DNA of 58,089 bases from contig JAJUHS010000001.1 in assembly GCA_029267755.1 (NCBI GenBank), positions 1-58,089 of the forward strand. The letters run 5' to 3'. This stretch comes from Clostridiales bacterium (GTDB lineage Bacteria; Bacillota; Clostridia; Oscillospirales; Oscillospiraceae). Both the position numbers and the translations under genes were made by a program. How positions within the stretch are numbered: the first letter of the stretch is position 1; each line of letters opens with the position of its first letter. Shown in pieces: positions 1 to 58,089 of this stretch. Under the pieces are notes generated by a model. That model had not been told where the DNA came from, did no database searches, and worked only from the letters and a program-made list of their open reading frames with translations.

Positions 1-93
1 AGCATCCTTAAAAACAGGCTGTTCATCGTCAACGCAACCAGATATCCCGACTCCATCCTGCTCGAATACTATATGGTCGAGATAGAAAAATAA
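1..93 (+). CDS. 3' end of an unidentified CDS truncated by the window edge
   Basis: Frame 1 is open from base 1 (...SILKNRLFIVNATRYPDSILLEYYMVEIEK*) with TAA at 91-93. A hairpin plus T-run follows about 30 nt downstream. Too short for a family call. Confidence 0.3.
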   Translation, partial: SILKNRLFIVNATRYPDSILLEYYMVEIEK

Positions 94-122
94 AATTGGC
101 CGCATTTTACCGTCTGCACGGA

Positions 123-158
123 GAACCGCCTCCTCTTTGGGATGCGGTTCTTTTTTCT
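123..158 (+). terminator. Rho-independent terminator
   Basis: GAACCGC (123-129) pairs with GCGGTTC (144-150), followed by TTTTTTCTT. Confidence 0.55.
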
Positions 159-163
159 TGGCT

Positions 164-778
164 TTACACCTTTTCGGCAGTTATCACCGACACCTCGTAC
201 GCTGTTTTTTCGACTCCGACTCCATTCTGAACCTTTATGTATTTGCGGCTTTGAAGCCGCCCTTCGAGTTTCACCGTCGTTCCGACGGTCCACTCGCTCG
301 CTTCCGCCGCCGTCTGCCCCCAGGCTATGCAGGGCAGATAATCCGAACGTTCGTAACGCCTGTTTACCGCAAGCATAAGGTCGCAGATTTCGCGTCCCAT
401 AGGCGTCTTGCGAAAATTCGGAGCTTTGCAGAGTGTTCCTGTGAGAAAAACTGTATTTTTATCCTCTTCGTCTGAGAACTGAAGTTCTCGGGCGAGAACT
501 GTTATAATAAGCTTGCTGCCTTTGCCGCTCTTATTATTAAACGAGCGTGCCTCGCCCCTTATATATAATTTACTGCCCTCCGCAATCTCTGTTTTTTTAA
601 GCATAGCCGCGCTAATAACGACATTTAGCCTGTCGGTCGTTCCAGACAGCCGCTCTACTTCAAGCGGAAACATATAATAGTCTTCCGTCCTGCTCCTGTG
701 AGAAAATTCAGGTTTTCCGCCAAGCACTCCGATAAGTTCAACCAGATTATTAGTCCACAGTTCCTCCATGCTTACCAT
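164..778 (-). CDS. SSB-like protein with two OB-fold halves and no acidic C-terminal tail
   Basis: The second half reads like canonical SSB (NTVFLTGTLCKAPNFRKTPMG..LMLAVNRRY..CIAWGQTAAEA..VKLEGRLQSRKY). The first half is a more diverged OB (LVELIGVLGGKPEFSHRS...YIRGEARSFN). Start moved to ATG 776-778 (MVSMEEL), preceded by AAAGGAA. The ORF-track start at 880 would overlap the upstream gene by 41 nt. Confidence 0.6.
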   Translation of the reverse strand: MVSMEELWTNNLVELIGVLGGKPEFSHRSRTEDYYMFPLEVERLSGTTDRLNVVISAAMLKKTEIAEGSKLYIRGEARSFNNKSGKGSKLIITVLARELQFSDEEDKNTVFLTGTLCKAPNFRKTPMGREICDLMLAVNRRYERSDYLPCIAWGQTAAEASEWTVGTTVKLEGRLQSRKYIKVQNGVGVEKTAYEVSVITAEKV

Positions 779-839
779 TCCTTTCAAGCCAGCTTCCTGT
801 GGACAGTATATTCGGGTATGTCCCCTCTTATAACAAGCC

Positions 840-1205
840 TCAGAAGAATTCGGCAAGCTTTTCGGGAGGTATTCCGGCAATCATAAACATTCCCGCAACG
901 GCCAGAAAGCTCTCCTCCGATAAGCCCTCGGGGCGGCGAAGCGATATTTCCTGCCGCTCTATTATTTCACCATCGAGCGTTGGCAGCTCGCGCTGAAGTG
1001 ATATAACGGTTTCGTAATCCGATATGCTCGAAGGAGATATAGTGCTTTTCTCAGATAGCCCGTAGCTTACCACACAGTCTGCATCATAATAGCCAAGCAA
1101 CTCGGAAGCGGTATCGGGAATGAGAAGTATTCTGCAGCTCTGAGGTTTTTTTTCACTCGCATCGATGGCTGATTTTGGTGGAATAACTATCAGGTTTTTT
1201 TTCAT
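840..1205 (-). CDS. Hypothetical protein (121 aa)
   Basis: ATG start preceded by GAAAGGAAAGG. No motif recognised. Sits between pgsA and the SSB-like gene on the same strand. Confidence 0.5.
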   Translation of the reverse strand: MKKNLIVIPPKSAIDASEKKPQSCRILLIPDTASELLGYYDADCVVSYGLSEKSTISPSSISDYETVISLQRELPTLDGEIIERQEISLRRPEGLSEESFLAVAGMFMIAGIPPEKLAEFF

Positions 1206-1220
1206 ATTATTATAACCTTT

Positions 1221-1268
1221 CCTTTCTCGGCTGCCGCTTTAGCGGCGAGAAAAAAGCGCACGCTTGAA
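1221..1268 (-). repeat. Copy C of a U-tract/GC-hairpin/purine-tract intergenic element
   Basis: Minus-strand sequence TTCAAGCGTGCGCTTTTTTCTCGCCGCTAAAGCGGCAGCCGAGAAAGG aligns with the copies at 29569 and 36177. It runs directly into the RBS of the 121-aa ORF. Confidence 0.5.
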
Positions 1269-1323
1269 GTTTATTTCAAGCTTAACCCCTGAAATAGTTT
1301 TAACGAGGTGACGGCTTTTATTC

Positions 1324-1353
1324 AAAATAAAAAGGCGAACTAAACGTCCGCCT
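1324..1353 (-). terminator. Rho-independent terminator after pgsA
   Basis: Minus strand reads AGGCGGAC-GTTTA-GTTCGCCT (8 bp with one G:U), followed by TTTTTATTTT. Confidence 0.6.
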
Positions 1354-1370
1354 GTAACTTATAAAGGTTT

Positions 1371-1910
1371 CTATTTTTTAATATTGAGAATTTTACTGTT
1401 TCTGATGAAGTATTCCACTCCGGACCAGACCGTAACCAGAATCATAATGGTATAGCAAATCGTATCTATAAGAATCATAGTGTCTTTCTGTCCGACCGGC
1501 ATCAGCATGACGCAGATGGCTATTATCGAAACCGCCGTCTTGATTTTTCCCGACCACGCGGCCGCAATCACCAGCCCCTCTGCCGCGGCTACCAGACGTA
1601 GTCCGGTTACGGCGAATTCCCTGGCGATTATTATCATGGCTGCCCAGCTCGGCATCTGCCCCCTCTCAACAAACACGAGTATAGCGGCAGTCACAAGCAA
1701 CTTGTCGGCGAGAGGGTCTAAAAATTTTCCGAAGTTGGTGCTTTGATTATACTTCCTCGCCACATAGCCGTCGACGCTGTCGGTAACGCTAGCCAGAATG
1801 AATATTATAAGCGCTATTATCTGCGCGTATTGCTCGTCTGTAAGCACCGCCATCAAAAAAAGCGGTATCATGGCAATGCGCAAAATTGTTATTTTGTTTG
1901 CCGTCGTCAT
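1371..1910 (-). CDS. pgsA: CDP-diacylglycerol--glycerol-3-phosphate 3-phosphatidyltransferase
   Basis: CDP-alcohol phosphatidyltransferase motif DSVDGYVARK...GKFLDPLADK. Multi-TM, 179 aa. Its start overlaps the rimO stop by 4 nt. Confidence 0.9.
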   Translation of the reverse strand: MTTANKITILRIAMIPLFLMAVLTDEQYAQIIALIIFILASVTDSVDGYVARKYNQSTNFGKFLDPLADKLLVTAAILVFVERGQMPSWAAMIIIAREFAVTGLRLVAAAEGLVIAAAWSGKIKTAVSIIAICVMLMPVGQKDTMILIDTICYTIMILVTVWSGVEYFIRNSKILNIKK

Positions 1911-3229
1911 TCTTCCACCTCGCCCGTAAGATCACCGTCCAACGTGCCTGTAATCCGAACCCTTACAAACTCGCCGGGTTCGGCTTCCCCCTCGAAAAAC
2001 ACCTTGCCATCCACATCGGGCGAGTCGGCAAAGCTTCTTCCGAACATACATTCAGCGTATTCGTCATAACCCTCGACAATCACCTCCGTTACCGTACCTA
2101 TACGCTTCTCGTTGAATTCGTCGATTACCCGCGACTGTATATCAACGAGCAGCTCGGCCCTATGCTCCGCAGTTTCCCTGTCCGGACGGTCATCCATTTC
2201 CGCCGCGGGAGTCCCCTCCTCTGGGGAATATGCGAACACGCCTGCGCGCTCAATCTTTGCCTCTCGCAGGAAGTCCGAAAGTTCCTCGAACTCCGCCTCT
2301 CCCTCTCCCGGCAAACCGGTTATAATGCTTGTTCTAAGCACAAGCCCCGGAATTTTATCGCGAAGCTTTTTAAACAGCGCCCGAATCTCCCTGCCGGTTC
2401 CACGCCGGTTCATTCTCTTAAGTATGCCGTCGTTTATATGCTGTATCGGTATGTCGAGGTACTTCAGTACCTTTTCCTCCGAGGCAATGACGTCTATAAG
2501 CCTGTCGTCGATTTCGTCGGGGTAGAGATAGTGAAGCCGTATCCACTTTACCCCTTCAATATGGCAAAGCTTTAGAATAAGCTCATAAAGCTTCCTCTCC
2601 CCATATAGGTCCAAACCATATCTCGTGATGTCCTGGGCTATGACTATAATCTCCCTTGCGCCCATTGCGGCAAGAGCCCCGGCCTCTTTCAGGACATTTT
2701 CCATCGGCCTGCTCCGGTATTTTCCGCGAAGCCCCGGAATCACACAGTATGCGCAGCGGTTGTCGCAACCCTCCGCGATACGGAGGTAAGCCCACCCGGG
2801 ACCGCTCGTCACTATTCTCTCCGTTTCCGAAACGGGCGCGTCGATGTCTCCGAAGCGGCTCACGCGTTCTCCGTTCAGAACTTCCGCAAGCGCCTCCGCG
2901 ATCTCGTCAAAGCTGCCGCAGCCCACAAGTCCGTCAACCTCCGGCATTTCTTCCATTATCTCGTTCTTATAGCGTTCTGAAAGGCATCCAGCGACGATTA
3001 TCTTTTTGAGCCGTCCCGCCTTTTTAAGCTCCGCATACTCCAGTATGTTCTCGATCGCCTCGGTTTTGGCGCTCTCTATGAAGCCGCAGGTATTTATTAT
3101 TACAGCTTCGGCATCTTCCACTGAGCCGGTTATGTCAAATCCAGCCTCTTGAAGCTTCCAAAGCATCTGCTCGCTGTTGACCATATTTTTGGCGCACCCC
3201 AGCGAAACCATTCCCACTTTACAGGACAT
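1907..3229 (-). CDS. rimO: Ribosomal protein S12 methylthiotransferase (radical SAM, MiaB/RimO family)
   Basis: N-terminal VSLGCAKN, radical-SAM CDNRCAYCVIP and a C-terminal TRAM-like domain. The position upstream of pgsA is typical for rimO. Confidence 0.8.
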   Translation of the reverse strand: MSCKVGMVSLGCAKNMVNSEQMLWKLQEAGFDITGSVEDAEAVIINTCGFIESAKTEAIENILEYAELKKAGRLKKIIVAGCLSERYKNEIMEEMPEVDGLVGCGSFDEIAEALAEVLNGERVSRFGDIDAPVSETERIVTSGPGWAYLRIAEGCDNRCAYCVIPGLRGKYRSRPMENVLKEAGALAAMGAREIIVIAQDITRYGLDLYGERKLYELILKLCHIEGVKWIRLHYLYPDEIDDRLIDVIASEEKVLKYLDIPIQHINDGILKRMNRRGTGREIRALFKKLRDKIPGLVLRTSIITGLPGEGEAEFEELSDFLREAKIERAGVFAYSPEEGTPAAEMDDRPDRETAEHRAELLVDIQSRVIDEFNEKRIGTVTEVIVEGYDEYAECMFGRSFADSPDVDGKVFFEGEAEPGEFVRVRITGTLDGDLTGEVEE

Positions 3230-3270
3230 CAGTTTTTCCTCCGTAAATTAATGAAAACGCCCGCTGGTTG

Positions 3271-3918
3271 TCACATCCAATCATTGTCCGAATCAAAACC
3301 TGGCGTTTCGTTTGCAGCTTTGTACCTTGAGATAGCCTCGTGTATCTCATCCCAGGAAAAGCCGCGGCGGTACAAAGCATCCGAGGCCTTTTTCAGTTCC
3401 TTCGCGCCGACACCGTTTTTAAGCTTTGCTCTGAGCAAACGATCAATGCTCTCCTCATTTGCGGCGTATTCTGAAAGCGCCTCGTCCCACAGCTCACGGG
3501 GCACGCCGCGCCTGAAAAACTCATCCTTTATCCTGGCTTTGCCGTATCCCTTTGCGGCACAGCGCCGCACAAGTGCGGCCGCGTATTCCGCATCGTCCAA
3601 AGCGCCCATGTCCCTGAGCCATCCGCATGCCTCCTCCGCGTCCTCTTTATTAACTCCTTTTTCAGACAGGCGCCTTTTGAGCTCCTTTTCGGTGAGCGGT
3701 TGCGCTCCTATCATCGCCGCCGCCTTCGCCCTCGCGGTCTGCTTCCCGCATTCGGATTTGACACTCTCAAGCTCGGAGTCGGCAAGCTCCCTGCCCGGCA
3801 GAAGGCCGAACTTAGCGACGACGGTCTCCGGCACTTCAAGCGCGGGAGTGCCGTCAAAATGAAGGATATATCCGTCCCCGCGCTTTGACTTTTCTACACT
3901 CGCAATACGCAGGCTCAT
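3271..3918 (-). CDS. recX: Recombination regulator RecX
   Basis: 215 aa with helical repeats ([25 protein letters not shown]..). Its start overlaps the recA stop by 4 nt. Confidence 0.85.
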
Positions 3919-5015
3919 TCGTCAAAGTCGTCGGCATCAATATCCACGGCGCGCCCCGCAGCTTTAGCGGCCGCCTTTGACTGCACGCCCATCAGCTTAT
4001 ACGCGTTCTGCCTTACCTCCGCTTCAAGCTCTGCGGCTGCCTCCGGGTTCGCCTTTAAAAATTCCTTTGCTCCGTCCCTTCCCTGCACGCGGCTTCCGCA
4101 TACAGTGAACCAAGAGCCGCTTTTCTCGACAAGATCGAGCTTGACTCCGATGTCGATGAGCTCTCCGACCTTTGATATGCCCTCTCCGTACATTATATCA
4201 AACTCTGCCTCCTTGAATGGGGGCGCTACCTTATTCTTGGTTATTTTCACCTTTGTGCGGTTTCCTATTATCTCGGAACCGTTTTTGAGAGACTCTATCC
4301 GGCGTACATCTATACGGACGCTGGCATAGAACTTAAGAGCTCTGCCGCCGGTAGTTGTTTCGGGGTTGCCGTACGAGGTTCCGATTTTTTCGCGAAGCTG
4401 ATTGATAAACACAACCACGCAGTTTGTCTTTGATATCGAGCCTGCGAGCTTGCGAAGCGCCTGAGACATGAGTCTTGCCTGAAGGCCGACGAAGGAATCA
4501 CCCATTTCGCCCTCGATCTCGCTTCTCGGAACGAGCGCCGCGACCGAGTCGACTATCACGGCGTCGATAGCACCCGATCGCACGAGCGCCTCGGTTATCT
4601 CCAGCGCCTGCTCGCCCGTATCGGGCTGTGAAACCAGCAGATTGTCGATATCGACGCCAAGGGCGCGGGCATAGGAGGGATCCAGCGCATGCTCCGCATC
4701 GATGAACGCCACCTCGCCGCCGAGTTTCTGAGCCGAGGCGAGTATGTGAAGTGCAAGCGTCGTCTTGCCGGAGGACTCAGGCCCATATATTTCGATTATT
4801 CGGCCCTTGGGCACTCCGCCAATGCCGAGCGCAAGGTCAAGTGAAAGCGAGCCTGTCGGAATCGCCGCTACATTGATGCCCGAATTATCTCCGAGACGCA
4901 TAACCGCTCCCTTTCCATAATTCTTTTCTATTTGGGCGAGAGCGGTCTCAAGCGCTTTCTTCTTGTCGGAAGCGGGAGCCGCGGATTCCATCGGGGCTTT
5001 TTTCTTATCAGCCAT
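3915..5015 (-). CDS. recA: Recombinase RecA
   Basis: Walker [20 protein letters not shown] and INQLREKIG. 366 aa. Confidence 0.98.
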
Positions 5016-5043
5016 ATCCTACACCTCAATCAATTAAAATTAA

Positions 5044-5901
5044 TTAGACAACCTTGCCGACAACGACGCGGTCTATACCCTGCGTGTCCTTGACGGTCTT
5101 GTAATATATGAACTCTCCATTTGAAATTATGTTCTTAACGTCCTGCGCCTGCCCGATGCCGCATTCGAGCGCGATAAAACCGCCGGGCCTCAGCACCTTC
5201 CGCCAAGACGACGCAAGGTAACGGTAAAAGTCGAGCCCGTCCTCTCCGCCGTCGAGAGCGCCGAGAGGCTCGAAGTCCCTTACCGAGCGGTCAAGCTCCA
5301 ATATGTCATTTGTGGGAATGTAGGGGGGGTTGCAGACTATAATGTCAAAGGTTCCGAGCAGCATTGGCGGAGCCTCCCTGACGTCCGCCCTTATGCAGTT
5401 CGTCCGCAGTGCGAGATGATTTTTTAAAATATTCGCGCGGCAAACCTTTAACGCTTCCTCCGATATGTCTGACAACACAGCTTTCGCCCCCGGCAGCTTA
5501 TGGGCGAGCGCGATTCCGATGCAGCCGCTTCCGGTGCAGAGGTCGAGGATCCTTGGCTCCTCTTTTCCCGCCAAAAGCTCAAGTGCCGTATCCACAAGGA
5601 TTTCCGAGTCAGAGCGCGGGATAAGAACATCCTTTGTTATAACAAGAGGCAGTCCGTAAAACTCCCAGTCGCCCGTAATATAAGCCACCGGCTCTCCTGA
5701 GAGGCGCCTCTCAATAAGCCCCGCGACCTTTTCCTCATACTCAGAGGCGACATAGAGCCTGGCATCGCGGATAAACTCTTCTTTGGTTTTTCCGGCGGCG
5801 GCCGAAAGTATTATTCGCGCTTCAAGGCTATATTCCTCGATACCCGCCGCCTTAAGTCTCTTTCTGGCTTCCAGATATATGTCGTTATATGTTTTTGGCA
5901 C
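5044..5901 (-). CDS. prmC: Peptide chain release factor N5-glutamine methyltransferase
   Basis: SAM motif LDLCTGSGCIG and catalytic NPPY (CNPPYIP). GTG start 7 nt after GGAGGTG. Confidence 0.85.
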   Translation of the reverse strand: MPKTYNDIYLEARKRLKAAGIEEYSLEARIILSAAAGKTKEEFIRDARLYVASEYEEKVAGLIERRLSGEPVAYITGDWEFYGLPLVITKDVLIPRSDSEILVDTALELLAGKEEPRILDLCTGSGCIGIALAHKLPGAKAVLSDISEEALKVCRANILKNHLALRTNCIRADVREAPPMLLGTFDIIVCNPPYIPTNDILELDRSVRDFEPLGALDGGEDGLDFYRYLASSWRKVLRPGGFIALECGIGQAQDVKNIISNGEFIYYKTVKDTQGIDRVVVGKVV

Positions 5902-5943
5902 CGGATACCACCTCCGTTTGCAAGCCGCAAATCCGGTTTGATT

Positions 5944-6885
5944 TCACCATGCGTCGGCGCCCTTTTCCTCGGGTATTACCACCTTGAGAGCGGCTATCGC
6001 AACCTCAAGCATCGAGTCGTCCGGCTCGAAAACCGTAAGCTTCTGCAAAGCCTTGCCGGGCGCCGCGAGTATTGTTGAAAGAACATTGTCATGCCGGCCT
6101 GTCCAGCGGCTTATCTCGTAGCTTATCCCCACCACCACAGGCAACAGCAAAATTCGTATTCCCATTCTTACGAGAGGGTTGGACCAGCTTACCGCGGAAA
6201 AAACCAGTGTGCTGACTATAATGACTATAAACAGGAAGCTTGTACCGCATCTCGGATGCTCCCGTGGCTGTATTCTTGCGTTTTCAACAGTGAGCGGGAG
6301 CCCGTTTTCATAGCAAAATATGGACTTGTGCTCAGCTCCGTGATATTCAAAAACGCGCCGTATGTCCTTGACTTTGGTTACTCCCCAGAGATAAACGAGG
6401 AATATCGCGATTCTGATAATACCCTCTATAAGGTTTTTTATTAAGTTCGAGCTTATAAAATGCGTAACAACCCCGGCGGCCAGCGTCGGCAGCAATATAA
6501 AAATTCCAACGGAAAACGCAATGCCAAGAACCACGGAAAGACCTATGATATACTTCTTTGCCTTTTCCGCACCGAACTTATTTTCTATCCAGCGGTCGAA
6601 TTTATCCGGCTCATACTCCCCATCCTCCGACTGCTCGGCGGAATACATCAGGGCGTTCACCCCCTTTATCATGCTGTCCAGAAAGTTGACAGACCCGCGT
6701 ATAAATGGAAGCCCGAGAATAGGATAGCGATCCTTTGTTAGCGTAAGCTCCTCTTCCTTTGTGACAAGTCCGTCCTTAGTCCTTACTACTATCGCCTGTT
6801 TTTTCGGTCCCCGCATCAATATGCCTTCGATAAGCGCCTGTCCGCCGATGCTCGTTCGGAATGTGCCTGATTTCTGCTTCATCAT
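5944..6885 (-). CDS. DUF1385 (YqhQ-like) membrane protein
   Basis: IGGQALIEGILMRGP and EYHGAEHK motifs, multi-TM, common neighbour of prmC. The ORF-track start at 6894 is TTG. ATG 6885 or 6882 follows a GGAG, so the start is uncertain by 3-12 nt. Confidence 0.75.
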   Translation of the reverse strand: MMKQKSGTFRTSIGGQALIEGILMRGPKKQAIVVRTKDGLVTKEEELTLTKDRYPILGLPFIRGSVNFLDSMIKGVNALMYSAEQSEDGEYEPDKFDRWIENKFGAEKAKKYIIGLSVVLGIAFSVGIFILLPTLAAGVVTHFISSNLIKNLIEGIIRIAIFLVYLWGVTKVKDIRRVFEYHGAEHKSIFCYENGLPLTVENARIQPREHPRCGTSFLFIVIIVSTLVFSAVSWSNPLVRMGIRILLLPVVVGISYEISRWTGRHDNVLSTILAAPGKALQKLTVFEPDDSMLEVAIAALKVVIPEEKGADAW

Positions 6886-7034
6886 TTTCTCCAATCCCGA
6901 ATGGCAGCCATCCGGAGATAAACATGCAAACTTACAGATTTTCTATTGATTATATCACAACTGATTTAGGATGTGTAGTATTTTGTGAATATAAATGGCG
7001 ATTGACTTTATCCGTTTGGGAAACAAAATAACAC

Positions 7035-7063
7035 TTGAAATCCGTCACTCCTTATTGTATAAT
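7035..7063 (+). promoter_or_regulatory. Sigma-A type promoter for tRNA-Leu
   Basis: TTGAAA (7035-7040), 17-nt spacer ending in TG, TATAAT (7058-7063). Lies 15 nt upstream of the tRNA 5' end. Confidence 0.6.
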
Positions 7064-7078
7064 CTAATCTGTTTCTAC

Positions 7079-7165
7079 GCCGGTGTGATGGAATTGGCAG
7101 ACGTGCTGGACTCAAAATCCAGTGGTAGCGATACCGTACCGGTTCGACCCCGGTCACCGGCACCA
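7079..7165 (+). tRNA. tRNA-Leu (anticodon CAA), class II with long variable arm, CCA encoded
   Basis: Acceptor GCCGGTG/CACCGGC. Anticodon stem CTGGA/TCCAG with loop CTCAAAA. Long variable arm. T-arm ACCGG-TTCGACC-CCGGT. Discriminator A followed by CCA. Confidence 0.9.
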
Positions 7166-7206
7166 AAAAGCCTCAAGTATCGATAATGCTTGAGGCTTTA
7201 TTATTT
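7166..7206. terminator. Bidirectional rho-independent terminator (tRNA-Leu and the convergent hydrolase operon)
   Basis: AAGCCTCAAG (7168-7177) pairs with CTTGAGGCTT (7189-7198). An A-run lies 5' and a T-rich tail lies 3'. Confidence 0.65.
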
Positions 7207-7277
7207 AATTGCTTGCTTTAATAGTGTCCGTTGATTTTATATCTACGGACATATTGTATTTTCTCCTTGTCTTTACA

Positions 7278-7317
7278 GGCAGCCATGGCGCAGCGATTTC
7301 GCCGCGCCATGGCTGCC
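7278..7317. repeat. Perfect 14-bp GC-rich inverted repeat (hairpin or palindrome of unknown role)
   Basis: GGCAGCCATGGCGC (7278-7291) pairs with GCGCCATGGCTGCC (7304-7317) across a 12-nt spacer. No T-run on either side. Confidence 0.8.
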
Positions 7318-7365
7318 ATATAAATTATGAGAAGATTTTTATATAATGTCTGCTGTTCAGCGGCA

Positions 7366-10300
7366 TTATTTATCGGGGTTTGTGTTTGCCGCGTCTACGT
7401 TTCCGAATATAACCATCGTCTGATCTTCAGCATACCAGGTTGCGGTCAGAGCCTTAAAGGCCGGGATGGAGGAAAGATTCTTAGCAGTCGTATAAAGTGC
7501 TCCATTCTTTTCAACGACTCCGGCGATTGAAGCCGTGATACCGGAAACATCCGCGCCTATTACCCTTGCGACATAGGAAACCGGGATATAGGGCGTCCCC
7601 TTTTCGTCAAGGATCAGAGGGGTTTTAATTCTGCGGTCTACATAGTTTACAACAGCAGTGTCCGAGCCCGGGGTGAGAACGATTTTAGTCCCCTTTGGGT
7701 TGCCCTTAAGCCATTTGTCGAGGTAATTCAGAAGTCCCGCCTTGACGACGGCCGTTTTGCCGTAGTTGCCCTGAGTGTTTCCGTAGTAGAACGTAAGCAC
7801 GCCGTTGTTCTGAAGCTCCTTAAAGGTTCGCATTGACTGGTTGTTTGTTATGTTCTGCGCCCCGCCGAAACCACCGTAGAGCGCCATCACGGGATCGTCC
7901 GGCGAAACATAGCTTATCGGGCTGGTCTCAGCTGCGCGCTGGATCGCAGCAAGAATCTCCGCGACGGTGTAGGTGTAGGTTCCGAGCGTGGTTACCGTTC
8001 CGGCTGCGAACAGACCGTCGGTGGTGCCGAACGGGAACCAGCGTTCTCTGTAAGCGCTATCAATTGTAAACGTATAGCATAGCTCGCCCTCACTGTTTTC
8101 GCAGAAATGATATGCTCTTCCCTCAGTGTTTGCAAGACTGCCGTTTATGCCTTTCTTGTAGAGTTCATACTGCTCCATAAAGTTTCTGAGCATAAGGAAA
8201 CCCTTTCCGGCTCCGTACCAGTTAATTGCACTTGCGGCCGGGGCGTTCTCCCCGTCACCTCCGCTTATCATCGAGGCGAGCAGATCGGTTCTTCCTGCGT
8301 TGTCCGTACGCTGGTCAAGGCCGAAGTTTATAAGGTCGGTCCATCCGTAACCGATTACCGCGGCCTGTACGCGGCTTGAAATGCCTGTGTTTCCGCCGAC
8401 GCCGCCTTCAATGGAGCTATAAGCGCCAACTGCGGCTCCAAGAGATGAGTTTCCGCCCAGCGACTGTCCGTAGAGAGCGAACTTCTCGGAGTTGAGGTTA
8501 TACTTATCCGCGTTCGCCCGCAGGAACCTGACGTTGCCGCTGATATCCGCGTACCAGTCGGGAGTGCACTCTGGCGGATAAGCTCTGAGGTCAACGCCCG
8601 CTACGGCATAGCCGTTTGCGAGGCAGGCCATAAGGAAGGAATCTATTCCGCTGATATCGCCGCCGTAGCCGTGAACGAATATCACCAGCGGTACGGCGCC
8701 TGACTTGGCCTCATTTGGCAGGTATATGTTGATATTGAGGCTCTTCATAGTTGGCAGGTACAGTCCGTCGGTAAGCGGCTGTATCCCGATCCTGGTCATC
8801 TGCACCCTGTTGAAGCTCGGGAAAGCCACGCCTCCCCTTGCCATTCCGCCAGTATAATCCTGCGCCCTGCCGTTAAACTGTATAGCCTCCGGCTCAAATA
8901 CGATTCCAGCATCGTCGAAGGTTGCCTTGCTGATGACCGTTCCGCCGGAAATAGTCTCATACCTTACGGTGTATCCGTCGACTGGCAGCTTAATCCATGT
9001 GCCGTTGTAATATAGATGCTTGGCGTCGCTGAAGAAATACATCGTCCCAGCATACTGGGCTCCCGAGGCAAGTGTAACCGTACCATTATAGACGTTTGAG
9101 TTCTTCTCGGTCGTCGGAAGCACTATGCAGGAAGGGCTGTCTCCGCCTGTGCCGATCGTAATTTCGGTATCCGAAGAAACATTCAGCTTGAAGTATGTGC
9201 CCGCAGCGTATGATTTTGTTATGGCATCCGTAAAGTCGACCTTTACGTTTACCGGGTTGCCGGTCATATCTACGGACAGATTTTTGCTTACTATTGCGCT
9301 GCTTCCGGTTTTGGAGCCAAGTTCTATTGAAACAGCCAGATTTGCCTTAGTGCCGGCTGCGCCGGTAACCCACAGGTAAGCCTGAGCGAAGCCGACGAGC
9401 TCAAGGTTGGAACCGCTGGTGCTCATGTTGGGCGCAGAGCTGAAGCTGAGGCTCTTGCCGCTCATGGAAGCCGCCGTATCCGGAAGCGCCGGATTCAAAG
9501 TGCCGGAATTTCCGCTTCCTCCCTCCGCTATGGAATCAAGGTCGTCAAGGTATAGCTTTGAATAGTTTTCCTCTTCGGTCGGGAATGTGTTGCTGTACCG
9601 CCAGCTGGCTGCTCCCTTCAAGTCGGGAACATTGTAATAATACTTCGGGGCTGAGCTGTTTGTGTTGTTTATAAGCACGCCCTGATTGTTCCAGCCCTCT
9701 GCCGCGGTATAGTAAGATGTATCGCGTATAGTCTTGCTCTCCTGAACAGTATTTTTGGGCGGAGTGGAAATCATCGTCTTTGCGAGAAGGTTGCCGTTTG
9801 CGTATGAAACAGTGACTATACCGTATGAGCCGGCAAGCCTGCCATGCTCAGGCAAAACCTTCCCGTTGCTGTCGTACCATGGTATGTAGGAGCCTTTTTT
9901 GCCCGCCGGATAGTATTTTACCGCAAGACCGGTTATGGAGGTTACATATTTGACCGTGCCGTAAATATGTCCGTTTACTGTCATCGTCTGTCCGGGAACT
10001 TCATAAGCCGGAACTGTGCTTCCGATAAGTGAACGCAAAAGCTCAAGACTTATCCATGCGGCGCCGTCCCGCTCAATTACCGGCTGGACATCGGAGGACG
10101 ACGAAACATAATTCGCAGCTACGTTGTACTTCCTTGTTTTGCTGTCTGCCGCATAAAGGGCTATTTTCGTATCCTCGGGCTTGTTTTTAAGATATGTGTC
10201 CAGATACGCGTCTATGGAAGCGCAGACCTCCTCCATGGAGCCGTATGCGTAGGCGCTGACGCCCGCCTGAGTGTTCGCAGCCTCGAAAGCGGTCGCATCC

Positions 10301-12363
10301 ACATCGCTGTAAGCCTTCATCGTGCGCGTAGTCTGGTTGTTCGTAATATTCTGACCGCCGCCGAAGCCCGCGAAGGCCATGATGTTGCTGGAAGCCGCAT
10401 TGATGTGGTAAAGGGGGCTTGCGGCGTAGGCGCGCTCTATGGCCGCAAAAAGCTCGTCGGCCGTATAGGTATAGGTCCCTTTCGTAATGACGGTGCTGCC
10501 GCCACCGTATGCGTTTGGTCCGAGAACCGCAAACCACTTGCCGATATAGGCATCGTCAACTATAAATGTATAGTCAAGCCTGCCGTCCGCTCCGGTCGAG
10601 AAGGTGTAGGCCTGGCCGTTTAAGTCTGAAAGGCTTCCGTTTATGCCGTCTTTGTAATCCTTATACTGCGAAATAAAATTTCTCAGCATAAGAAGTCCCT
10701 TTCCCGGGCCGTACCAGTCGATTACCTCCGCCGCAGGAGCGGTTTCGCCGTCGCCTCCGCTGAGCATATTTGCGATCTTTGAGGCGGGGTCTCCCTCCTG
10801 GTCCTCGCGCTGGTCAAGGCCGAAGTTGATCAGGTCCGACCAGCCGTAACCGACGACGGAAGCCTGCACGCGGCTTGAAACGCCGATATTCCCGCCCACC
10901 TTGCCTTCAATGTCGGGATCGTCGCTCGATACCGCAGCCATCAGCGCGGAGTTTCCCCCCAGCGACTGACCGAATACCGCAAGCGTGTCCGGGTTAAGTC
11001 CGTACTTTGCGGCGTTCGCGCGGATATATCTGATGTTGCCCTTGATATCCGTGTAATGGTCGGGTGACACGTTCGACGGATAGTTGCGAAGATCAATGCC
11101 TACGACGGCGTAGCCCTTGGCGAGCATAGCGGTCAGATAGGTTCCTATTGCGGAATACTGCCCGTTGTAGCCATGGATGTAGAGTATCGCAGGATAGCCG
11201 CCATTCGGCGCCGCTGCGGTGGGAGTGTATATTACGCCGCGGAGTATCTTATATCCGGGCATGTAGAGCAGATCCGCCGCAGGCGTTATCTTCACCGTAT
11301 CGAGATAGTAGAAGTTCGGGAACGGCAGCGTGTTTTTCGCGTTTCCGGTATAGCTCTGAACCTCTCCGTTTCTGACCATATTGCCCTGCACGAGGAATTT
11401 TATCGTCTTTTCGAGCCCCTTGAACTCGGCGGCATTGTCTGCGCCTACAGTATACCTTGTGCCAGTTGGAAAAGATATCCAGCTGTCATTCTGCGTATTT
11501 TTCGTGTAGTTTATGTAGGTTCTGCTGCGGAAACGGTACATGGTACCGTTATAAGTTTTGCCGTCGATCGTAACCGCTCCGTTTAAAACGTTCTCGGTAT
11601 TGTCGACAAACGGGATGGTGACCGTTGAACCGTTTGCGCCGGAGGCGAAGGTGACCGTCACATTTTTTCCATAGAGGACAACGCGCATGCTCCCGTCTGC
11701 GAGGTTATATGCAACATAGTCGGAGCTGCGGTTTTCACAGGCCTGCTTGAGGTCAATATGCACAGCGGCGCTGCTGGAGCCGCTTTTGATATTTGCCGTT
11801 CCCTTGGCAATCACTGTTGCGGCTCCGGCTGCGCTCACATACTCAAGGGCTACTGTGACGTCTCCCCCTTTTTCGGAGCTTACAACCAGATCAGCAAAGG
11901 GATATCCCACAATATACTGGTTGCCGTACATCCTGTACATTAAGGACGAACTGAAGGTCGCGCCCTTGGAGTCGGGGATTCCTGAGGAATAATCGGTATC
12001 CAGACTGACGGTAAAGCTTCCCGCCTCGGGAACTGCCCACGAAAGAACCCCCGGATAGAGCGAGTCTATTTTGGAGCCTATCTCCGCGTTTTTCGAGTCC
12101 TTGACGTCGAGATAAAATTTAGTGTTTATGTAGTTCGTCGAAGGTTCGTTCGCGGGATCCGAATAGTCCTTACCCTCCTGCACGGTCAGGGCTTCAAGCG
12201 ATTCTGCGTAGAAGGATTTCGTAGTGTTTCCCACTGTGAAGAAATAATCGGGCGCCTTGGTTTCTATGGTGCTGTTGGACTCCGCGAACGCCGTCGGGAC
12301 GAGCGCCATGCTCATCGACGCTGCAAGCAGTATCGAAACGATTCGCTTTTTGTTCTTTTTCAT
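7366..12363 (-). CDS. Secreted giant protein: internal tandem duplication carrying two alpha/beta-hydrolase (GxSxG) modules
   Basis: Signal peptide KKRIVSILLAASMSMALVPTAFA. HGY motifs (LYIHGYNG and IFVHGYGG) and nucleophile elbows (FGQSLGGNS and YGQSLGGNS) are each exactly 834 codons apart. Start set to ATG 12363, 6 nt after GGAGG; the ORF-track start at 12369 is TTG. Confidence 0.8.
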   Translation of the reverse strand: MKKNKKRIVSILLAASMSMALVPTAFAESNSTIETKAPDYFFTVGNTTKSFYAESLEALTVQEGKDYSDPANEPSTNYINTKFYLDVKDSKNAEIGSKIDSLYPGVLSWAVPEAGSFTVSLDTDYSSGIPDSKGATFSSSLMYRMYGNQYIVGYPFADLVVSSEKGGDVTVALEYVSAAGAATVIAKGTANIKSGSSSAAVHIDLKQACENRSSDYVAYNLADGSMRVVLYGKNVTVTFASGANGSTVTIPFVDNTENVLNGAVTIDGKTYNGTMYRFRSRTYINYTKNTQNDSWISFPTGTRYTVGADNAAEFKGLEKTIKFLVQGNMVRNGEVQSYTGNAKNTLPFPNFYYLDTVKITPAADLLYMPGYKILRGVIYTPTAAAPNGGYPAILYIHGYNGQYSAIGTYLTAMLAKGYAVVGIDLRNYPSNVSPDHYTDIKGNIRYIRANAAKYGLNPDTLAVFGQSLGGNSALMAAVSSDDPDIEGKVGGNIGVSSRVQASVVGYGWSDLINFGLDQREDQEGDPASKIANMLSGGDGETAPAAEVIDWYGPGKGLLMLRNFISQYKDYKDGINGSLSDLNGQAYTFSTGADGRLDYTFIVDDAYIGKWFAVLGPNAYGGGSTVITKGTYTYTADELFAAIERAYAASPLYHINAASSNIMAFAGFGGGQNITNNQTTRTMKAYSDVDATAFEAANTQAGVSAYAYGSMEEVCASIDAYLDTYLKNKPEDTKIALYAADSKTRKYNVAANYVSSSSDVQPVIERDGAAWISLELLRSLIGSTVPAYEVPGQTMTVNGHIYGTVKYVTSITGLAVKYYPAGKKGSYIPWYDSNGKVLPEHGRLAGSYGIVTVSYANGNLLAKTMISTPPKNTVQESKTIRDTSYYTAAEGWNNQGVLINNTNSSAPKYYYNVPDLKGAASWRYSNTFPTEEENYSKLYLDDLDSIAEGGSGNSGTLNPALPDTAASMSGKSLSFSSAPNMSTSGSNLELVGFAQAYLWVTGAAGTKANLAVSIELGSKTGSSAIVSKNLSVDMTGNPVNVKVDFTDAITKSYAAGTYFKLNVSSDTEITIGTGGDSPSCIVLPTTEKNSNVYNGTVTLASGAQYAGTMYFFSDAKHLYYNGTWIKLPVDGYTVRYETISGGTVISKATFDDAGIVFEPEAIQFNGRAQDYTGGMARGGVAFPSFNRVQMTRIGIQPLTDGLYLPTMKSLNINIYLPNEAKSGAVPLVIFVHGYGGDISGIDSFLMACLANGYAVAGVDLRAYPPECTPDWYADISGNVRFLRANADKYNLNSEKFALYGQSLGGNSSLGAAVGAYSSIEGGVGGNTGISSRVQAAVIGYGWTDLINFGLDQRTDNAGRTDLLASMISGGDGENAPAASAINWYGAGKGFLMLRNFMEQYELYKKGINGSLANTEGRAYHFCENSEGELCYTFTIDSAYRERWFPFGTTDGLFAAGTVTTLGTYTYTVAEILAAIQRAAETSPISYVSPDDPVMALYGGFGGAQNITNNQSMRTFKELQNNGVLTFYYGNTQGNYGKTAVVKAGLLNYLDKWLKGNPKGTKIVLTPGSDTAVVNYVDRRIKTPLILDEKGTPYIPVSYVARVIGADVSGITASIAGVVEKNGALYTTAKNLSSIPAFKALTATWYAEDQTMVIFGNVDAANTNPDK

Positions 12364-12401
12364 ATTCAACCTCCATTCTTTATTTGGGCGAGACGTATAA
12401 C

Positions 12402-14795
12402 TTATTTTTTTGAAAGTTTCTTGTTCACAACAACATATCCTGCCCCGCAGACTGCGATTATCAAAATAAGTATTATCACCAGAGCCAGGGTGTTAACTCC
12501 GGATTTTGTCTGGTTATCGGTTGGGAAGGAGTAAGTGTTCGCCGCGCCGCCAGCATAGTTTTGGGCGACGCCGTCTGCAACCTTATCGCCCTCGGGCATG
12601 AAGGTAAAGCCGGCATTTTTGAATACTCCGGCGTTCTTCACAACCTTATACTCCGCTTCCTTGCTGCCGACGGCAAACTTGCTCCACTTTCCGTTTGCAT
12701 AGAGGTAGTAATTTTTCTTAAAAAGATACATAGTGCCGGGGCCGGTGTAGCTTCCGTCGGAGAAGGTAACCTTTCCGTTTATGACATTACTTACGCTTTG
12801 AACCATCGGAACCGTTATCGAGGACGCCTTGTCTCCACCCTGATACAGCGTTATCTTCGGCAGGTTAGAGGTCTTGAGGACGTACTTGCCTTCAACCAGG
12901 TCATAATACATATAGTGCTGGCTCGTAGCGGTGTTGGCGCAGGTCACGGTTACGCGAAGGCTCGTGTCCGCCGCGAGCTGCTGCGCCACGATATCGAATG
13001 TGGCTTCCAGATGAACCGGCTTTGCAAGGCCTTCCGAAAGCGCCGTCTGCACATCCTTGGTCGTACTGGTATGATATACGGTTCCGGGCGTTGAATCATA
13101 GAAATCGCTCTTGCCGGTGATACGGTGTGACGCCCTGATATATGCCCTTGAAAGATAAGTGGACTTTCCGTCAGGCGTAACCTTTTCAAGATACGCTATA
13201 AAATCTACATCATTGTAATTCTCGCACGAGATCCACAGGTCGAGTTTTGGAATACCGACTATCTGCGTCGTACTCTTAAAAGGAGCACTTGTAAATGTAA
13301 GGCCCTTGGAATCTACTGCCTGTGACCAGTCTTCTGTCGATGTCAGGTTCATGCCGTTATAGTCGGCGGGAACCTTAATGCTGGTATCCACCGTGTACTT
13401 TATTGACGAATCCGCGGGTTTGGACGCAGAGAGTGCGCCGTTGTTGCTCTGAGCCCCTGAAAGCTTAAGCGCGTCGCCGATAGTGCCCTGGTTTGAAAAG
13501 TACATGACTGTATTTTGCTGGTTATCAAGAGGAAGGTTGTCGGCATATCTCCATTCCTTGCCCGAATCGGCTCCCGCAACGTAGTAGTAAAACGGAGGGG
13601 CTTTATCATATCCGTTGTCGATACCTTTAAGAAGGTAATCAAACCAGCGCAGGTAGTCTGCCTCGACGTCAAACGTTGAGTTTGGATAAAGTTTGTCGCT
13701 CATCGTGCCTCTGATAGCACCGCTGTGGTTCCAAGGGCCGAGGACGACAGTCCCGCCCCATGCGTTCGCCTCAATTACCTGGGCCGTGGCATTGGAGTCG
13801 AAGTATCCCGCAAGCTGGTGTATCTTAATGCCGCTCGCCTTTATCTTGCTGCTGTACTCTACCGGCGGTATGGTAAGATTAACTTTTTCATTATAAAGAT
13901 CTTTATGCTCCTGATCCCTTAAGAGGTTTGGCATCAGCAGGTAACTTGTGAAGGGCTTGTTTTTCATGGTCTGAATAACGTAAGCCTGATAAGCCTGCTC
14001 GCCCTTGGGATCATCGTCTACAAACTTTGTGGTCGTTTTGGCTTTCCATTCCTCATAACTCTTTGGAGTGGTATCAAGAGCAGTTCCCGAGAGATTCATA
14101 CCGCTCGGACATGTCGATACGCCGTTTATATAGTCCTGATAGTAGAAGTCGGGATTGTTTACAACCGGAGTAATACCCAGCAGCCCCTTCGGAGCCTCAA
14201 CCATCGTGGAGTTCTGGATAAGTCCCCTGTTTGAGCCGCCCATCATGGCGTACTTGCCGTTCGACCAGCTCTGGTTTGCTATCCATTTTTCCATGATATA
14301 AGCAACATCCTTGCGGTTCTCCACGGACGCAAAGCTGTTGCATACGCCGAACGAAGCCCCGCAGCCTCTCATTTCGACTATGACGTAGGCATATCCGTTT
14401 CTTACGAGGTTTAGAGCCAACTTTCCTCCCCCGTTCGTATCTGTTTCGGTGAATCGTCCGCCCCTCGATACGGTGACAACCGTCGGAAATTTTCCTTCCA
14501 CGACTTTGCCGTTTGAGTCTGCCGGCAGAACGTAATCAAGCGCCAGCTTTACTGTTTGACCGGTATAATCCGGGTCTGAGCGCGCAGCGTCAACATAAAA
14601 TGCGGGCACTTCAACATAAAGGGATTTCACAACATATTTAGGATAATCTTCTTTGCCATAACCGGCATACTTGCCGTAGGTGGACTGCTTCGCCGCTGCG
14701 CTGTCGGCGGCGAATGCCCCCGCGCCCATAGCGGCTATAAGGCTGGATATAAGGATCGACGGAACTATTCTTTTAAGAATTCTACTTTTTTTCAT
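12402..14795 (-). CDS. CocE/NonD (peptidase S15) family hydrolase with signal peptide and C-terminal TM anchor
   Basis: YVIVEMRGCGASFG and MMGGSNRG motifs are typical of X-Pro dipeptidyl-peptidase/CocE-like hydrolases. N-terminal signal peptide. C-terminal LALVIILILIIAVCGAGYVVV followed by KKLSKK. A 38-nt gap (12364-12401) separates it from the downstream giant hydrolase gene. Confidence 0.75.
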   Translation of the reverse strand: MKKSRILKRIVPSILISSLIAAMGAGAFAADSAAAKQSTYGKYAGYGKEDYPKYVVKSLYVEVPAFYVDAARSDPDYTGQTVKLALDYVLPADSNGKVVEGKFPTVVTVSRGGRFTETDTNGGGKLALNLVRNGYAYVIVEMRGCGASFGVCNSFASVENRKDVAYIMEKWIANQSWSNGKYAMMGGSNRGLIQNSTMVEAPKGLLGITPVVNNPDFYYQDYINGVSTCPSGMNLSGTALDTTPKSYEEWKAKTTTKFVDDDPKGEQAYQAYVIQTMKNKPFTSYLLMPNLLRDQEHKDLYNEKVNLTIPPVEYSSKIKASGIKIHQLAGYFDSNATAQVIEANAWGGTVVLGPWNHSGAIRGTMSDKLYPNSTFDVEADYLRWFDYLLKGIDNGYDKAPPFYYYVAGADSGKEWRYADNLPLDNQQNTVMYFSNQGTIGDALKLSGAQSNNGALSASKPADSSIKYTVDTSIKVPADYNGMNLTSTEDWSQAVDSKGLTFTSAPFKSTTQIVGIPKLDLWISCENYNDVDFIAYLEKVTPDGKSTYLSRAYIRASHRITGKSDFYDSTPGTVYHTSTTKDVQTALSEGLAKPVHLEATFDIVAQQLAADTSLRVTVTCANTATSQHYMYYDLVEGKYVLKTSNLPKITLYQGGDKASSITVPMVQSVSNVINGKVTFSDGSYTGPGTMYLFKKNYYLYANGKWSKFAVGSKEAEYKVVKNAGVFKNAGFTFMPEGDKVADGVAQNYAGGAANTYSFPTDNQTKSGVNTLALVIILILIIAVCGAGYVVVNKKLSKK

Positions 14796-15141
14796 TAAAA
14801 CGCCTTCTTTCTTTTATCGTCCTTTTTTATAATAAGTAATATTCAATACCTATACTTTCAAGCGTATATCACCTGCTTTTGGACGGTTAATTCATAGCAG
14901 CATGTTTGATTGCACCCTGCAAAACCTGATTTCGCTCTTAATAAAATTTATTACTTTATCACAAAATTATCAATAAACAATCGGTTTAATTTGGATGAAC
15001 TTTAGTTTATTTGATGTTATGGCTTACGAAAAGCAGAAATCCGGCTCCAAGAATTAATTATAAATACCCATCGAACAGGTTGACTTATTTTCTTAATAGT
15101 TTATTATTAGAATGCCTAGATAATTTTTGGAGGGAAGCCTT

Positions 15142-16161
15142 TTGGACGCACGCAATTTTATATTGCTTTTGATTCGCATAGTATTTCCACTTGTTAACGC
15201 GGTTGCTTTCTTTGGGCTTTTTGCTGTCAAAAAGAAAAGAATCTATCTATGCCTTTTTATATTGTTTTTATGCTCTTTTTTTGATACCGTTTTCAATTTA
15301 TCCCATTACTTCTTTCCGGATATCGTTTTTAACCGAAGCCCCAGGCAATATGTTCCCTTCATCCAGGCGTTTCTTAGAGAAGCCTGCACCTTCACGAGGA
15401 TATATTGCTATTACAGGTTCGGAAACCTTCTTTTCGGCCGCAAAGAAAATGCAAAAACCATTGCCGTCTGTATTTTATTTGCATCCGCAATCATGTTGTC
15501 TCCACTTCTCAGAGGCGAAAATCTGGATTATATCAGATACTATGGAGTGCTTTTCACTTATACTGCGGTCGTTTGGTCCGTTCTAATTTCCGGGCTTGTC
15601 CGAATTGTCCGCAACCGTGATAAATTCAACAAATTTTATTGCACCTCTCTCATCCTCCTTTACTTATTCACTCTGCTCTGCTATATTGCTTCCTTTGCTC
15701 TTACAATCTTCGAAAATCTGGCCTTCACCGATCCGGGTAATTTTACCAAATTGGCGACAATGATTTTCTGCTTTGCCGGCGCAGGTTGGATAATTATCGA
15801 GCTTCGCAGCGGAAAAGCTTTTACGGCAGTGACGGTCTCGCCCGCCCCTCCATCCCCGCAACCTGAAAAAGAGCAGCCGCAATCCGACCCTATTGAACTG
15901 ATACGGCGCAGATACCAGCTCACAGACCGTGAGCTGGAAATACTTGTCCTAATGCTGGAGGGAAAGACAAACGAGGAAATCGCGCAGATACTCTGGGTCG
16001 CTGTGGGAACGGTAAAGTCGCATATACACAACATTTTTGGAAAGATGGGCATTACAAGGCGAAGCCAGCTTTTCGGCATCCCGGATATCAACCTTATAAT
16101 TGTCAAAAGGCAAATTGGGAAGGAAGTTCCGTCCCAAATAGCATCTCAACCGGTAAGGTAA
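15142..16161 (+). CDS. Membrane-embedded LuxR-family transcriptional regulator (multi-TM N-terminus plus C-terminal HTH)
   Basis: C-terminus LTDRELEILVLMLEGKTNEEIAQILWVAVGTVKSHIHNIFGKMGITRRSQL is a LuxR/GerE HTH. About 230 aa of hydrophobic helices lie upstream. No in-frame ATG for the first ~110 codons. TTG 15142 lies 7 nt after GGAGGG; TTG 15127 is also possible. Confidence 0.7.
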   Translation: MDARNFILLLIRIVFPLVNAVAFFGLFAVKKKRIYLCLFILFLCSFFDTVFNLSHYFFPDIVFNRSPRQYVPFIQAFLREACTFTRIYCYYRFGNLLFGRKENAKTIAVCILFASAIMLSPLLRGENLDYIRYYGVLFTYTAVVWSVLISGLVRIVRNRDKFNKFYCTSLILLYLFTLLCYIASFALTIFENLAFTDPGNFTKLATMIFCFAGAGWIIIELRSGKAFTAVTVSPAPPSPQPEKEQPQSDPIELIRRRYQLTDRELEILVLMLEGKTNEEIAQILWVAVGTVKSHIHNIFGKMGITRRSQLFGIPDINLIIVKRQIGKEVPSQIASQPVR

Positions 16162-16167
16162 CAAGAG

Positions 16168-17019
16168 GTGAATAAATTGAGCTATGAGTGCCACGGGCAC
16201 ATTGTCCTTGACGGGATAAACTACAAAGCATCTATGAAGCGGCATAAAGACGGCGTTGACGAAGCTTTTGTGCGCGGCAATCTTAAGGCCCTGGCGGATG
16301 CCGGCGTATCCTTTTACAGGGACGGCGGGGACAATCTGATGGTGTCGGCTTTTGCAAAGAAGGTCGCCCCGGAATACGGCATTGACTACCGGACGCCTAT
16401 ATATGCCATTCACAAGAAGGGCTGTTACGGCGAAATGTTCGGACTTGACTTTGAAACCATGTCTGAGTATAAAACTCTTGTAACGAACGCAAAAAAGCTC
16501 GGCGCGGATTTCATAAAGCTCATGGCGTCGGGCATTATGGATTATGACGCAGGCGGCAGGGTTATAGGCCCCGCGCTTGGGTACTCCGAGCTTTGCGAAG
16601 CCGTTAAAATAGCAGAAGGCGAGGGGCTTAAAATCATGGCTCATGTCAACGGCTCCGAAAACATAAAAAACGCCCTGTCGGCGGGCGTAAAAAGCGTTGA
16701 GCACGGTTTCCGTCCCGACAGGGATGTTATTGATCTGTTTCTCGAAACCGGCGCCGTATGGGTGCCGACCCGCTCTCCGCTGGAAAATCTCATTGGCTGC
16801 GGCAGGTTTGATGACGTAGTTCTCAGGAGTATCCTGGACGAGCAGGAAGCGATACTGAATGAGGCCTACGGGCGAGGCGCTTACATTGCTTCCGGCAGCG
16901 ACTGCGGATCCTACCTCGTTTATCAGGGCAAAGGTACCTCGGACGAATACGGATACCTTGAAAGTATGGGAGTAGACCCCATGCGCGGAAATCGCAGAAT
17001 AGAGGAGTTATTCAAATAA
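16168..17019 (+). CDS. Amidohydrolase-superfamily metal-dependent hydrolase
   Basis: HxH (ECHGHIVLDG), later His residues (MAHVNGSE, SVEHGF) and Asp (SGSDCG) in the usual order. GTG 16168 or TTG 16177 start, 6-15 nt after the LuxR stop, which suggests co-transcription. Confidence 0.7.
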   Translation: MNKLSYECHGHIVLDGINYKASMKRHKDGVDEAFVRGNLKALADAGVSFYRDGGDNLMVSAFAKKVAPEYGIDYRTPIYAIHKKGCYGEMFGLDFETMSEYKTLVTNAKKLGADFIKLMASGIMDYDAGGRVIGPALGYSELCEAVKIAEGEGLKIMAHVNGSENIKNALSAGVKSVEHGFRPDRDVIDLFLETGAVWVPTRSPLENLIGCGRFDDVVLRSILDEQEAILNEAYGRGAYIASGSDCGSYLVYQGKGTSDEYGYLESMGVDPMRGNRRIEELFK

Positions 17020-17025
17020 ATAGTT

Positions 17026-17060
17026 AAAAAGGGGGGCTTAAAACCAAGCCCCCTTTTATA
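17026..17060. terminator. Bidirectional terminator between convergent genes
   Basis: AAAAA-GGGGGCTT-aaaacc-AAGCCCCC-TTTTATAT. Confidence 0.7.
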
Positions 17061-17070
17061 TCCTTTTAGG

Positions 17071-19281
17071 TCAGTCGGCGATTACCACGCGCACCTTGCA
17101 GCCCTTGTCGGCATCGTAATATACCGTAAGGCTATCTGAGCGAGAGCGTGCGCTTGCAAGCGTCGTCCAGCTGTCGATGCTTTCCACATATACCTGAACG
17201 TCATCGCTGACAGGTATCGTCGTGCCGTTGATATTTACATAAAAGTTTCCATACACATCCTCAGTAAAGTCGGAGCGGCCTATTCCTGTCGCCTTTGTCA
17301 GCTTTACATAGCTGCCCAGATTGCCGCTCTTGTTAAGAGAAATACCGGCGTATATTCCTGAGTAAAGATCCGAATTCCCGAGAACCGTCGACGAGCCGTC
17401 AGAATTTGTAAGTGTAACAGTTTCGTTTGTTACCGAGAAACCTCCCGAACTGGTCGTTTTAGAACCTATATCTATATATCCGTATCTATAGGCATCTCCG
17501 GTCACGTCTCTAAGGACGATAAGCGTGACATTATTTGCAGCGTCATACGACGCGTAGTAGATTTTTGAGCCCGATATTGTTTTGGCCGTAATATCGTCGA
17601 TATCCACCTCCGCAGCGTTACCGTCTACTATCCAGTCGATTATTTTAACCGACGGAGAGAGCCTGGCGCTGCCCAGCGTTTTATCGCTGAGATTCAGAGT
17701 AGAGGATACCGACTTTTCGGTCAGGTTTGCAAGACTGACATAGCCCTCTCCTGAGGAGCTTACAGAAAACAACATATTCTTATAGTTCGCTGCGCTGGTG
17801 TCGTTGATTTTACCGCTCACCGTAATTCCGTTTACCAGCTTTAAAGTTACTTTGGAGGAAGACGCGCTCGTCACAATTCCGATATTTGCCGCACTCAGTG
17901 TGCTTGTCGAAACTGCTCCAGCCACCTTGTTGTCCGCTGTCAAAAGCAGAGTAACGTTATCTCCGACACTGAATTTCGAAAGTGATGAAACGGCGCTGTC
18001 CAGAACCTCAAACTCCGCTCCGAGCACCGTGACCGTGCTTGGGGTATCGTCGTTAGGATACGCATCGTCATACCTTCCGCTTATCTTTTTATCCGATACG
18101 TTGTAAACCTGGGAGCTGGAGACATATGATATGACATCATAGGGGCAGACGTCGGAAGACGTAACCTCATAGCCGTTTTTATAGATTTTGGCCGAGGACG
18201 GGAAGGTATAACCGTTTGAAGTCGCTATCGCGGTTATATCCGAATCTGAGCCCGACGAGGCGACAAGAACATACTGAACCGTTCCGCCGTCCGAGTAATA
18301 CGCCGATACCGACATTCCCTTTTCTATGTTGTACCATTTGCTTGAATAGTCCGCCTTTTGCCCGTCCATATAGAAGGTCGGCGAAGAAGTCATGGAAATC
18401 TTGGTACCGTTTGAGCAGCTTATATAGGACGCGGTTGTATCCGTCACAGTCGAGGTTATCGTGGTCCCATCGGCCGCGGGTATGAACGTCAGCGCCTTCC
18501 CCGCCGAATTCAGGACGAGGGTGCCGAACTTTCCGACAAGGGCAGACGGGACGCTGTTGACCTTCAGATACGTCCCCGAAGACGCTCCGGCAATTTTTAC
18601 TGCGCCGGTCTGGCCGCTGTCAGTCGTAGCGTTGCCGCTCACTAGAAATACGTTTTCGACGGTTGTCACCCCGGATATCGTGGATGCGTAGGTTTTGGCG
18701 GAACCGTTTACCTTGCAGCTAAGCATGTTTGCAAACAGTACCGCCGCCTCGCCCCTTGTAATTATCGAATTTCCATAACTGGATACTCCATCCGTTAGTC
18801 CGACTTCCCCTGCCTTGCTTATGTAATCGTCAGGCCATTTCGCTCCCACGTCCGTACTCTTATACCCCAGCACTCTCATAAGCACCGTGACGGCCTGCCC
18901 GTAGGTAATCACGTCCTCGGGTCCGAAGTAACCGGAAGGATAACCCGACATTATGCCGGCGTTCCGCACCGCAAGGTTTACATAACCTGCTTCCCAGGAG
19001 GTAGCCGGAACGTCCGGAAAGATCGTATAGCCCGAGTACTGAGAAACTTTTGCGGAAAGTCCCATCGTAACTACCGCTATTTTGCAGAACTGCGCTCTTG
19101 TCAGCGTGCCGCTGAGGTCAAGAGATCCGCTTCCGTCGCCCTGCATTGCGCCCATCATTTGAAGTATCGCCGCCGATTCGTTTGCGTCTTCGGCGGACGA
19201 ATAAGCCGAAGCCTTCGGAATCACGGTTATGAACGATAAGCATATTGCCGCTGTGAGAACAAAACTTATTATTTTTTTCAT
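17071..19281 (-). CDS. SLH-domain cell-wall protein with Ser/Thr-rich beta-type C-terminal region
   Basis: Start moved to MKKIISFVLTAAICLSFITVIPKASA (ATG 19281, RBS GGGGAGAG). About three SLH segments (LTRAQFCKIAV.., FPDVPATSWEAGYVNLAV.., ITRGEAAVLFANML). The ORF-track extension to 19422 overlaps the permease gene. Confidence 0.8.
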   Translation of the reverse strand: MKKIISFVLTAAICLSFITVIPKASAYSSAEDANESAAILQMMGAMQGDGSGSLDLSGTLTRAQFCKIAVVTMGLSAKVSQYSGYTIFPDVPATSWEAGYVNLAVRNAGIMSGYPSGYFGPEDVITYGQAVTVLMRVLGYKSTDVGAKWPDDYISKAGEVGLTDGVSSYGNSIITRGEAAVLFANMLSCKVNGSAKTYASTISGVTTVENVFLVSGNATTDSGQTGAVKIAGASSGTYLKVNSVPSALVGKFGTLVLNSAGKALTFIPAADGTTITSTVTDTTASYISCSNGTKISMTSSPTFYMDGQKADYSSKWYNIEKGMSVSAYYSDGGTVQYVLVASSGSDSDITAIATSNGYTFPSSAKIYKNGYEVTSSDVCPYDVISYVSSSQVYNVSDKKISGRYDDAYPNDDTPSTVTVLGAEFEVLDSAVSSLSKFSVGDNVTLLLTADNKVAGAVSTSTLSAANIGIVTSASSSKVTLKLVNGITVSGKINDTSAANYKNMLFSVSSSGEGYVSLANLTEKSVSSTLNLSDKTLGSARLSPSVKIIDWIVDGNAAEVDIDDITAKTISGSKIYYASYDAANNVTLIVLRDVTGDAYRYGYIDIGSKTTSSGGFSVTNETVTLTNSDGSSTVLGNSDLYSGIYAGISLNKSGNLGSYVKLTKATGIGRSDFTEDVYGNFYVNINGTTIPVSDDVQVYVESIDSWTTLASARSRSDSLTVYYDADKGCKVRVVIAD

Positions 19282-19307
19282 TTGCCGTTTTCTCTCCCCT
19301 ATAAAAT

Positions 19308-20501
19308 CTAATCCGCGCGCAAAGCCACGACCGGCTGAAGCCCGGAAGCCTTTATCGCCGGATAAAGCCCAAAACCAATGCCTATCGCTATCGAAAAGGC
19401 GAAGGACGCGCAGGTTATCCATGCCATAGGCAGCAGAATCATATCGTACATTGCTTTTCCGACAATCAGGGTTATGATAAAGCCGAATATTATGCCGATT
19501 ATCCCTCCAAGGGCGGAAAGCATGCCCGACTCTATCAGGAATTGCGTTATTATTGCTTTTCTGGTGGCTCCTATGGCCTTTCTTATACCTATTTCCCTTG
19601 TTCTTTCCGTTACGGTAACAAGCATGATATTCATTATGCCTATACCGCCGACAAGAAGCGCAATACTTGCGACGGCGCCGAGCACAAGACTCAGGGAAGC
19701 CGTTTCATCGTCGCTCGCTTCCATCTCGGTGTTTTCATTGGTAAGCTTAAATTTGCCCATGGTGTCGTCGATTTTTGCGTCAAGGAAGGCATTGAGCTTT
19801 GTGTAAAGTGCTGTCATCGAGGTTGCGTCCACCGATTTTACCGTATAGGCGGAAACGGCCACTGTGCCGAGCACCTCTTTATTAAGGGTATATGGCATGA
19901 CGATGGCGTCGTCCATCGAGGATTCCGTAGTGCCGTCCTTCTGGTAATAGACTCCGACAACCTTAAGCGGAAGGGAATTAAAATAGATGGTTTCCCCTAT
20001 CGGATTCTTGTACCCGAACAGCTCCTGCACAATATAGCTGCCTATGACGCAGACATGGTTTGCACTCTGGACATCCATATACGAAATGTCACGGCCCTCC
20101 TTCAGGTCATAGTTGTTGCATAGAGAAAACTGCTCATTTCCGAGATAAACGGTGGATGTGTCTTCAATCGTGCCGCTTCCGTACTGGATAGTGCCGGAAG
20201 TCTTCATGGCGGGAGACACTCCGCTCGCGAGGCCGCTTAAATCCTTGTTGACATATTCGTAAAGCTTGTCATACATCTTTACGGAATCGCTGAAGTTGTA
20301 CATTGTCAGGGAAACCGATATCTTGTTTACGCCCATCTTTTCGTAATATTGGGTTATATCGGCGTTGTAGCCCTGCATAACCGACACCAGGCCGATAACC
20401 GAGGTCACTCCGATAATTATTCCTAGCATTGTTAGGAAGGAACGCACCTTATTGATGCGAATGGTCGCTACTGCCATCTTGAATGACTGAAGCAAATTCA
20501 T
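19308..20501 (-). CDS. ABC transporter permease, FtsX/MacB family
   Basis: N-terminal TM, large extracytoplasmic domain and C-terminal FtsX-type TM bundle (ERTREIGIRKAIGA). Overlaps the ATPase stop by 4 nt. Confidence 0.85.
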   Translation of the reverse strand: MNLLQSFKMAVATIRINKVRSFLTMLGIIIGVTSVIGLVSVMQGYNADITQYYEKMGVNKISVSLTMYNFSDSVKMYDKLYEYVNKDLSGLASGVSPAMKTSGTIQYGSGTIEDTSTVYLGNEQFSLCNNYDLKEGRDISYMDVQSANHVCVIGSYIVQELFGYKNPIGETIYFNSLPLKVVGVYYQKDGTTESSMDDAIVMPYTLNKEVLGTVAVSAYTVKSVDATSMTALYTKLNAFLDAKIDDTMGKFKLTNENTEMEASDDETASLSLVLGAVASIALLVGGIGIMNIMLVTVTERTREIGIRKAIGATRKAIITQFLIESGMLSALGGIIGIIFGFIITLIVGKAMYDMILLPMAWITCASFAFSIAIGIGFGLYPAIKASGLQPVVALRAD

Positions 20502-21190
20502 ACGGCTGTCTCCCCCCTGCTGTCGCTTATTATGTGCCCGTCGCTCAGCCGCACTACTCTTTTTGCCTTTGCCGCAATACCGTTGTCATGTGTTATGAGT
20601 ATGATAGTGCTGCCGCTTTTGTTCAGCTCCTCCAGGGTTTCCATTATCTGTATTCCCGTTTTCGAATCAAGTGCGCCTGTCGGCTCGTCGGCCATCATTA
20701 TCGGAGCCCTTGTCGCTATTGCTCTGGCTATGGCTATTCTCTGCTGCTGGCCTCCGGACAGCTGAGACGGGAAGTGAAGGTACCTTTCCTTGAGTCCTAC
20801 CCGTTCCAGCGCCTCAAATACGGCATCCCGTCTTTTGTGTGCGGGAATATTCTGATAGATCAGCGGCAGCTCTATGTTTTCATAGGCGTTGAGCGTGGAT
20901 ATGAGGTTATAGCCTTGAAAGATAAAGCCTACTTTAAGACTGCGTATCCTCGACAGGTCGGCATCCGTCAGCTCCTTGACGTTTACGTCCTCAAGGAAGT
21001 ATTCTCCCCTTGTCGGCACATCAAGGCAACCGAGTATATTCATAAATGTGGACTTTCCGGAGCCGGAGCTTCCGATGATGGCGACATATTCCCCGTAGTC
21101 TATGTTAAGCGAAACTCCGTCCAGCGCCCGGACCTCGTTTTCATGGCCCTCGTTATAGATTTTGTATACGTCTTTGACTCTAATCAGCAT
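20498..21190 (-). CDS. ABC transporter ATP-binding protein (MacB/YknY type)
   Basis: Walker A GSSGSGKST, signature LSGGQQQR, Walker B IMMADEPT. Confidence 0.9.
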   Translation of the reverse strand: MLIRVKDVYKIYNEGHENEVRALDGVSLNIDYGEYVAIIGSSGSGKSTFMNILGCLDVPTRGEYFLEDVNVKELTDADLSRIRSLKVGFIFQGYNLISTLNAYENIELPLIYQNIPAHKRRDAVFEALERVGLKERYLHFPSQLSGGQQQRIAIARAIATRAPIMMADEPTGALDSKTGIQIMETLEELNKSGSTIILITHDNGIAAKAKRVVRLSDGHIISDSRGETAV

Positions 21191-21194
21191 ACGA

Positions 21195-22985
21195 TCAGCT
21201 CCTCGGACCCATGGAGCCGCCGGACATTCCGCCCGGCATTCCGCCGGGCATTCCGCCGGGCATCTGCTGCTGTTGATTTGTCTGGCTCTCCGAATTTTTT
21301 GAGGTAGTATCGCTTCCGGTCTTTGTGCCTGTTGAGATGTACTGTTCGAACACCGTGACCCCCTCGCTCACCCCGCTTGTGATTTCCACATTGTTTTCAT
21401 CCGAAAGCCCCGTTTCAACCTTAACCGCGTAATATCCGTCGGGTACGACGCCTTCATCAAGTTCGAGTGCGTTATCCGGTTTGGAGCTTGCCTTGATGAA
21501 AAGGCAGGTCCCATACTTTGTATTTTTCAAAGCGGCAATTGGAGCCAGAACGACGTCGGTTGCCTGCGCAGCCTTTATTGAATATGTAACATAGACCCCG
21601 GCCGACAGTTCTCCCTTGCTGGGTATCGTTATTGTGACCGGGAAGTATGCCACGCCGTTTGAAGATGTCGCCTCAAGGCTTGTTTTTGTAACAGTACCCT
21701 TATAGGTTTTGCCCGACGAGCCGGATTTCGCGATAGTGACCTCCATACCCTGAGTAATGTACTCGTTTTGGGTCTCGTTGATATTTGCCGTTATTTCCAT
21801 CGTGTCCGTATTGTAAATAGCCATGGATGCGCTGCCCTTTGATACCTCTTCGCCTTCCTTAATCTTCACATAGATGACCGTTCCTGCTACCGTGGCCTTT
21901 GGGGAACACTCCTCAAGGGTTTTTTGTTTCTCCGTCAGGCTCGCTTTGCTGGAAGATATCTTCTTTTCGAGCGAAGTCAACTGCTTTGCGTAGTCTTCGT
22001 TCAGAATATATGCCAGAGTATCGCCCGCCGAAACGCGGGAATAGTTCTGAACCTTGAGCGATGAAACCGTTCCGCTTACCTCCGTGCTTATGGTTTTCGT
22101 CCTGTAGTACTTCAAGGTTCCCGACTCTGCCGGACTTATCTCCGTCCCGCCGGAATATAACGTCGCCGAAGCCGCAATTCCAGCCGTCAGGGAGCCTGGA
22201 TTGTTTACGGTTATATTTACCTTAAAGCAGGACGCGCCCTCCGAAGACACATAGCTAACCCAATCTATACTTGAAACCGTCCCCTCAAGAGCGGTCATAT
22301 AATCCGGAACCGAAACGCTTGCGCTCATTCCGGTATAAATACTGTCTTTATATGCATAGCTGAAGTACAGCGAAAGCAGCATCTTGCTGTCGTCCACAAG
22401 CGTCGCCACCGTGCCGTTCGTGCTTATTTTGGTGCCTTCCTCCACTTTCACATCAAGAATCTTGCCGTCGAAAGGCGCATTTACCGACAAATTTGCAATG
22501 TTCTGGTAGCAATCCGCAAGGTCGGACTCGTAATCCGAGATCGTGGCTTCGAGCTCGGCGATCTCCGCGTTCAGATCCGTCGTGTCCATCGTATAAAGCG
22601 GATCACCCACCGCGACCTTGCTCCCCTGTGATACATATATCTTACTGACGGTACCGTCTACCGGTATTGTAAGCTTCTGGTATGATGTCGGCGTAGTTGT
22701 CGCCGACCCCTCGATAACCGTCGTTATAGAGCCTTTTGTCGTAGTTCCGGTAATCATCTGCTTTGGTTCCTCGTAGAAGAACAGCCTATAAACGCCAAAG
22801 CCTCCGCCGCCTAATATAGCTGCAATCAATACCATGATTATTATTCTTTTGGGCGTAAGCTTTTTTGACTTTTTAAACTTGTTTCCTGAAGTCATCTTCT
22901 GTTTTCTCCTAAACGGAAGTTTGCCGGGCGATATTTCTTCCGGCTCGCTATTTGGATCTGAGCTTTTCTGCTTGATTTTTAACAT
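21195..22985 (-). CDS. HlyD/efflux periplasmic-adaptor (membrane fusion) protein with C-terminal (MPGG)n tail
   Basis: Single N-terminal TM (IIIMVLIAAILGGGGFGVY), coiled-coil segments and beta-barrel-like repeats. Ends QQQMPGGMPGGMPGGMSGGSMGPRS. Start set to ATG 22985 (MLKIKQ) after GGGGGAA. Confidence 0.75.
   Translation of the reverse strand: MLKIKQKSSDPNSEPEEISPGKLPFRRKQKMTSGNKFKKSKKLTPKRIIIMVLIAAILGGGGFGVYRLFFYEEPKQMITGTTTKGSITTVIEGSATTTPTSYQKLTIPVDGTVSKIYVSQGSKVAVGDPLYTMDTTDLNAEIAELEATISDYESDLADCYQNIANLSVNAPFDGKILDVKVEEGTKISTNGTVATLVDDSKMLLSLYFSYAYKDSIYTGMSASVSVPDYMTALEGTVSSIDWVSYVSSEGASCFKVNITVNNPGSLTAGIAASATLYSGGTEISPAESGTLKYYRTKTISTEVSGTVSSLKVQNYSRVSAGDTLAYILNEDYAKQLTSLEKKISSSKASLTEKQKTLEECSPKATVAGTVIYVKIKEGEEVSKGSASMAIYNTDTMEITANINETQNEYITQGMEVTIAKSGSSGKTYKGTVTKTSLEATSSNGVAYFPVTITIPSKGELSAGVYVTYSIKAAQATDVVLAPIAALKNTKYGTCLFIKASSKPDNALELDEGVVPDGYYAVKVETGLSDENNVEITSGVSEGVTVFEQYISTGTKTGSDTTSKNSESQTNQQQQMPGGMPGGMPGGMSGGSMGPRS
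21225..21260. repeat. 12-nt tandem repeat x3 inside the adaptor gene (encodes the MPGG repeats)
   Basis: CATTCCGCCCGG, CATTCCGCCGGG and CATTCCGCCGGG are read consecutively. Confidence 0.85.
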
Positions 22986-23157
22986 ACTTGTTCCCCCATT
23001 TTGTTTTGCATGCGGATGCAATTTATGCCAACGCAGGAAATGTTATCATCAAATTCTGAAATTAATCTGAAGTTTTAGGATAAAACTTAATGTGGAATTT
23101 TCGCCATAAATAATATATAATTATTGTTAAAGCAACCGGTGGAAGGAGTGGTTTCGA

Positions 23158-24723
23158 ATGCCCGGCCTGCAGTATCTGCTCAACCTGCTCGGAGATAATG
23201 TTACAGATTCCAGGATAATCGTACCCGTTCCTCTGTCCGACAAAATTGAAATCTTGGATGATCAGGACTACCTCTGTGCCGACACAGTATATATCGCGCC
23301 CTCGGTGACGGCAGATCTGTTTCTGCGTAAGGAACCTGTCATTGAAGACGGCGCGCTTTTAATAACTTCCGATACGGATTCGCTTCTCAACGATGAGCTT
23401 GTTTCGAGATTCCCCATCAATCTGATTCAGACGCGGATGAAGTCCGCCGCTTTATATAACCTGCTGAGCAGGATGTTCAGGAAAATAGAAGCATGGGAAA
23501 GAAATTTTGAGCGCTTATCCCGACCCGGCGCAAATGTCCGGGAAATTCTGCAATATATCGCAGATGAATCCGGGGCGTCGGTCTACCTTATCGAGGACGA
23601 AAGATACACCTCCGTCAGCCGAAACGAACGCATTTCGGCATGGCTTGCATCAAACTTTTTCAGAAACGGAGTTCTGAACGAGAAGTGGATAGCGGAATTC
23701 AAAAATGCCTGCACCCCGTGCGGCGGCTTCCTTAGGCATTATTCCGACAAAATGGGAATCGCTGTTTATTTCAGGCAGATTCAAAACCGCGGCGGCTTGG
23801 GCCTTTACATTGTTCTCGCCTATGAAAACTCCGGAAACCTTGACCATGCGTTCGGCAAGCTAGCCGTGGACACCATCTCAGCCAAGCTTAGTTCCGGAAC
23901 CGACCCCGCCCTGCTCGAAGATTCCTCTGCTTTCGGAAAATTCTGGCAGGACATCTTAAGCAAAAAGTATATCGGCAAAACTGAAATCTATGACCAGCTC
24001 AACAAGTTTCGGAATTCTCCTCTGCTTTTCGTGCGTGTGATTCTTATTGTCTTCGAAAACAAGGAATGGGACGATGCGGCATGCTGGAAGATTATATGCC
24101 AGCTGAACGAGCTTTTTCCCGGCTGCACCATTACCTTCGGCGGCGGCGAGGCCGTCATACTAATGTATCACAACGAAAGGATATTAAACCTCAAACTGGA
24201 CGAGCCCAAAATAAATGCGTTCCTGATGAAATACGACGCCTATATGGCCGTAGGCAACAATACCCGCGACTATTCCATGCTGCGCACTCATTACCTTCTC
24301 TCTAAGCGCACCATATCTCTCGCAAAAAAGCTTAATGTCGAAAAAGAGAGCAGAATATGCCGTCAGATAAGATATAATGAATACTGCATAATCGATTTCT
24401 GCGTCGAGCGGTTTGTTGAGGAGTTCGGCCACGACGACATCATCTATCTCATGCACCCCGCGGTCGTCCAAATCTTAAGATACGATAAAAAGTACAACAA
24501 TAATCTCGAGGATGTGCTACATTCCTATCTTATCAACGACTGCAACGTTACAAGAACCGCGGAAGAAATGTATATGCACCGCAATACTATAATAAATAAG
24601 ATTAACAAGATCATGTCGCTTATAGATGCGGATCTGAGCGACCCTAGAGTCCGCCAGCAGCTTCTGTTCTCTCAGCAGGTGCTTCGGTACTATGAAAAGG
24701 TTATGAATCTTGAAGTCAACTAG
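23158..24723 (+). CDS. PucR/CdaR-family transcriptional regulator
   Basis: C-terminal HTH region LHSYLINDCNVTRTAEEMYMHRNTIINKINKI is typical of PucR C-terminal domains. RBS GGAAGGAG. Confidence 0.7.
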   Translation: MPGLQYLLNLLGDNVTDSRIIVPVPLSDKIEILDDQDYLCADTVYIAPSVTADLFLRKEPVIEDGALLITSDTDSLLNDELVSRFPINLIQTRMKSAALYNLLSRMFRKIEAWERNFERLSRPGANVREILQYIADESGASVYLIEDERYTSVSRNERISAWLASNFFRNGVLNEKWIAEFKNACTPCGGFLRHYSDKMGIAVYFRQIQNRGGLGLYIVLAYENSGNLDHAFGKLAVDTISAKLSSGTDPALLEDSSAFGKFWQDILSKKYIGKTEIYDQLNKFRNSPLLFVRVILIVFENKEWDDAACWKIICQLNELFPGCTITFGGGEAVILMYHNERILNLKLDEPKINAFLMKYDAYMAVGNNTRDYSMLRTHYLLSKRTISLAKKLNVEKESRICRQIRYNEYCIIDFCVERFVEEFGHDDIIYLMHPAVVQILRYDKKYNNNLEDVLHSYLINDCNVTRTAEEMYMHRNTIINKINKIMSLIDADLSDPRVRQQLLFSQQVLRYYEKVMNLEVN

Positions 24724-24784
24724 CATTTGTTAAAAATGTGGTATTTTAGCCCAAACAAACTGATCAAATTGTGTATTCATCATG

Positions 24785-24813
24785 TTGACAGAAGGTAATA
24801 TTCCGTTTATAAT
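24785..24813 (+). promoter_or_regulatory. Consensus sigma-A promoter of the amt leader
   Basis: TTGACA (24785-24790), 17-nt spacer, TATAAT (24808-24813). Confidence 0.65.
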
Positions 24814-24852
24814 TTGTATAAAAGTAAGCAGTCGGTTATAAATCAATATTCT

Positions 24853-24905
24853 TAAAGACAATGGGGTCAAAACAGGCGTCTGCCGCGTTTTGATCTTTTT
24901 GTTTT
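24853..24905 (+). terminator. amt-leader attenuator unit 1 (GACAATGGGGTC box, hairpin, T-run)
   Basis: The box lies at 24857-24868. GGTCAAAAC (24865-24873) pairs with GTTTTGATC (24887-24895), followed by TTTTTGTTTT. Confidence 0.65.
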
Positions 24906-24936
24906 ATCGATTCAATCAAAACTTAATACTGTATAA

Positions 24937-24993
24937 TAAGGGACAATGGGGTCTGAACGCCTTTTGCGGCGTTTGGGCCCCATATTTTTTTGT
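24937..24993 (+). terminator. amt-leader attenuator unit 2
   Basis: The box lies at 24942-24953. GGGGTCTGAACGCC (24948-24961) pairs with GGCGTTTGGGCCCC (24968-24981) over 14 bp including G:U pairs, followed by ATATTTTTTTGTT. Confidence 0.65.
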
Positions 24994-25002
24994 TATTGCA
25001 TA

Positions 25003-25050
25003 TAAGACAATGGGGTCTGAACGCTTTTTGCGCTCGGGCTCTTTAATTTT
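25003..25050 (+). terminator. amt-leader attenuator unit 3
   Basis: The box lies at 25006-25017. GGGTCTGAACGC (25013-25024) pairs with GCGCTCGGGCTC (25030-25041) with one mismatch and some G:U pairs, followed by TTTAATTTT. It ends 6 nt before the RBS of the next ORF. Confidence 0.55.
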
Positions 25051-25073
25051 ATAATCAGAGGAGGTTTTTAAGT

Positions 25074-25376
25074 ATGAAAAAAGGGTTTTTAAGGCCGGCG
25101 GCACTCATCAACGCGCTCTTTGCTTTTTCAATTCTGATTACGGCTATGGGAACGGGCTTTGCTGTTTACAGCACGGTTAAAAATGTAAGCTTAAACGTTT
25201 TGACCTCACAGGTTCCCGGCGCGGTTTTTGGGGCAATCATCGCATTTTTGGGCGTGAGGTACCTTCTGGCGGTCAGAAAGCTGAAAGCGGAGGTTTTTAA
25301 AACCAAAGCCGAGTTTTCCCGGGACAATTTGGGGAGGACCCACCCGCAAAGCGTCATTAAAAAGCAGGTAGATTAA
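25074..25376 (+). CDS. Small membrane protein (100 aa, two predicted TM helices)
   Basis: Strong RBS GAGGAGG 9 nt upstream of ATG. Hydrophobic segments LINALFAFSILITAMGTGFAVY and VPGAVFGAIIAFLGVRYLLAV. Lies 25 nt upstream of amt. Confidence 0.6.
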   Translation: MKKGFLRPAALINALFAFSILITAMGTGFAVYSTVKNVSLNVLTSQVPGAVFGAIIAFLGVRYLLAVRKLKAEVFKTKAEFSRDNLGRTHPQSVIKKQVD

Positions 25377-25401
25377 AAATATTTTATATGAGGTGATTTT
25401 T

Positions 25402-27435
25402 ATGAAAAGGATGAAAAAAGCACTCGGACTTCTGCTGCTTATAGCGGCGATCATGGCACTTTTCGCGGTAACGGCGTATGCGGTCGAAGCCCCCTCCCCG
25501 GCTGATCCGACGGGAGCAAGCTACAGTACGCTGACCGGAGAAGAAACCCTCGGCGACGTCGCGGCTATCGCAGATACGGCAAAAAGCAGCGCGACCTACG
25601 TCTGGGTAATGATCTGCGCATTTATGGTTTTCTTCTTCCAGTGCGGGTTTGCAATGGTTGAGACCGGTTTTTGCCGCGGTAAGAACGCAGCTCATACCAT
25701 GACAATGAACTTTATGGTCTTTCTGGTCGGAGCCATAGGCTACTTCCTCGTCGGCTTTGCACTTCAGTTCGGCGGCTCAGGCGGCGCGGCGACACTCGGT
25801 TCCGGCGGTGCGGTGCTCGACGCAATGGTTTCAATCCCCGGCTTTGGCGGCATTCTGGGATACAAGGGCTTTATGCTTGGCGGTACTTATGATGCAGGCG
25901 TGTACCTCCTTTTCTTCTTCCAGATGGTGTTTATGGACACGACCGTTACGATTCCCACAGGCTCAATGGCAGAAAGAGTAAAGTACTCTGCCGTCATTAT
26001 CGCTTCGTTCTTTATATCCATGTTCTTCTATCCGCTTTTCGGTAACTGGGTATGGGGCGGCGGCTGGCTCTCGACTCTCGGCAAGAACTTCGGCCTCGGC
26101 CACGGCGTTGTTGACTTCGCGGGCTCGGCGGTTGTTCACTCGATGGGCGGTATGCTGGCCCTCTCCGGCGCAATAGTCATAGGCCCAAGAATCGGCAAAT
26201 TTAAAAAGGACGGCACTGCCAGGGCTTTCCCCGGGCACGACATCCCGATGGCGATTGTAGGTACGATAATCCTCTTTTTCTGCTGGTTTGCGTTTAACGC
26301 AGGGTCCACTCTGAACGCTTCCGACTTCCGTCTCGCGGTAGTCGCTACCAACACAATGATTGCGGGAGCAACAGGCGGTCTCGTCGCAATGTTCTATATG
26401 TGGATCAAGTACGGCAAGCCCGATCCTTCGATGACAGCGAACGGCGCTCTCGCCGGACTCGTCGCCATTACCGCTCCCTGTGCGTTCGTAAATGCTTTTT
26501 CTTCCCTTGTCATCGGCTTTATAGCGGCTATACTTGTTTGCATTTCGGTTCCCTTCGTCGAAAACAGGCTAAAGCTTGACGACCCTGTCGGCGCCATTTC
26601 GGTTCATGGAGTTAACGGTATCTGGGGTGTAATTTCCGTAGGTCTTTTTGCTGACGGCGTTTACGGCGACGGGCTCAACGGCGTACCGGGCGGCGTAACC
26701 GGCCTCTTCTTCGGCGGCGGCGCTTCACAGTTAATCGCACAGCTAATTGCGGTAGGCGTTCTCATAGTTTACGGCTTTGGCGTATCCTATATTTTCTATA
26801 AGGCGCTCGACAAGGTCTGGGGTCTTAGGGTTAAGCCGGAGGATGAGCTTGAAGGTCTCGATATCCCCGAGATGGGTGTTCTCGCATACCCTGACAGCCA
26901 ACTCGTCCGTTCGGAGCTTGACTATAACTCTTCAGACAACGCCCCTATAAGACAGCTTGAAAGATTCGGTAGCTGGACGAAAAAGGCTCTGCCCACGGCT
27001 CCCGCAAGCGTCAGCGCGGCGGTTCCCGTCGAACTTGTCGCAGGAGCCGCCCCCATTGCTTCCGACGTTAAGATTACGAAAATCGAGATCATTACAAAGC
27101 AGAGCAAGTTTGAGGCCTTAAAGGCAGCCATGAATGAAATCGGCGTGACCGGAATGACCGTGACCAATGTGCTCGGCTGCGGCATACAGAAGGGAAAAAC
27201 CGAATATTACCGAGGCGTTGAGGTTGAAATAAACCTCCTGCCCAAGGTGCAGGTCGAAATCGTCGTATCCAAGGTTCCCGTCAGAACCGTAATTGAAACC
27301 GCGAAAAAGGTTCTATATACCGGCCATATCGGCGACGGAAAGATCTTCGTTTACGACGTCGAGAATGTTGTCAAGGTTCGTACCGGTGAGGAAGGATATG
27401 CGGCCTTACAGGACGAATCGGATCTGGAAGCCTGA
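25402..27435 (+). CDS. amt: Ammonium transporter (Amt) fused to a C-terminal PII (GlnB/GlnK-like) domain
   Basis: Amt body (FQCGFAMVETGF, DFAGSAVVHSMGG, ISVHGVNGIWG). A linker of about 90 aa follows. The PII domain from 27070 reads KIEIITKQSKFEALKAAMNEIGVTGMTVTNVLGCGIQKGKTEYYRGVE...GDGKIFVYDVE. Start set to ATG 25402, 5 nt after GAGGTGA; the ORF-track start 25393 is a GTG inside that RBS. Confidence 0.9.
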   Translation: MKRMKKALGLLLLIAAIMALFAVTAYAVEAPSPADPTGASYSTLTGEETLGDVAAIADTAKSSATYVWVMICAFMVFFFQCGFAMVETGFCRGKNAAHTMTMNFMVFLVGAIGYFLVGFALQFGGSGGAATLGSGGAVLDAMVSIPGFGGILGYKGFMLGGTYDAGVYLLFFFQMVFMDTTVTIPTGSMAERVKYSAVIIASFFISMFFYPLFGNWVWGGGWLSTLGKNFGLGHGVVDFAGSAVVHSMGGMLALSGAIVIGPRIGKFKKDGTARAFPGHDIPMAIVGTIILFFCWFAFNAGSTLNASDFRLAVVATNTMIAGATGGLVAMFYMWIKYGKPDPSMTANGALAGLVAITAPCAFVNAFSSLVIGFIAAILVCISVPFVENRLKLDDPVGAISVHGVNGIWGVISVGLFADGVYGDGLNGVPGGVTGLFFGGGASQLIAQLIAVGVLIVYGFGVSYIFYKALDKVWGLRVKPEDELEGLDIPEMGVLAYPDSQLVRSELDYNSSDNAPIRQLERFGSWTKKALPTAPASVSAAVPVELVAGAAPIASDVKITKIEIITKQSKFEALKAAMNEIGVTGMTVTNVLGCGIQKGKTEYYRGVEVEINLLPKVQVEIVVSKVPVRTVIETAKKVLYTGHIGDGKIFVYDVENVVKVRTGEEGYAALQDESDLEA

Positions 27436-27448
27436 CAGTTAAAAACAG

Positions 27449-27485
27449 AAGAGGCTTGTCTTTAGCGGCAAGCCTCTTGCTTGTC
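27449..27485 (+). terminator. Probable terminator after amt-PII
   Basis: AAGAGGCTTG (27449-27458) pairs with CAAGCCTCTT (27469-27478). The downstream tail GCTTGTCG is only weakly T-rich. Confidence 0.45.
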
Positions 27486-27565
27486 GAAATAATACTGTGA
27501 CGTTCTTCAAATTGCCCGACGTTTTAGTCAATTCAAACAACATTACTCTTTATTGTAAAAAAGTG

Positions 27566-27594
27566 TTGACAGCGCCAAATGCATATGCTATCAT
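27566..27594 (+). promoter_or_regulatory. Sigma-A promoter of the BCAA operon leader
   Basis: TTGACA (27566-27571), 17-nt spacer, TATCAT (27589-27594) preceded by TGc (extended -10 type). Confidence 0.6.
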
Positions 27595-27630
27595 GAATCC
27601 AATTTATAGTATCTGAAAGGAAATCCTTCA

Positions 27631-27726
27631 ATGCTGTTGTCTGTTGTATCCATTATTATACTTAGCGTTATTCTTGGCATTCTTGTCATTGATAACGCTG
27701 GTTTTGGTTGCATACAGGCAGGTTGA
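27631..27726 (+). CDS. Candidate Ile/Leu/Val-rich leader peptide 1 (31 aa)
   Basis: My own translation: MLLSVVSIIILSVILGILVIDNAGFGCIQAG*. 16 of 31 residues are I/L/V. RBS GAAAGGAAA 7 nt upstream. Not in the ORF track because it is under 60 aa. Confidence 0.6.
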   Translation: MLLSVVSIIILSVILGILVIDNAGFGCIQAG

Positions 27727-27744
27727 TTGAATATCAGGATAATC

Positions 27745-27785
27745 AAAAGCCTTGTAGTGTAACCGCTGCAAGGCTTTATGTTTTA
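27745..27785 (+). terminator. Attenuator terminator 1
   Basis: AAAGCCTTGTAG pairs with CTGCAAGGCTTT (12 bp, one G:U) around an 8-nt loop, followed by ATGTTTTAT. Confidence 0.6.
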
Positions 27786-27820
27786 TATAGGAGTTCTGAA
27801 AAATGTTTAAGAGGATCCGC

Positions 27821-27928
27821 ATGGAAGGCATAATTATAATTCTTGTACTCGTTATCGTACTTATTATCGATAGCGTTGGTTCGGTTTTGCCTGATAGCGG
27901 AAGCTGCTTGAAAACCCAAACGGTTTAA
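27821..27928 (+). CDS. Candidate Ile/Leu/Val-rich leader peptide 2 (35 aa, or 41 aa from ATG 27803)
   Basis: MEGIIIILVLVIVLIIDSVGSVLPDSGSCLKTQTV* has 13 consecutive I/L/V codons. RBS AAGAGGA 6 nt upstream of ATG 27821. The in-frame ATG 27803 (MFKRIR...) follows TAGGAG. Confidence 0.55.
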   Translation: MEGIIIILVLVIVLIIDSVGSVLPDSGSCLKTQTV

Positions 27929-27934
27929 GTAAGC

Positions 27935-27973
27935 GGGGCCTAAGGTGAAACCACCTTAGGCCCCTAGTTGTTT
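27935..27973 (+). terminator. Attenuator terminator 2
   Basis: Perfect 13-bp stem GGGGCCTAAGGTG (27935-27947) / CACCTTAGGCCCC (27952-27964) with a 4-nt loop. The tail TAGTTGTTT is weak. Confidence 0.55.
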
Positions 27974-28001
27974 AATACGAATTGTTGAGGAGGATACTAC
28001 T

Positions 28002-29531
28002 ATGAACGACCGAGTTAAAATTTTCGACACGACCTTGCGGGACGGCGAGCAATCGCCCGGGTGCAGCATGAATTTAAGGGAAAAGCTGGATGTTGCGCGT
28101 CGCCTTGAGCTTCTGAAGGTCGATGTTATAGAGGCGGGCTTCGCAGCCTCCTCACCCGGAGATTTTGAAGCCGTAAAAGCCGTGGCCGATAGGATAAGAG
28201 GCTGCACGGTCGCGTCGCTGGCCAGATGCAACAGGGTCGACATAGACGCAGCTTTCGAAGCTATCAGGAACGCCGCCGACCCGCGCATCCACGTTTTCCT
28301 TGCCACCTCTCCTGTCCATATGCAGTATAAACTGCGCATGACGCAGGAGCAGGTTCTTGAAGCAATAGCGGAGATGGTTAAATACGCAAAGAGCAAGTGC
28401 TCCAACATCGAGTTCTCGGCCGAGGACGCAATGCGCTCCGAGCCCGAATTTCTCGCAAAAGCCGTCGAAGCAGCGATTAATGCCGGCGCGAACGTAGTGA
28501 ATATTCCCGATACCGTCGGCTACGCCACCCCATCGGAAATGCGTGAAATGATTGAGTATCTGCGCAATACCGTTCCCGGCTGCAATGATATCGAGCTTTC
28601 GGTCCACTGCCACAACGACCTTGGCATGGCGACGGCGAACTCGCTCGCCGGCGTCCTCGGCGGAGCGAGACAGGTAGAGTGCACCATAAACGGGATCGGA
28701 GAAAGGGCTGGCAACGCTTCCCTGGAGGAGGTTGTGATGGCCATCAACACCCGTAAGGAGCTTTACGGAGTTTCGACCAATATCGATACCACGAAAATCT
28801 ATAAGACCAGCATGCTCGTCTACAATATAATCGGCAGAACCGCGCCGATGAACAAACCCATTGTAGGAACAAACGCCTTCGCGCACGAGGCCGGAATCCA
28901 CCAGCACGGCGTTTTGGCGAACAGAAGCACCTATGAAATAATGACTCCCGAATCTGTCGGCATAAAGGTGAACCAGATGGTGCTCGGAAAGCATTCCGGC
29001 AAGCATGCCTTTGAAGCAAGGCTTATCGAGCTTGGCTTCGAACTTAGCCCCGAGGAGCTTGAAAGCTGCTTTGCGGAGTTTAAAAAGCTGAGCGACAAGA
29101 AAAAGGAAATTTCGGACAGCGATCTTGAGGCGCTAGCGCGCAATAGAACGCCCGCCGACAAGGAGGAGGGCTTCGTCCTGGAACGCTTCACGGTGCAGGC
29201 CGGCAACATGACCTCCGCAACCTCGGTGGTAGTTCTGAAAAAGAACGGCGAGCTTTTCGAGGACGTCGCGCTGGGCGACGGCCCGGTAGACGCAGCCTTT
29301 AAGGCAGTGGACAAAATCATGGTGCCTCCCGAGCATAGCTTTGAAACCTATTCGACGCATTCTGTCTCCGAAGGCAAGGATACTCTGGGAGAGGTTGTGG
29401 TAACGCTCAGGAAGAGCGACAGGCTCTTTGTCGGCAAAGGCCTCTCCACGGATACGATTGAAGCGAGCATACTTGCGTATATTGCGGCTCTTAACAAGCT
29501 TATTAAATTCTCCCAACCTGTATTGAATTAG
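28002..29531 (+). CDS. leuA: 2-isopropylmalate synthase
   Basis: IFDTTLRDGEQSPG, HCHNDLGMATANS and a C-terminal LeuA regulatory domain. RBS GAGGAGG. Confidence 0.93.
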   Translation: MNDRVKIFDTTLRDGEQSPGCSMNLREKLDVARRLELLKVDVIEAGFAASSPGDFEAVKAVADRIRGCTVASLARCNRVDIDAAFEAIRNAADPRIHVFLATSPVHMQYKLRMTQEQVLEAIAEMVKYAKSKCSNIEFSAEDAMRSEPEFLAKAVEAAINAGANVVNIPDTVGYATPSEMREMIEYLRNTVPGCNDIELSVHCHNDLGMATANSLAGVLGGARQVECTINGIGERAGNASLEEVVMAINTRKELYGVSTNIDTTKIYKTSMLVYNIIGRTAPMNKPIVGTNAFAHEAGIHQHGVLANRSTYEIMTPESVGIKVNQMVLGKHSGKHAFEARLIELGFELSPEELESCFAEFKKLSDKKKEISDSDLEALARNRTPADKEEGFVLERFTVQAGNMTSATSVVVLKKNGELFEDVALGDGPVDAAFKAVDKIMVPPEHSFETYSTHSVSEGKDTLGEVVVTLRKSDRLFVGKGLSTDTIEASILAYIAALNKLIKFSQPVLN

Positions 29532-29568
29532 GGGTGAACAGTATGAAACAATTTCAGGCTTTAATTGA

Positions 29569-29680
29569 TTCAAGTGCGTTTTTATCGCCGCTTTTGCTGC
29601 AACCGAAAAGCATGCACATTATGGCCATTCCTCTTCATGGTCGTTTTGTGCCCAGAACGATGCGAAAGGAATGGTCATAA
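29569..29680 (+). repeat. Copy A of the intergenic element plus a structured leuA-ilvB spacer
   Basis: TTCAAGTGCGTTTTTATCGCCGCTTTTGCTGCAACCGAAAAGCATGCACATTATGGCC aligns with copy B. The distal block GATGCGAAAGGAATGGTCATAA is also shared with copy B. CCATTCCT (29625-29632) can pair with AGGAATGG (29667-29674), which is the ilvB SD. Confidence 0.5.
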
Positions 29681-31342
29681 ATGACAGGCGCGCAAATAAT
29701 CATAGAAACACTAATTGAGCAGGGCATAGATACCGTTTTCGGTTATCCCGGCGGCGCGGTTCTGAATATTTATGACGAGCTTTACAAGGCGAGCGGCAGG
29801 ATACGCCACTTTATCACCTGCCACGAGCAGGGTGCCGCACATGCGGCTGACGGCTTTGCCAGGAGCACCGGTAAAACCGGAGTTGTAATTGCGACCTCGG
29901 GTCCGGGAGCCACGAATCTTGTGACAGGCATCGCGACGGCGTATCTTGACTCCTCCCCGCTTGTTGCGATCACCGGAAACGTCGGTCAGTCGCTCATCGG
30001 AAAGGATAGCTTCCAGGAAGTCGATATTACCGGCATAACGATGCCTATAACCAAGCACAACTATATCGTCAAGGATGTCGAAAAGCTCGCAGACATTATC
30101 AGGGAAGCGATAACGATAGCCAGCGTCGGCCGTCCCGGCCCTGTGCTGATAGACGTTCCGAAGGACATTCAGACCGCAAAATGCGAGTTCGTCCCGAAGG
30201 GCAAAGCGCCTCCTTCCGGCGCCGCGGAGATTTCGGACGAAGCTGTTAAGTCGGCTATAGAACTGATTGGCCAGTCGAAAAAGCCTTATATCTACGCAGG
30301 CGGTGGAGTGGTTATAGCGGACGCCTCCAAGGAGCTTTTGGAATTTGCGGATAAAATCGACGCCCCTATCGGACTCAGCATGATGGGTCTTTCGGCTGTT
30401 CCGGGCGATCACCCCAGAAATCTCGGAATGTCGGGCATGCACGGCAGATATGCCGCCTCCAAGATGCTGTTCGAGTCGGATCTTATCGTTGCGGTAGGAA
30501 CAAGGTTTTCAGACAGGGCCACCGGCTGCAAGATCAGCTTCTCCAGAGGCCGCAAGATACTGCACATCGATATCGACCCGGCCGAGATCGGCAAAAACAT
30601 ACCGGCTTACGTTTCGGTTATCGGAGATGTCAAGGCGGTTCTCAAAAAGCTTAATTTGCAGCTTGAAAAGACATCGCGCCCCGATTGGAAGTCCGAAATA
30701 GACGCCGTAAAATACAGCCCGGAAAACGAAATTCCGAGTTCCGGAAACGCGCTCCCGCCGCAGTATGTCATTGAAAGCGTGCGAAGCTTTATGAAGGACG
30801 ACGAGATCGCCGTTACCGACGTCGGACAACACCAAATGTGGGCCAGCCAGTTTTACAGGCTGGGAAACCCGAGGACCTTCATTACCTCCGGCGGGCTCGG
30901 CACGATGGGCTTCGGCATGGGGGCCGCGATAGGCGCCTGCATAGCCAATGGCAAAAAGCGTACCGTGCTCTTCACCGGCGACGGAAGCTTCCACATGAAC
31001 CTGAACGAGCTTGCGACCGCCGTAACAAACAATCTTCCGCTTATTATAGTCGTAATGAACAACAGCGTTCTCGGCATGGTAAGGCAGTGGCAGACAATAT
31101 TCTTCGACAGGCGCTACTCCAATACGACGCTTCAGCGAAAAACCGATTTTGTCAGGCTCGCCGAGGCGTTCGGAGCAGGCGGATACCGCGCCGAGAGCAA
31201 GGAAGCCTTCGACGCGGCGCTACGGAAAGCTTTTGATACCGATGGTCCCGTACTGATCGAAGCCGTCATAGACAGCGACGAGAAGGTGCTGCCGATGATC
31301 CCTCCCGGCGGCACAATAGACGATATTATTTTAAGGGGGTAG
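29681..31342 (+). CDS. ilvB: Acetolactate synthase large subunit (biosynthetic type)
   Basis: ThDP enzyme motifs (GYPGGAVL, GGLGTMGFGMGAAIG, GDGSFHMN). 553 aa. Confidence 0.93.
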   Translation: MTGAQIIIETLIEQGIDTVFGYPGGAVLNIYDELYKASGRIRHFITCHEQGAAHAADGFARSTGKTGVVIATSGPGATNLVTGIATAYLDSSPLVAITGNVGQSLIGKDSFQEVDITGITMPITKHNYIVKDVEKLADIIREAITIASVGRPGPVLIDVPKDIQTAKCEFVPKGKAPPSGAAEISDEAVKSAIELIGQSKKPYIYAGGGVVIADASKELLEFADKIDAPIGLSMMGLSAVPGDHPRNLGMSGMHGRYAASKMLFESDLIVAVGTRFSDRATGCKISFSRGRKILHIDIDPAEIGKNIPAYVSVIGDVKAVLKKLNLQLEKTSRPDWKSEIDAVKYSPENEIPSSGNALPPQYVIESVRSFMKDDEIAVTDVGQHQMWASQFYRLGNPRTFITSGGLGTMGFGMGAAIGACIANGKKRTVLFTGDGSFHMNLNELATAVTNNLPLIIVVMNNSVLGMVRQWQTIFFDRRYSNTTLQRKTDFVRLAEAFGAGGYRAESKEAFDAALRKAFDTDGPVLIEAVIDSDEKVLPMIPPGGTIDDIILRG

Positions 31343-31346
31343 CAGG

Positions 31347-32860
<1,514 letters not shown>

Positions 32861-32869
32861 GGTATGCTG

Positions 32870-34534
32870 ATGAGAAGTGACAGTGTTTTAAGAGGAGTTG
32901 AACGCGCCCCGCACCGTTCGCTCTTCAAGGCCATGGGCTACACCGACGGGCAGCTGAAAAAGCCGCTGATTGGAATCGTAAACTCCTTCAACGAAATTAT
33001 TCCCGGTCATATGCACCTGAACCAGATAGCCCGGGCGGTCAAGGACGGCGTACTAGCGTCCGGCGGAACGCCGATCGAATTCAACACCATCGGAATCTGC
33101 GACGGCATTGCGATGGGCCACGAGGGCATGAAATTCTCCCTCGCAAGCCGCGAGCTTATTGCCGACAGTATTGAGTGCATGGTAATGGCGCACTGCTTTG
33201 ACGGACTTGTGTTCATCCCGAACTGTGACAAGATCATTCCCGGAATGCTGATGGCGGCGGCGAGACTGAACATCCCCTCTATTTTCGTATCGGGCGGCCC
33301 CATGCTCTCGCTCGAGGGCAAAAACGGAAAGTTCATGGATCTAAACACTGTGTTCGAGGCAGTAGGCTCCTGCAAGGCCGGCACCATGAACGAAGCGGAA
33401 CTCTCCTATTACGAGGATAACGCCTGCCCCGGCTGCGGCTCCTGTGCCGGAATGTTCACCGCGAACTCCATGAACTGCCTTTCGGAGGCGCTCGGTATGG
33501 CGCTTTCCGGAAACGGCACGATTCCTGCTGTGTATGCGTCGCGTTTAAGGCTTGCGAAAGCCGCCGGAGCACAGATAATGGATCTCGTCAGAGAAAATAT
33601 AAGGCCGCTGGATATCATGACCGAAAAGGCATTTAAAAACGCCCTTGCCGTAGACATGTCGCTAGGCTGTTCTACGAACTCTGTTCTGCACCTCACCGCG
33701 ATAGCGAACGAGGCTGGCGTCAGAATCGACCTGAGAAAGATTAACGAAATAAGCGAAAGCACGCCAAACCTCTGCAAGCTCTCCCCCGCCGGCCCTCACC
33801 ATTTGCAGGACCTTAACGCTGCGGGCGGCGTACATGCTGTTATGAGCGAGCTTCTGAAAGCGGGGCTTTTGGACGGCGCTTCGATTACCGTCACCGGCAA
33901 AACCGTCGCCGAGAACCTTTATGGAGTCCGCATACTCGATAGCAATGTAATCAGGAGCATAGATAACGCTTACTCCAAATCCGGGGGAATCGCAATTTTG
34001 TTCGGCTCCCTCGCTCCTGACGGCGCTGTCGTCAAGCGCAGCGCGGTAGCCCCGGAAATGCAGCATCACAAGGGACCGGCAAGGGTCTTTGAATCCGAGG
34101 AGCAGGCAATAAAAGCCATCTACTCGGGAGCGATTCATCCCGGCGACGTAGTCGTCATCAGGAACGAAGGCCCCGCAGGCGGCCCGGGAATGCGTGAAAT
34201 GCTGCTTCCAACCTCCGCAATTGCGGGAATGGGCCTAGACAAGGATGTCGCCCTGATTACCGACGGGCGTTTTTCCGGCGCCACAAGGGGCGCGGCTGTC
34301 GGTCACGTTTCTCCCGAAGCGCAGCGGAGCGGCCCCATTGCTTATGTCTGTGAGGGAGATACTATTGAGATTAACATCCCGGAATACCGTCTTGACCTGC
34401 TTATCAGCGACGATGAGCTTGAGCGCAGAAAAAAGACCATGGCGCTTTATCCTCAGCCGGAAAGAAAGGGCTACCTTAACCGCTATTCCAGAATGGTATC
34501 CTCTGCCGACAGAGGCGCGGTGCTGTCATACTAA
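32870..34534 (+). CDS. ilvD: Dihydroxy-acid dehydratase
   Basis: MRSDSVLRG..., [26 protein letters not shown] 32870 has 7-nt spacing from GAGG; ATG 32864 is too close to it. Confidence 0.95.
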
Positions 34535-34576
34535 AGCCAGTTTTGCCAAAAATCAAATTGAAACGAGGTGAGTAAA

Positions 34577-36160
34577 GTGAAACGACTTGAAATATTTGAT
34601 TCTATCCTGCGGGACGGCGCTCAGGGAGAGGGTATCTCGTTTTCCGTTCAGGATAAGCTAAACATTGTCCACGCACTTGATGAATTTGGAGTGGCGTATA
34701 TTGAAGCGGGAAACCCATCCTCAAACCCGAAGGATATTGAATTTTTTCAAAAGGCCTCTAAGCTGAAGCTTAAAAATGCCAAGCTCTGCGCATTCGGAAG
34801 CACAAGAAGGAAGGGAATGCGCGCCGACGAGGATGAAAACGTTCTTTCTCTGCTTAAGGCCGATACTCGCGCCGTTTCAATTTTCGGCAAAGCGTGGGAT
34901 ATCCACGCGACCGAAATTATAAAGGTCTCGCTTGAAGAAAATATTGAAATGGTAAGAGAAACCGTATCATTTTTGAAAAGCAAGGGCAAGGAGCTTATTT
35001 TCGACGCCGAGCATTTCTTTGACGGCTACAAGAATAATCCCGAATACGCGCTGACGGTGCTTAAGGCCGCCGCCGAGGGCGGCGCCGACGCGCTCTGCCT
35101 CTGCGATACGAACGGTGGGACCTTCCCGGACGAGGTTTTTGAAATCACAAAGCTCGTATGCGAAATGTACCCTAATCTTCGCATAGGCATACACTGCCAC
35201 AACGACACCGGCTGCGCGGTTGCGAATTCGCTTATGGCCGTTAAGGCGGGCGCTGTGCAGATACAGGGTACGTTTACCGGCATCGGCGAGCGCTGCGGCA
35301 ATGCGGATCTCAGCGTACTTATCGCCGACCTGCAGCTCAAAAAGGGTTATCGCTGCGTAGAGGGAGATATGAGCCGGCTTTCCGATACCGTGATAAGGAT
35401 ATCGTCAATTTCCAATCTCATTGTGCCCAAGGATAAACCGTTTACCGGCGAAAGCGCATTTGCGCACAAGGGTGGAATGCATATTGACGGGGTTTCAAAG
35501 CTTCCCAGCTCATTTGAGCACATCGACCCCGAGACTGTCGGCAACGCAAGGCGCTTTTTGATGTCCGAGGTGTCTGGAAGAACCACCATCCTTGCAAAGC
35601 TTAAGGATATCGCCCCAGAATTCACCAAGGATTCCCCTGAGGTTATTGAAATCATGAGGCGGCTGAAGCAGCAAGAGCATGAGGGCTATCAGTTCGAATC
35701 CGCCGACGCGAGCCTGGAGCTTTTCATCCTCAAGGTTTTAGGCAGATATAAGCCTCATTTTGAGCTCAATATGTATAAAACGACCGGCGAATACCCGGCG
35801 GCGAACCCCGAGCTGGCTTCATATGCGATGATAAATATTGAGGTTGACGGCGAAAATGAAACAGCGGCGTCACTTGGGAACGGCCCTGTTCATGCCCTCG
35901 ACTCCGCCCTCCGCAAGGCTCTCGTGGTTTTCTACCCGCAGCTTTTAAAGATGCGCCTTATCGATTACAAGGTCAGGGTGCTTGAGGGCAGCCACGCCAC
36001 AGCGGCACAGGTAAGGGTTCTGATCGAATCCACAGATGGCGAAACCACCTGGACCACTGTCGGAGTATCCACCGACATTATTCAGGCAAGCTGGCTGGCT
36101 CTCGCTGATTCATTTGAATACATGCTTTCAAAAACAGCGAACGAGAAAGCCAAAGTCTGA
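34577..36160 (+). CDS. cimA: (R)-citramalate synthase (LeuA paralogue, CimA type)
   Basis: [40 protein letters not shown] and a C-terminal LeuA-dimer-type domain. GTG 34577 follows GAGGTGA; GTG 34568 is also possible. The CimA versus LeuA assignment rests on the N-terminal motif pattern recalled from memory. Confidence 0.75.
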
Positions 36161-36176
36161 AATGATACGGAAATCA

Positions 36177-36266
36177 CTCAACGCGCGTTTTTCTCGCCGC
36201 TTACGCGGCGACCGAAAAAATGCACAATATTGTGCCTTAAGCAATGCGAAAGGAATGATAATAATT
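36177..36266 (+). repeat. Copy B of the intergenic element (cimA-leuC spacer)
   Basis: CTCAACGCGCGTTTTTCTCGCCGCTTACGCGGCGACCGAAAAAATGCACAATATTGTGCC followed by CAATGCGAAAGGAATGATAATAATT and ATG. Core hairpin is TCGCCGC-TTAC-GCGGCGA, flanked by T5 and A6. Confidence 0.5.
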
Positions 36267-37526
36267 ATGGGAATGACAATGTCTCAGAAAATAATCGCCG
36301 CCCACGCGGGGCGCGACAGTGTAAAAGCGGGCGAAATCGTGATGGCGAAGCTCGACATGGTGCTGGGCAACGACATCACGGCTCCCGTGGCGATCAAGGA
36401 ATTTTACAAGGCAAAGACGTCCTGCGTTTTCGATTGCGGGAAAATCGCGCTTGTAATGGATCACTTCACTCCAAACAAAGACATAAAGGCCGCAGAACAG
36501 TGCAAGGCTGTCAGGGATTTTGCAAGGGAAAAGGGCGTCGTAAACTTTTTTGATGTCGGCGAGGTCGGAGTAGAACATGCTCTGCTTCCCGAAAAAGGTC
36601 TTGTCGGCAGCGGAGACCTCATAATCGGCGCGGACTCGCACACCTGCACCTACGGCGCACTCGGCGCGTTCTCGACCGGAGTCGGCTCAACGGATATGGC
36701 ATACGCAATGGCCACCGGAACCGCCTGGTTCAAGGTTCCCACTGCGATAAAGTTCGTGCTTCGAAATAAGCCCCAAAAATGGGTATCTGGCAAGGACGTA
36801 ATTTTACACATCATCGGCAAGATAGGCGTAAACGGCGCTCAGTACAAGTCGATGGAGTTCACCGGCGACGGACTTAAGAACCTTACGATTGACGATAGGC
36901 TCTGCATGGCTAACATGGCCATCGAGGCCGGCGCGAAAAACGGCATTTTCGAGTATGATGAAATAACCGCGGCTTATGAAGCCGAGCATAGGAGTAAAAA
37001 ACCCGTTATTTACAAAGCAGACGAGGATGCGGAGTACGAAAAAGTAATCGAGATCGACCTTTCCGCTATAAAACCCACCGTTGCCTTCCCCCACCTGCCC
37101 GAGAATACAAGAACCATTGACGAGGTTGGCGAGGTGAAGATCGATCAGGTCGTTATCGGCTCCTGCACCAACGGCAGACTTGAGGACCTCGAGATCGCCG
37201 CCGGCATCCTTAAGGGCAGAAAAGTCCATAAGGACTGCCGCGTGCTGATAATCCCCGCGACGCAGAAAATCTATCTCGAGGCAATGCAAAAGGGCTATCT
37301 CGAGATTTTCATAAACTCAGGCTGCGCCGTATCGACTCCCACCTGCGGCCCTTGCCTCGGCGGACATATGGGCGTCCTGGCGAAGGGCGAAAGAGCCGTT
37401 GCGACGACAAACCGCAACTTCGTCGGACGCATGGGACATACGGAGAGCGAGGTTTACCTTGCAAGCCCCGCAATCGCGGCGGCCTCTGCTATAGCTGGTA
37501 AGATTGCTTCCCCCGAGCAGATTTAA
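36267..37526 (+). CDS. leuC: 3-isopropylmalate dehydratase large subunit
   Basis: [15 protein letters not shown]..., [21 protein letters not shown]. The ORF-track start 36036 overlaps cimA and is only read-through of an open frame. Confidence 0.93.
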
Positions 37527-37538
37527 GGAGGTGCTGTA

Positions 37539-38039
37539 ATGAACGCGAAAGGAAAAGTTATAAAATACGGCAACAACGTCGATACAGACGTAATAATCCC
37601 GGCAAGATATCTTAACACCACCGACGAGAAGGAGCTTGCCTCCCACTGCATGGAGGATCTCGACAAGACCTTCCCGAGCCGCGTTGCGGCAGGATGCACC
37701 ATTATGGTTGCGGGACAGAATTTCGGCTGCGGCTCGTCCAGGGAGCATGCCCCCCTTTCAATAAAGGCCGCTGGTATCTCTTGCGTCATAGCCGAGGATT
37801 TCGCGCGAATCTTCTTCAGAAACGCCATCAATATCGGACTTCCTATAGTTGAATCCCCAGAAGCTGCAGCTTCGATTGAGGACGGAGATAATGTAGAGGT
37901 CTACTTTGACGAGGGTATCATCAAAAATGTCACAAAGGGCAAGGAATTTAAAATTGCCCCCTTTCCCCCCTTCCTGCAAGCGATAATCTCCGCAGGCGGA
38001 CTTCTCGCCGCCGCGGAAAAAGGAAGGCTTATGCCTTAA
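37539..38039 (+). CDS. leuD: 3-isopropylmalate dehydratase small subunit
   Basis: [13 protein letters not shown] motif. 166 aa. Confidence 0.93.
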
Positions 38040-38060
38040 CGAATAGAAAGGAACAGCAAT

Positions 38061-39134
38061 ATGAACTATAAAATCGCACTTGTCAGAGGCGACGGTATCG
38101 GCCCTGAGATAATCGACTCCGCAGTTAAGGTTTTAGACCGCATAGGTAAAAAATTCGGACACCAGTTTATGTATACCGACGTGCTCGCGGGAGGCTGCGC
38201 CATCGACGCAACAGGCGAGCCGCTGCCCGAGCAGAGCGTCGAAACCTGTCTTAAGAGCGACAGCGTAATGCTCGGAGCGGTCGGCGGTCCGAAGTGGGAT
38301 ACGCTGCCGGGGCATTTACGTCCGGAGAGAGCCCTGCTTGGGCTACGAAGCGCAATGAAGCTTTACGCTAACATCCGTCCCGCGGTTCTATATGACGCGC
38401 TGGTATCAGAATGCCCGCTCAGAACAAGCATTGCCAAAGAGGGCATAGACCTTATCGTAGTGCGCGAGCTAACCGGCGGAATTTACTACGGAGAACGCGG
38501 CCGCGGCGAAGGTCCCATGGGCCGCGACGCCTTTGATACCGAGCGCTACTCCGTTACGGAAATCGAGCGTATCGGACGAATTGCTTTTGAGATGGCAATG
38601 AAGCGCCGCAAAAAACTAACAAGCATCGATAAAGCAAACGTGCTGGAAAGCTCGAGGCTCTGGCGTGAAACCATGCACGAGCTAAAAAAGGAGTATCCGG
38701 AGGTTGAATACTCCGACATGCTGGTTGACAACGCCGCGATGCAGCTTGTTCGCAGGCCATCTCAGTTTGACGTAGTCGTTACGAGTAACATGTTCGGCGA
38801 CATACTTTCTGACGAAGCCTCGATGATAACCGGCTCAATCGGGCTTCTGCCCTCCGCCTCCCTCGGCGCTTCCAAACTCGGAATGTACGAGCCGATTCAC
38901 GGCTCTGCCCCCGATATTGCCGGAAAGGGCATCGCAAACCCGATAGCGACTATACTTTCCGCCGCGATGATGCTGAGGTTCTCCTTCGATCTTGAGGCTG
39001 AAGCAAAGTGCATAGATGACGCGGTTTCCGAGGTTCTTCGCTCCGGCGCGAGGACAGCCGACATCATGGGCGACAGCAAGGCGAAAGCCCTTTCCACCGA
39101 CGAAATGACGGCTTTGATTTTAAACAGGCTATAA
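38061..39134 (+). CDS. leuB: 3-isopropylmalate dehydrogenase
   Basis: IALVRGDGIGPEI, VRELTGGIYYG, NMFGDILSDEAS, GSAPDIAGKGIANP. Confidence 0.95.
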   Translation: MNYKIALVRGDGIGPEIIDSAVKVLDRIGKKFGHQFMYTDVLAGGCAIDATGEPLPEQSVETCLKSDSVMLGAVGGPKWDTLPGHLRPERALLGLRSAMKLYANIRPAVLYDALVSECPLRTSIAKEGIDLIVVRELTGGIYYGERGRGEGPMGRDAFDTERYSVTEIERIGRIAFEMAMKRRKKLTSIDKANVLESSRLWRETMHELKKEYPEVEYSDMLVDNAAMQLVRRPSQFDVVVTSNMFGDILSDEASMITGSIGLLPSASLGASKLGMYEPIHGSAPDIAGKGIANPIATILSAAMMLRFSFDLEAEAKCIDDAVSEVLRSGARTADIMGDSKAKALSTDEMTALILNRL

Positions 39135-39172
39135 GCTTAGGTGAGTGCTGATCACACTCCTATTATCCAAAT

Positions 39173-39218
39173 AAAAAAGTTGGGGTTAAAGAAATAAAAC
39201 CCCAACTTTTCTATTTTG
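39173..39218. terminator. Strong terminator ending the BCAA operon
   Basis: AAAAAAGTTGGGGTT pairs with AACCCCAACTTTT, followed by CTATTTT. Confidence 0.75.
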
Positions 39219-39308
39219 GAACTTAAGTGAGCCGTTAAAAATAGCGATAATAAAATTAAGGATGTGGTGAAACCTACTTAAAAACTTGTGTTAAAACGGA
39301 GGACTAAA

Positions 39309-40964
39309 ATGTGGTTTAAAAATCTAAAAATGAAGTGGAAGCTATTTGTGGGCTTTCTTATTGTCGCAATCATGGCCGGGCTCATCGGCGGGATCGGCAT
39401 TTTCAGCTTATCAATGGTAAATTCCAAATACAGCTCCCTATATTTGAGCGATACGCGCCCTCTTGAATACCTTGAAAACGTCGCGGTAGCTTTCCAGCGC
39501 ACAAGGCTTAATATGTACCGGGTAATCGTTTCCACTGGAACGGACCAGAAGTCATATTACGACAGGCTTCAATCGTTCAATGATGAAATGTACGCCAATC
39601 TGGAAGAGTATAAAAAATATATCTCGTCAGAAGATGAGGAAAAACAGTATCAGGCTCTGATTGCAGAACTGAAAACCTACATACCGATACGGGAAAAAGT
39701 TCTCCGTCTGGCGATGGAAGGCAAGGTTTCCGAGGCCAGCCAGTCGGCGGCAAATGACGAAAAGCCGTACGGCACCACAGTCGACGGATTGATTGACTCG
39801 CTTTACACCCTCAAGCTGAAAATGGCCGATGACACCTATGCTCACAACAACTCTACCGTTAAGCTTATGATTGCTCTGACCATTGGGCTTACGGCACTGG
39901 TTTTTTGTCTTTCGCTTATCATCAGCATAATCTTAGCCAAGAAGGTCACAAAGCCTCTGGATAGTATATTAGACGCATCAAAAAAACTGACCTTAGGTGA
40001 CGTCGAAGCAACCGTCGACTTCGAATCAGAGGATGAAATCGGAACTTTGGCGAAAGCGTTTGGCGAGATGGCAAAAAATATTCGCGCCCAAGCGCTTATA
40101 GCTGAAAAAATAGCCGACGGCGACCTTACTATCAACGTCCCCATACGTTCCGAAAAGGATTTACTTGGCATTAAGCTCAGAAATCTGGTCGACACAAACA
40201 ATAATGTACTAAAAAATATCCACTCCTCCGCCCAGCTTGTAATGAACAACGCCCAGCAGGTGGCCGCTTCCAGCCAAAGCCTGGCGCAGAGCTCGACCGA
40301 ACAGGCAAGTGCAATCGAGGAAATATCCGTTTCAATAAGGGAAATAGGATATCAGGCTAAAAAGAATTCCGAGCAGGCCGAAAAAGCAAACGAAATCTCT
40401 GCGAAGGTGAAGAGTATGGCCGAGCAGAGCAACTCTCTGATGTCAGATATGCTAAAAGCCATGTCCGACATAAACGATTCGTCAAAGGACATTTCGGCTA
40501 TACTTAAGCTTATTGAGGACATTGCATTCCAGACGAATATACTTGCTTTAAACGCCGCAGTGGAGGCCGCACGCGCCGGGCAGGCCGGGAAAGGCTTCGC
40601 TGTCGTAGCTGAGGAGGTTAAGAATCTTGCTTCCAAAACTGCGGTTGCAGCTAAGGAAACCGCAGCAAAAATTACAGAAACTATAAGCAAAACGGATGCC
40701 GGCTCCAGATACGCGGAGCAAACAGCCAATTCCCTGAGCGAGATCACCGCCGGCATAGCTACAACCGCCGAATTTCTTAGTGAGATTGCCAAAATGGCAG
40801 TCAATCAGTCTGAAGGAATCGGACAAATCGATATGGCTATTAATCAGATGTCGCAGGTCGTGCAGAATGTTTCGGCAATCTCAGAGGAGAATGCGGCGGA
40901 AAGCCAGGAGTTGTCGATGCACTCGGAGAAAATGAGGAAGCTGATCGAGCAATATAAATTGTAA
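39309..40964 (+). CDS. Methyl-accepting chemotaxis protein (two TM, HAMP, MA domain)
   Basis: HAMP ([18 protein letters not shown]) and signalling hairpin [40 protein letters not shown] 39309 follows GGAGGA. Confidence 0.9.
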
Positions 40965-40986
40965 TCAACTATTTTTTCTGCAAACG

Positions 40987-41025
40987 AAAACCCTTTGGAA
41001 TCTATAAGACTCCAAAGGGTTTTTG
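40987..41025. terminator. Bidirectional terminator between the MCP gene and fhs
   Basis: AAAACCCTTTGGA pairs with TCCAAAGGGTTTT around an 11-nt loop. Confidence 0.75.
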
Positions 41026-41062
41026 ATATCTAGCGATCCAAAGTACCGGCCAGAAGTCTTTT

Positions 41063-42823
41063 TTAGAACAGGCCGCTGACCTTGCCCGTCTCGACGTCGA
41101 CGTCAATGCGGCGGTAAGCCGGGTCGGAGCTGGTTCCGGGCATCATGCTTATGCTTCCGGCCATCGGGCAAAGGAACTTTGCGCCGCCGTAGACGAGGAT
41201 GTCTCTTATCGGCAGCCTCCAGCCCTTCGGAACGCCCTTCCATGTCGGCTCATGCGAGAGGCTAAGGTGGGTTTTAACCATCATGGTGCTGAAGTCGGCG
41301 TAATAGGGATCTGACTCGAAGCGCTCGGCCTTTTCAACTGCAAGCGGCGCCCAGTCGACGCCGTCGGCGCCGTATATCTCCGTTGCAATGCGCTCTACGC
41401 GCTGGCGGAGCGGCATCTCGAGGGGATAGAGGAACTTGAGATCCACAGGCTCTTCGCAGGCTTCGACAACAGCCTGAGCAAGCTCAATTGCGCCTTCGCC
41501 GCCATACTGCCAGTGCTCGGAAAGGGCGCAGCGTACACCCTGCTCGGCGCAGAGCCTCCTGACAAGCGCGATTTCGGCGTCCGTATCGGTGAAGAACTTA
41601 TTGATGCAGACGACGGGCTTAATGCCGGATTTCTTGACGTTGTTTACATGGTGGAACAGGTTTGCGCAGCCTTTTTCGAGCAGCTCGAGGTTCTCCTCCT
41701 TATATTCGGTGGGCAGGGGCTTGCCGGGAACGACAGCCGGGCCACCGCCGTGCATTTTGAGCGCGCGGATGGTTGCGACGACAACAGATACGTTGGGTGT
41801 AAGTCCGGAGAGTCGGGCCTTAACGTTCCAGAACTTCTCAAATCCAATGTCGGCGGCAAAGCCTGACTCTGTTACATGGTAATCGAACATCTTGAGGCCG
41901 AGGCGGTCGCCGATGATCGACGACTGTCCAATAGCGATGTTAGCAAAGGGACCTGCGTGTACGAGGCAAGGCTGATGCTCAACGGTGTAGCAGAGGGTCG
42001 GGTTTATGGTGTTGCGCATCCATGCGCACATCGCACCGTCAACCTCAAGATCCTTTGTCGTAATGGGATTGCCCTTCTTGTCATAGGCAAGAATGATCTT
42101 GCCGATACGCTCGCGGAGATCCTTAAGGTCGGTCGCGACGGCGAGAATTGCCATCAGCTCCGAACCGACGGCGATTCCGAACTTGGAATCCATCTCGAAA
42201 CCGTCCTTGTCGCCAGCGCCCATGCCGATGCGTATCTTGCGGAGGCACTGCGCGCAGAAGTCGATAACCCAGCCGAACTCGACGCGTTCGGGATCGATAT
42301 CTAACCTTCTCAGGCCGCGCTTTGCAAGCTGTTCGTCGGTATAGTTGCGCTCGTGCTGCATACGGGCGTTAAGCGCAACCATAGCAAGGTTGTGCGCGTT
42401 CATGATATCGTTTATGTCGCCCGTAAGTCCGAGGGAGAACTCGGTCATGGGCATCAGCAGGGCATTTCCGCCGCCTGCCGCGGTTCCCTTGACGTTCATT
42501 GTCGGTCCGCCGGAGGGCTGACGCAGACAGCCGCCTACGTTCTTTCCGAGCTTTCCAAGGCCTTCAATCAGACCGAGGGAGGTGGTGGACTTGCCTTCGC
42601 CAAGGGGAGTCGGCGTGATAGCGGTGACTTCTATGAATTTTCCGTTGGGCTTATCCTTCAGACGCTTCATAATCTTAAGGAAGTCAAGTTTCGGAGTTTT
42701 GCCATATGGTATGATCTCGTCGGGAAGAAGCCCCATCTTTTCGCGGAAAAAGTCTACGCTTGGAAGGGTTTTTTCCGCTTCCTCGGCGATTTGCCAGTCT
42801 TTGTATACCGTTGGGTCAAGCAC
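41063..42823 (-). CDS. fhs: Formate--tetrahydrofolate ligase
   Basis: [16 protein letters not shown]. Length and overall pattern are typical. GTG start after AAAGGAGAG. Confidence 0.93.
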
Positions 42824-42891
42824 GTTTGTTTCTCTCCTTTATATTTGTTTTTGGTTTGCGCCTTGTATAATAAATTTTAATTGCGCCAAAA

Positions 42892-43893
42892 TTATTGTTG
42901 CCTATTTTCCTCGGAATCGTCAGGACGAACATTCTCAGACTCCGCCGGCGTGCCATCCGCCGTATCCTCTCCGGCGTTAACGTTATTCTCTCCCGCTTTA
43001 CTGTCGGAGCTGTCGCCGTCTATTTCCCCGTTTCCGGGCTTCATGGTTGCGGCGCCGGCTTTGTTCTTGGAATATACATACATCTTAGCAGGATCCGGCT
43101 TTTTGAATCTGAAATACAACAAAAGTCCTGCCGCCGCGACGAACGAAATGGCCGCTAGAAGCTGTGATACTCGTATTCCTGTGCCAAAAAGGTAAAGGCT
43201 ATCGGTACGAAGCCCTTCTATAATCGCCCTTCCGAAGCCATACCACGCAACATAAAGCAGGAATATTTGCCCGTCGTACTTTCGTTTTTTTCTGAAAAAG
43301 AAATGGAGTATTATTAAACCCAGCACGTTCCATAATGATTCGTAAAGGAATGTCGGATGATAATATGTTGTGCCGTATTTTGTTACAAGCCCCATTTTCC
43401 ATGGCAGAGCCGTCTCGGAACCGAAGGCCTCCCTGTTTATAAAATTCCCCCAACGCCCGATGGCCTGCCCGATCAAGAGGCCAAAGGAGCCGACATCCAG
43501 CACTGGCAGCATAGGGATTTTCTTTACCCTGCTGTAAATAAAAACTCCCAAAATGCCGCCCAAAATACCCCCGTATATTGCAAGACCGCCGCTTCGTATT
43601 TTAAAGATTTCCAGCAGGTTGTCCCGGTACTCGGAAAAATTGAAAATAACATAGTATAGTCTTGCGCAGACAACCGCAAGCGGCACCGATATTATCAACA
43701 TATCGATAATATTGTCTGAGGTCAAACCGTATTCCCCGGCGTAGTGGGTTACATACAGCACGGCAATTAAAAATCCAAACGCTATTATCGCGCCGTACCA
43801 GTAAAACTCATGACCGAATAAAATATATGAACTGCTTGGGTTAAGTCTGAAGTTTTCGCCAAGCATCGGAAACGTAATCGTTGCTCCCGGCAT
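42892..43893 (-). CDS. lgt: Prolipoprotein diacylglyceryl transferase with an acidic low-complexity C-terminal tail of about 70 aa
   Basis: GGLAIYGGILGG and GRWGNFINREAFG. Tail reads ...GEIDGDSSDSKAGENNVNAGEDTADGTPAESENVRPDDSEENRQQ. Confidence 0.85.
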   Translation of the reverse strand: MPGATITFPMLGENFRLNPSSSYILFGHEFYWYGAIIAFGFLIAVLYVTHYAGEYGLTSDNIIDMLIISVPLAVVCARLYYVIFNFSEYRDNLLEIFKIRSGGLAIYGGILGGILGVFIYSRVKKIPMLPVLDVGSFGLLIGQAIGRWGNFINREAFGSETALPWKMGLVTKYGTTYYHPTFLYESLWNVLGLIILHFFFRKKRKYDGQIFLLYVAWYGFGRAIIEGLRTDSLYLFGTGIRVSQLLAAISFVAAAGLLLYFRFKKPDPAKMYVYSKNKAGAATMKPGNGEIDGDSSDSKAGENNVNAGEDTADGTPAESENVRPDDSEENRQQ

Positions 43894-45173
43894 TATTTTC
43901 CCCCCTTTGAAGGACGTATGACCGACAGCGCAAGCTTTTCAGGCGACAAGCTACTTCCGATAAATTCCACAATGTCACCGGCGGTGATTTCTTCCATAAT
44001 TTTAATATTGTCCATTGGGTCGTAATCTTCAAAATGCCCTGTCATTTGTCTGTTGCATATAAGATAAAGCGAATTTAAAGCTCTGATCTCCTCTCCGAGA
44101 GCTGCCTTTTTTAGCCTTTGATACAGAGCCTTGTCCGGCCCCTTCGACGCAATTTTCGCGGCTTCCTCCATAACAGCCTCACATACGGCGTCGGGATTTC
44201 TGCTTTCCCCGCCCACTATGGCCGCCGCCCCGTCAGGGAAGAAGGTCGTACCGCCGAAAAATGAACTGTTAATAAGTCCCTCGGCATAAAGCCTGGCATA
44301 AAGAGGCGTCGATTTCCCGAGCAAAAGGTTCATGGCGAAGTCTCCCAGCAGCTCATTTCTCTGCCGATCCTTTCCTCTAAGCCCGCCGCCGAGCTTTGTG
44401 CCCGCCATGAACAGAGGAACCGCAACCTCCATTGCCTCCTCGGTTTTGGCAGAAGCGGGGAACTGCTGCTCCTTTGCGCCATAATCCCTCACGGCGACCT
44501 CGCTTTTGGCTTTTGGCAAAATTTCCTCCGCGACTGACCCTACGATCTGCGGATCAACATCTCCGGCAACGCAAAGCACCATGTTCGAAGGATTGTAAAA
44601 GGCCTCGTGACAATAATAAAGCGTCTGCGCAGTAATTTGCGCTATACTGTCAACCGTACCCGCAATGGAATCGCGTATCGGATTATAAGCGTAAAGCGAT
44701 CTGAAAAGGTTCTGAAAGACCTTATGCTGAGGGTTGTCCTCAGTCATTCTTATCTCCTGAGCGATTATTCCCTGCTCCTTTGAAACGCTTTCGTCGGTAA
44801 AATACGGCTCGGATACAAAGCGGAGCAGAATTCTGAGATTGGCTTCAAAGTTCTCGGTACACTCAAAATGATAGGCCGTGATTCCGGAGCTTGTAAACGC
44901 ATTGGGCGACGCGCCGTTTGCCGACAGGGCGGCCAGAGCGTTGCCATCCTTTTTGTCGAACATCTTATGTTCGAGGAAGTGTGCGACTCCGGCGGGAGTG
45001 TCATGCCACTCGCCCTTAAGCTTAAACCTTCTGTCCGAGCCGCCGTAGTTTACGCCGAAGAACGCAACCTTTTTGAAAAATCCCTTTTTGGGTATTACAT
45101 ATATAGCCAGACCGTTCGGCAGAGTGTCGAACAATACCTGTTCGCCGATATTTTCATACTTGCGCAGCTCCAT
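43893..45173 (-). CDS. M16-family zinc peptidase (HxxEH present)
   Basis: AHFLEHKMF inverted zincin motif. 426 aa. Confidence 0.8.
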   Translation of the reverse strand: MELRKYENIGEQVLFDTLPNGLAIYVIPKKGFFKKVAFFGVNYGGSDRRFKLKGEWHDTPAGVAHFLEHKMFDKKDGNALAALSANGASPNAFTSSGITAYHFECTENFEANLRILLRFVSEPYFTDESVSKEQGIIAQEIRMTEDNPQHKVFQNLFRSLYAYNPIRDSIAGTVDSIAQITAQTLYYCHEAFYNPSNMVLCVAGDVDPQIVGSVAEEILPKAKSEVAVRDYGAKEQQFPASAKTEEAMEVAVPLFMAGTKLGGGLRGKDRQRNELLGDFAMNLLLGKSTPLYARLYAEGLINSSFFGGTTFFPDGAAAIVGGESRNPDAVCEAVMEEAAKIASKGPDKALYQRLKKAALGEEIRALNSLYLICNRQMTGHFEDYDPMDNIKIMEEITAGDIVEFIGSSLSPEKLALSVIRPSKGGK

Positions 45174-45175
45174 AA

Positions 45176-46471
45176 TCAGGCGCTCCTTTCCGCGTTTTCG
45201 ATGAAGTAAACGCTGTCAAGCCTGACGCTGTTCGCAACGGCAACGACCTCTTCCGCGGACACCTCTGAAACCAGCGATGCCAGCAAATCCGGAGTGCATG
45301 AAGTAGAATCGAGAGCTTGCCCAAGGTAATAATTTTCAAGCTGCGTCTGATCGTCCATCAGAGAGTTCAAATCGGTAACAACGCTTTTTTTTGCATTCGA
45401 AAGCTCGTCTGCGGTGATCTGTCCCTGCCTGCAAAGCTCCATCTGGTGCAGAATCTCTTTAAGGGCGTCGTCGTATTTGTCAACTTCAATTCCCGAGTAA
45501 ACAAAAAGAAGGCCCTTATGACGCTCTATGCGTGAGCTTGCGTAATAGCAGAGCGAAAGTCTTTCTCGGACGTTTGTAAAAAGCTTCGATGTGACGGAGC
45601 CGCCGTAAACCGCATTAAACACCATAATCGGAGCCAGAGCGGGCCTTCGCATTATTTCTCCGAGCCTGAAGCCCAGAGCAAGCTTTCCCTGAGTTACGTC
45701 CAAGCTGTCTTTAAAGTAACGGACGTCTCCGGTTTCGGTTTTAACATCGGTGGAAGCGACAGCGAAACCGTTTTGAGTTCTCGGGAGCGTTCCAAGGGCG
45801 CCGAGCATAGCCGTTTCGATACGTTTCCTATCGGCGCTGCCGCAGTAGAAAATCTCGATGGCAGCGCCCTCGAGAATACGGCGGTAATGCTCAGTAAGAG
45901 TCTGCGGAGTAATCTTCATGGAATCGTCGGCGTTGCCGAGGCTGTCGACCGAGTACGCCTCGCCAGAACACATAAGCTCGTTTAACCGGGTTGCTGCATA
46001 AAGCTGCTTGTCGTTTATCCTCGCCCTGATTCTGTCCGAAAGGTTCTCCCGCTCACTTTTTACATAGTCCGAATTAAAAATTCCGGCCTTTGTAGCGGGA
46101 AAGAGCAGTATCTGTCCAATCAGCTCCGCAACCTTTTCGAGCAGCTTTTCACCCTTCGGGACAAAGGCATCATCCACAAAATCGGCGTAAAGGCCGACGC
46201 ACTGCACCTCGCCCTTTTTCCGTACGACGGGCTCGATCCTCGCGCCGTAAAGCTCATCCATTGCGGCCGATAGGCTTTCCATGTCAGGATATCGGGCGCA
46301 CCCCCTCAGCAGCACCTGGGGCAGCAGAGCGTTTTTTGCAGCATTTTCACTCTCAAGCTGCAATTTAAACGTAACACTTATGCAACCGGTCTTGAACTTC
46401 TTTGTTGTAATGCTGGTCAGGCTGACCTGTGGGAGTATTTCTTTCCTGATCGCGGTCTCCATTTTATGCAA
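45176..46471 (-). CDS. M16-family peptidase-like subunit lacking HxxEH
   Basis: Same length class and fold-type pattern as its neighbour, but no HxxEH at the aligned position (LLPQVLLRG). Only a 2-nt gap to the downstream M16 gene. Confidence 0.7.
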   Translation of the reverse strand: MHKMETAIRKEILPQVSLTSITTKKFKTGCISVTFKLQLESENAAKNALLPQVLLRGCARYPDMESLSAAMDELYGARIEPVVRKKGEVQCVGLYADFVDDAFVPKGEKLLEKVAELIGQILLFPATKAGIFNSDYVKSERENLSDRIRARINDKQLYAATRLNELMCSGEAYSVDSLGNADDSMKITPQTLTEHYRRILEGAAIEIFYCGSADRKRIETAMLGALGTLPRTQNGFAVASTDVKTETGDVRYFKDSLDVTQGKLALGFRLGEIMRRPALAPIMVFNAVYGGSVTSKLFTNVRERLSLCYYASSRIERHKGLLFVYSGIEVDKYDDALKEILHQMELCRQGQITADELSNAKKSVVTDLNSLMDDQTQLENYYLGQALDSTSCTPDLLASLVSEVSAEEVVAVANSVRLDSVYFIENAERSA

Positions 46472-46559
46472 CCCTTCCCATATTCCAGATTCATTCTACT
46501 ACATGAAAATTTTTATAAATAGAACAATTTAAATGATTTTTTGTAATTGATTCTAAATT

Positions 46560-49500
46560 TTACTTGTCTATCTCTACAAATATATCATGTTTCCCATTAT
46601 AATGGTATAAGTTTATTTCTTTTTCAGGATTTATTTTCCCGTCGACAGTTACCGATCTTCTTCCGGTTTTTTTGACCGTTATATTGAATTCACCTTTGTC
46701 CGTCCGCCATACGGCGCCGAAGCCGTCCCACGAATCTGGAAGCGCGGGTTCAATTTTCAGTTTTCCACCGCGAAGCTTCAGTCCGAGCAGCTCCTCCTCG
46801 ACCGTACGGAAGTACCATGCCGCCGCGCCCGTATACCAGTTCCATCCTGCGCGCCCGATATGCTGCGGATTTGAATAAACGTCCGCCGCGAGGACAAATG
46901 GCTCTGCCTTGTATATTTTCTGCTCATGCCCCGCCGGAAGAAGCGTTTTCAGCATTTCCCATCCCTCGTTATTAAGCCCCGTTTTAAGGCAGCCCATAGC
47001 AAGCCAAACCGCCGCATGGGTATACTGCCCTCCGTTTTCACGCACTCCAGGAACGTATCCTCTTATATATCCGGGATCGCTGCTTTCTCCCGAAAACGGA
47101 GGAGTAAAGAGCTTTATTATGCCGTTTTGCCGGTCGAGCAGCCGGTCGACAGCACTTTTTATGCCTGTTTCACACCTTTCCCTGTTGGAATACTTTGTCC
47201 ACGTTGAAAAGCTCTGCGCGATCGAATCTATTTCGCACTCGCCGTCGCCGGAGGCGCCAAGCGGCTTTCCGTCGTCAAAGTAGGCTCTTATGAACCACTT
47301 GCCGTCCCACGCGCCGTTTGCGGCCGAAGCAAAGGATTCGGCAGTCCTTTCGTAATGCTCCGCGAGCTCTTTTTCGCCAAGAGCGGTGCACAGTTCCGCA
47401 AAGCGCTCCAATACGTGAGCCGCGAACCATGAAAGCCAGACGCTTTCTCCCTTTCCTCCGATTCCCAGCCTGTCAAAGCCGTCGTTCCAATCGCCGGTGC
47501 CTATAAGGTTCAGTCCATGTTCGCCCGTACCGCGCGAAATAACCATATCGAGCGCTCGCCTTGCGTGGTCGAACACGCTCTCGAATACACCGCTCCTGCC
47601 CGGAAGCTCATAGCGCTCCGTTTCACCGGCTTTTAAAACCGGAGATGTTATATATTCCGCCTCGACATTGCAGAACCCAAGATCCCCCGTAACTCTGCAA
47701 AAGCGGCAAAGTGCGTAAGGCAGCCACAGAAGGTCGTCGCTGCATCTTGTCCGCACTCCCTTGTCGCACTGCTCGGAAAGCAGGTTTGGATGCCACCAAT
47801 GCTGCACATCTCCCTCAACGTACTGATGCTCGCATGCCCTTATTATCTGCTCTTTCGCAATATCAGGGTAGTGCTGAACTATGCATGACACGTCCTGAAG
47901 CTGATCCCTGAAGCCGTAGGCCCCGCCGTTCTGGTACATTGAGGTTCTCCCTAGTATCCGGGAGGCGAGGGCTTGATACAGCGCCCAGCCGTTCATATAC
48001 TTATTAAGGTTGTCATCCGGAGTCCGCACCGATATTGCGCCAAGCTTTTCGAGCCAAAATTTCTTTGTCCTTCGGAGCGCGTCCTCCGCTCTTTCGAGTT
48101 CAAGATAATCCTTGATTTTTTCCTTATCCTCGCAGCCGGATATGATAACCGCGGCATCACGGAGCTTGAAATCCGCGGAAACGCAGGAAACGGTCCGCGA
48201 CATTGAGCTTGAATCGGCAAAATCAATAAGCTTTTCCGAAAACGCCGTAATATGCCTAATTTCGGGAAACTCAAGATTGCCCCTGTTTTCGGCTATTATA
48301 AGCCCGTCTTGCAGTTCTATCCTTGTCCCGTTCTGAACGGTATCCGCCCCCAGCACAATATCGGTAAAATAATTGATCTTCTCTATTTCATGGCCGTTTT
48401 CAGCCTTTATTATCAATATCCGCGTATCGGAATCAGGCGGCACAAAGGCGGTTGTCCGGATTTTTGCCCCGTTTATCTCCTTTTCCCACTCGGTAAATCC
48501 GAATCCGAATGTGATGCGGCAGCTTTGGCCGTCCGCGTCCGCGAAAACGGAATAAGCCCTGCCGTCGACAAAAGCGCATATGCGTTCCGTACCGTCCGTG
48601 GCGAGAAGGTCGTTCTGCCAGACGTTTATTTTGTTTTCCCTTGCGTTCTTATACCACATATGGCCGGTGCCGCAGTCCGAGGAAATATATCCGAAGCTTC
48701 CGTTAGTCAGAATATTGCTCCATGACACTTGGGGCAGAGCGCCGCAGGTATTGATAACCAGGCTGCCGTCATCCTCGTAATGCAGCTCGACGCTTTCCGA
48801 GGATCTCAGTTCCTCCTTCCAGAAACGGTACTCGCGCGGGACTTCCGGCACTTCATACTGCTTTTCACTCTTTTCAGAACAATAGATCACTTTAGACGAT
48901 GCGCAAATAAGCTCGCCTAGGTTTCCGGCATCCACCACATATATTCCGTTCCCGATTTCACACTCCAGGCCAAGCTCCCTTAAAACTCCGGAGATCATGG
49001 TTTTGACCGGCCTGCGGTAATCCCCGCCGTCATTCGTCACAAACACGAGATCGCTTTTTATACCGCTGCGCCTTAGTATCATGTGGCTTCTCAAAAGCTT
49101 TCTCGCTTTTTCCGAGCAGTCCTCCTTATCCGCCACTACGGTAATAATGGGAATATCCCCGGATATGCCCATCCTCCAAAGCGCCTCTCTCGCACCCGTG
49201 GCCTGCTTTTCGCTTCCTTTATAATTCTCCCTTTTGAAAATCATTGTCTTAAGCAGCTCCATGGCGGAGGCGATATCGTGTGCATCGCCGCACAAGCTTT
49301 TCGCCGCTTCCTCTACCCTGTTCGCGGCGCAGTTTGCCGGAAGCTTCAATATGCCGGAAACGGCGGAAACCGCTTTGTCCGCGTTATCGTCCGCACAGAG
49401 CGCAAATCGGACATGCTCTTCCTCCGAGGGTTTGATTTGAATCTTCACTCTGACCAGAACGCAGGGATCCAGAACCGCGCCGAGCGTATTGCCGGCCGGG

Positions 49501-52500
49501 CGGTTCAGCGCATTTTTTAAGCTTCTTTCTCCGCCGCGCCCGAGCGCCGCCTCCTTCATTGTGTCGAAGCACATCTCTCCGTCGCAGGCAAATGCGGCGC
49601 AGGAACTGCGTTTTTTGCCGCTGGCTCGCCTTTTTATCACAATTGCCCCGTCCCTCAGCTCCGTTTCTATCCCAAGCTTTGAGAATGCGGGATGGGCGTA
49701 GTAGTCGTTCCTTTTCGCCAGAACCGGCTCAAAGTAGCAGACGAGCTCGGCTTCCATTGTTTTATTCTGCAGATTCCTTATTGAGACGGTTCGCAGTTCT
49801 CCGCTTTCCTCGGGTGCAACCCTTACGCTGACGCAGGATATGAAATCCCGCCTTTTTGAGCGGATCTCGCCGAAGCGGTCGGTAAATTTATATGAAAACT
49901 CTGCCTCTCCGCTGAAGTCCGGCGCCGGCAAAAGAGAATATGCTCCGCTTTCGGTTTTCAGATAAAAACTCATGCCCTGCGACGCGCCGAAATAAGTCCC
50001 GTCGAACCTCGTGACCAGCATATCTCCGAACATGCTTCTGCTTGCTCCGGCCTCTGAAAGTGCTACGGTATAGGCTCCGTTTGAAAGCAGAGTGCAGGCA
50101 GGATCATTCGCGTTTACGCCCTCTCCCGATATGTTGAGGCCCTGCCATGCGATTATTCTCGGCTTGTCGGGCACCTCTCTCGAAGTCTTTTTGAGCACTA
50201 TCTGCCCTATTGGCACCTTTTCCTGAAGCAGCTCCGAATACGCCGCCATTTCCCTGTCACGCATGAAGCGCTTTTGCATTATGCCGTCGTTTACCGCGTT
50301 GTCGGCGGCTACTATGCTCATTCCGAGGTGATGGGCCATAAAGCACCTTACCACCTCGTACTTCTTTCCTAGCTGTCTCGCAGGAGTAAAGTCCGCAGCC
50401 TCATAAAAGCCGTATCGCCCCTCCATACCCATCTGCGCCAGCTTTTTAAGATTTTTCACCGCACTTTTCGGTGAAAGCTGCAGCGCGAGGAAGGTCGAGT
50501 ACGGCGATATGACACAGTCCTTGTCCTGTCCGCGTTTAAGCGCAAGACGCGCAGCTCCGTGCGCCTTATACTGATAGTTCAGGTTCGGGTCGAAGGAGTA
50601 AAAAGCGCTCTCCGACATTCCCCAGGGGCTGAATGTTTTTTGCTGGACATAAATGCAGAACTTCATGCTCTCGTACAGCAGTGAGTTTTCATAGCAGGGC
50701 ATTATAAGGTTCGGCATAAGGTATTCGAACATCGTGCCGGTCCATGACGCCATGCCGCTGAAGTTGTCCTTGGATACGAGCGCCCTGCCCAGCCGTCTCC
50801 AATGCTTTTTTGTTACCTGCCCCTTTGCTATTGCAAGATAGCTCGTCTGCCTTGCCTCGCTCGCCATAAGATCGTACCAGCCCTTTGTCGGTGTGCCGTC
50901 CGCTTCAATTCCTATATAAAACAACTGTCTTTCATCGTCGAAAAGAAGCTTGAAATCCATGGCGTCGGCCAGCCTGTCCGCTCTCTCGGCGAGGTTTTTA
51001 AATTCCTCGCCGCGTTCGAGCAGCGCTTCGCGCAGCACGATCAGGGCTCCCGCCAGGTTTCCGCTGTCAACCGCGGAAATATACGGCGGTTCGAGAGGCC
51101 GGAGCGTCTTTGAATCGTACCAGTTGTAGAGATGCCCGTTCCATTTCGGCAGCTTTTCGATCGTTTCCAGAATGTTCTCAATCAGCGCCGGGGCGTTTTC
51201 GGAACCGCTGAGTCCCATATCCATTGCCGCCTGAGCGGAAAGCAGAGCAAGCCCGATATTTGTCGGCGATGTGCGCTCCGCCGCGCCGACATAGGGCTGT
51301 TCCTGATAGTTATCAGGCGGCAGGTAGTTGTTTTCGGGTCCCGTAAGTTCGCTGAAGTAGCGCCATATATCGTTTGCCGCCCTCACGATAAAGAGGCGGT
51401 CTTCAACCGACAAGGTGCGCTTATTGATTTTTTCGACGCTCAGGCTCAGGGCGCAGACCGGCGAAATCAGCCAGACAATGCCAACCGCGGTGCCGGCGGC
51501 CCATCTTGAAAACAAAACGGCAAGCAGCCCCAGAAGCATCGCCGCGTACATTTTCCGGCAGTAAGAGAGGATATTGTCGCAACTGTGTTTTTCGCTTTCG
51601 GCTGCGGTAACCCATGAAAGAAGGTTTTTCTTTGAAACATACATTCGATAAAGCGCGGTAACTATCGCATGAAAGCATATATACGCCTGGTAAGGCAGAA
51701 AAACCAGCTGCAGAAGCGTTTGTGTCAGCGCAGCCCCGAAGCCTGATATTATTGTAGAATGATATTTGGCCTTGCCGCTTATATCTCTCCTAAACACAAG
51801 CTCCGCCGAGGAAATAAGAAGCGCCGAAACGGCGGAAAGTATCGCCACGGAAGCCGCGACAGCAAAATCCTTGCTAGATGTAAGCATGCCGATGTAAACC
51901 GCGGCAAAGGTGAAAATCGGAACCGTGCTGCGGCGCAGATTGTCGAATATCTTCCATCGGTTTACCTGATTTAAAGGATTTTTCACCAGTCTCCCGTTTC
52001 CGTCCGGAACATAGGCGCGAAGCCAGCGGATAAGCTGCCAGTCACCCCTCGTCCATCGATGCAGGCGCTCGTAATACGAGGATATCTTATACGGATATCC
52101 GTCTGTGAATTCCACATCTCCAGCAAAGCCGGCACGCAGATAAGCCCCCTCCAAAAGGTCGTGTGAAAGTATCAGGTTTTCCGGGAGGCGATTTTCAAGA
52201 CAGACACGGTAGGCTTCCACATTGATTATGCCCTTGCCCATGAAGCTGCCCTCGTCAAAAAGGTCGTTATAAACGTCGCCCGCCGTGTTCCCGTAAGGGT
52301 CAATACCGCCCTGTCCCGCGAAAAGCCTTGTAAAATCGGACCTGTTTGCGGCTTTGAGGTCAACCGATACTCTCGGCTGCAGTATTGCGTGTCCCGACGT
52401 GACTACCCTTTTTTGAGCATCGATTTCGGCTTTATTCAGTGGATGAAGCATTGCACCGACAAGTTCGCGAGCCGTACTTACGCCAAGTCTGGTATCGCTG

Positions 52501-53996
52501 TCCAGCGTTATGATATACTTTGTTCCACCTAGCCTGCTTTTGTTTCCCACGAGAATTTTCATATTTGTATCCTCGCCGCTTAAGAGGCGCACGAGCTCAA
52601 GGATAGCTCCCCTTTTACGCTCCCAGCCCATATACCTCCCGTTGCATTTCGAGAAAACCCGGCCTCTGGAGAAGAGATAAAAGCCCCCGTACTTCTCGTT
52701 CAGCCTTTCAAGCTCGTTTTGAATCTTTGAAAGCTTTGCTGCGTCACCCTCGCTGTGTTCTGTTCGCGACTCCGGCAAATCGGCCAGTATGCCGAACATA
52801 AGGTTCTTACCGCTGTCCCGGTTGGATAGGTAGTATTCTTCTAGCCGCTCGGCACATTCCAGGCAGGCGTCTTCCGATGTCAGCAGTGCTGATATAACGC
52901 AGATCGTTTTTCCCTCTTCAGGAATTCCACCCTTCAGTTCGAGCTTCGGCGTAAGACGCGGGCGCACAAATTTTATTATAAGGAAATCCTGAAAGTTCTT
53001 GATTATTTCGGAAATCGGGAACAGCAGGATAACGGAGATTATCGGGCTTCTCAGCAGAAAACCAAGAAGCAGTGCAAGAAAAAGCGACGAAAGCATGACC
53101 GTCGTAATGTAAATGCCTCCTCTTCTTGTCTTATGCGGTCCGCCGAGAGGCCTTTCGAAAAGATAGTAACCCACATGTGCATACTTGCCTTCACCGTTCG
53201 CGGCCAGCTCCACTATCTTTCGGGCCAGCTTGTGCTCTTCAATACCCGTTTTGCGGCTGAGCTCAGATACCCTTCTGCGGTAATATATCCTCGTCTTGTC
53301 GTCCATTTGCCTATAAACGCCTGACGGATCGTTCTGAAGTATCCGCTCAGTCACGTTGACAGATTCCAGTATCTTAAAAACATCAATGCCGGAAAGCAGC
53401 CGGAGCGAGGTAATAACATTTTCGGCCGCCTCCGCAAGGTCGCATTCTTCTTCGGTTTTTACTCTTTCCTTTGCGTTCCTTTTTAAATACTCCTCGGTTT
53501 TTGCTGAAATATCGGCAAGCTCCGAAACAAGCGCCGCCTTTAAAGATGGCATAAAAACGGCTAGTTCTCGCTCACGAAGCACAACAACATTTTGGAAGCC
53601 TTCAAGAAATATTGACATACGCTCGGCGGTGACCTGTCCTGCTCCGGAACGTACAAATTCCTCCGCAGCATAGGTGACTATCGATTTTCCGTTTTTGTCG
53701 GCGGCGCGCGTCATGGAAATGTTCTGCAGATCCCTTATGGCCTGCTTACCTTCCCTTTCGGCGATGTACCAGTTGTCGGTAAGCCATTCGGCAGGTTTGG
53801 GCATTCTGTTTCCGGCCGCCGCATAGTCCTCCGATGCCCGTACTACCGACCTTATACGCTTTAGATTGTCAGCCGTGTTAATTCCGGTGCCCTTTGCACG
53901 CCTGCCATTTGAAAGCTCCAGCATCTTCGCGGTATTCTCGGCAAAATGCATAAGCTTATCGTCTTCTATATAGAACCTATGATTTTTATTTATCAT
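46560..53996 (-). CDS. Giant membrane glycosyltransferase / GH94 phosphorylase fusion, cyclic beta-1,2-glucan synthase (Cgs/NdvB)-like
   Basis: N-terminal TM segments. GT motifs LDSDT (~52492-52503) and HRWTRGDWQ (~52038-52065). More TM helices follow. The C-terminal GH94-type region carries GGAYGFRDQLQD (~47891-47925). Start set to ATG 53996 (MINKNHRFYIEDD), 7 nt after GGAG. Confidence 0.7.
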   Translation of the reverse strand: MINKNHRFYIEDDKLMHFAENTAKMLELSNGRRAKGTGINTADNLKRIRSVVRASEDYAAAGNRMPKPAEWLTDNWYIAEREGKQAIRDLQNISMTRAADKNGKSIVTYAAEEFVRSGAGQVTAERMSIFLEGFQNVVVLRERELAVFMPSLKAALVSELADISAKTEEYLKRNAKERVKTEEECDLAEAAENVITSLRLLSGIDVFKILESVNVTERILQNDPSGVYRQMDDKTRIYYRRRVSELSRKTGIEEHKLARKIVELAANGEGKYAHVGYYLFERPLGGPHKTRRGGIYITTVMLSSLFLALLLGFLLRSPIISVILLFPISEIIKNFQDFLIIKFVRPRLTPKLELKGGIPEEGKTICVISALLTSEDACLECAERLEEYYLSNRDSGKNLMFGILADLPESRTEHSEGDAAKLSKIQNELERLNEKYGGFYLFSRGRVFSKCNGRYMGWERKRGAILELVRLLSGEDTNMKILVGNKSRLGGTKYIITLDSDTRLGVSTARELVGAMLHPLNKAEIDAQKRVVTSGHAILQPRVSVDLKAANRSDFTRLFAGQGGIDPYGNTAGDVYNDLFDEGSFMGKGIINVEAYRVCLENRLPENLILSHDLLEGAYLRAGFAGDVEFTDGYPYKISSYYERLHRWTRGDWQLIRWLRAYVPDGNGRLVKNPLNQVNRWKIFDNLRRSTVPIFTFAAVYIGMLTSSKDFAVAASVAILSAVSALLISSAELVFRRDISGKAKYHSTIISGFGAALTQTLLQLVFLPYQAYICFHAIVTALYRMYVSKKNLLSWVTAAESEKHSCDNILSYCRKMYAAMLLGLLAVLFSRWAAGTAVGIVWLISPVCALSLSVEKINKRTLSVEDRLFIVRAANDIWRYFSELTGPENNYLPPDNYQEQPYVGAAERTSPTNIGLALLSAQAAMDMGLSGSENAPALIENILETIEKLPKWNGHLYNWYDSKTLRPLEPPYISAVDSGNLAGALIVLREALLERGEEFKNLAERADRLADAMDFKLLFDDERQLFYIGIEADGTPTKGWYDLMASEARQTSYLAIAKGQVTKKHWRRLGRALVSKDNFSGMASWTGTMFEYLMPNLIMPCYENSLLYESMKFCIYVQQKTFSPWGMSESAFYSFDPNLNYQYKAHGAARLALKRGQDKDCVISPYSTFLALQLSPKSAVKNLKKLAQMGMEGRYGFYEAADFTPARQLGKKYEVVRCFMAHHLGMSIVAADNAVNDGIMQKRFMRDREMAAYSELLQEKVPIGQIVLKKTSREVPDKPRIIAWQGLNISGEGVNANDPACTLLSNGAYTVALSEAGASRSMFGDMLVTRFDGTYFGASQGMSFYLKTESGAYSLLPAPDFSGEAEFSYKFTDRFGEIRSKRRDFISCVSVRVAPEESGELRTVSIRNLQNKTMEAELVCYFEPVLAKRNDYYAHPAFSKLGIETELRDGAIVIKRRASGKKRSSCAAFACDGEMCFDTMKEAALGRGGERSLKNALNRPAGNTLGAVLDPCVLVRVKIQIKPSEEEHVRFALCADDNADKAVSAVSGILKLPANCAANRVEEAAKSLCGDAHDIASAMELLKTMIFKRENYKGSEKQATGAREALWRMGISGDIPIITVVADKEDCSEKARKLLRSHMILRRSGIKSDLVFVTNDGGDYRRPVKTMISGVLRELGLECEIGNGIYVVDAGNLGELICASSKVIYCSEKSEKQYEVPEVPREYRFWKEELRSSESVELHYEDDGSLVINTCGALPQVSWSNILTNGSFGYISSDCGTGHMWYKNARENKINVWQNDLLATDGTERICAFVDGRAYSVFADADGQSCRITFGFGFTEWEKEINGAKIRTTAFVPPDSDTRILIIKAENGHEIEKINYFTDIVLGADTVQNGTRIELQDGLIIAENRGNLEFPEIRHITAFSEKLIDFADSSSMSRTVSCVSADFKLRDAAVIISGCEDKEKIKDYLELERAEDALRRTKKFWLEKLGAISVRTPDDNLNKYMNGWALYQALASRILGRTSMYQNGGAYGFRDQLQDVSCIVQHYPDIAKEQIIRACEHQYVEGDVQHWWHPNLLSEQCDKGVRTRCSDDLLWLPYALCRFCRVTGDLGFCNVEAEYITSPVLKAGETERYELPGRSGVFESVFDHARRALDMVISRGTGEHGLNLIGTGDWNDGFDRLGIGGKGESVWLSWFAAHVLERFAELCTALGEKELAEHYERTAESFASAANGAWDGKWFIRAYFDDGKPLGASGDGECEIDSIAQSFSTWTKYSNRERCETGIKSAVDRLLDRQNGIIKLFTPPFSGESSDPGYIRGYVPGVRENGGQYTHAAVWLAMGCLKTGLNNEGWEMLKTLLPAGHEQKIYKAEPFVLAADVYSNPQHIGRAGWNWYTGAAAWYFRTVEEELLGLKLRGGKLKIEPALPDSWDGFGAVWRTDKGEFNITVKKTGRRSVTVDGKINPEKEINLYHYNGKHDIFVEIDK

Positions 53997-54153
53997 CTCT
54001 GATCTCCAAAAACCAATATTTGTAAATGCTTTGGAACCTGTGACAGTGTATAAGCTATTTTTCCTCTGGCATTTCACAAATATGCAGTTTTTTGTCATAT
54101 AATGGTCTTTTAATGTAAAGCAAAACTACCTGTCATAAAATGTTCTTTTACAC

Positions 54154-54182
54154 TTGACAAAAAAATTCTTTCAAGTTAGAAT
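54154..54182 (+). promoter_or_regulatory. Sigma-A promoter of the ylxM-ffh cluster
   Basis: TTGACA (54154-54159), 17-nt spacer, TAGAAT (54177-54182). Confidence 0.6.
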
Positions 54183-54241
54183 ATACACCTGTAAGGTGCT
54201 TTGGCTTTACTCTTGCGGTCGAGTCTGCGTCGGAGGTTTTT

Positions 54242-54604
54242 ATGGATAAAACGGTGCATATGGCAATGCTTTTTGATTTTTTCGGCGAGCTTCTTACGGA
54301 TAAGCAAAAAGAATACTTTGACCTTTACTATAACGAGAACCTCTCGCTTTCCGAGATCGCTGAGAACGAGGGGATCAGCCGGCAGGGTGTACGCGATATC
54401 ATCATGCGCGCCGAAGCAATACTTACCGATATAGAGCAAAAAACCGGGATTGTGAAACGCTATACCGAAATGCAGGCGGATATCTCAATGATTGAAGGCT
54501 ACCTTGCGGAAATAGTAAATTTAAACCAGCTTAGATTTAAAAACGGTAAGCTTCTTGAGCTGTCAAACAAAATTTCCGAAAGGATTCAATTCCTGAAAAA
54601 TTAG
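54242..54604 (+). CDS. ylxM: UPF0122 / YlxM putative HTH protein
   Basis: LFDFFGELLTDKQKEYFDLYYNENLSLSEIAENEGISRQGVRD. Conserved position upstream of ffh. Confidence 0.85.
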   Translation: MDKTVHMAMLFDFFGELLTDKQKEYFDLYYNENLSLSEIAENEGISRQGVRDIIMRAEAILTDIEQKTGIVKRYTEMQADISMIEGYLAEIVNLNQLRFKNGKLLELSNKISERIQFLKN

Positions 54605-54670
54605 AATGAAACGAAGCATGGCGCAATATATCGGACTCGATTATATTGCCCAAGCTAATCGGAGGAAAAC

Positions 54671-56008
54671 ATGGCATTTGAAAGCTTATCCGAAAAATTG
54701 TCGGCCTCGTTCAAAAAGCTCCGCAGCAAGGGAAGGTTGACAAGCGCGGATATAAAGGAAGCGATGCGCGAGGTTCGCATCGCCCTTCTCGAAGCCGACG
54801 TCAGCTATAAGGTCGTCAAGGACTTTATAGCCAAGGTCAGCGAACGCGCCGTCGGTGCGGACGTGCTTGAAAGCCTCACTCCCGCCCAGATGGTCATCAA
54901 GATCGTTAACGAGGAACTTATCGCCCTCATGGGCAGCGAAAACTCGAAGATTACGATTTCGTCGAAGCCCCCAACAGTCGTTATGCTCGTCGGTCTTCAG
55001 GGCGCTGGCAAAACCACAAACGGCGCGAAGCTCGCGGCACTGATGAAAAAAAGCGGCAAGCGCCCGCTTCTTGCCGCCTGCGACATTTACCGTCCTGCGG
55101 CTATCGATCAGCTCAAAACCGTCGGAGCTCAGGTAGACGTCCCGGTTTTTGAAATGGGCAAAACCGACCCCGTCAATATAGCCAAGGCCGCCGTTGAACA
55201 TGCAAAAAAGCACGGCAACGACATGGTTTTTCTTGACACGGCGGGCCGGCTCCATATAGACGAAGCGCTTATGGACGAACTTAAGAACATCAAGTCCGCG
55301 GTCAAACCCGACGAAATTCTTCTTGTCGTCGACGCAATGACAGGCCAGGACGCTGTCAATGCGGCTTCCGCCTTTAACGATGCGTTAGGCATCGACGGCA
55401 TCTTCCTCACAAAGCTTGACGGCGACGCGAGGGGCGGCGCTGCTCTTTCGGTCCGCGCGGTTACCGGAAAACCGATCAAGTTCGTCGGCATGGGCGAAAA
55501 GCTTGATGCGGTCGAGCTTTTTCACCCCGACAGGATGGCATCCAGAATCCTCGGAATGGGCGACGTGCTTACGCTTATCGAGAAGGCCGAGCAGAGCTTC
55601 GACCAGAAAAAGGCCGAGGAAATGGCCGCAAAGCTCAAGGCCAACAAATTTACGCTTACCGATTACTACGAGCAGCTTGTTTCCCTCAAATCGATGGGTT
55701 CCATATCGGATATCGCCGGCATGATACCGGGTGTCGACGCAAAGGCGCTCAGCGGCGCGAAAATAGACGAAAAGGCGCTTGTGCGCACTGAAGCGATAAT
55801 CCAGTCGATGACGCGGTACGAGAGGGATAACCCCCAAGTCCTCAACAGCAGCCGCAAAAGGCGCATCGCCGCCGGCAGCGGCACTACAGTCGTTGATGTG
55901 AACCGCCTTTTGAAGCAATTTGAAACCATGCAGGCCATGGCGAAGCAGTTCGCAGGCGCTAAAAAGGGCAAATTCTTCGGCAAAGGCAGAAATCCGTTCG
56001 GGTTTTGA
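54671..56008 (+). CDS. ffh: Signal recognition particle protein Ffh
   Basis: GLQGAGKTT, DTAGRL, TKLDGDARGGAALS and a Met-rich M domain. Confidence 0.97.
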   Translation: MAFESLSEKLSASFKKLRSKGRLTSADIKEAMREVRIALLEADVSYKVVKDFIAKVSERAVGADVLESLTPAQMVIKIVNEELIALMGSENSKITISSKPPTVVMLVGLQGAGKTTNGAKLAALMKKSGKRPLLAACDIYRPAAIDQLKTVGAQVDVPVFEMGKTDPVNIAKAAVEHAKKHGNDMVFLDTAGRLHIDEALMDELKNIKSAVKPDEILLVVDAMTGQDAVNAASAFNDALGIDGIFLTKLDGDARGGAALSVRAVTGKPIKFVGMGEKLDAVELFHPDRMASRILGMGDVLTLIEKAEQSFDQKKAEEMAAKLKANKFTLTDYYEQLVSLKSMGSISDIAGMIPGVDAKALSGAKIDEKALVRTEAIIQSMTRYERDNPQVLNSSRKRRIAAGSGTTVVDVNRLLKQFETMQAMAKQFAGAKKGKFFGKGRNPFGF

Positions 56009-56082
56009 TTTGTATGGTGCGTTAGTGCTATTGCAAATTTTAGCTATATAACCTTTTTATCATATATCTGGAGGTGAATTTC

Positions 56083-56322
56083 ATGGTAAAAATCAGACTT
56101 CGCAGAATGGGCGCAAAGAAGAATCCATTTTACAGAATAGTTGTCGCCGATTCTCGTTTTCCCCGTGACGGAAGATTTATCGAGGAGATAGGCACATATA
56201 ATCCCCTCGCCAATCCGTCCGAAATAAAGGTCGACGGTGAACGCGCTCTTGCGTGGATAAAGTCCGGCGCTCAGCCAACCGATACCGTAAAAGCCCTGCT
56301 CAAAAAATCCGGCGTGCTCTAA
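56083..56322 (+). CDS. rpsP: 30S ribosomal protein S16
   Basis: [28 protein letters not shown] 56083 follows GGAGGTG. Confidence 0.95.
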
Positions 56323-56333
56323 GGAGAAGATCA

Positions 56334-56564
56334 ATGAAGGACCTTTTACTTTATATTGCTCAAAACCTTGTGGATCATCCCGAGGAGGTCACCGTTACCG
56401 AGATCGAGGGCGAGAACGAGACTGTTTTGGAACTTCGTGTCGCCGAAGGCGACATGGGCAAGGTCATAGGCCGTCAGGGCAGAATTGCAAAGGAAATCCG
56501 TACGCTTATCAAATCCGTTGCGGTGCGCAGCGGCAAAAGGGTGTCCGTCGAAATCGTTGACTGA
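56334..56564 (+). CDS. KH-domain RNA-binding protein (YlqC-like)
   Basis: GDMGKVIGRQGRIAKEIRTLI. ATG 56334 follows AAGGAG. The ORF-track start 56253 overlaps rpsP. Confidence 0.85.
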   Translation: MKDLLLYIAQNLVDHPEEVTVTEIEGENETVLELRVAEGDMGKVIGRQGRIAKEIRTLIKSVAVRSGKRVSVEIVD

Positions 56565-56572
56565 CGGATCAG

Positions 56573-56605
56573 AGTGCCCCGCACATAAGGCGGGGCACTT
56601 ATTTC
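56573..56605 (+). terminator. Intra-operon hairpin (possible partial terminator or processing site)
   Basis: AGTGCCCCGC (56573-56582) pairs with GCGGGGCACT (56590-56599), followed by TATTTCTATATT. Confidence 0.45.
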
Positions 56606-56622
56606 TATATTGAGGTAATTGT

Positions 56623-57114
56623 ATGGAAAAGAAAAGATTTCTAGAGGCAGGCAAAATAGTCAATACCCATGGCATAAGGGGCGAGGTAAAAATACTGCCC
56701 TGGTGCGACAGTCCCGAATTCCTTTGCGGCTTCGACCGCCTCTATATAAACGAGACGCCGTTCAGGGTGCTTTCTTCCTATGTCCATAAAAATTGTTTGA
56801 TCGCGCAGCTTGAGGGTGTATCGGCAGTGGGAGCGGCAATGGCGCTTAAAAATTCGGTGGTCTGCATAGCGCGCGAGGACGTTAAGCTCGAAGAAGGCGA
56901 ATACTTTATCGCCGACGCAATTGGGCTTCCGGTCTACGACGAGGAAAGCGGCGAGCAGATCGGTATTTTAAAGGATGTGCTCGAGTATCCGGCTTCAAAA
57001 ATCTTCGTTGTTTCGGACGGAACCGAACGTCTTATACCCGCCGTGCCCGAATTCGTCAAAAAGGTCGATACCGAGAACGGTGCAATTTATGTCCGGCTTA
57101 TTGAGGGGATGTGA
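56623..57114 (+). CDS. rimM: 16S rRNA processing protein RimM
   Basis: GKIVNTHGIRGEVKI plus a PRC-barrel C-terminus. Conserved position. Confidence 0.9.
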   Translation: MEKKRFLEAGKIVNTHGIRGEVKILPWCDSPEFLCGFDRLYINETPFRVLSSYVHKNCLIAQLEGVSAVGAAMALKNSVVCIAREDVKLEEGEYFIADAIGLPVYDEESGEQIGILKDVLEYPASKIFVVSDGTERLIPAVPEFVKKVDTENGAIYVRLIEGM

Positions 57115-57875
57115 GCTTTTTGCGAATCGATATAATGACGCTTTTCCCAGATGTAGTCGGAGATATGCTCTGCGAGAGCATACTTGGTCGGGCGCAGGAA
57201 CGCGGATTCATCAGGATAGAATGCCATCAAATCCGAGATTACACCACAAACAAGCAGAATCAGGTGGACGATTACCCCTACGGAGGAGGGCGAGGCTGTG
57301 TAATGCAGGCTCAGCCGCTGCACGCCTGCTGGGAGCATATCTGCTCAGACGCCGGCGAACGCATCCACACCATTTATATGTCGCCGCAGGGTAAAGTTTT
57401 TACGCAAAGCGACGCAAAAAGGCTAAAAAGCAACTATAACAGGCTTATCCTTGTATGCGGCCACTACGAGGGCGTGGACGAGCGCTTTATCGAGGAATGC
57501 GTCGATGAGGAAATCTCAATCGGCGACTTCGTGCTTACGGGCGGCGAGATACCGGCGATGGCTGTCGCCGACGCGGTTTGCCGGCTTGTTCCAGGCGTTC
57601 TGCCGGATGAGGAGTGCTTCAAGGAGGAAAGCCATTGGGACGGGCTTCTGGAATATCCTCAGTATACGCGTCCGGAGATCTGGAACGGCAGGCGTGTGCC
57701 CGAAATACTCCTTTCGGGGCACCACGCCAATATAGCCAGATGGCGCAAAAAGCAGTCTATAATCAGAACCATGAAACGCAGACCCGATATGTTTGAAAAG
57801 CTCGAGTTTACAAGCAAACAGGAAAAAAAGCTGCTTGCCGAAATCATGGCGGAGGTTGAGGAAGAGAATACTTGA
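57111..57875 (+). CDS. trmD: tRNA (guanine37-N1)-methyltransferase
   Basis: RIDIMTLFPD, GGGRGCVM, CGHYEGVDER, LTGGEIPAM. GTG 57111 overlaps the rimM stop; TTG 57120 is an alternative start. Confidence 0.93.
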   Translation: MSFLRIDIMTLFPDVVGDMLCESILGRAQERGFIRIECHQIRDYTTNKQNQVDDYPYGGGRGCVMQAQPLHACWEHICSDAGERIHTIYMSPQGKVFTQSDAKRLKSNYNRLILVCGHYEGVDERFIEECVDEEISIGDFVLTGGEIPAMAVADAVCRLVPGVLPDEECFKEESHWDGLLEYPQYTRPEIWNGRRVPEILLSGHHANIARWRKKQSIIRTMKRRPDMFEKLEFTSKQEKKLLAEIMAEVEEENT

Positions 57876-57892
57876 CGACGTTTATGATGAGC

Positions 57893-57932
57893 AAAACATA
57901 ACCCGGTTCATGTCAGAACCGGGTTATGTTTT
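57893..57932. terminator. Bidirectional terminator
   Basis: Perfect 17-bp stem AAAACATAACCCGGTTC / GAACCGGGTTATGTTTT around a 6-nt loop. Confidence 0.75.
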
Positions 57933-57966
57933 ACAGAATATTATTGCCCTATTGGTTTATACGAAG

Positions 57967-58089
57967 TTACTTCGTCATGCTGCGGATAAACCGTTCGAGC
58001 ATGGCCGCGATCTCCGCGCGGGTGGCGGCGCCCTGCGGGTTCAGTCCACCGTTCCCATCGCCCTTTATGATGCCCGCGCCGCAGGCCCA
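57967..58089 (-). CDS. 3' end of a CDS ending in an SLH-like segment (window-truncated)
   Basis: My own translation of the minus strand: WACGAGIIKGDGNGGLNPQGAATRAEIAAMLERFIRSMTK*, the typical SLH pattern (G..F.P....TRAE.A.ML.R). Not in the ORF track because it is under 60 aa. Confidence 0.55.
   Translation of the reverse strand, partial: WACGAGIIKGDGNGGLNPQGAATRAEIAAMLERFIRSMTK

Follow-up and report, generated by a model that had tools for sequence, protein, structure and literature searches.

Three tandem units with a candidate ANTAR-type hexaloop box and an overlapping terminator in the leader of a Clostridia amt-PII operon

The window, i.e. the whole stretch of 58,089 nucleotides of Clostridiales DNA that was analyzed, contains a two-gene operon for a small membrane protein and an ammonium transporter, which is preceded by a long leader with three repeated units. 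The features of the leader and of the operon are as follows:

24785–24813, + strand, sigma-70 consensus promoter (TTGACA, 17 nt, TATAAT; 12 of 12 positions match)
24857–24868, + strand, box 1, exact 12-mer, predicted mini-hairpin GAC[AAUGGG]GUC with an ANTAR-type hexaloop (A1/G4) and a closing C-G pair
24863–24906, + strand, terminator 1, hairpin at ~24863–24897 with the 5′ arm from G4 of box 1, then the T-run TTTTTGTTTT (−25.8 kcal/mol, z = −4.0)
24942–24953, + strand, box 2, 12-mer identical to box 1, 4-bp stem possible (GGAC/GUCU)
24946–24993, + strand, terminator 2, found in the terminator scan, 16-bp hairpin at 24946–24983 that starts inside the box-2 loop, then ATTTTTTTGT (−35.3 kcal/mol, z = −6.4)
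25006–25017, + strand, box 3, 12-mer identical to box 1, 4-bp stem possible (AGAC/GUCU)
25012–25052, + strand, terminator 3, hairpin at 25012–25042 from G4 of box 3, then TTTAATTTTA (−20.7 kcal/mol, z = −3.3)
25074–25376, + strand, first putatively regulated gene, 100-aa hydrophobic membrane ORF without a Pfam family (Shine-Dalgarno sequence GGAGG at 25060–25064)
25393–27435, + strand, second putatively regulated gene, 680-aa ammonium transporter with a fused C-terminal PII domain (Ammonium_transp, 8e-110; P-II, 2e-24)

The + strand between positions 24500 and 25500 contains no promoter-like site other than the one at 24785–24813. The transcript is expected to start at ~24820, and the leader spans ~250 nt from the promoter to the Shine-Dalgarno sequence and ATG of the 100-aa ORF. 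This is in agreement with the original prediction, in which a consensus promoter, a leader of about 250 nt, and three units starting at 24857, 24942, and 25006 were described, each unit with the same 12-mer and with a hairpin followed by a T-run. The 12-mer GACAATGGGGTC has three exact copies in the 58 kb, all on the + strand and all in the amt-PII leader, and a scan that allowed up to two mismatches returned one further match, at position 19899 with two mismatches, which is unrelated. The sequence that units 2 and 3 had been said to share is indeed present, as 26 of 27 nt, counted from the start of the box, are identical in both. When the three unit segments were compared with shuffled sequences, 0 of 200 shuffles folded as stably. 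The weakest of the three terminators is terminator 3, and a consensus terminator scan picks up unit 2 alone (16 pairs).

The 5′ arm of the terminator begins at loop G4 in units 1 and 3, as expected from the earlier proposal that the GGGGTC end of the box forms this arm, but in unit 2 it begins earlier, at loop A2. Because the 5′ arms start within the loop of the box, the box hairpin and the terminator cannot coexist. The proposed self-fold of the box as GAC[AAUGGG]GUC, with a stem of 3–4 bp and mutually exclusive with the terminator, was thus borne out, and a fourth base pair is possible in units 2 and 3. The box hairpin by itself (3-bp stem and hexaloop) is marginal, with a predicted stability of only −0.6 kcal/mol, so it cannot outcompete the terminator unaided and would need a factor.

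The genes downstream of the leader had been assigned to nitrogen uptake, and the Amt-PII fusion was confirmed by Pfam. Homologues of the small ORF are located directly 5′ of amt-PII in 65 of 80 orthologous loci. In the window, a gene for a PucR-HTH regulator lies immediately upstream. Homologues of this PucR-type gene were found in 0 of the 80 orthologous amt-PII loci, and this neighbor was therefore rejected as the regulator.

An Rfam 15 scan of the whole window gave no match at the gathering score, and at E ≤ 10 the leader showed only chance-level matches (E ≥ 0.6) to unrelated families, none of which is nitrogen-related, so the Rfam check that had been suggested for the leader identified no relevant family. 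The original prediction also stated that the box was not recognizable as any known RNA element. This view was not upheld. Judged from its sequence and predicted fold, the box belongs to a known class of elements, the ANTAR-type hexaloop hairpins (xxC[A/G]ANGNNGxx), as indicated by EutV seed sequences, the GnfR box, and linkage to ANTAR genes. Seeds of the EutV, NasR, and AmiR targets include the P1 hairpins CAC[AAUGGC]GUG and UAC[AAUGGC]GUA and the P2 hairpins AGC[AAAGAA]GCU and AAGC[AAAGGC]GCUU, and the closing C-G pair and AANGNN loop of the box are also found in the P1/P2 seeds of EutV. The window hairpin GAC[AAUGGG]GUC, in all three copies, has the stem of at least 3 bp and the hexaloop with A1 and G4 by which such hairpins are defined (Ramesh 2012). 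In each of the three units it also overlaps the 5′ arm of the terminator, which is the P2 position with mutually exclusive folds. A1, G4, and the closing base pairs matter for control by EutV, and changes of the closing pairs of the eutP P1 stem abolish induction even when pairing is kept (Ramesh 2012, PMC3369931). A single hexaloop is the minimal ANTAR binding unit, with a conserved A1 and a flipped-out G4, and is bound by an ANTAR dimer (Walshe 2022, PMC8934654); the window boxes contain the sequence elements needed in such a minimal single-hexaloop site. A CsrA/RsmA site was rejected as an identity for the box, as the GGA core is absent from many homologous loops (AAUGAG, AAAGAC, AAAGAA, and AACGGC).

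Relatives of the operon were collected with an Amt-PII protein search, which yielded 80 loci with 66–83% identity, most of them from uncultured Clostridia (Oscillospiraceae and allies), together with Papillibacter, Lacrimispora, Anaerocolumna, and others. In their leaders, we searched for terminators joined to the core C[A/G]ANGNNG and left the outer stem unconstrained. Pattern and fold searches over 200 loci were used, as the variable terminators align poorly; a MAFFT alignment of the window leader with that of its closest relative (L001) was offset by one unit and was kept out of the counts. In total, 116 units were found in 65 of 81 amt-PII leaders, with one to five units each (one unit in 28 leaders, two in 27, three in 7, four in 2, and five in 1). 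The closest relative, like the window, has three. The conservation of the box upstream of orthologous nitrogen genes, which had been put forward as a check, was thus confirmed for amt-PII, and the element also precedes GS-III and glnA. As the search pattern itself prescribed the closing C-G pair and a loop of the form [A/G]A.G.., their invariance is no independent evidence, and the same is true of the fusion of box and terminator, which was a selection criterion of the searches. The invariant loop positions across units, A2 and G4, are both set by the pattern. The commonest loops are AAAGGC, AAAGAA, and AAGGGC.

Only the two outer stem pairs count as independent evidence in the collected units. 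At the two stem positions left free by the pattern, 85% and 84% of the 116 units have complementary bases, compared with 36% and 41% for the same core pattern elsewhere in the loci, which served as the control. Stems of the types GAC/GTC, AGC/GCT, AAC/GTT, GGC/GTC, and GGC/GCC were observed. Among the 110 distinct unit sequences (alignment A1), 90.9% of the cells are paired, versus 78.6 ± 1.3 in shuffles, and the covariation score is 0.504, versus 0.271 in shuffles (0 of 500 reach 0.504) and at most 0.17 with slid partners. Pair 1 is GC in 47 sequences and AU in 43, and pair 2 is AU in 39, GC in 39, and GU in 16. One leader (L062) contains five near-identical units with a period of 71–72 nt, a sequence arrangement that points to tandem duplication. 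Together with the 26 of 27 identical positions of units 2 and 3, it shows that recent duplication accounts for part of the repetition.

Boxes are not confined to the leader of the first transporter gene. In the orthologous loci, further boxes were found before a second amt-PII, GS type III, and stand-alone PII. A scan of metagenome contigs with an exact pattern, consisting of the commonest box and its terminator complement (AGCAAAGGCGCT N10-30 GGCGCCTTT), gave at least 120 loci. Among the matches listed, the genes 3′ of the boxes encode GS-III, GlnA, Amt-PII, a 1520-aa glutamate-synthase-like (GOGAT) protein, asparagine synthase, aminotransferases, an SBP_bac_3 ABC transporter operon, and others. 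The set of genes preceded by the box is a nitrogen-assimilation regulon.

An ANTAR consensus probe, which was validated on PDB proteins and finds Rv1626, EutV, NasR, and AmiR, was applied to six-frame ORFs and detected no ANTAR ORF, either in the window or at a distance of up to 3 kb from any of the 80 amt-PII loci. Among the matches listed, an ANTAR ORF is present in 7 of 120 box-selected metagenome loci. In two of these (L109 and L169), promoter, box, and terminator are followed by glnA and then by the gene for the ANTAR protein, with Pfam ANTAR scores of 48 and 44 bits, respectively (the cut-off is 27.3). In a reverse approach, one box-linked ANTAR protein was used as the query, and seven genomic contexts of its family were fetched. 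All seven lie in nitrogen clusters of the GS/GOGAT/carAB type, and in five of the seven, promoter-proximal boxes are located at operons adjoining the REC-ANTAR gene; two contexts (L201 and L205) have no box. In L202–L204 and L206, the divergent intergenic region between GS-III and GOGAT-glnA-ANTAR contains one box per strand. In L207 and L209, a box precedes GS-III or asnA-GS-III, and in L208 it is found before a GS-III-amtPII-asnB operon that is divergent from glnA-ANTAR. The nearest named member of this ANTAR family belongs to the Sphaerochaetaceae, and the system thus extends beyond Clostridia.

The canonical ANTAR substrate consists of two hexaloop hairpins separated by a short linker (5–12 nt in eut), in which P1 recruits the protein so that it captures P2 before the terminator folds. 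Deletion of P1 or a change of the linker abolishes EutV control, and P1 is needed both in vivo and in vitro (PMC3369931, PMC8934654). The hexaloop had been described as ANTAR-like but lacking the second hairpin, and the searches for P1 in the window and in its relatives agree. Between positions 24815 and 25075, ANNGNN hexaloop hairpins with a stem of 3 bp or more are limited to the three boxes and a hairpin that covers the Shine-Dalgarno sequence, and none corresponds to P1. In the relatives, an upstream hexaloop hairpin within 40 nt accompanies 11 of 91 units (7.8 expected) in one count and 9 of 88 units (7.6 expected) in another, with no enrichment over shuffles in either. A few metagenome leaders (L081, L090, and L095) have convincing P1 hairpins and resemble the canonical dual-hairpin form, which indicates that the search is able to detect P1. 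In 58 of 63 promoter-bearing metagenome leaders, among the matches listed, the −10 hexamer ends 7–14 nt before the box, so the hairpin is essentially the 5′ end of the RNA and there is no space for P1. The upper loops of the terminators in the units that were inspected by eye are ∼3–8 nt in size and have no conserved A1/G4, which speaks against a second hairpin inside the terminator.

Single-hexaloop sites are expected only where there is no kinetic race with polymerase (Walshe 2022, PMC8934654), and the P1-less leader class stands in exactly such a race. The literature searched contained no description of P1-less ANTAR attenuators in Clostridia. As judged from these comparisons, what appears to be new at this locus is the P1-less, tandemly repeated form of an ANTAR-type nitrogen antiterminator. 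We regard it as possible, if rather doubtful, that one hexaloop, located at the 5′ end of the RNA or close to it, suffices for antitermination without P1 and is read by a divergent pseudo-receiver ANTAR protein unlike EutV, or by a non-ANTAR factor, in a distinct nitrogen-sensing antitermination system that would be widespread in gut and anaerobic-digester Clostridia. If true, single-hexaloop antitermination would contradict the dual-hairpin requirement for ‘successive binding’.

A close mechanistic comparison is offered by the eut leaders of Enterococcus faecalis, which are controlled by EutV/EutW (PMC3369931, PMC8934654). They likewise contain mini-hairpins with an A1/G4 hexaloop and conserved closing pairs (P1, AC[AAUGGC]GU; P2, AGC[AAAGGC]GCU; compared with GAC[AAUGGG]GUC in the window), and in both cases the 5′ base of an intrinsic terminator is shared with the hairpin. 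In eut, several terminators are under one regulator, as is proposed for the window leader. However, the eut units are spread through the operon, whereas those of the window are stacked three deep in one leader, and the targets are ethanolamine genes in the former and nitrogen assimilation genes in the latter. Moreover, P1 is located 5–12 nt upstream in eut, but it is missing from the window leader, and related leaders often start at the box.

GnfR of Geobacter sulfurreducens, a receiver-ANTAR protein of the GnfK/GnfR pair, binds RNA with CAGGCAAGGGCGCC (Ueki and Lovley 2010, PMC2995071), and its box overlaps the terminators in the leaders of nifH, nifEN, and a hypothetical-glnK-amtB operon (PMC2995071). 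The last of these targets resembles the small-ORF/amt-PII operon of the window. The GnfR box, CAGGCAANGGCGCC (GGC[AANGGC]GCC), shares with the window boxes the 3-bp stem, the AANGNN loop, and the overlap with a terminator, but the letters differ, as the window stem is GAC/GUC and its loop is AAUGGG (ending in GGG, not GGC). Exact GGCAAAGGCGCC boxes are present in some orthologous leaders (e.g. L069). The Geobacter leaders have sigma-54 (−24/−12) promoters that are activated by GnfM, whereas the window leader and most related leaders have consensus sigma-70 promoters. The window further differs from the GnfR system in its three tandem units and in the organism, which is a relative within Clostridia.

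In the nasF leader of Klebsiella (NasR) and in NasT/NasS leaders, an ANTAR protein also reads hexaloops and overrides the terminator of a nitrogen-assimilation leader, and the P2 loop of nasF is AAAGGC. Unlike the window, these systems comprise a nitrate-specific sensor (a NIT domain or the NasS partner), two hairpins, and a single attenuator. In the glnA-nitR clusters of Clostridium and Acetivibrio (NitR; Clo1313_2030), a receiver-ANTAR gene is located directly 3′ of glnA in a GS/GOGAT cluster. The same glnA-ANTAR arrangement carries the box in L109, L169, L202–L204, and L206, but the window itself has neither glnA nor an ANTAR gene. In the literature searched, an antiterminator role has been proposed for NitR in Clostridium/Acetivibrio, with no RNA site given, and an earlier survey includes only a model match upstream of a C. 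thermocellum ammonium transporter (Ramesh 2012, PMC3369931).

Taken together with the observed anatomy, mutual exclusivity, conservation, covariation, regulon, and ANTAR-gene linkage in related loci, the leader most probably represents three protein-dependent, ANTAR-type transcription attenuators in series that regulate nitrogen uptake. For the identity of the regulator and its presence in the genome of the window, the nitrogen signal, and the direction of control, we infer the following scheme. In the off state, without an active regulator, each unit would fold its terminator, and polymerase would have to escape three of them in a row, so basal expression of the small ORF and amt-PII would be very low. 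Under nitrogen limitation, an RNA-binding antiterminator would clamp the nascent xxC[AANGNN]Gxx hairpin; a small protein with receiver and ANTAR domains, similar to NitR, GnfR, or EutV and presumably encoded outside the window, is the likeliest candidate. Since the base of the 5′ arm of the terminator would be built from the 3′ arm of this hairpin and from its loop nucleotides from G4 (or A2) onward, the held hairpin would block the lower terminator helix next to the U-tract, and polymerase would read through. With three independent units in series, read-through would approximate the product of three probabilities, so that the operon would be tightly shut off and would respond steeply.

The same antitermination on the hexaloop could instead be carried out by an undescribed, non-ANTAR RNA-binding regulator that is specific to these Clostridia. 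The absence of an ANTAR gene from the window and from the vicinity of all 80 amt-PII loci would be consistent with such a reader, as would the lack of P1, which is needed in EutV antitermination, and the two ANTAR-gene contexts without a box. We nevertheless consider it unlikely, as the hairpin sequence matches experimentally bound ANTAR sites, the box and ANTAR genes co-localize far above chance, and no other candidate gene recurs beside the leaders, the PucR homologue being found in 0 of 80 loci. It is very unlikely that the units, as terminators duplicated in tandem, form no switch and only reduce expression without any regulation. Near-identity of units 2 and 3 (26 of 27 nt) and of the five units of L062 would fit such repeats, but a strong promoter followed by three constitutive terminators would silence a widely conserved operon, and the box, unlike the divergent terminator sequences, is conserved between families and in a second phylum.

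The remaining readings place the control elsewhere than in a protein-bound RNA hairpin. According to one of them, a DNA-binding nitrogen regulator, e.g. the adjacent PucR-family protein, recognizes the boxes as operators in the DNA (GAC-N6-GTC palindromes), and the terminators are incidental. This would account for the partly palindromic box and the PucR-HTH gene immediately upstream, but we find it hardly credible: the half-sites vary (GAC, AGC, AAC, GGC, and CAC) yet stay complementary even within one leader, the conserved part is an asymmetric loop, the leader boxes are on the sense strand, and the PucR homologue is missing from all 80 orthologous loci. Tandem riboswitch-terminator units are known in other systems, and with the nitrogen-assimilation context they would favor three copies of a small-molecule riboswitch, e.g. 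for glutamine or another nitrogen metabolite. Such a riboswitch is, however, highly improbable in view of a conserved part of only 12 nt (with a 3-bp stem), beyond which neither a conserved sequence nor a pseudoknot partner is present, the hairpin stability of −0.6 kcal/mol, and the Rfam scans, with no match at the gathering score and no nitrogen-related family at E ≤ 10. The original prediction left the choice between factor- and ribosome-dependent antitermination, and of these the former is retained. The MGS… mini-ORFs that start at the ATG of the boxes do translate as previously written, and each of the three opens a frame of 10–19 codons that runs through its terminator, as ribosome-dependent attenuation would demand. 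However, none of the three ATGs in the window is preceded by a Shine-Dalgarno sequence, no more than 31 of 116 units, and none of those with the commonest loops, have an ATG at loop positions 2–4, and in many leaders the box is at the very 5′ end of the transcript, which makes this mechanism extremely improbable.

In summary, the preferred reading of the leader is that of three ANTAR-type attenuators in series, each consisting of a box hairpin and a terminator that are mutually exclusive. In dozens of related leaders, which are located before amt-PII, GS-III, GOGAT, Asn synthase, and amino-acid uptake genes, one hexaloop guards a terminator and is often the first thing transcribed. If the sites are functional, P1 would be dispensable in a large natural class of ANTAR targets, and searches for two hairpins would have missed much of the nitrogen regulon in Clostridia and in one or more lineages of Spirochaetota (Sphaerochaetaceae). 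Stacking of three units, as in the window, or of up to five, as in a related leader, may represent a natural tuning of leakiness and steepness by attenuator copy number, achieved through tandem duplication. In genome annotation, the box may also serve as a cis-element from which nitrogen-controlled genes of uncultured gut anaerobes can be predicted.

The amt-PII leader of the orthologous locus L062 (positions 2109–2440) contains five tandem units, each composed of a 12-nt ANTAR-type hexaloop mini-hairpin, the box, and an overlapping intrinsic terminator. The units recur with a period of 71–72 nt, and the inner copies are almost identical. Because the five copies are both near-identical and periodic, tandem duplication is the indicated route of copy-number change, and the number of attenuators thus appears to evolve in this way. 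Units 2 and 3 of the window, which are identical at 26 of 27 nt, look like products of the same process. The window leader and the gene that follows it contain three further features:

24930–24937, extended -10-like sequence TGTATAAT, ending 4 nt 5′ of box 2
25053–25066, fourth hexaloop hairpin, AAUC[AGAGGA]GGUU, with A1, G4 and the closing C-G pair present
25074–25376, gene directly upstream of amt-PII, for a hydrophobic protein of 100 aa that matches no Pfam family

The -10-like sequence could be an internal promoter, but a transcript initiated from it would have its start within box 2; the sequence is absent from the promoter-scan output. The fourth hairpin spans the Shine-Dalgarno sequence that precedes the 100-aa ORF and may be a mere by-product of the purine richness of that site. 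When judged by eye, its conservation is not obvious in L001, the closest relative. The gene for the 100-aa protein is located immediately 5′ of amt-PII in most of the orthologous loci (65 of 80), and its product looks like a conserved transporter partner with no assigned function. A hypothetical gene is similarly the first gene of the Geobacter glnK-amtB operon, which is controlled by the receiver-ANTAR antiterminator GnfR (PMC2995071).

The other window genes considered here flank this operon or lie farther away:

7366–12369, (-) strand, very long ORF of 1667 aa
17071–19422, gene for an SLH-domain protein, near the very long ORFs
23158–24723, gene for a 521-aa PucR-family HTH regulator, immediately upstream of the amt-PII leader
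46560–54098, (-) strand, very long ORF of 2512 aa

The PucR-family regulator is probably unrelated to the attenuators, since none of the 80 orthologous amt-PII loci contains a homologue. The proximity of the SLH-domain protein suggests that the two very long ORFs encode cell-surface proteins.

Downstream of amt-PII, the leader of the leuA-ilvBHCD-leuACDB operon (27566–28001) comprises the following elements:

27566–27594, near-consensus promoter
27631–27726, small ORF 1, rich in Ile, Leu and Val (MLLSVVSIIILSVILGILVID...)
27746–27777, terminator-like hairpin after small ORF 1
27803–27928, small ORF 2, rich in Ile, Leu and Val (MFKRIRMEGIIIILVLVIVLIID...)
27935–27964, terminator-like hairpin after small ORF 2

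Neither a T-box nor any other Rfam match was found in this leader. Its two ORF-hairpin pairs may form a tandem attenuator of the leader-peptide type that responds to branched-chain amino acids. Leader-peptide attenuation of such genes is unusual in Firmicutes.

The 189-aa box-linked ANTAR proteins (those of the metagenome loci L104, L109, L117 and L169, and P0001–P0120) match Response_reg only weakly, and by eye they carry Asn at the position of the phospho-accepting Asp of receivers (..VVINTPL.., ..IIINSPL.., ..LVINAPL..). Judging from these sequences, the proteins may be pseudo-receivers and may be regulated through a partner protein instead of a kinase. In the Anaerofustis GOGAT-glnA-ANTAR leader (L205, 1500–1580), a locus without the box, a promoter-proximal hairpin, GAAC[UGUAAC]GUUC, is followed by a T-run. 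Its loop lacks A1 and G4. The recognition loop could have diverged here; alternatively, the hairpin could belong to an unrelated terminator. In L104, the AGCAAAGGCGCT box is likewise located upstream of the gene for type III glutamine synthetase, and the contig also carries an ANTAR gene at a distance of ∼8 kb. The ANTAR protein of this contig (P0001–P0011) is named as Sphaerochaetaceae (Spirochaetota), and the box system therefore crosses phyla.

Follow-up and report, generated by a model that had tools for sequence, protein, structure and literature searches.

How is a complete branched-chain amino acid (BCAA) pathway controlled in a member of the Clostridia when the region in front of its first gene, leuA, holds two small Ile/Leu/Val-rich (ILV-rich) reading frames, each followed by a terminator-like hairpin? 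The locus lies in a 58,089-nucleotide stretch of DNA from a Clostridiales bacterium (the whole stretch is referred to below as the window), and its parts follow one another 5' to 3' in the order promoter, leader 1, terminator 1, leader 2, terminator 2 and leuA. The leader is framed by two features:

27566–27594, + strand: promoter of the sigma-70 type, TTGACA-17-(TG)TATCAT, 11 of 12 positions matching, with an extended -10 TG.
28002–39134, + strand: regulated operon of nine genes, leuA-ilvB-ilvN-ilvC-ilvD-cimA-leuC-leuD-leuB, assigned by NCBIfam equivalog matches.

Both had been proposed in a preliminary description of this DNA, and both were borne out, the promoter by its TTGACA-17-TATCAT elements with the TG and the nine-gene BCAA operon by the equivalogs. 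Transcription is expected to start at about 27601. The leuA gene starts at 28002, after terminator 2 and with its own ribosome-binding site just upstream, and the operon ends at a terminator at approximately 39175–39215. The operon includes a gene for citramalate synthase but no ilvA, and thus accounts for all three of Ile, Leu and Val. A second promoter candidate at 27807–27834, with 9 of 12 positions matching, falls within leader ORF 2 and was judged to be due to chance, and no CodY box was found near the promoter within three mismatches. The leader RNA (27600–28001, 402 nt) folds at -142 kcal/mol, versus -97.9 +/- 5.2 kcal/mol for its dinucleotide shuffles (z -8.6). Searched against Rfam 15, the leader of the window gave no T-box, riboswitch or other family at the gathering score, in keeping with the absence of a T-box reported earlier; the best sub-threshold scores were those of Phe_leader (21 bits, gathering 55) and trpB (25 bits, gathering 59). 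The leader regions of 19 related loci likewise matched no leader family in Rfam, the two matches obtained being an unrelated sRNA and a tRNA.

The two reading frames and their ribosome-binding sites are the following:

27615–27623, + strand: ribosome-binding site of leader 1, GAAAGGAAA, of which GAAAGGA is invariant or nearly so in 13 sequences.
27631–27726, + strand: leader ORF 1, 31 codons, translation MLLSVVSIIILSVILGILVIDNAGFGCIQAG.
27789–27793, + strand: ribosome-binding site of leader 2, AGGAG, 9 nt 5' of the ATG, conserved.
27803–27928, + strand: leader ORF 2, 41 codons, translation MFKRIRMEGIIIILVLVIVLIIDSVGSVLPDSGSCLKTQTV.

Codons for Ile, Leu and Val make up 16 of the 31 in leader 1 (7 Ile, 5 Leu and 4 Val) and 19 of the 41 in leader 2, where codons 10–22 form an unbroken run of 13 such residues. 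Ranked by ILV density among the 318 ATG-initiated ORFs of 20–80 aa in the six frames of the window, the two leaders occupy the first and second places, and the run of 13 compares with a next-longest run of 5. The third most ILV-rich small ORF, at 24525–24614 on the minus strand, was set aside as a chance occurrence, antisense within a gene of 521 aa. Translation supports leader 1 exactly as it was first delimited. For leader 2, the frame and its end at 27928 stand, but the start preferred at first, 27821, does not: in L167, the closest relative, a Leu codon (TTA) stands in place of that Met, which the others lack. As it is not conserved, the start was placed at 27803, which together with its AGGAG is conserved among relatives as MF/MY/ML...

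Related loci were collected by LeuA-based scans of genomes and metagenomes, followed by a mechanical search for ILV-rich mini-ORFs. The full tandem arrangement was found in 14 distinct sequences, i.e. the window and 13 related ones, with LeuA identities to that of the window, where measured, of 68–92%; the comparison of leaders in related genomes, proposed earlier as a check, thus finds the tandem kept in 13 further sequences. The two-leader layout is present in L001, L002, L081, L083 and L161–L170, and the promoter (TTGACA and CATATGCTATCAT) is kept in L001, L002 and L161–L170. In L083 the RNA architecture is kept, but the leaders are ILV-poor. A single unit, of the leader-1 type, occurs in L003 and L082, and six loci from Oscillospiraceae metagenome-assembled genomes (MAGs) also carry a single unit. 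The tandem had been described as unusual for Clostridia, which holds for the duplication and not for its component, ILV leader peptides 5' of leuA being not rare in this part of the class.

A profile of leader 2, built from five peptides and searched against 5.8 billion proteins, recovered 11 homologues in total, all of 29–43 aa and all with a VLP motif and a run of the IIILVLVIVLII type. Gene callers had designated these homologues hypothetical proteins. In all ten contexts that were read the peptide 2 homologue stands directly 5' of leuA; in the eight that were newly read, leuA is followed by ilvB where the contig extends (that of L169 stops just before), and all eight carry leader 1 and terminator 1 upstream. 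With nhmmer, no copy of a unit was found away from the leuA leader in the window and 170 loci.

In an alignment of 13 sequences (A6, the source of the pairing figures for the terminators given below), the start codons and Shine-Dalgarno sequences of both leaders are conserved. Leader 1 falls into six length classes of 27–34 codons, with the frame kept in orthologues from 14 other loci, and leader 2 into several classes of 29–43 codons; despite the indels, the distance from the ATG to the conserved motif shifts solely by multiples of three. Within the hydrophobic runs Ile, Leu and Val replace one another, and Phe, Met and Ala are almost missing. Both mini-ORFs are presumably translated, as judged from these patterns of sequence conservation. 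The proportions of Ile, Leu and Val are similar in leader 1 and leader 2 across all homologues. A division of labour, with one leader reading Leu and the other Ile and Val, for example, was rejected on account of this similar mixture; the signals are thus not shared out between the two leaders.

Each reading frame is followed by an intrinsic terminator:

27746–27787, + strand: intrinsic terminator 1, a 14-bp stem with a GUAA loop (27746–27777) and a U-rich tail, -20.1 kcal/mol.
27935–27975, + strand: intrinsic terminator 2, a 13-bp stem with a GAAA loop (27935–27964) and the tail UAGUUGUUUAAU, -26.5 kcal/mol.

These hairpins are the two strongest terminator-like sites within 14.6 kb, and RNAalifold predicts both independently. 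The two hairpins with T-containing tails seen at the outset were confirmed, with covariation in both stems: terminator 1 is 96% paired in the 13 sequences with compensatory changes at 4 of its 14 pairs (5 of 14 in a set of six sequences), and the corresponding values for terminator 2 are 90.5% and 7 of 13. The U-tract 3' of terminator 2 is not continuous in the window (UAGUUGUUU). Just 6 nt separate the stop codon of leader 2 from this terminator, and a ribosome that paused at the stop would mask the foot of its stem.

One possible explanation of such short hydrophobic frames is that they encode functional small membrane peptides, for instance a regulator or a toxin, and that the hairpins are ordinary gene-end terminators. 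The peptides do resemble single transmembrane helices, and their homologues are annotated as hypothetical proteins. Against this, the homologues lie between the promoter and leuA in 10 of 10 contexts read, no copy occurs elsewhere in the window or the 170 loci, residues vary freely inside the I/L/V class, and those C-terminal residues that are conserved fall where the RNA has its pairing strands. Moreover, unconditional terminators placed 5' of an operon without a promoter of its own would silence it. The preliminary description had itself held that peptides conserved away from BCAA operons would be small membrane proteins instead of leaders; the homologues were seen just 5' of leuA, and we regard the membrane-peptide explanation as extremely improbable.

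A leader-peptide attenuator calls for alternative RNA pairings, and these were sought within each unit by folding and by comparison of the 13 sequences:

27637–27721, + strand: long '1:2' hairpin of unit 1, inside the ORF, predicted by folding.
About 27663–27700, + strand: conserved inner hairpin of unit 1, AGCGUUAU...AUAACGCU, 84% paired in 13 sequences and also predicted by RNAalifold.
27707–27719, + strand: putative antiterminator 5' strand of unit 1, GUUGCAUACAGGC, pairing with GCCUUGUAGUGUAAC at 27749–27763, -15 kcal/mol.
27816–27901, + strand: '1:2' hairpin of unit 2, pairing GGCAUAAU with GUUUUGCC, predicted by folding.
27850–27857 and 27868–27875, + strand: inner hairpin of unit 2, CGUUAUCG with CGAUAGCG, 80% paired in 13 sequences and also predicted by RNAalifold.
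27884–27892, + strand: putative antiterminator 5' strand of unit 2, GUUUUGCCU, pairing with AGGUGAAAC at 27943–27951.

The outer helices of the 1:2 hairpins are 65–68% paired. Each ORF holds a conserved RNA hairpin, CGUUAU...AUA(A/G)CG (RNAalifold), and ATT GAT AAC GCT and ATC GAT AGC GTT are the 3' strands of these in-ORF hairpins. The motif ID(N/S)(A/V)G common to the two peptides is what the 3' strand of this conserved hairpin encodes; the resemblance is an RNA constraint and not a peptide constraint.

The conserved elements GGUUGC in unit 1 and GGUUUUGCC in unit 2 are complementary to the top of their own terminators, and few parts of the leader vary less among the 13 sequences than the antiterminator 5' strands. 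In unit 1 the antiterminator helix is 85% paired, and its duplex is better than that of shuffled sequences (p = 0.007). In unit 2, where GUUUUGCCU sits within the near-invariant GGUUUUGCC (one position varies, G/A), the helix is 94% paired, the whole alternative fold has an energy of -20.8 kcal/mol, and the duplex reaches p = 0.043 in the window. The corresponding values in L002 and L163 are 0.003–0.010, including 0.003 for unit 2 in both, so that over the six units tested the complementarity beats shuffles at p = 0.003–0.043. Covariation in the antiterminator helices within the tandem group is limited to two pairs, as the helices are nearly invariant. Divergent relatives pair differently: in L003 the antiterminator is formed by GAUUUGCG and CGCAAAUC, and in the Oscillospiraceae by GAAAAGUCA and UGACUUUUC, in both cases taking in the terminator loop. 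The same apparent logic written in different letters is the best covariation-like support for the proposed antiterminators. A long-range pairing of GGUUGCC in unit 1 with GGUUUUGCC in unit 2, suggested by RNAalifold, was treated as probably spurious.

The alternative folds were modelled on the RNA present before the 3' arm of the terminator is made, with the bases covered by a ribosome masked. In the window, the antiterminator pairings form with the masked ribosome anywhere in the ILV run and vanish once it reaches the last ~8–12 codons. The pattern recurs in most of the 26 units of the 13 sequences: with the ribosome placed in the ILV run, 7–12 nt of the terminator arm remain sequestered, and with it in the last codons 0–5 nt do in most units, with a few higher; with no ribosome, 0–10 nt of the arm are paired, and this state differs among the homologues. 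In silico, each unit is thus predicted to possess an antiterminator that excludes the terminator, that a stalled ribosome favours and that a ribosome at the end of the ORF blocks. In a minimum-free-energy control, shuffled upstream segments sequestered the terminator arm about equally well (p ~0.1–0.3), and the proposed antiterminator helices are singled out solely by the duplex test and by conservation. Equilibrium folding of full units with the ribosome mask was dropped, the terminators always winning and the switch being left uninformed. The full-length RNA at equilibrium always retains both terminators, and the attenuation model therefore depends on co-transcriptional kinetics. That terminators win at equilibrium is usual for kinetic switches.

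Another possible explanation is that the RNA structures sense a protein, a small ligand or a tRNA instead of a translating ribosome, the ORFs being incidental. The most conserved nucleotides are indeed pairing elements (the CGUUAU hairpins, GGUUGC and GGUUUUGCC), and L083 keeps these elements while most of its ILV codons are gone. However, an incidental ORF is difficult to reconcile with the conserved start codon and Shine-Dalgarno sequence, with indels that are without exception multiples of three, and with hydrophobic runs made almost purely of I, L and V that are interchanged within the class. Nor does the RNA resemble a known sensor: nothing in Rfam matched, T-box, ppGpp and other riboswitches included, and only simple hairpins are conserved, without a complex aptamer-like fold. 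We consider direct sensing by the RNA very unlikely.

Taken together, the ILV-rich ORFs and their place before leuA, the covariation in the terminators and the conservation of the alternative pairings favour leader-peptide attenuation, as had been suggested from the start. On this sequence and folding evidence, the locus very probably comprises two complete ribosome-mediated leader-peptide transcription attenuators in series, which would sense charged Ile-, Leu- and Val-tRNA. In each unit, RNA polymerase would first produce the short ORF rich in Ile, Leu and Val codons. While charged tRNAs are plentiful, the translating ribosome would reach the end of the ORF and mask GGUUGC... in unit 1 or GGUUUUGCC in unit 2, the antiterminator strand; alternatively, this strand would stay locked in the 1:2 hairpin; in unit 1 the hairpin would also sequester it when a ribosome is absent. 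With the strand unavailable, the GC-rich terminator would form and transcription would stop. Under shortage of a branched-chain amino acid, the ribosome would stall on uncharged tRNA in the ILV run and break the 1:2 hairpin, and the freed strand could pair with the terminator loop and the distal part of the 5' arm as these emerge, allowing the polymerase to read through. Because a transcript must escape both terminators before it reaches leuA, read-through would approximate the product of two probabilities. Control of the operon would accordingly be multiplicative, and two units in series should lower basal expression and steepen the response.

As regards the origin of the tandem, profiles of the two units recognise each other in nhmmer searches: that of unit 1 matches unit-2 copies with E = 7e-5 to 0.03, and that of unit 2 matches unit-1 copies with a best E of 5.7e-8. 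The unit-1 profile also matches the single leader of the Oscillospiraceae locus L005 (E = 2e-4), a weak homology. The paralogy of the leaders proposed earlier is upheld by these cross-matches at the level of profiles, but not by the pairwise alignment of unit 1 with unit 2 of the window, which is not significant (z 1.8). Since related genomes (the Oscillospiraceae and L003) carry one unit, the tandem appears to be a lineage-specific duplication. The sequences are most simply explained by an old duplication of a single unit that would predate the split between L083 and the lineage of the window; in L003 and L082 the second unit was either lost or never acquired.

A duplication raises the further possibility that one unit alone is the working sensor, the other being either a duplicate, redundant or in decay, or a partial terminator that acts constitutively and does no more than lower expression, in which case the control would not be multiplicative. 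L003, L082 and the Oscillospiraceae relatives manage with a single unit, and the U-tract of terminator 2 is imperfect in the window, both of which would fit such a view. A decaying copy, though, should have lost features over a LeuA distance of 68–92% identity, and in the 13 sequences both units keep the start, the Shine-Dalgarno sequence, the frame, the ILV run, the antiterminator strand and a covarying terminator. A single working unit is for these reasons unlikely, and two functional attenuators remain our preferred reading.

A single unit of this kind would not be news, as leader-peptide attenuation is a textbook mechanism. The only tandem of leader peptides known to us is the pair that responds to different signals in Salmonella mgtCBR, and a doubled leader-peptide layout reading the same signal is, to our knowledge, undescribed. 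Rfam 15 has no entry for the family of leuA attenuators seen in Clostridia (Oscillospiraceae and relatives), nor was a paper describing it found. In the literature, of which subscription papers were incompletely covered and where absence is not proof, we found neither same-signal tandem leader peptides nor a leuA leader from Clostridia or Oscillospiraceae. We therefore suggest, tentatively, that this locus may represent the first example in nature of ribosome-mediated attenuators for the same signal that were duplicated and act in series, with a switch-like, product-of-two response to the charging of Ile-, Leu- and Val-tRNA.

In Bacillus subtilis, transcription outruns translation (PMC7858274). 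If the same held here, ribosome-mediated attenuation would need strong pausing of the polymerase. If, on the other hand, the proposed mechanism is true, the conservation of the tandem and the widespread single units of Oscillospiraceae imply that the leading ribosome is kept close to RNA polymerase, a coupling that contrasts with the 'runaway transcription' of B. subtilis. This bearing on ribosome-mediated attenuation in Bacillota is a motivation for experiments and not a result. The locus offers a natural and compact system in which to ask whether serial attenuators multiply and whether transcription and translation in Clostridia are coupled tightly enough for ribosome-mediated attenuation. 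On the practical side, the public-database entries that call these mini-ORFs 'hypothetical proteins' should be changed to leader peptides.

Among known systems, the enterobacterial attenuators of ilvGMEDA, ilvBN and leu, with the leader peptides ilvL, ivbL and leuL (PMC5794164), share with the present units the short ORF rich in codons for the end products, the intrinsic terminator with an antiterminator that excludes it, and multivalent sensing, in which one peptide reads Ile, Leu and Val. They differ in that each of those operons has one attenuator and in the host, which here is a Gram-positive of the class Clostridia, and they show no similarity to the leader of the window in sequence or by Rfam model. 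Closer in taxonomy are the leaders of other Firmicutes: that of Staphylococcus aureus ilvD, 26 aa long and Ile/Leu-rich, for which there is genetic evidence, and the BCAA leader peptides predicted in Lactococcus and Streptococcus (PMC5794164). These too are ribosome-mediated ilv-leu attenuators, in the same phylum and in place of the T-box of Bacillus. They are single units of unrelated sequence, however; for S. aureus, pairing of the antiterminator with the U-tract has been proposed, and the system is combined with CodY (PMC5794164), whereas the window has no CodY box. Also comparable are the single units of MAGs of Oscillospiraceae and other Clostridia (L003–L005, L008, L009, L011 and L085), which agree with the window in position and architecture, i.e. 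an ILV ORF with a CGUUAUU...AAUA(A/G)CG hairpin, a strand complementary to the terminator loop, and a terminator. The window differs from them in having two such units and in its antiterminator and terminator sequences.

The tandem itself has two counterparts. The leader of Salmonella mgtCBR, the closest precedent for a pair of short-ORF attenuators within a single leader, contains the short ORFs mgtM, which responds to ATP, and mgtP, which responds to Pro-tRNA, without intrinsic terminators, and its authors call it a singular example in which the ORFs sense different signals (PMC3641672). As in the window, two short ORFs in one leader have alternative stem-loops of their own, and mgtM and mgtP act independently; they are not duplicates, whereas the units of the window are paralogous and each has a canonical terminator. 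Because both of these units are mixed I/L/V sensors as well as paralogous, their signal would be the same, unlike that of the mgtCBR pair. The other counterpart is the tandem of T-boxes or riboswitches for the same ligand, in which each copy has its own expression platform and a more switch-like, pseudo-cooperative response is expected (PMC12452182). Here too, two complete sensor-plus-terminator units for the same signal precede one operon, and tandem T-boxes also report the charging of tRNA, as the leader units are proposed to do. The sensor of those systems is an RNA aptamer or a tRNA-binding fold, whereas in the window it would be a translating ribosome; owing to this difference in sensor type, the tandem leader attenuators would follow the same logic as tandem T-boxes without belonging to the same family.

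The operon leuA-ilvB-ilvN-ilvC-ilvD-cimA-leuC-leuD-leuB, which the two serial predicted attenuators precede, carries a gene for citramalate synthase (cimA, window 34568-36160) and lacks ilvA, so that isoleucine synthesis presumably proceeds through citramalate, with the use of LeuCD and LeuB. Such a route would be consistent with the richness in Ile of the leaders that precede this 'leu' operon. Other features of the window, and one of a related metagenome-assembled genome (MAG) locus with the tandem layout, L002, are as follows:

Window 7079-7165, + strand: tRNA-Leu (anticodon CAA), Rfam match
Window 25393-27435, + strand: ammonium transporter-P-II nitrogen-regulator fusion, 680 aa, the gene directly upstream of the leader
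Window 29532-29680: leuA-ilvB gap of 150 nt, containing an ORF of 45-48 aa that begins MKQFQALIDSSAF
L002 1317-1366, - strand: SpF59 sRNA / ldcC RNA, Rfam match (71.5 bits)

In the fusion protein, the ammonium transporter occupies residues 70-499 and the P-II domain residues 562-672. The tRNA-Leu is the sole tRNA and the sole Rfam match in the window, and the SpF59/ldcC match in L002 lies approximately 1.3 kb upstream of the leader. As leuA and ilvB are spaced by only about 10-17 nt in the relatives L161, L162 and L165, the gap with its ORF looks, on sequence comparison, like an insertion in the window.

RNAalifold paired the antiterminator strand of unit 1 (window 27706-27712, GGUUGCC) with that of unit 2 (27883-27891, GGUUUUGCC), over a span of approximately 180 nt. 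This pairing probably arises as a by-product of the near-palindromic character of two conserved motifs; if real, it would allow cross-talk between unit 1 and unit 2.

In the relative L083, the RNA architecture of two units, each with its terminator, is retained, but the leaders (1106-1204 and 1303-1392) are poor in Ile/Leu/Val (10 of 32 and 10 of 29 residues, mainly Leu), which may reflect a shift to Leu-only sensing or to another mode of control. In the relatives L003 (2900-2980) and L082, each with a single unit of the leader-1 type, two small GC hairpins without U-tails, GGGGCGAGGCCCC and GGCCGGAGGCCGG, occupy the site expected for unit 2; they may be what is left of a unit since lost, or may have no connection with one.

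A single ILV leader (...VIIVRL...NSAKSHA...) precedes leuA in Oscillospiraceae MAGs (L004 2786-2953; likewise L005, L008, L009, L011 and L085). These leaders have the CGUUAUU hairpin in common with the tandem units, and their 9-nt strand GAAAAGUCA is complementary to UGACUUUUC in the terminator loop region. They constitute an uncatalogued family of predicted attenuators.

Mini-ORFs with internal or terminal I/L/V runs were also found upstream of leuA in loci from termite-gut spirochaete and other metagenomes:

L112 1074-1175: mini-ORF with I/L/V run
L046 1975-2124: the same
L118 1195-1296: the same
L132 1200-1280: the same
L092 1288-1410: the same

The occurrence of these unrelated-looking mini-ORFs before leuA suggests that leader peptides of branched-chain amino acid operons have been invented repeatedly.
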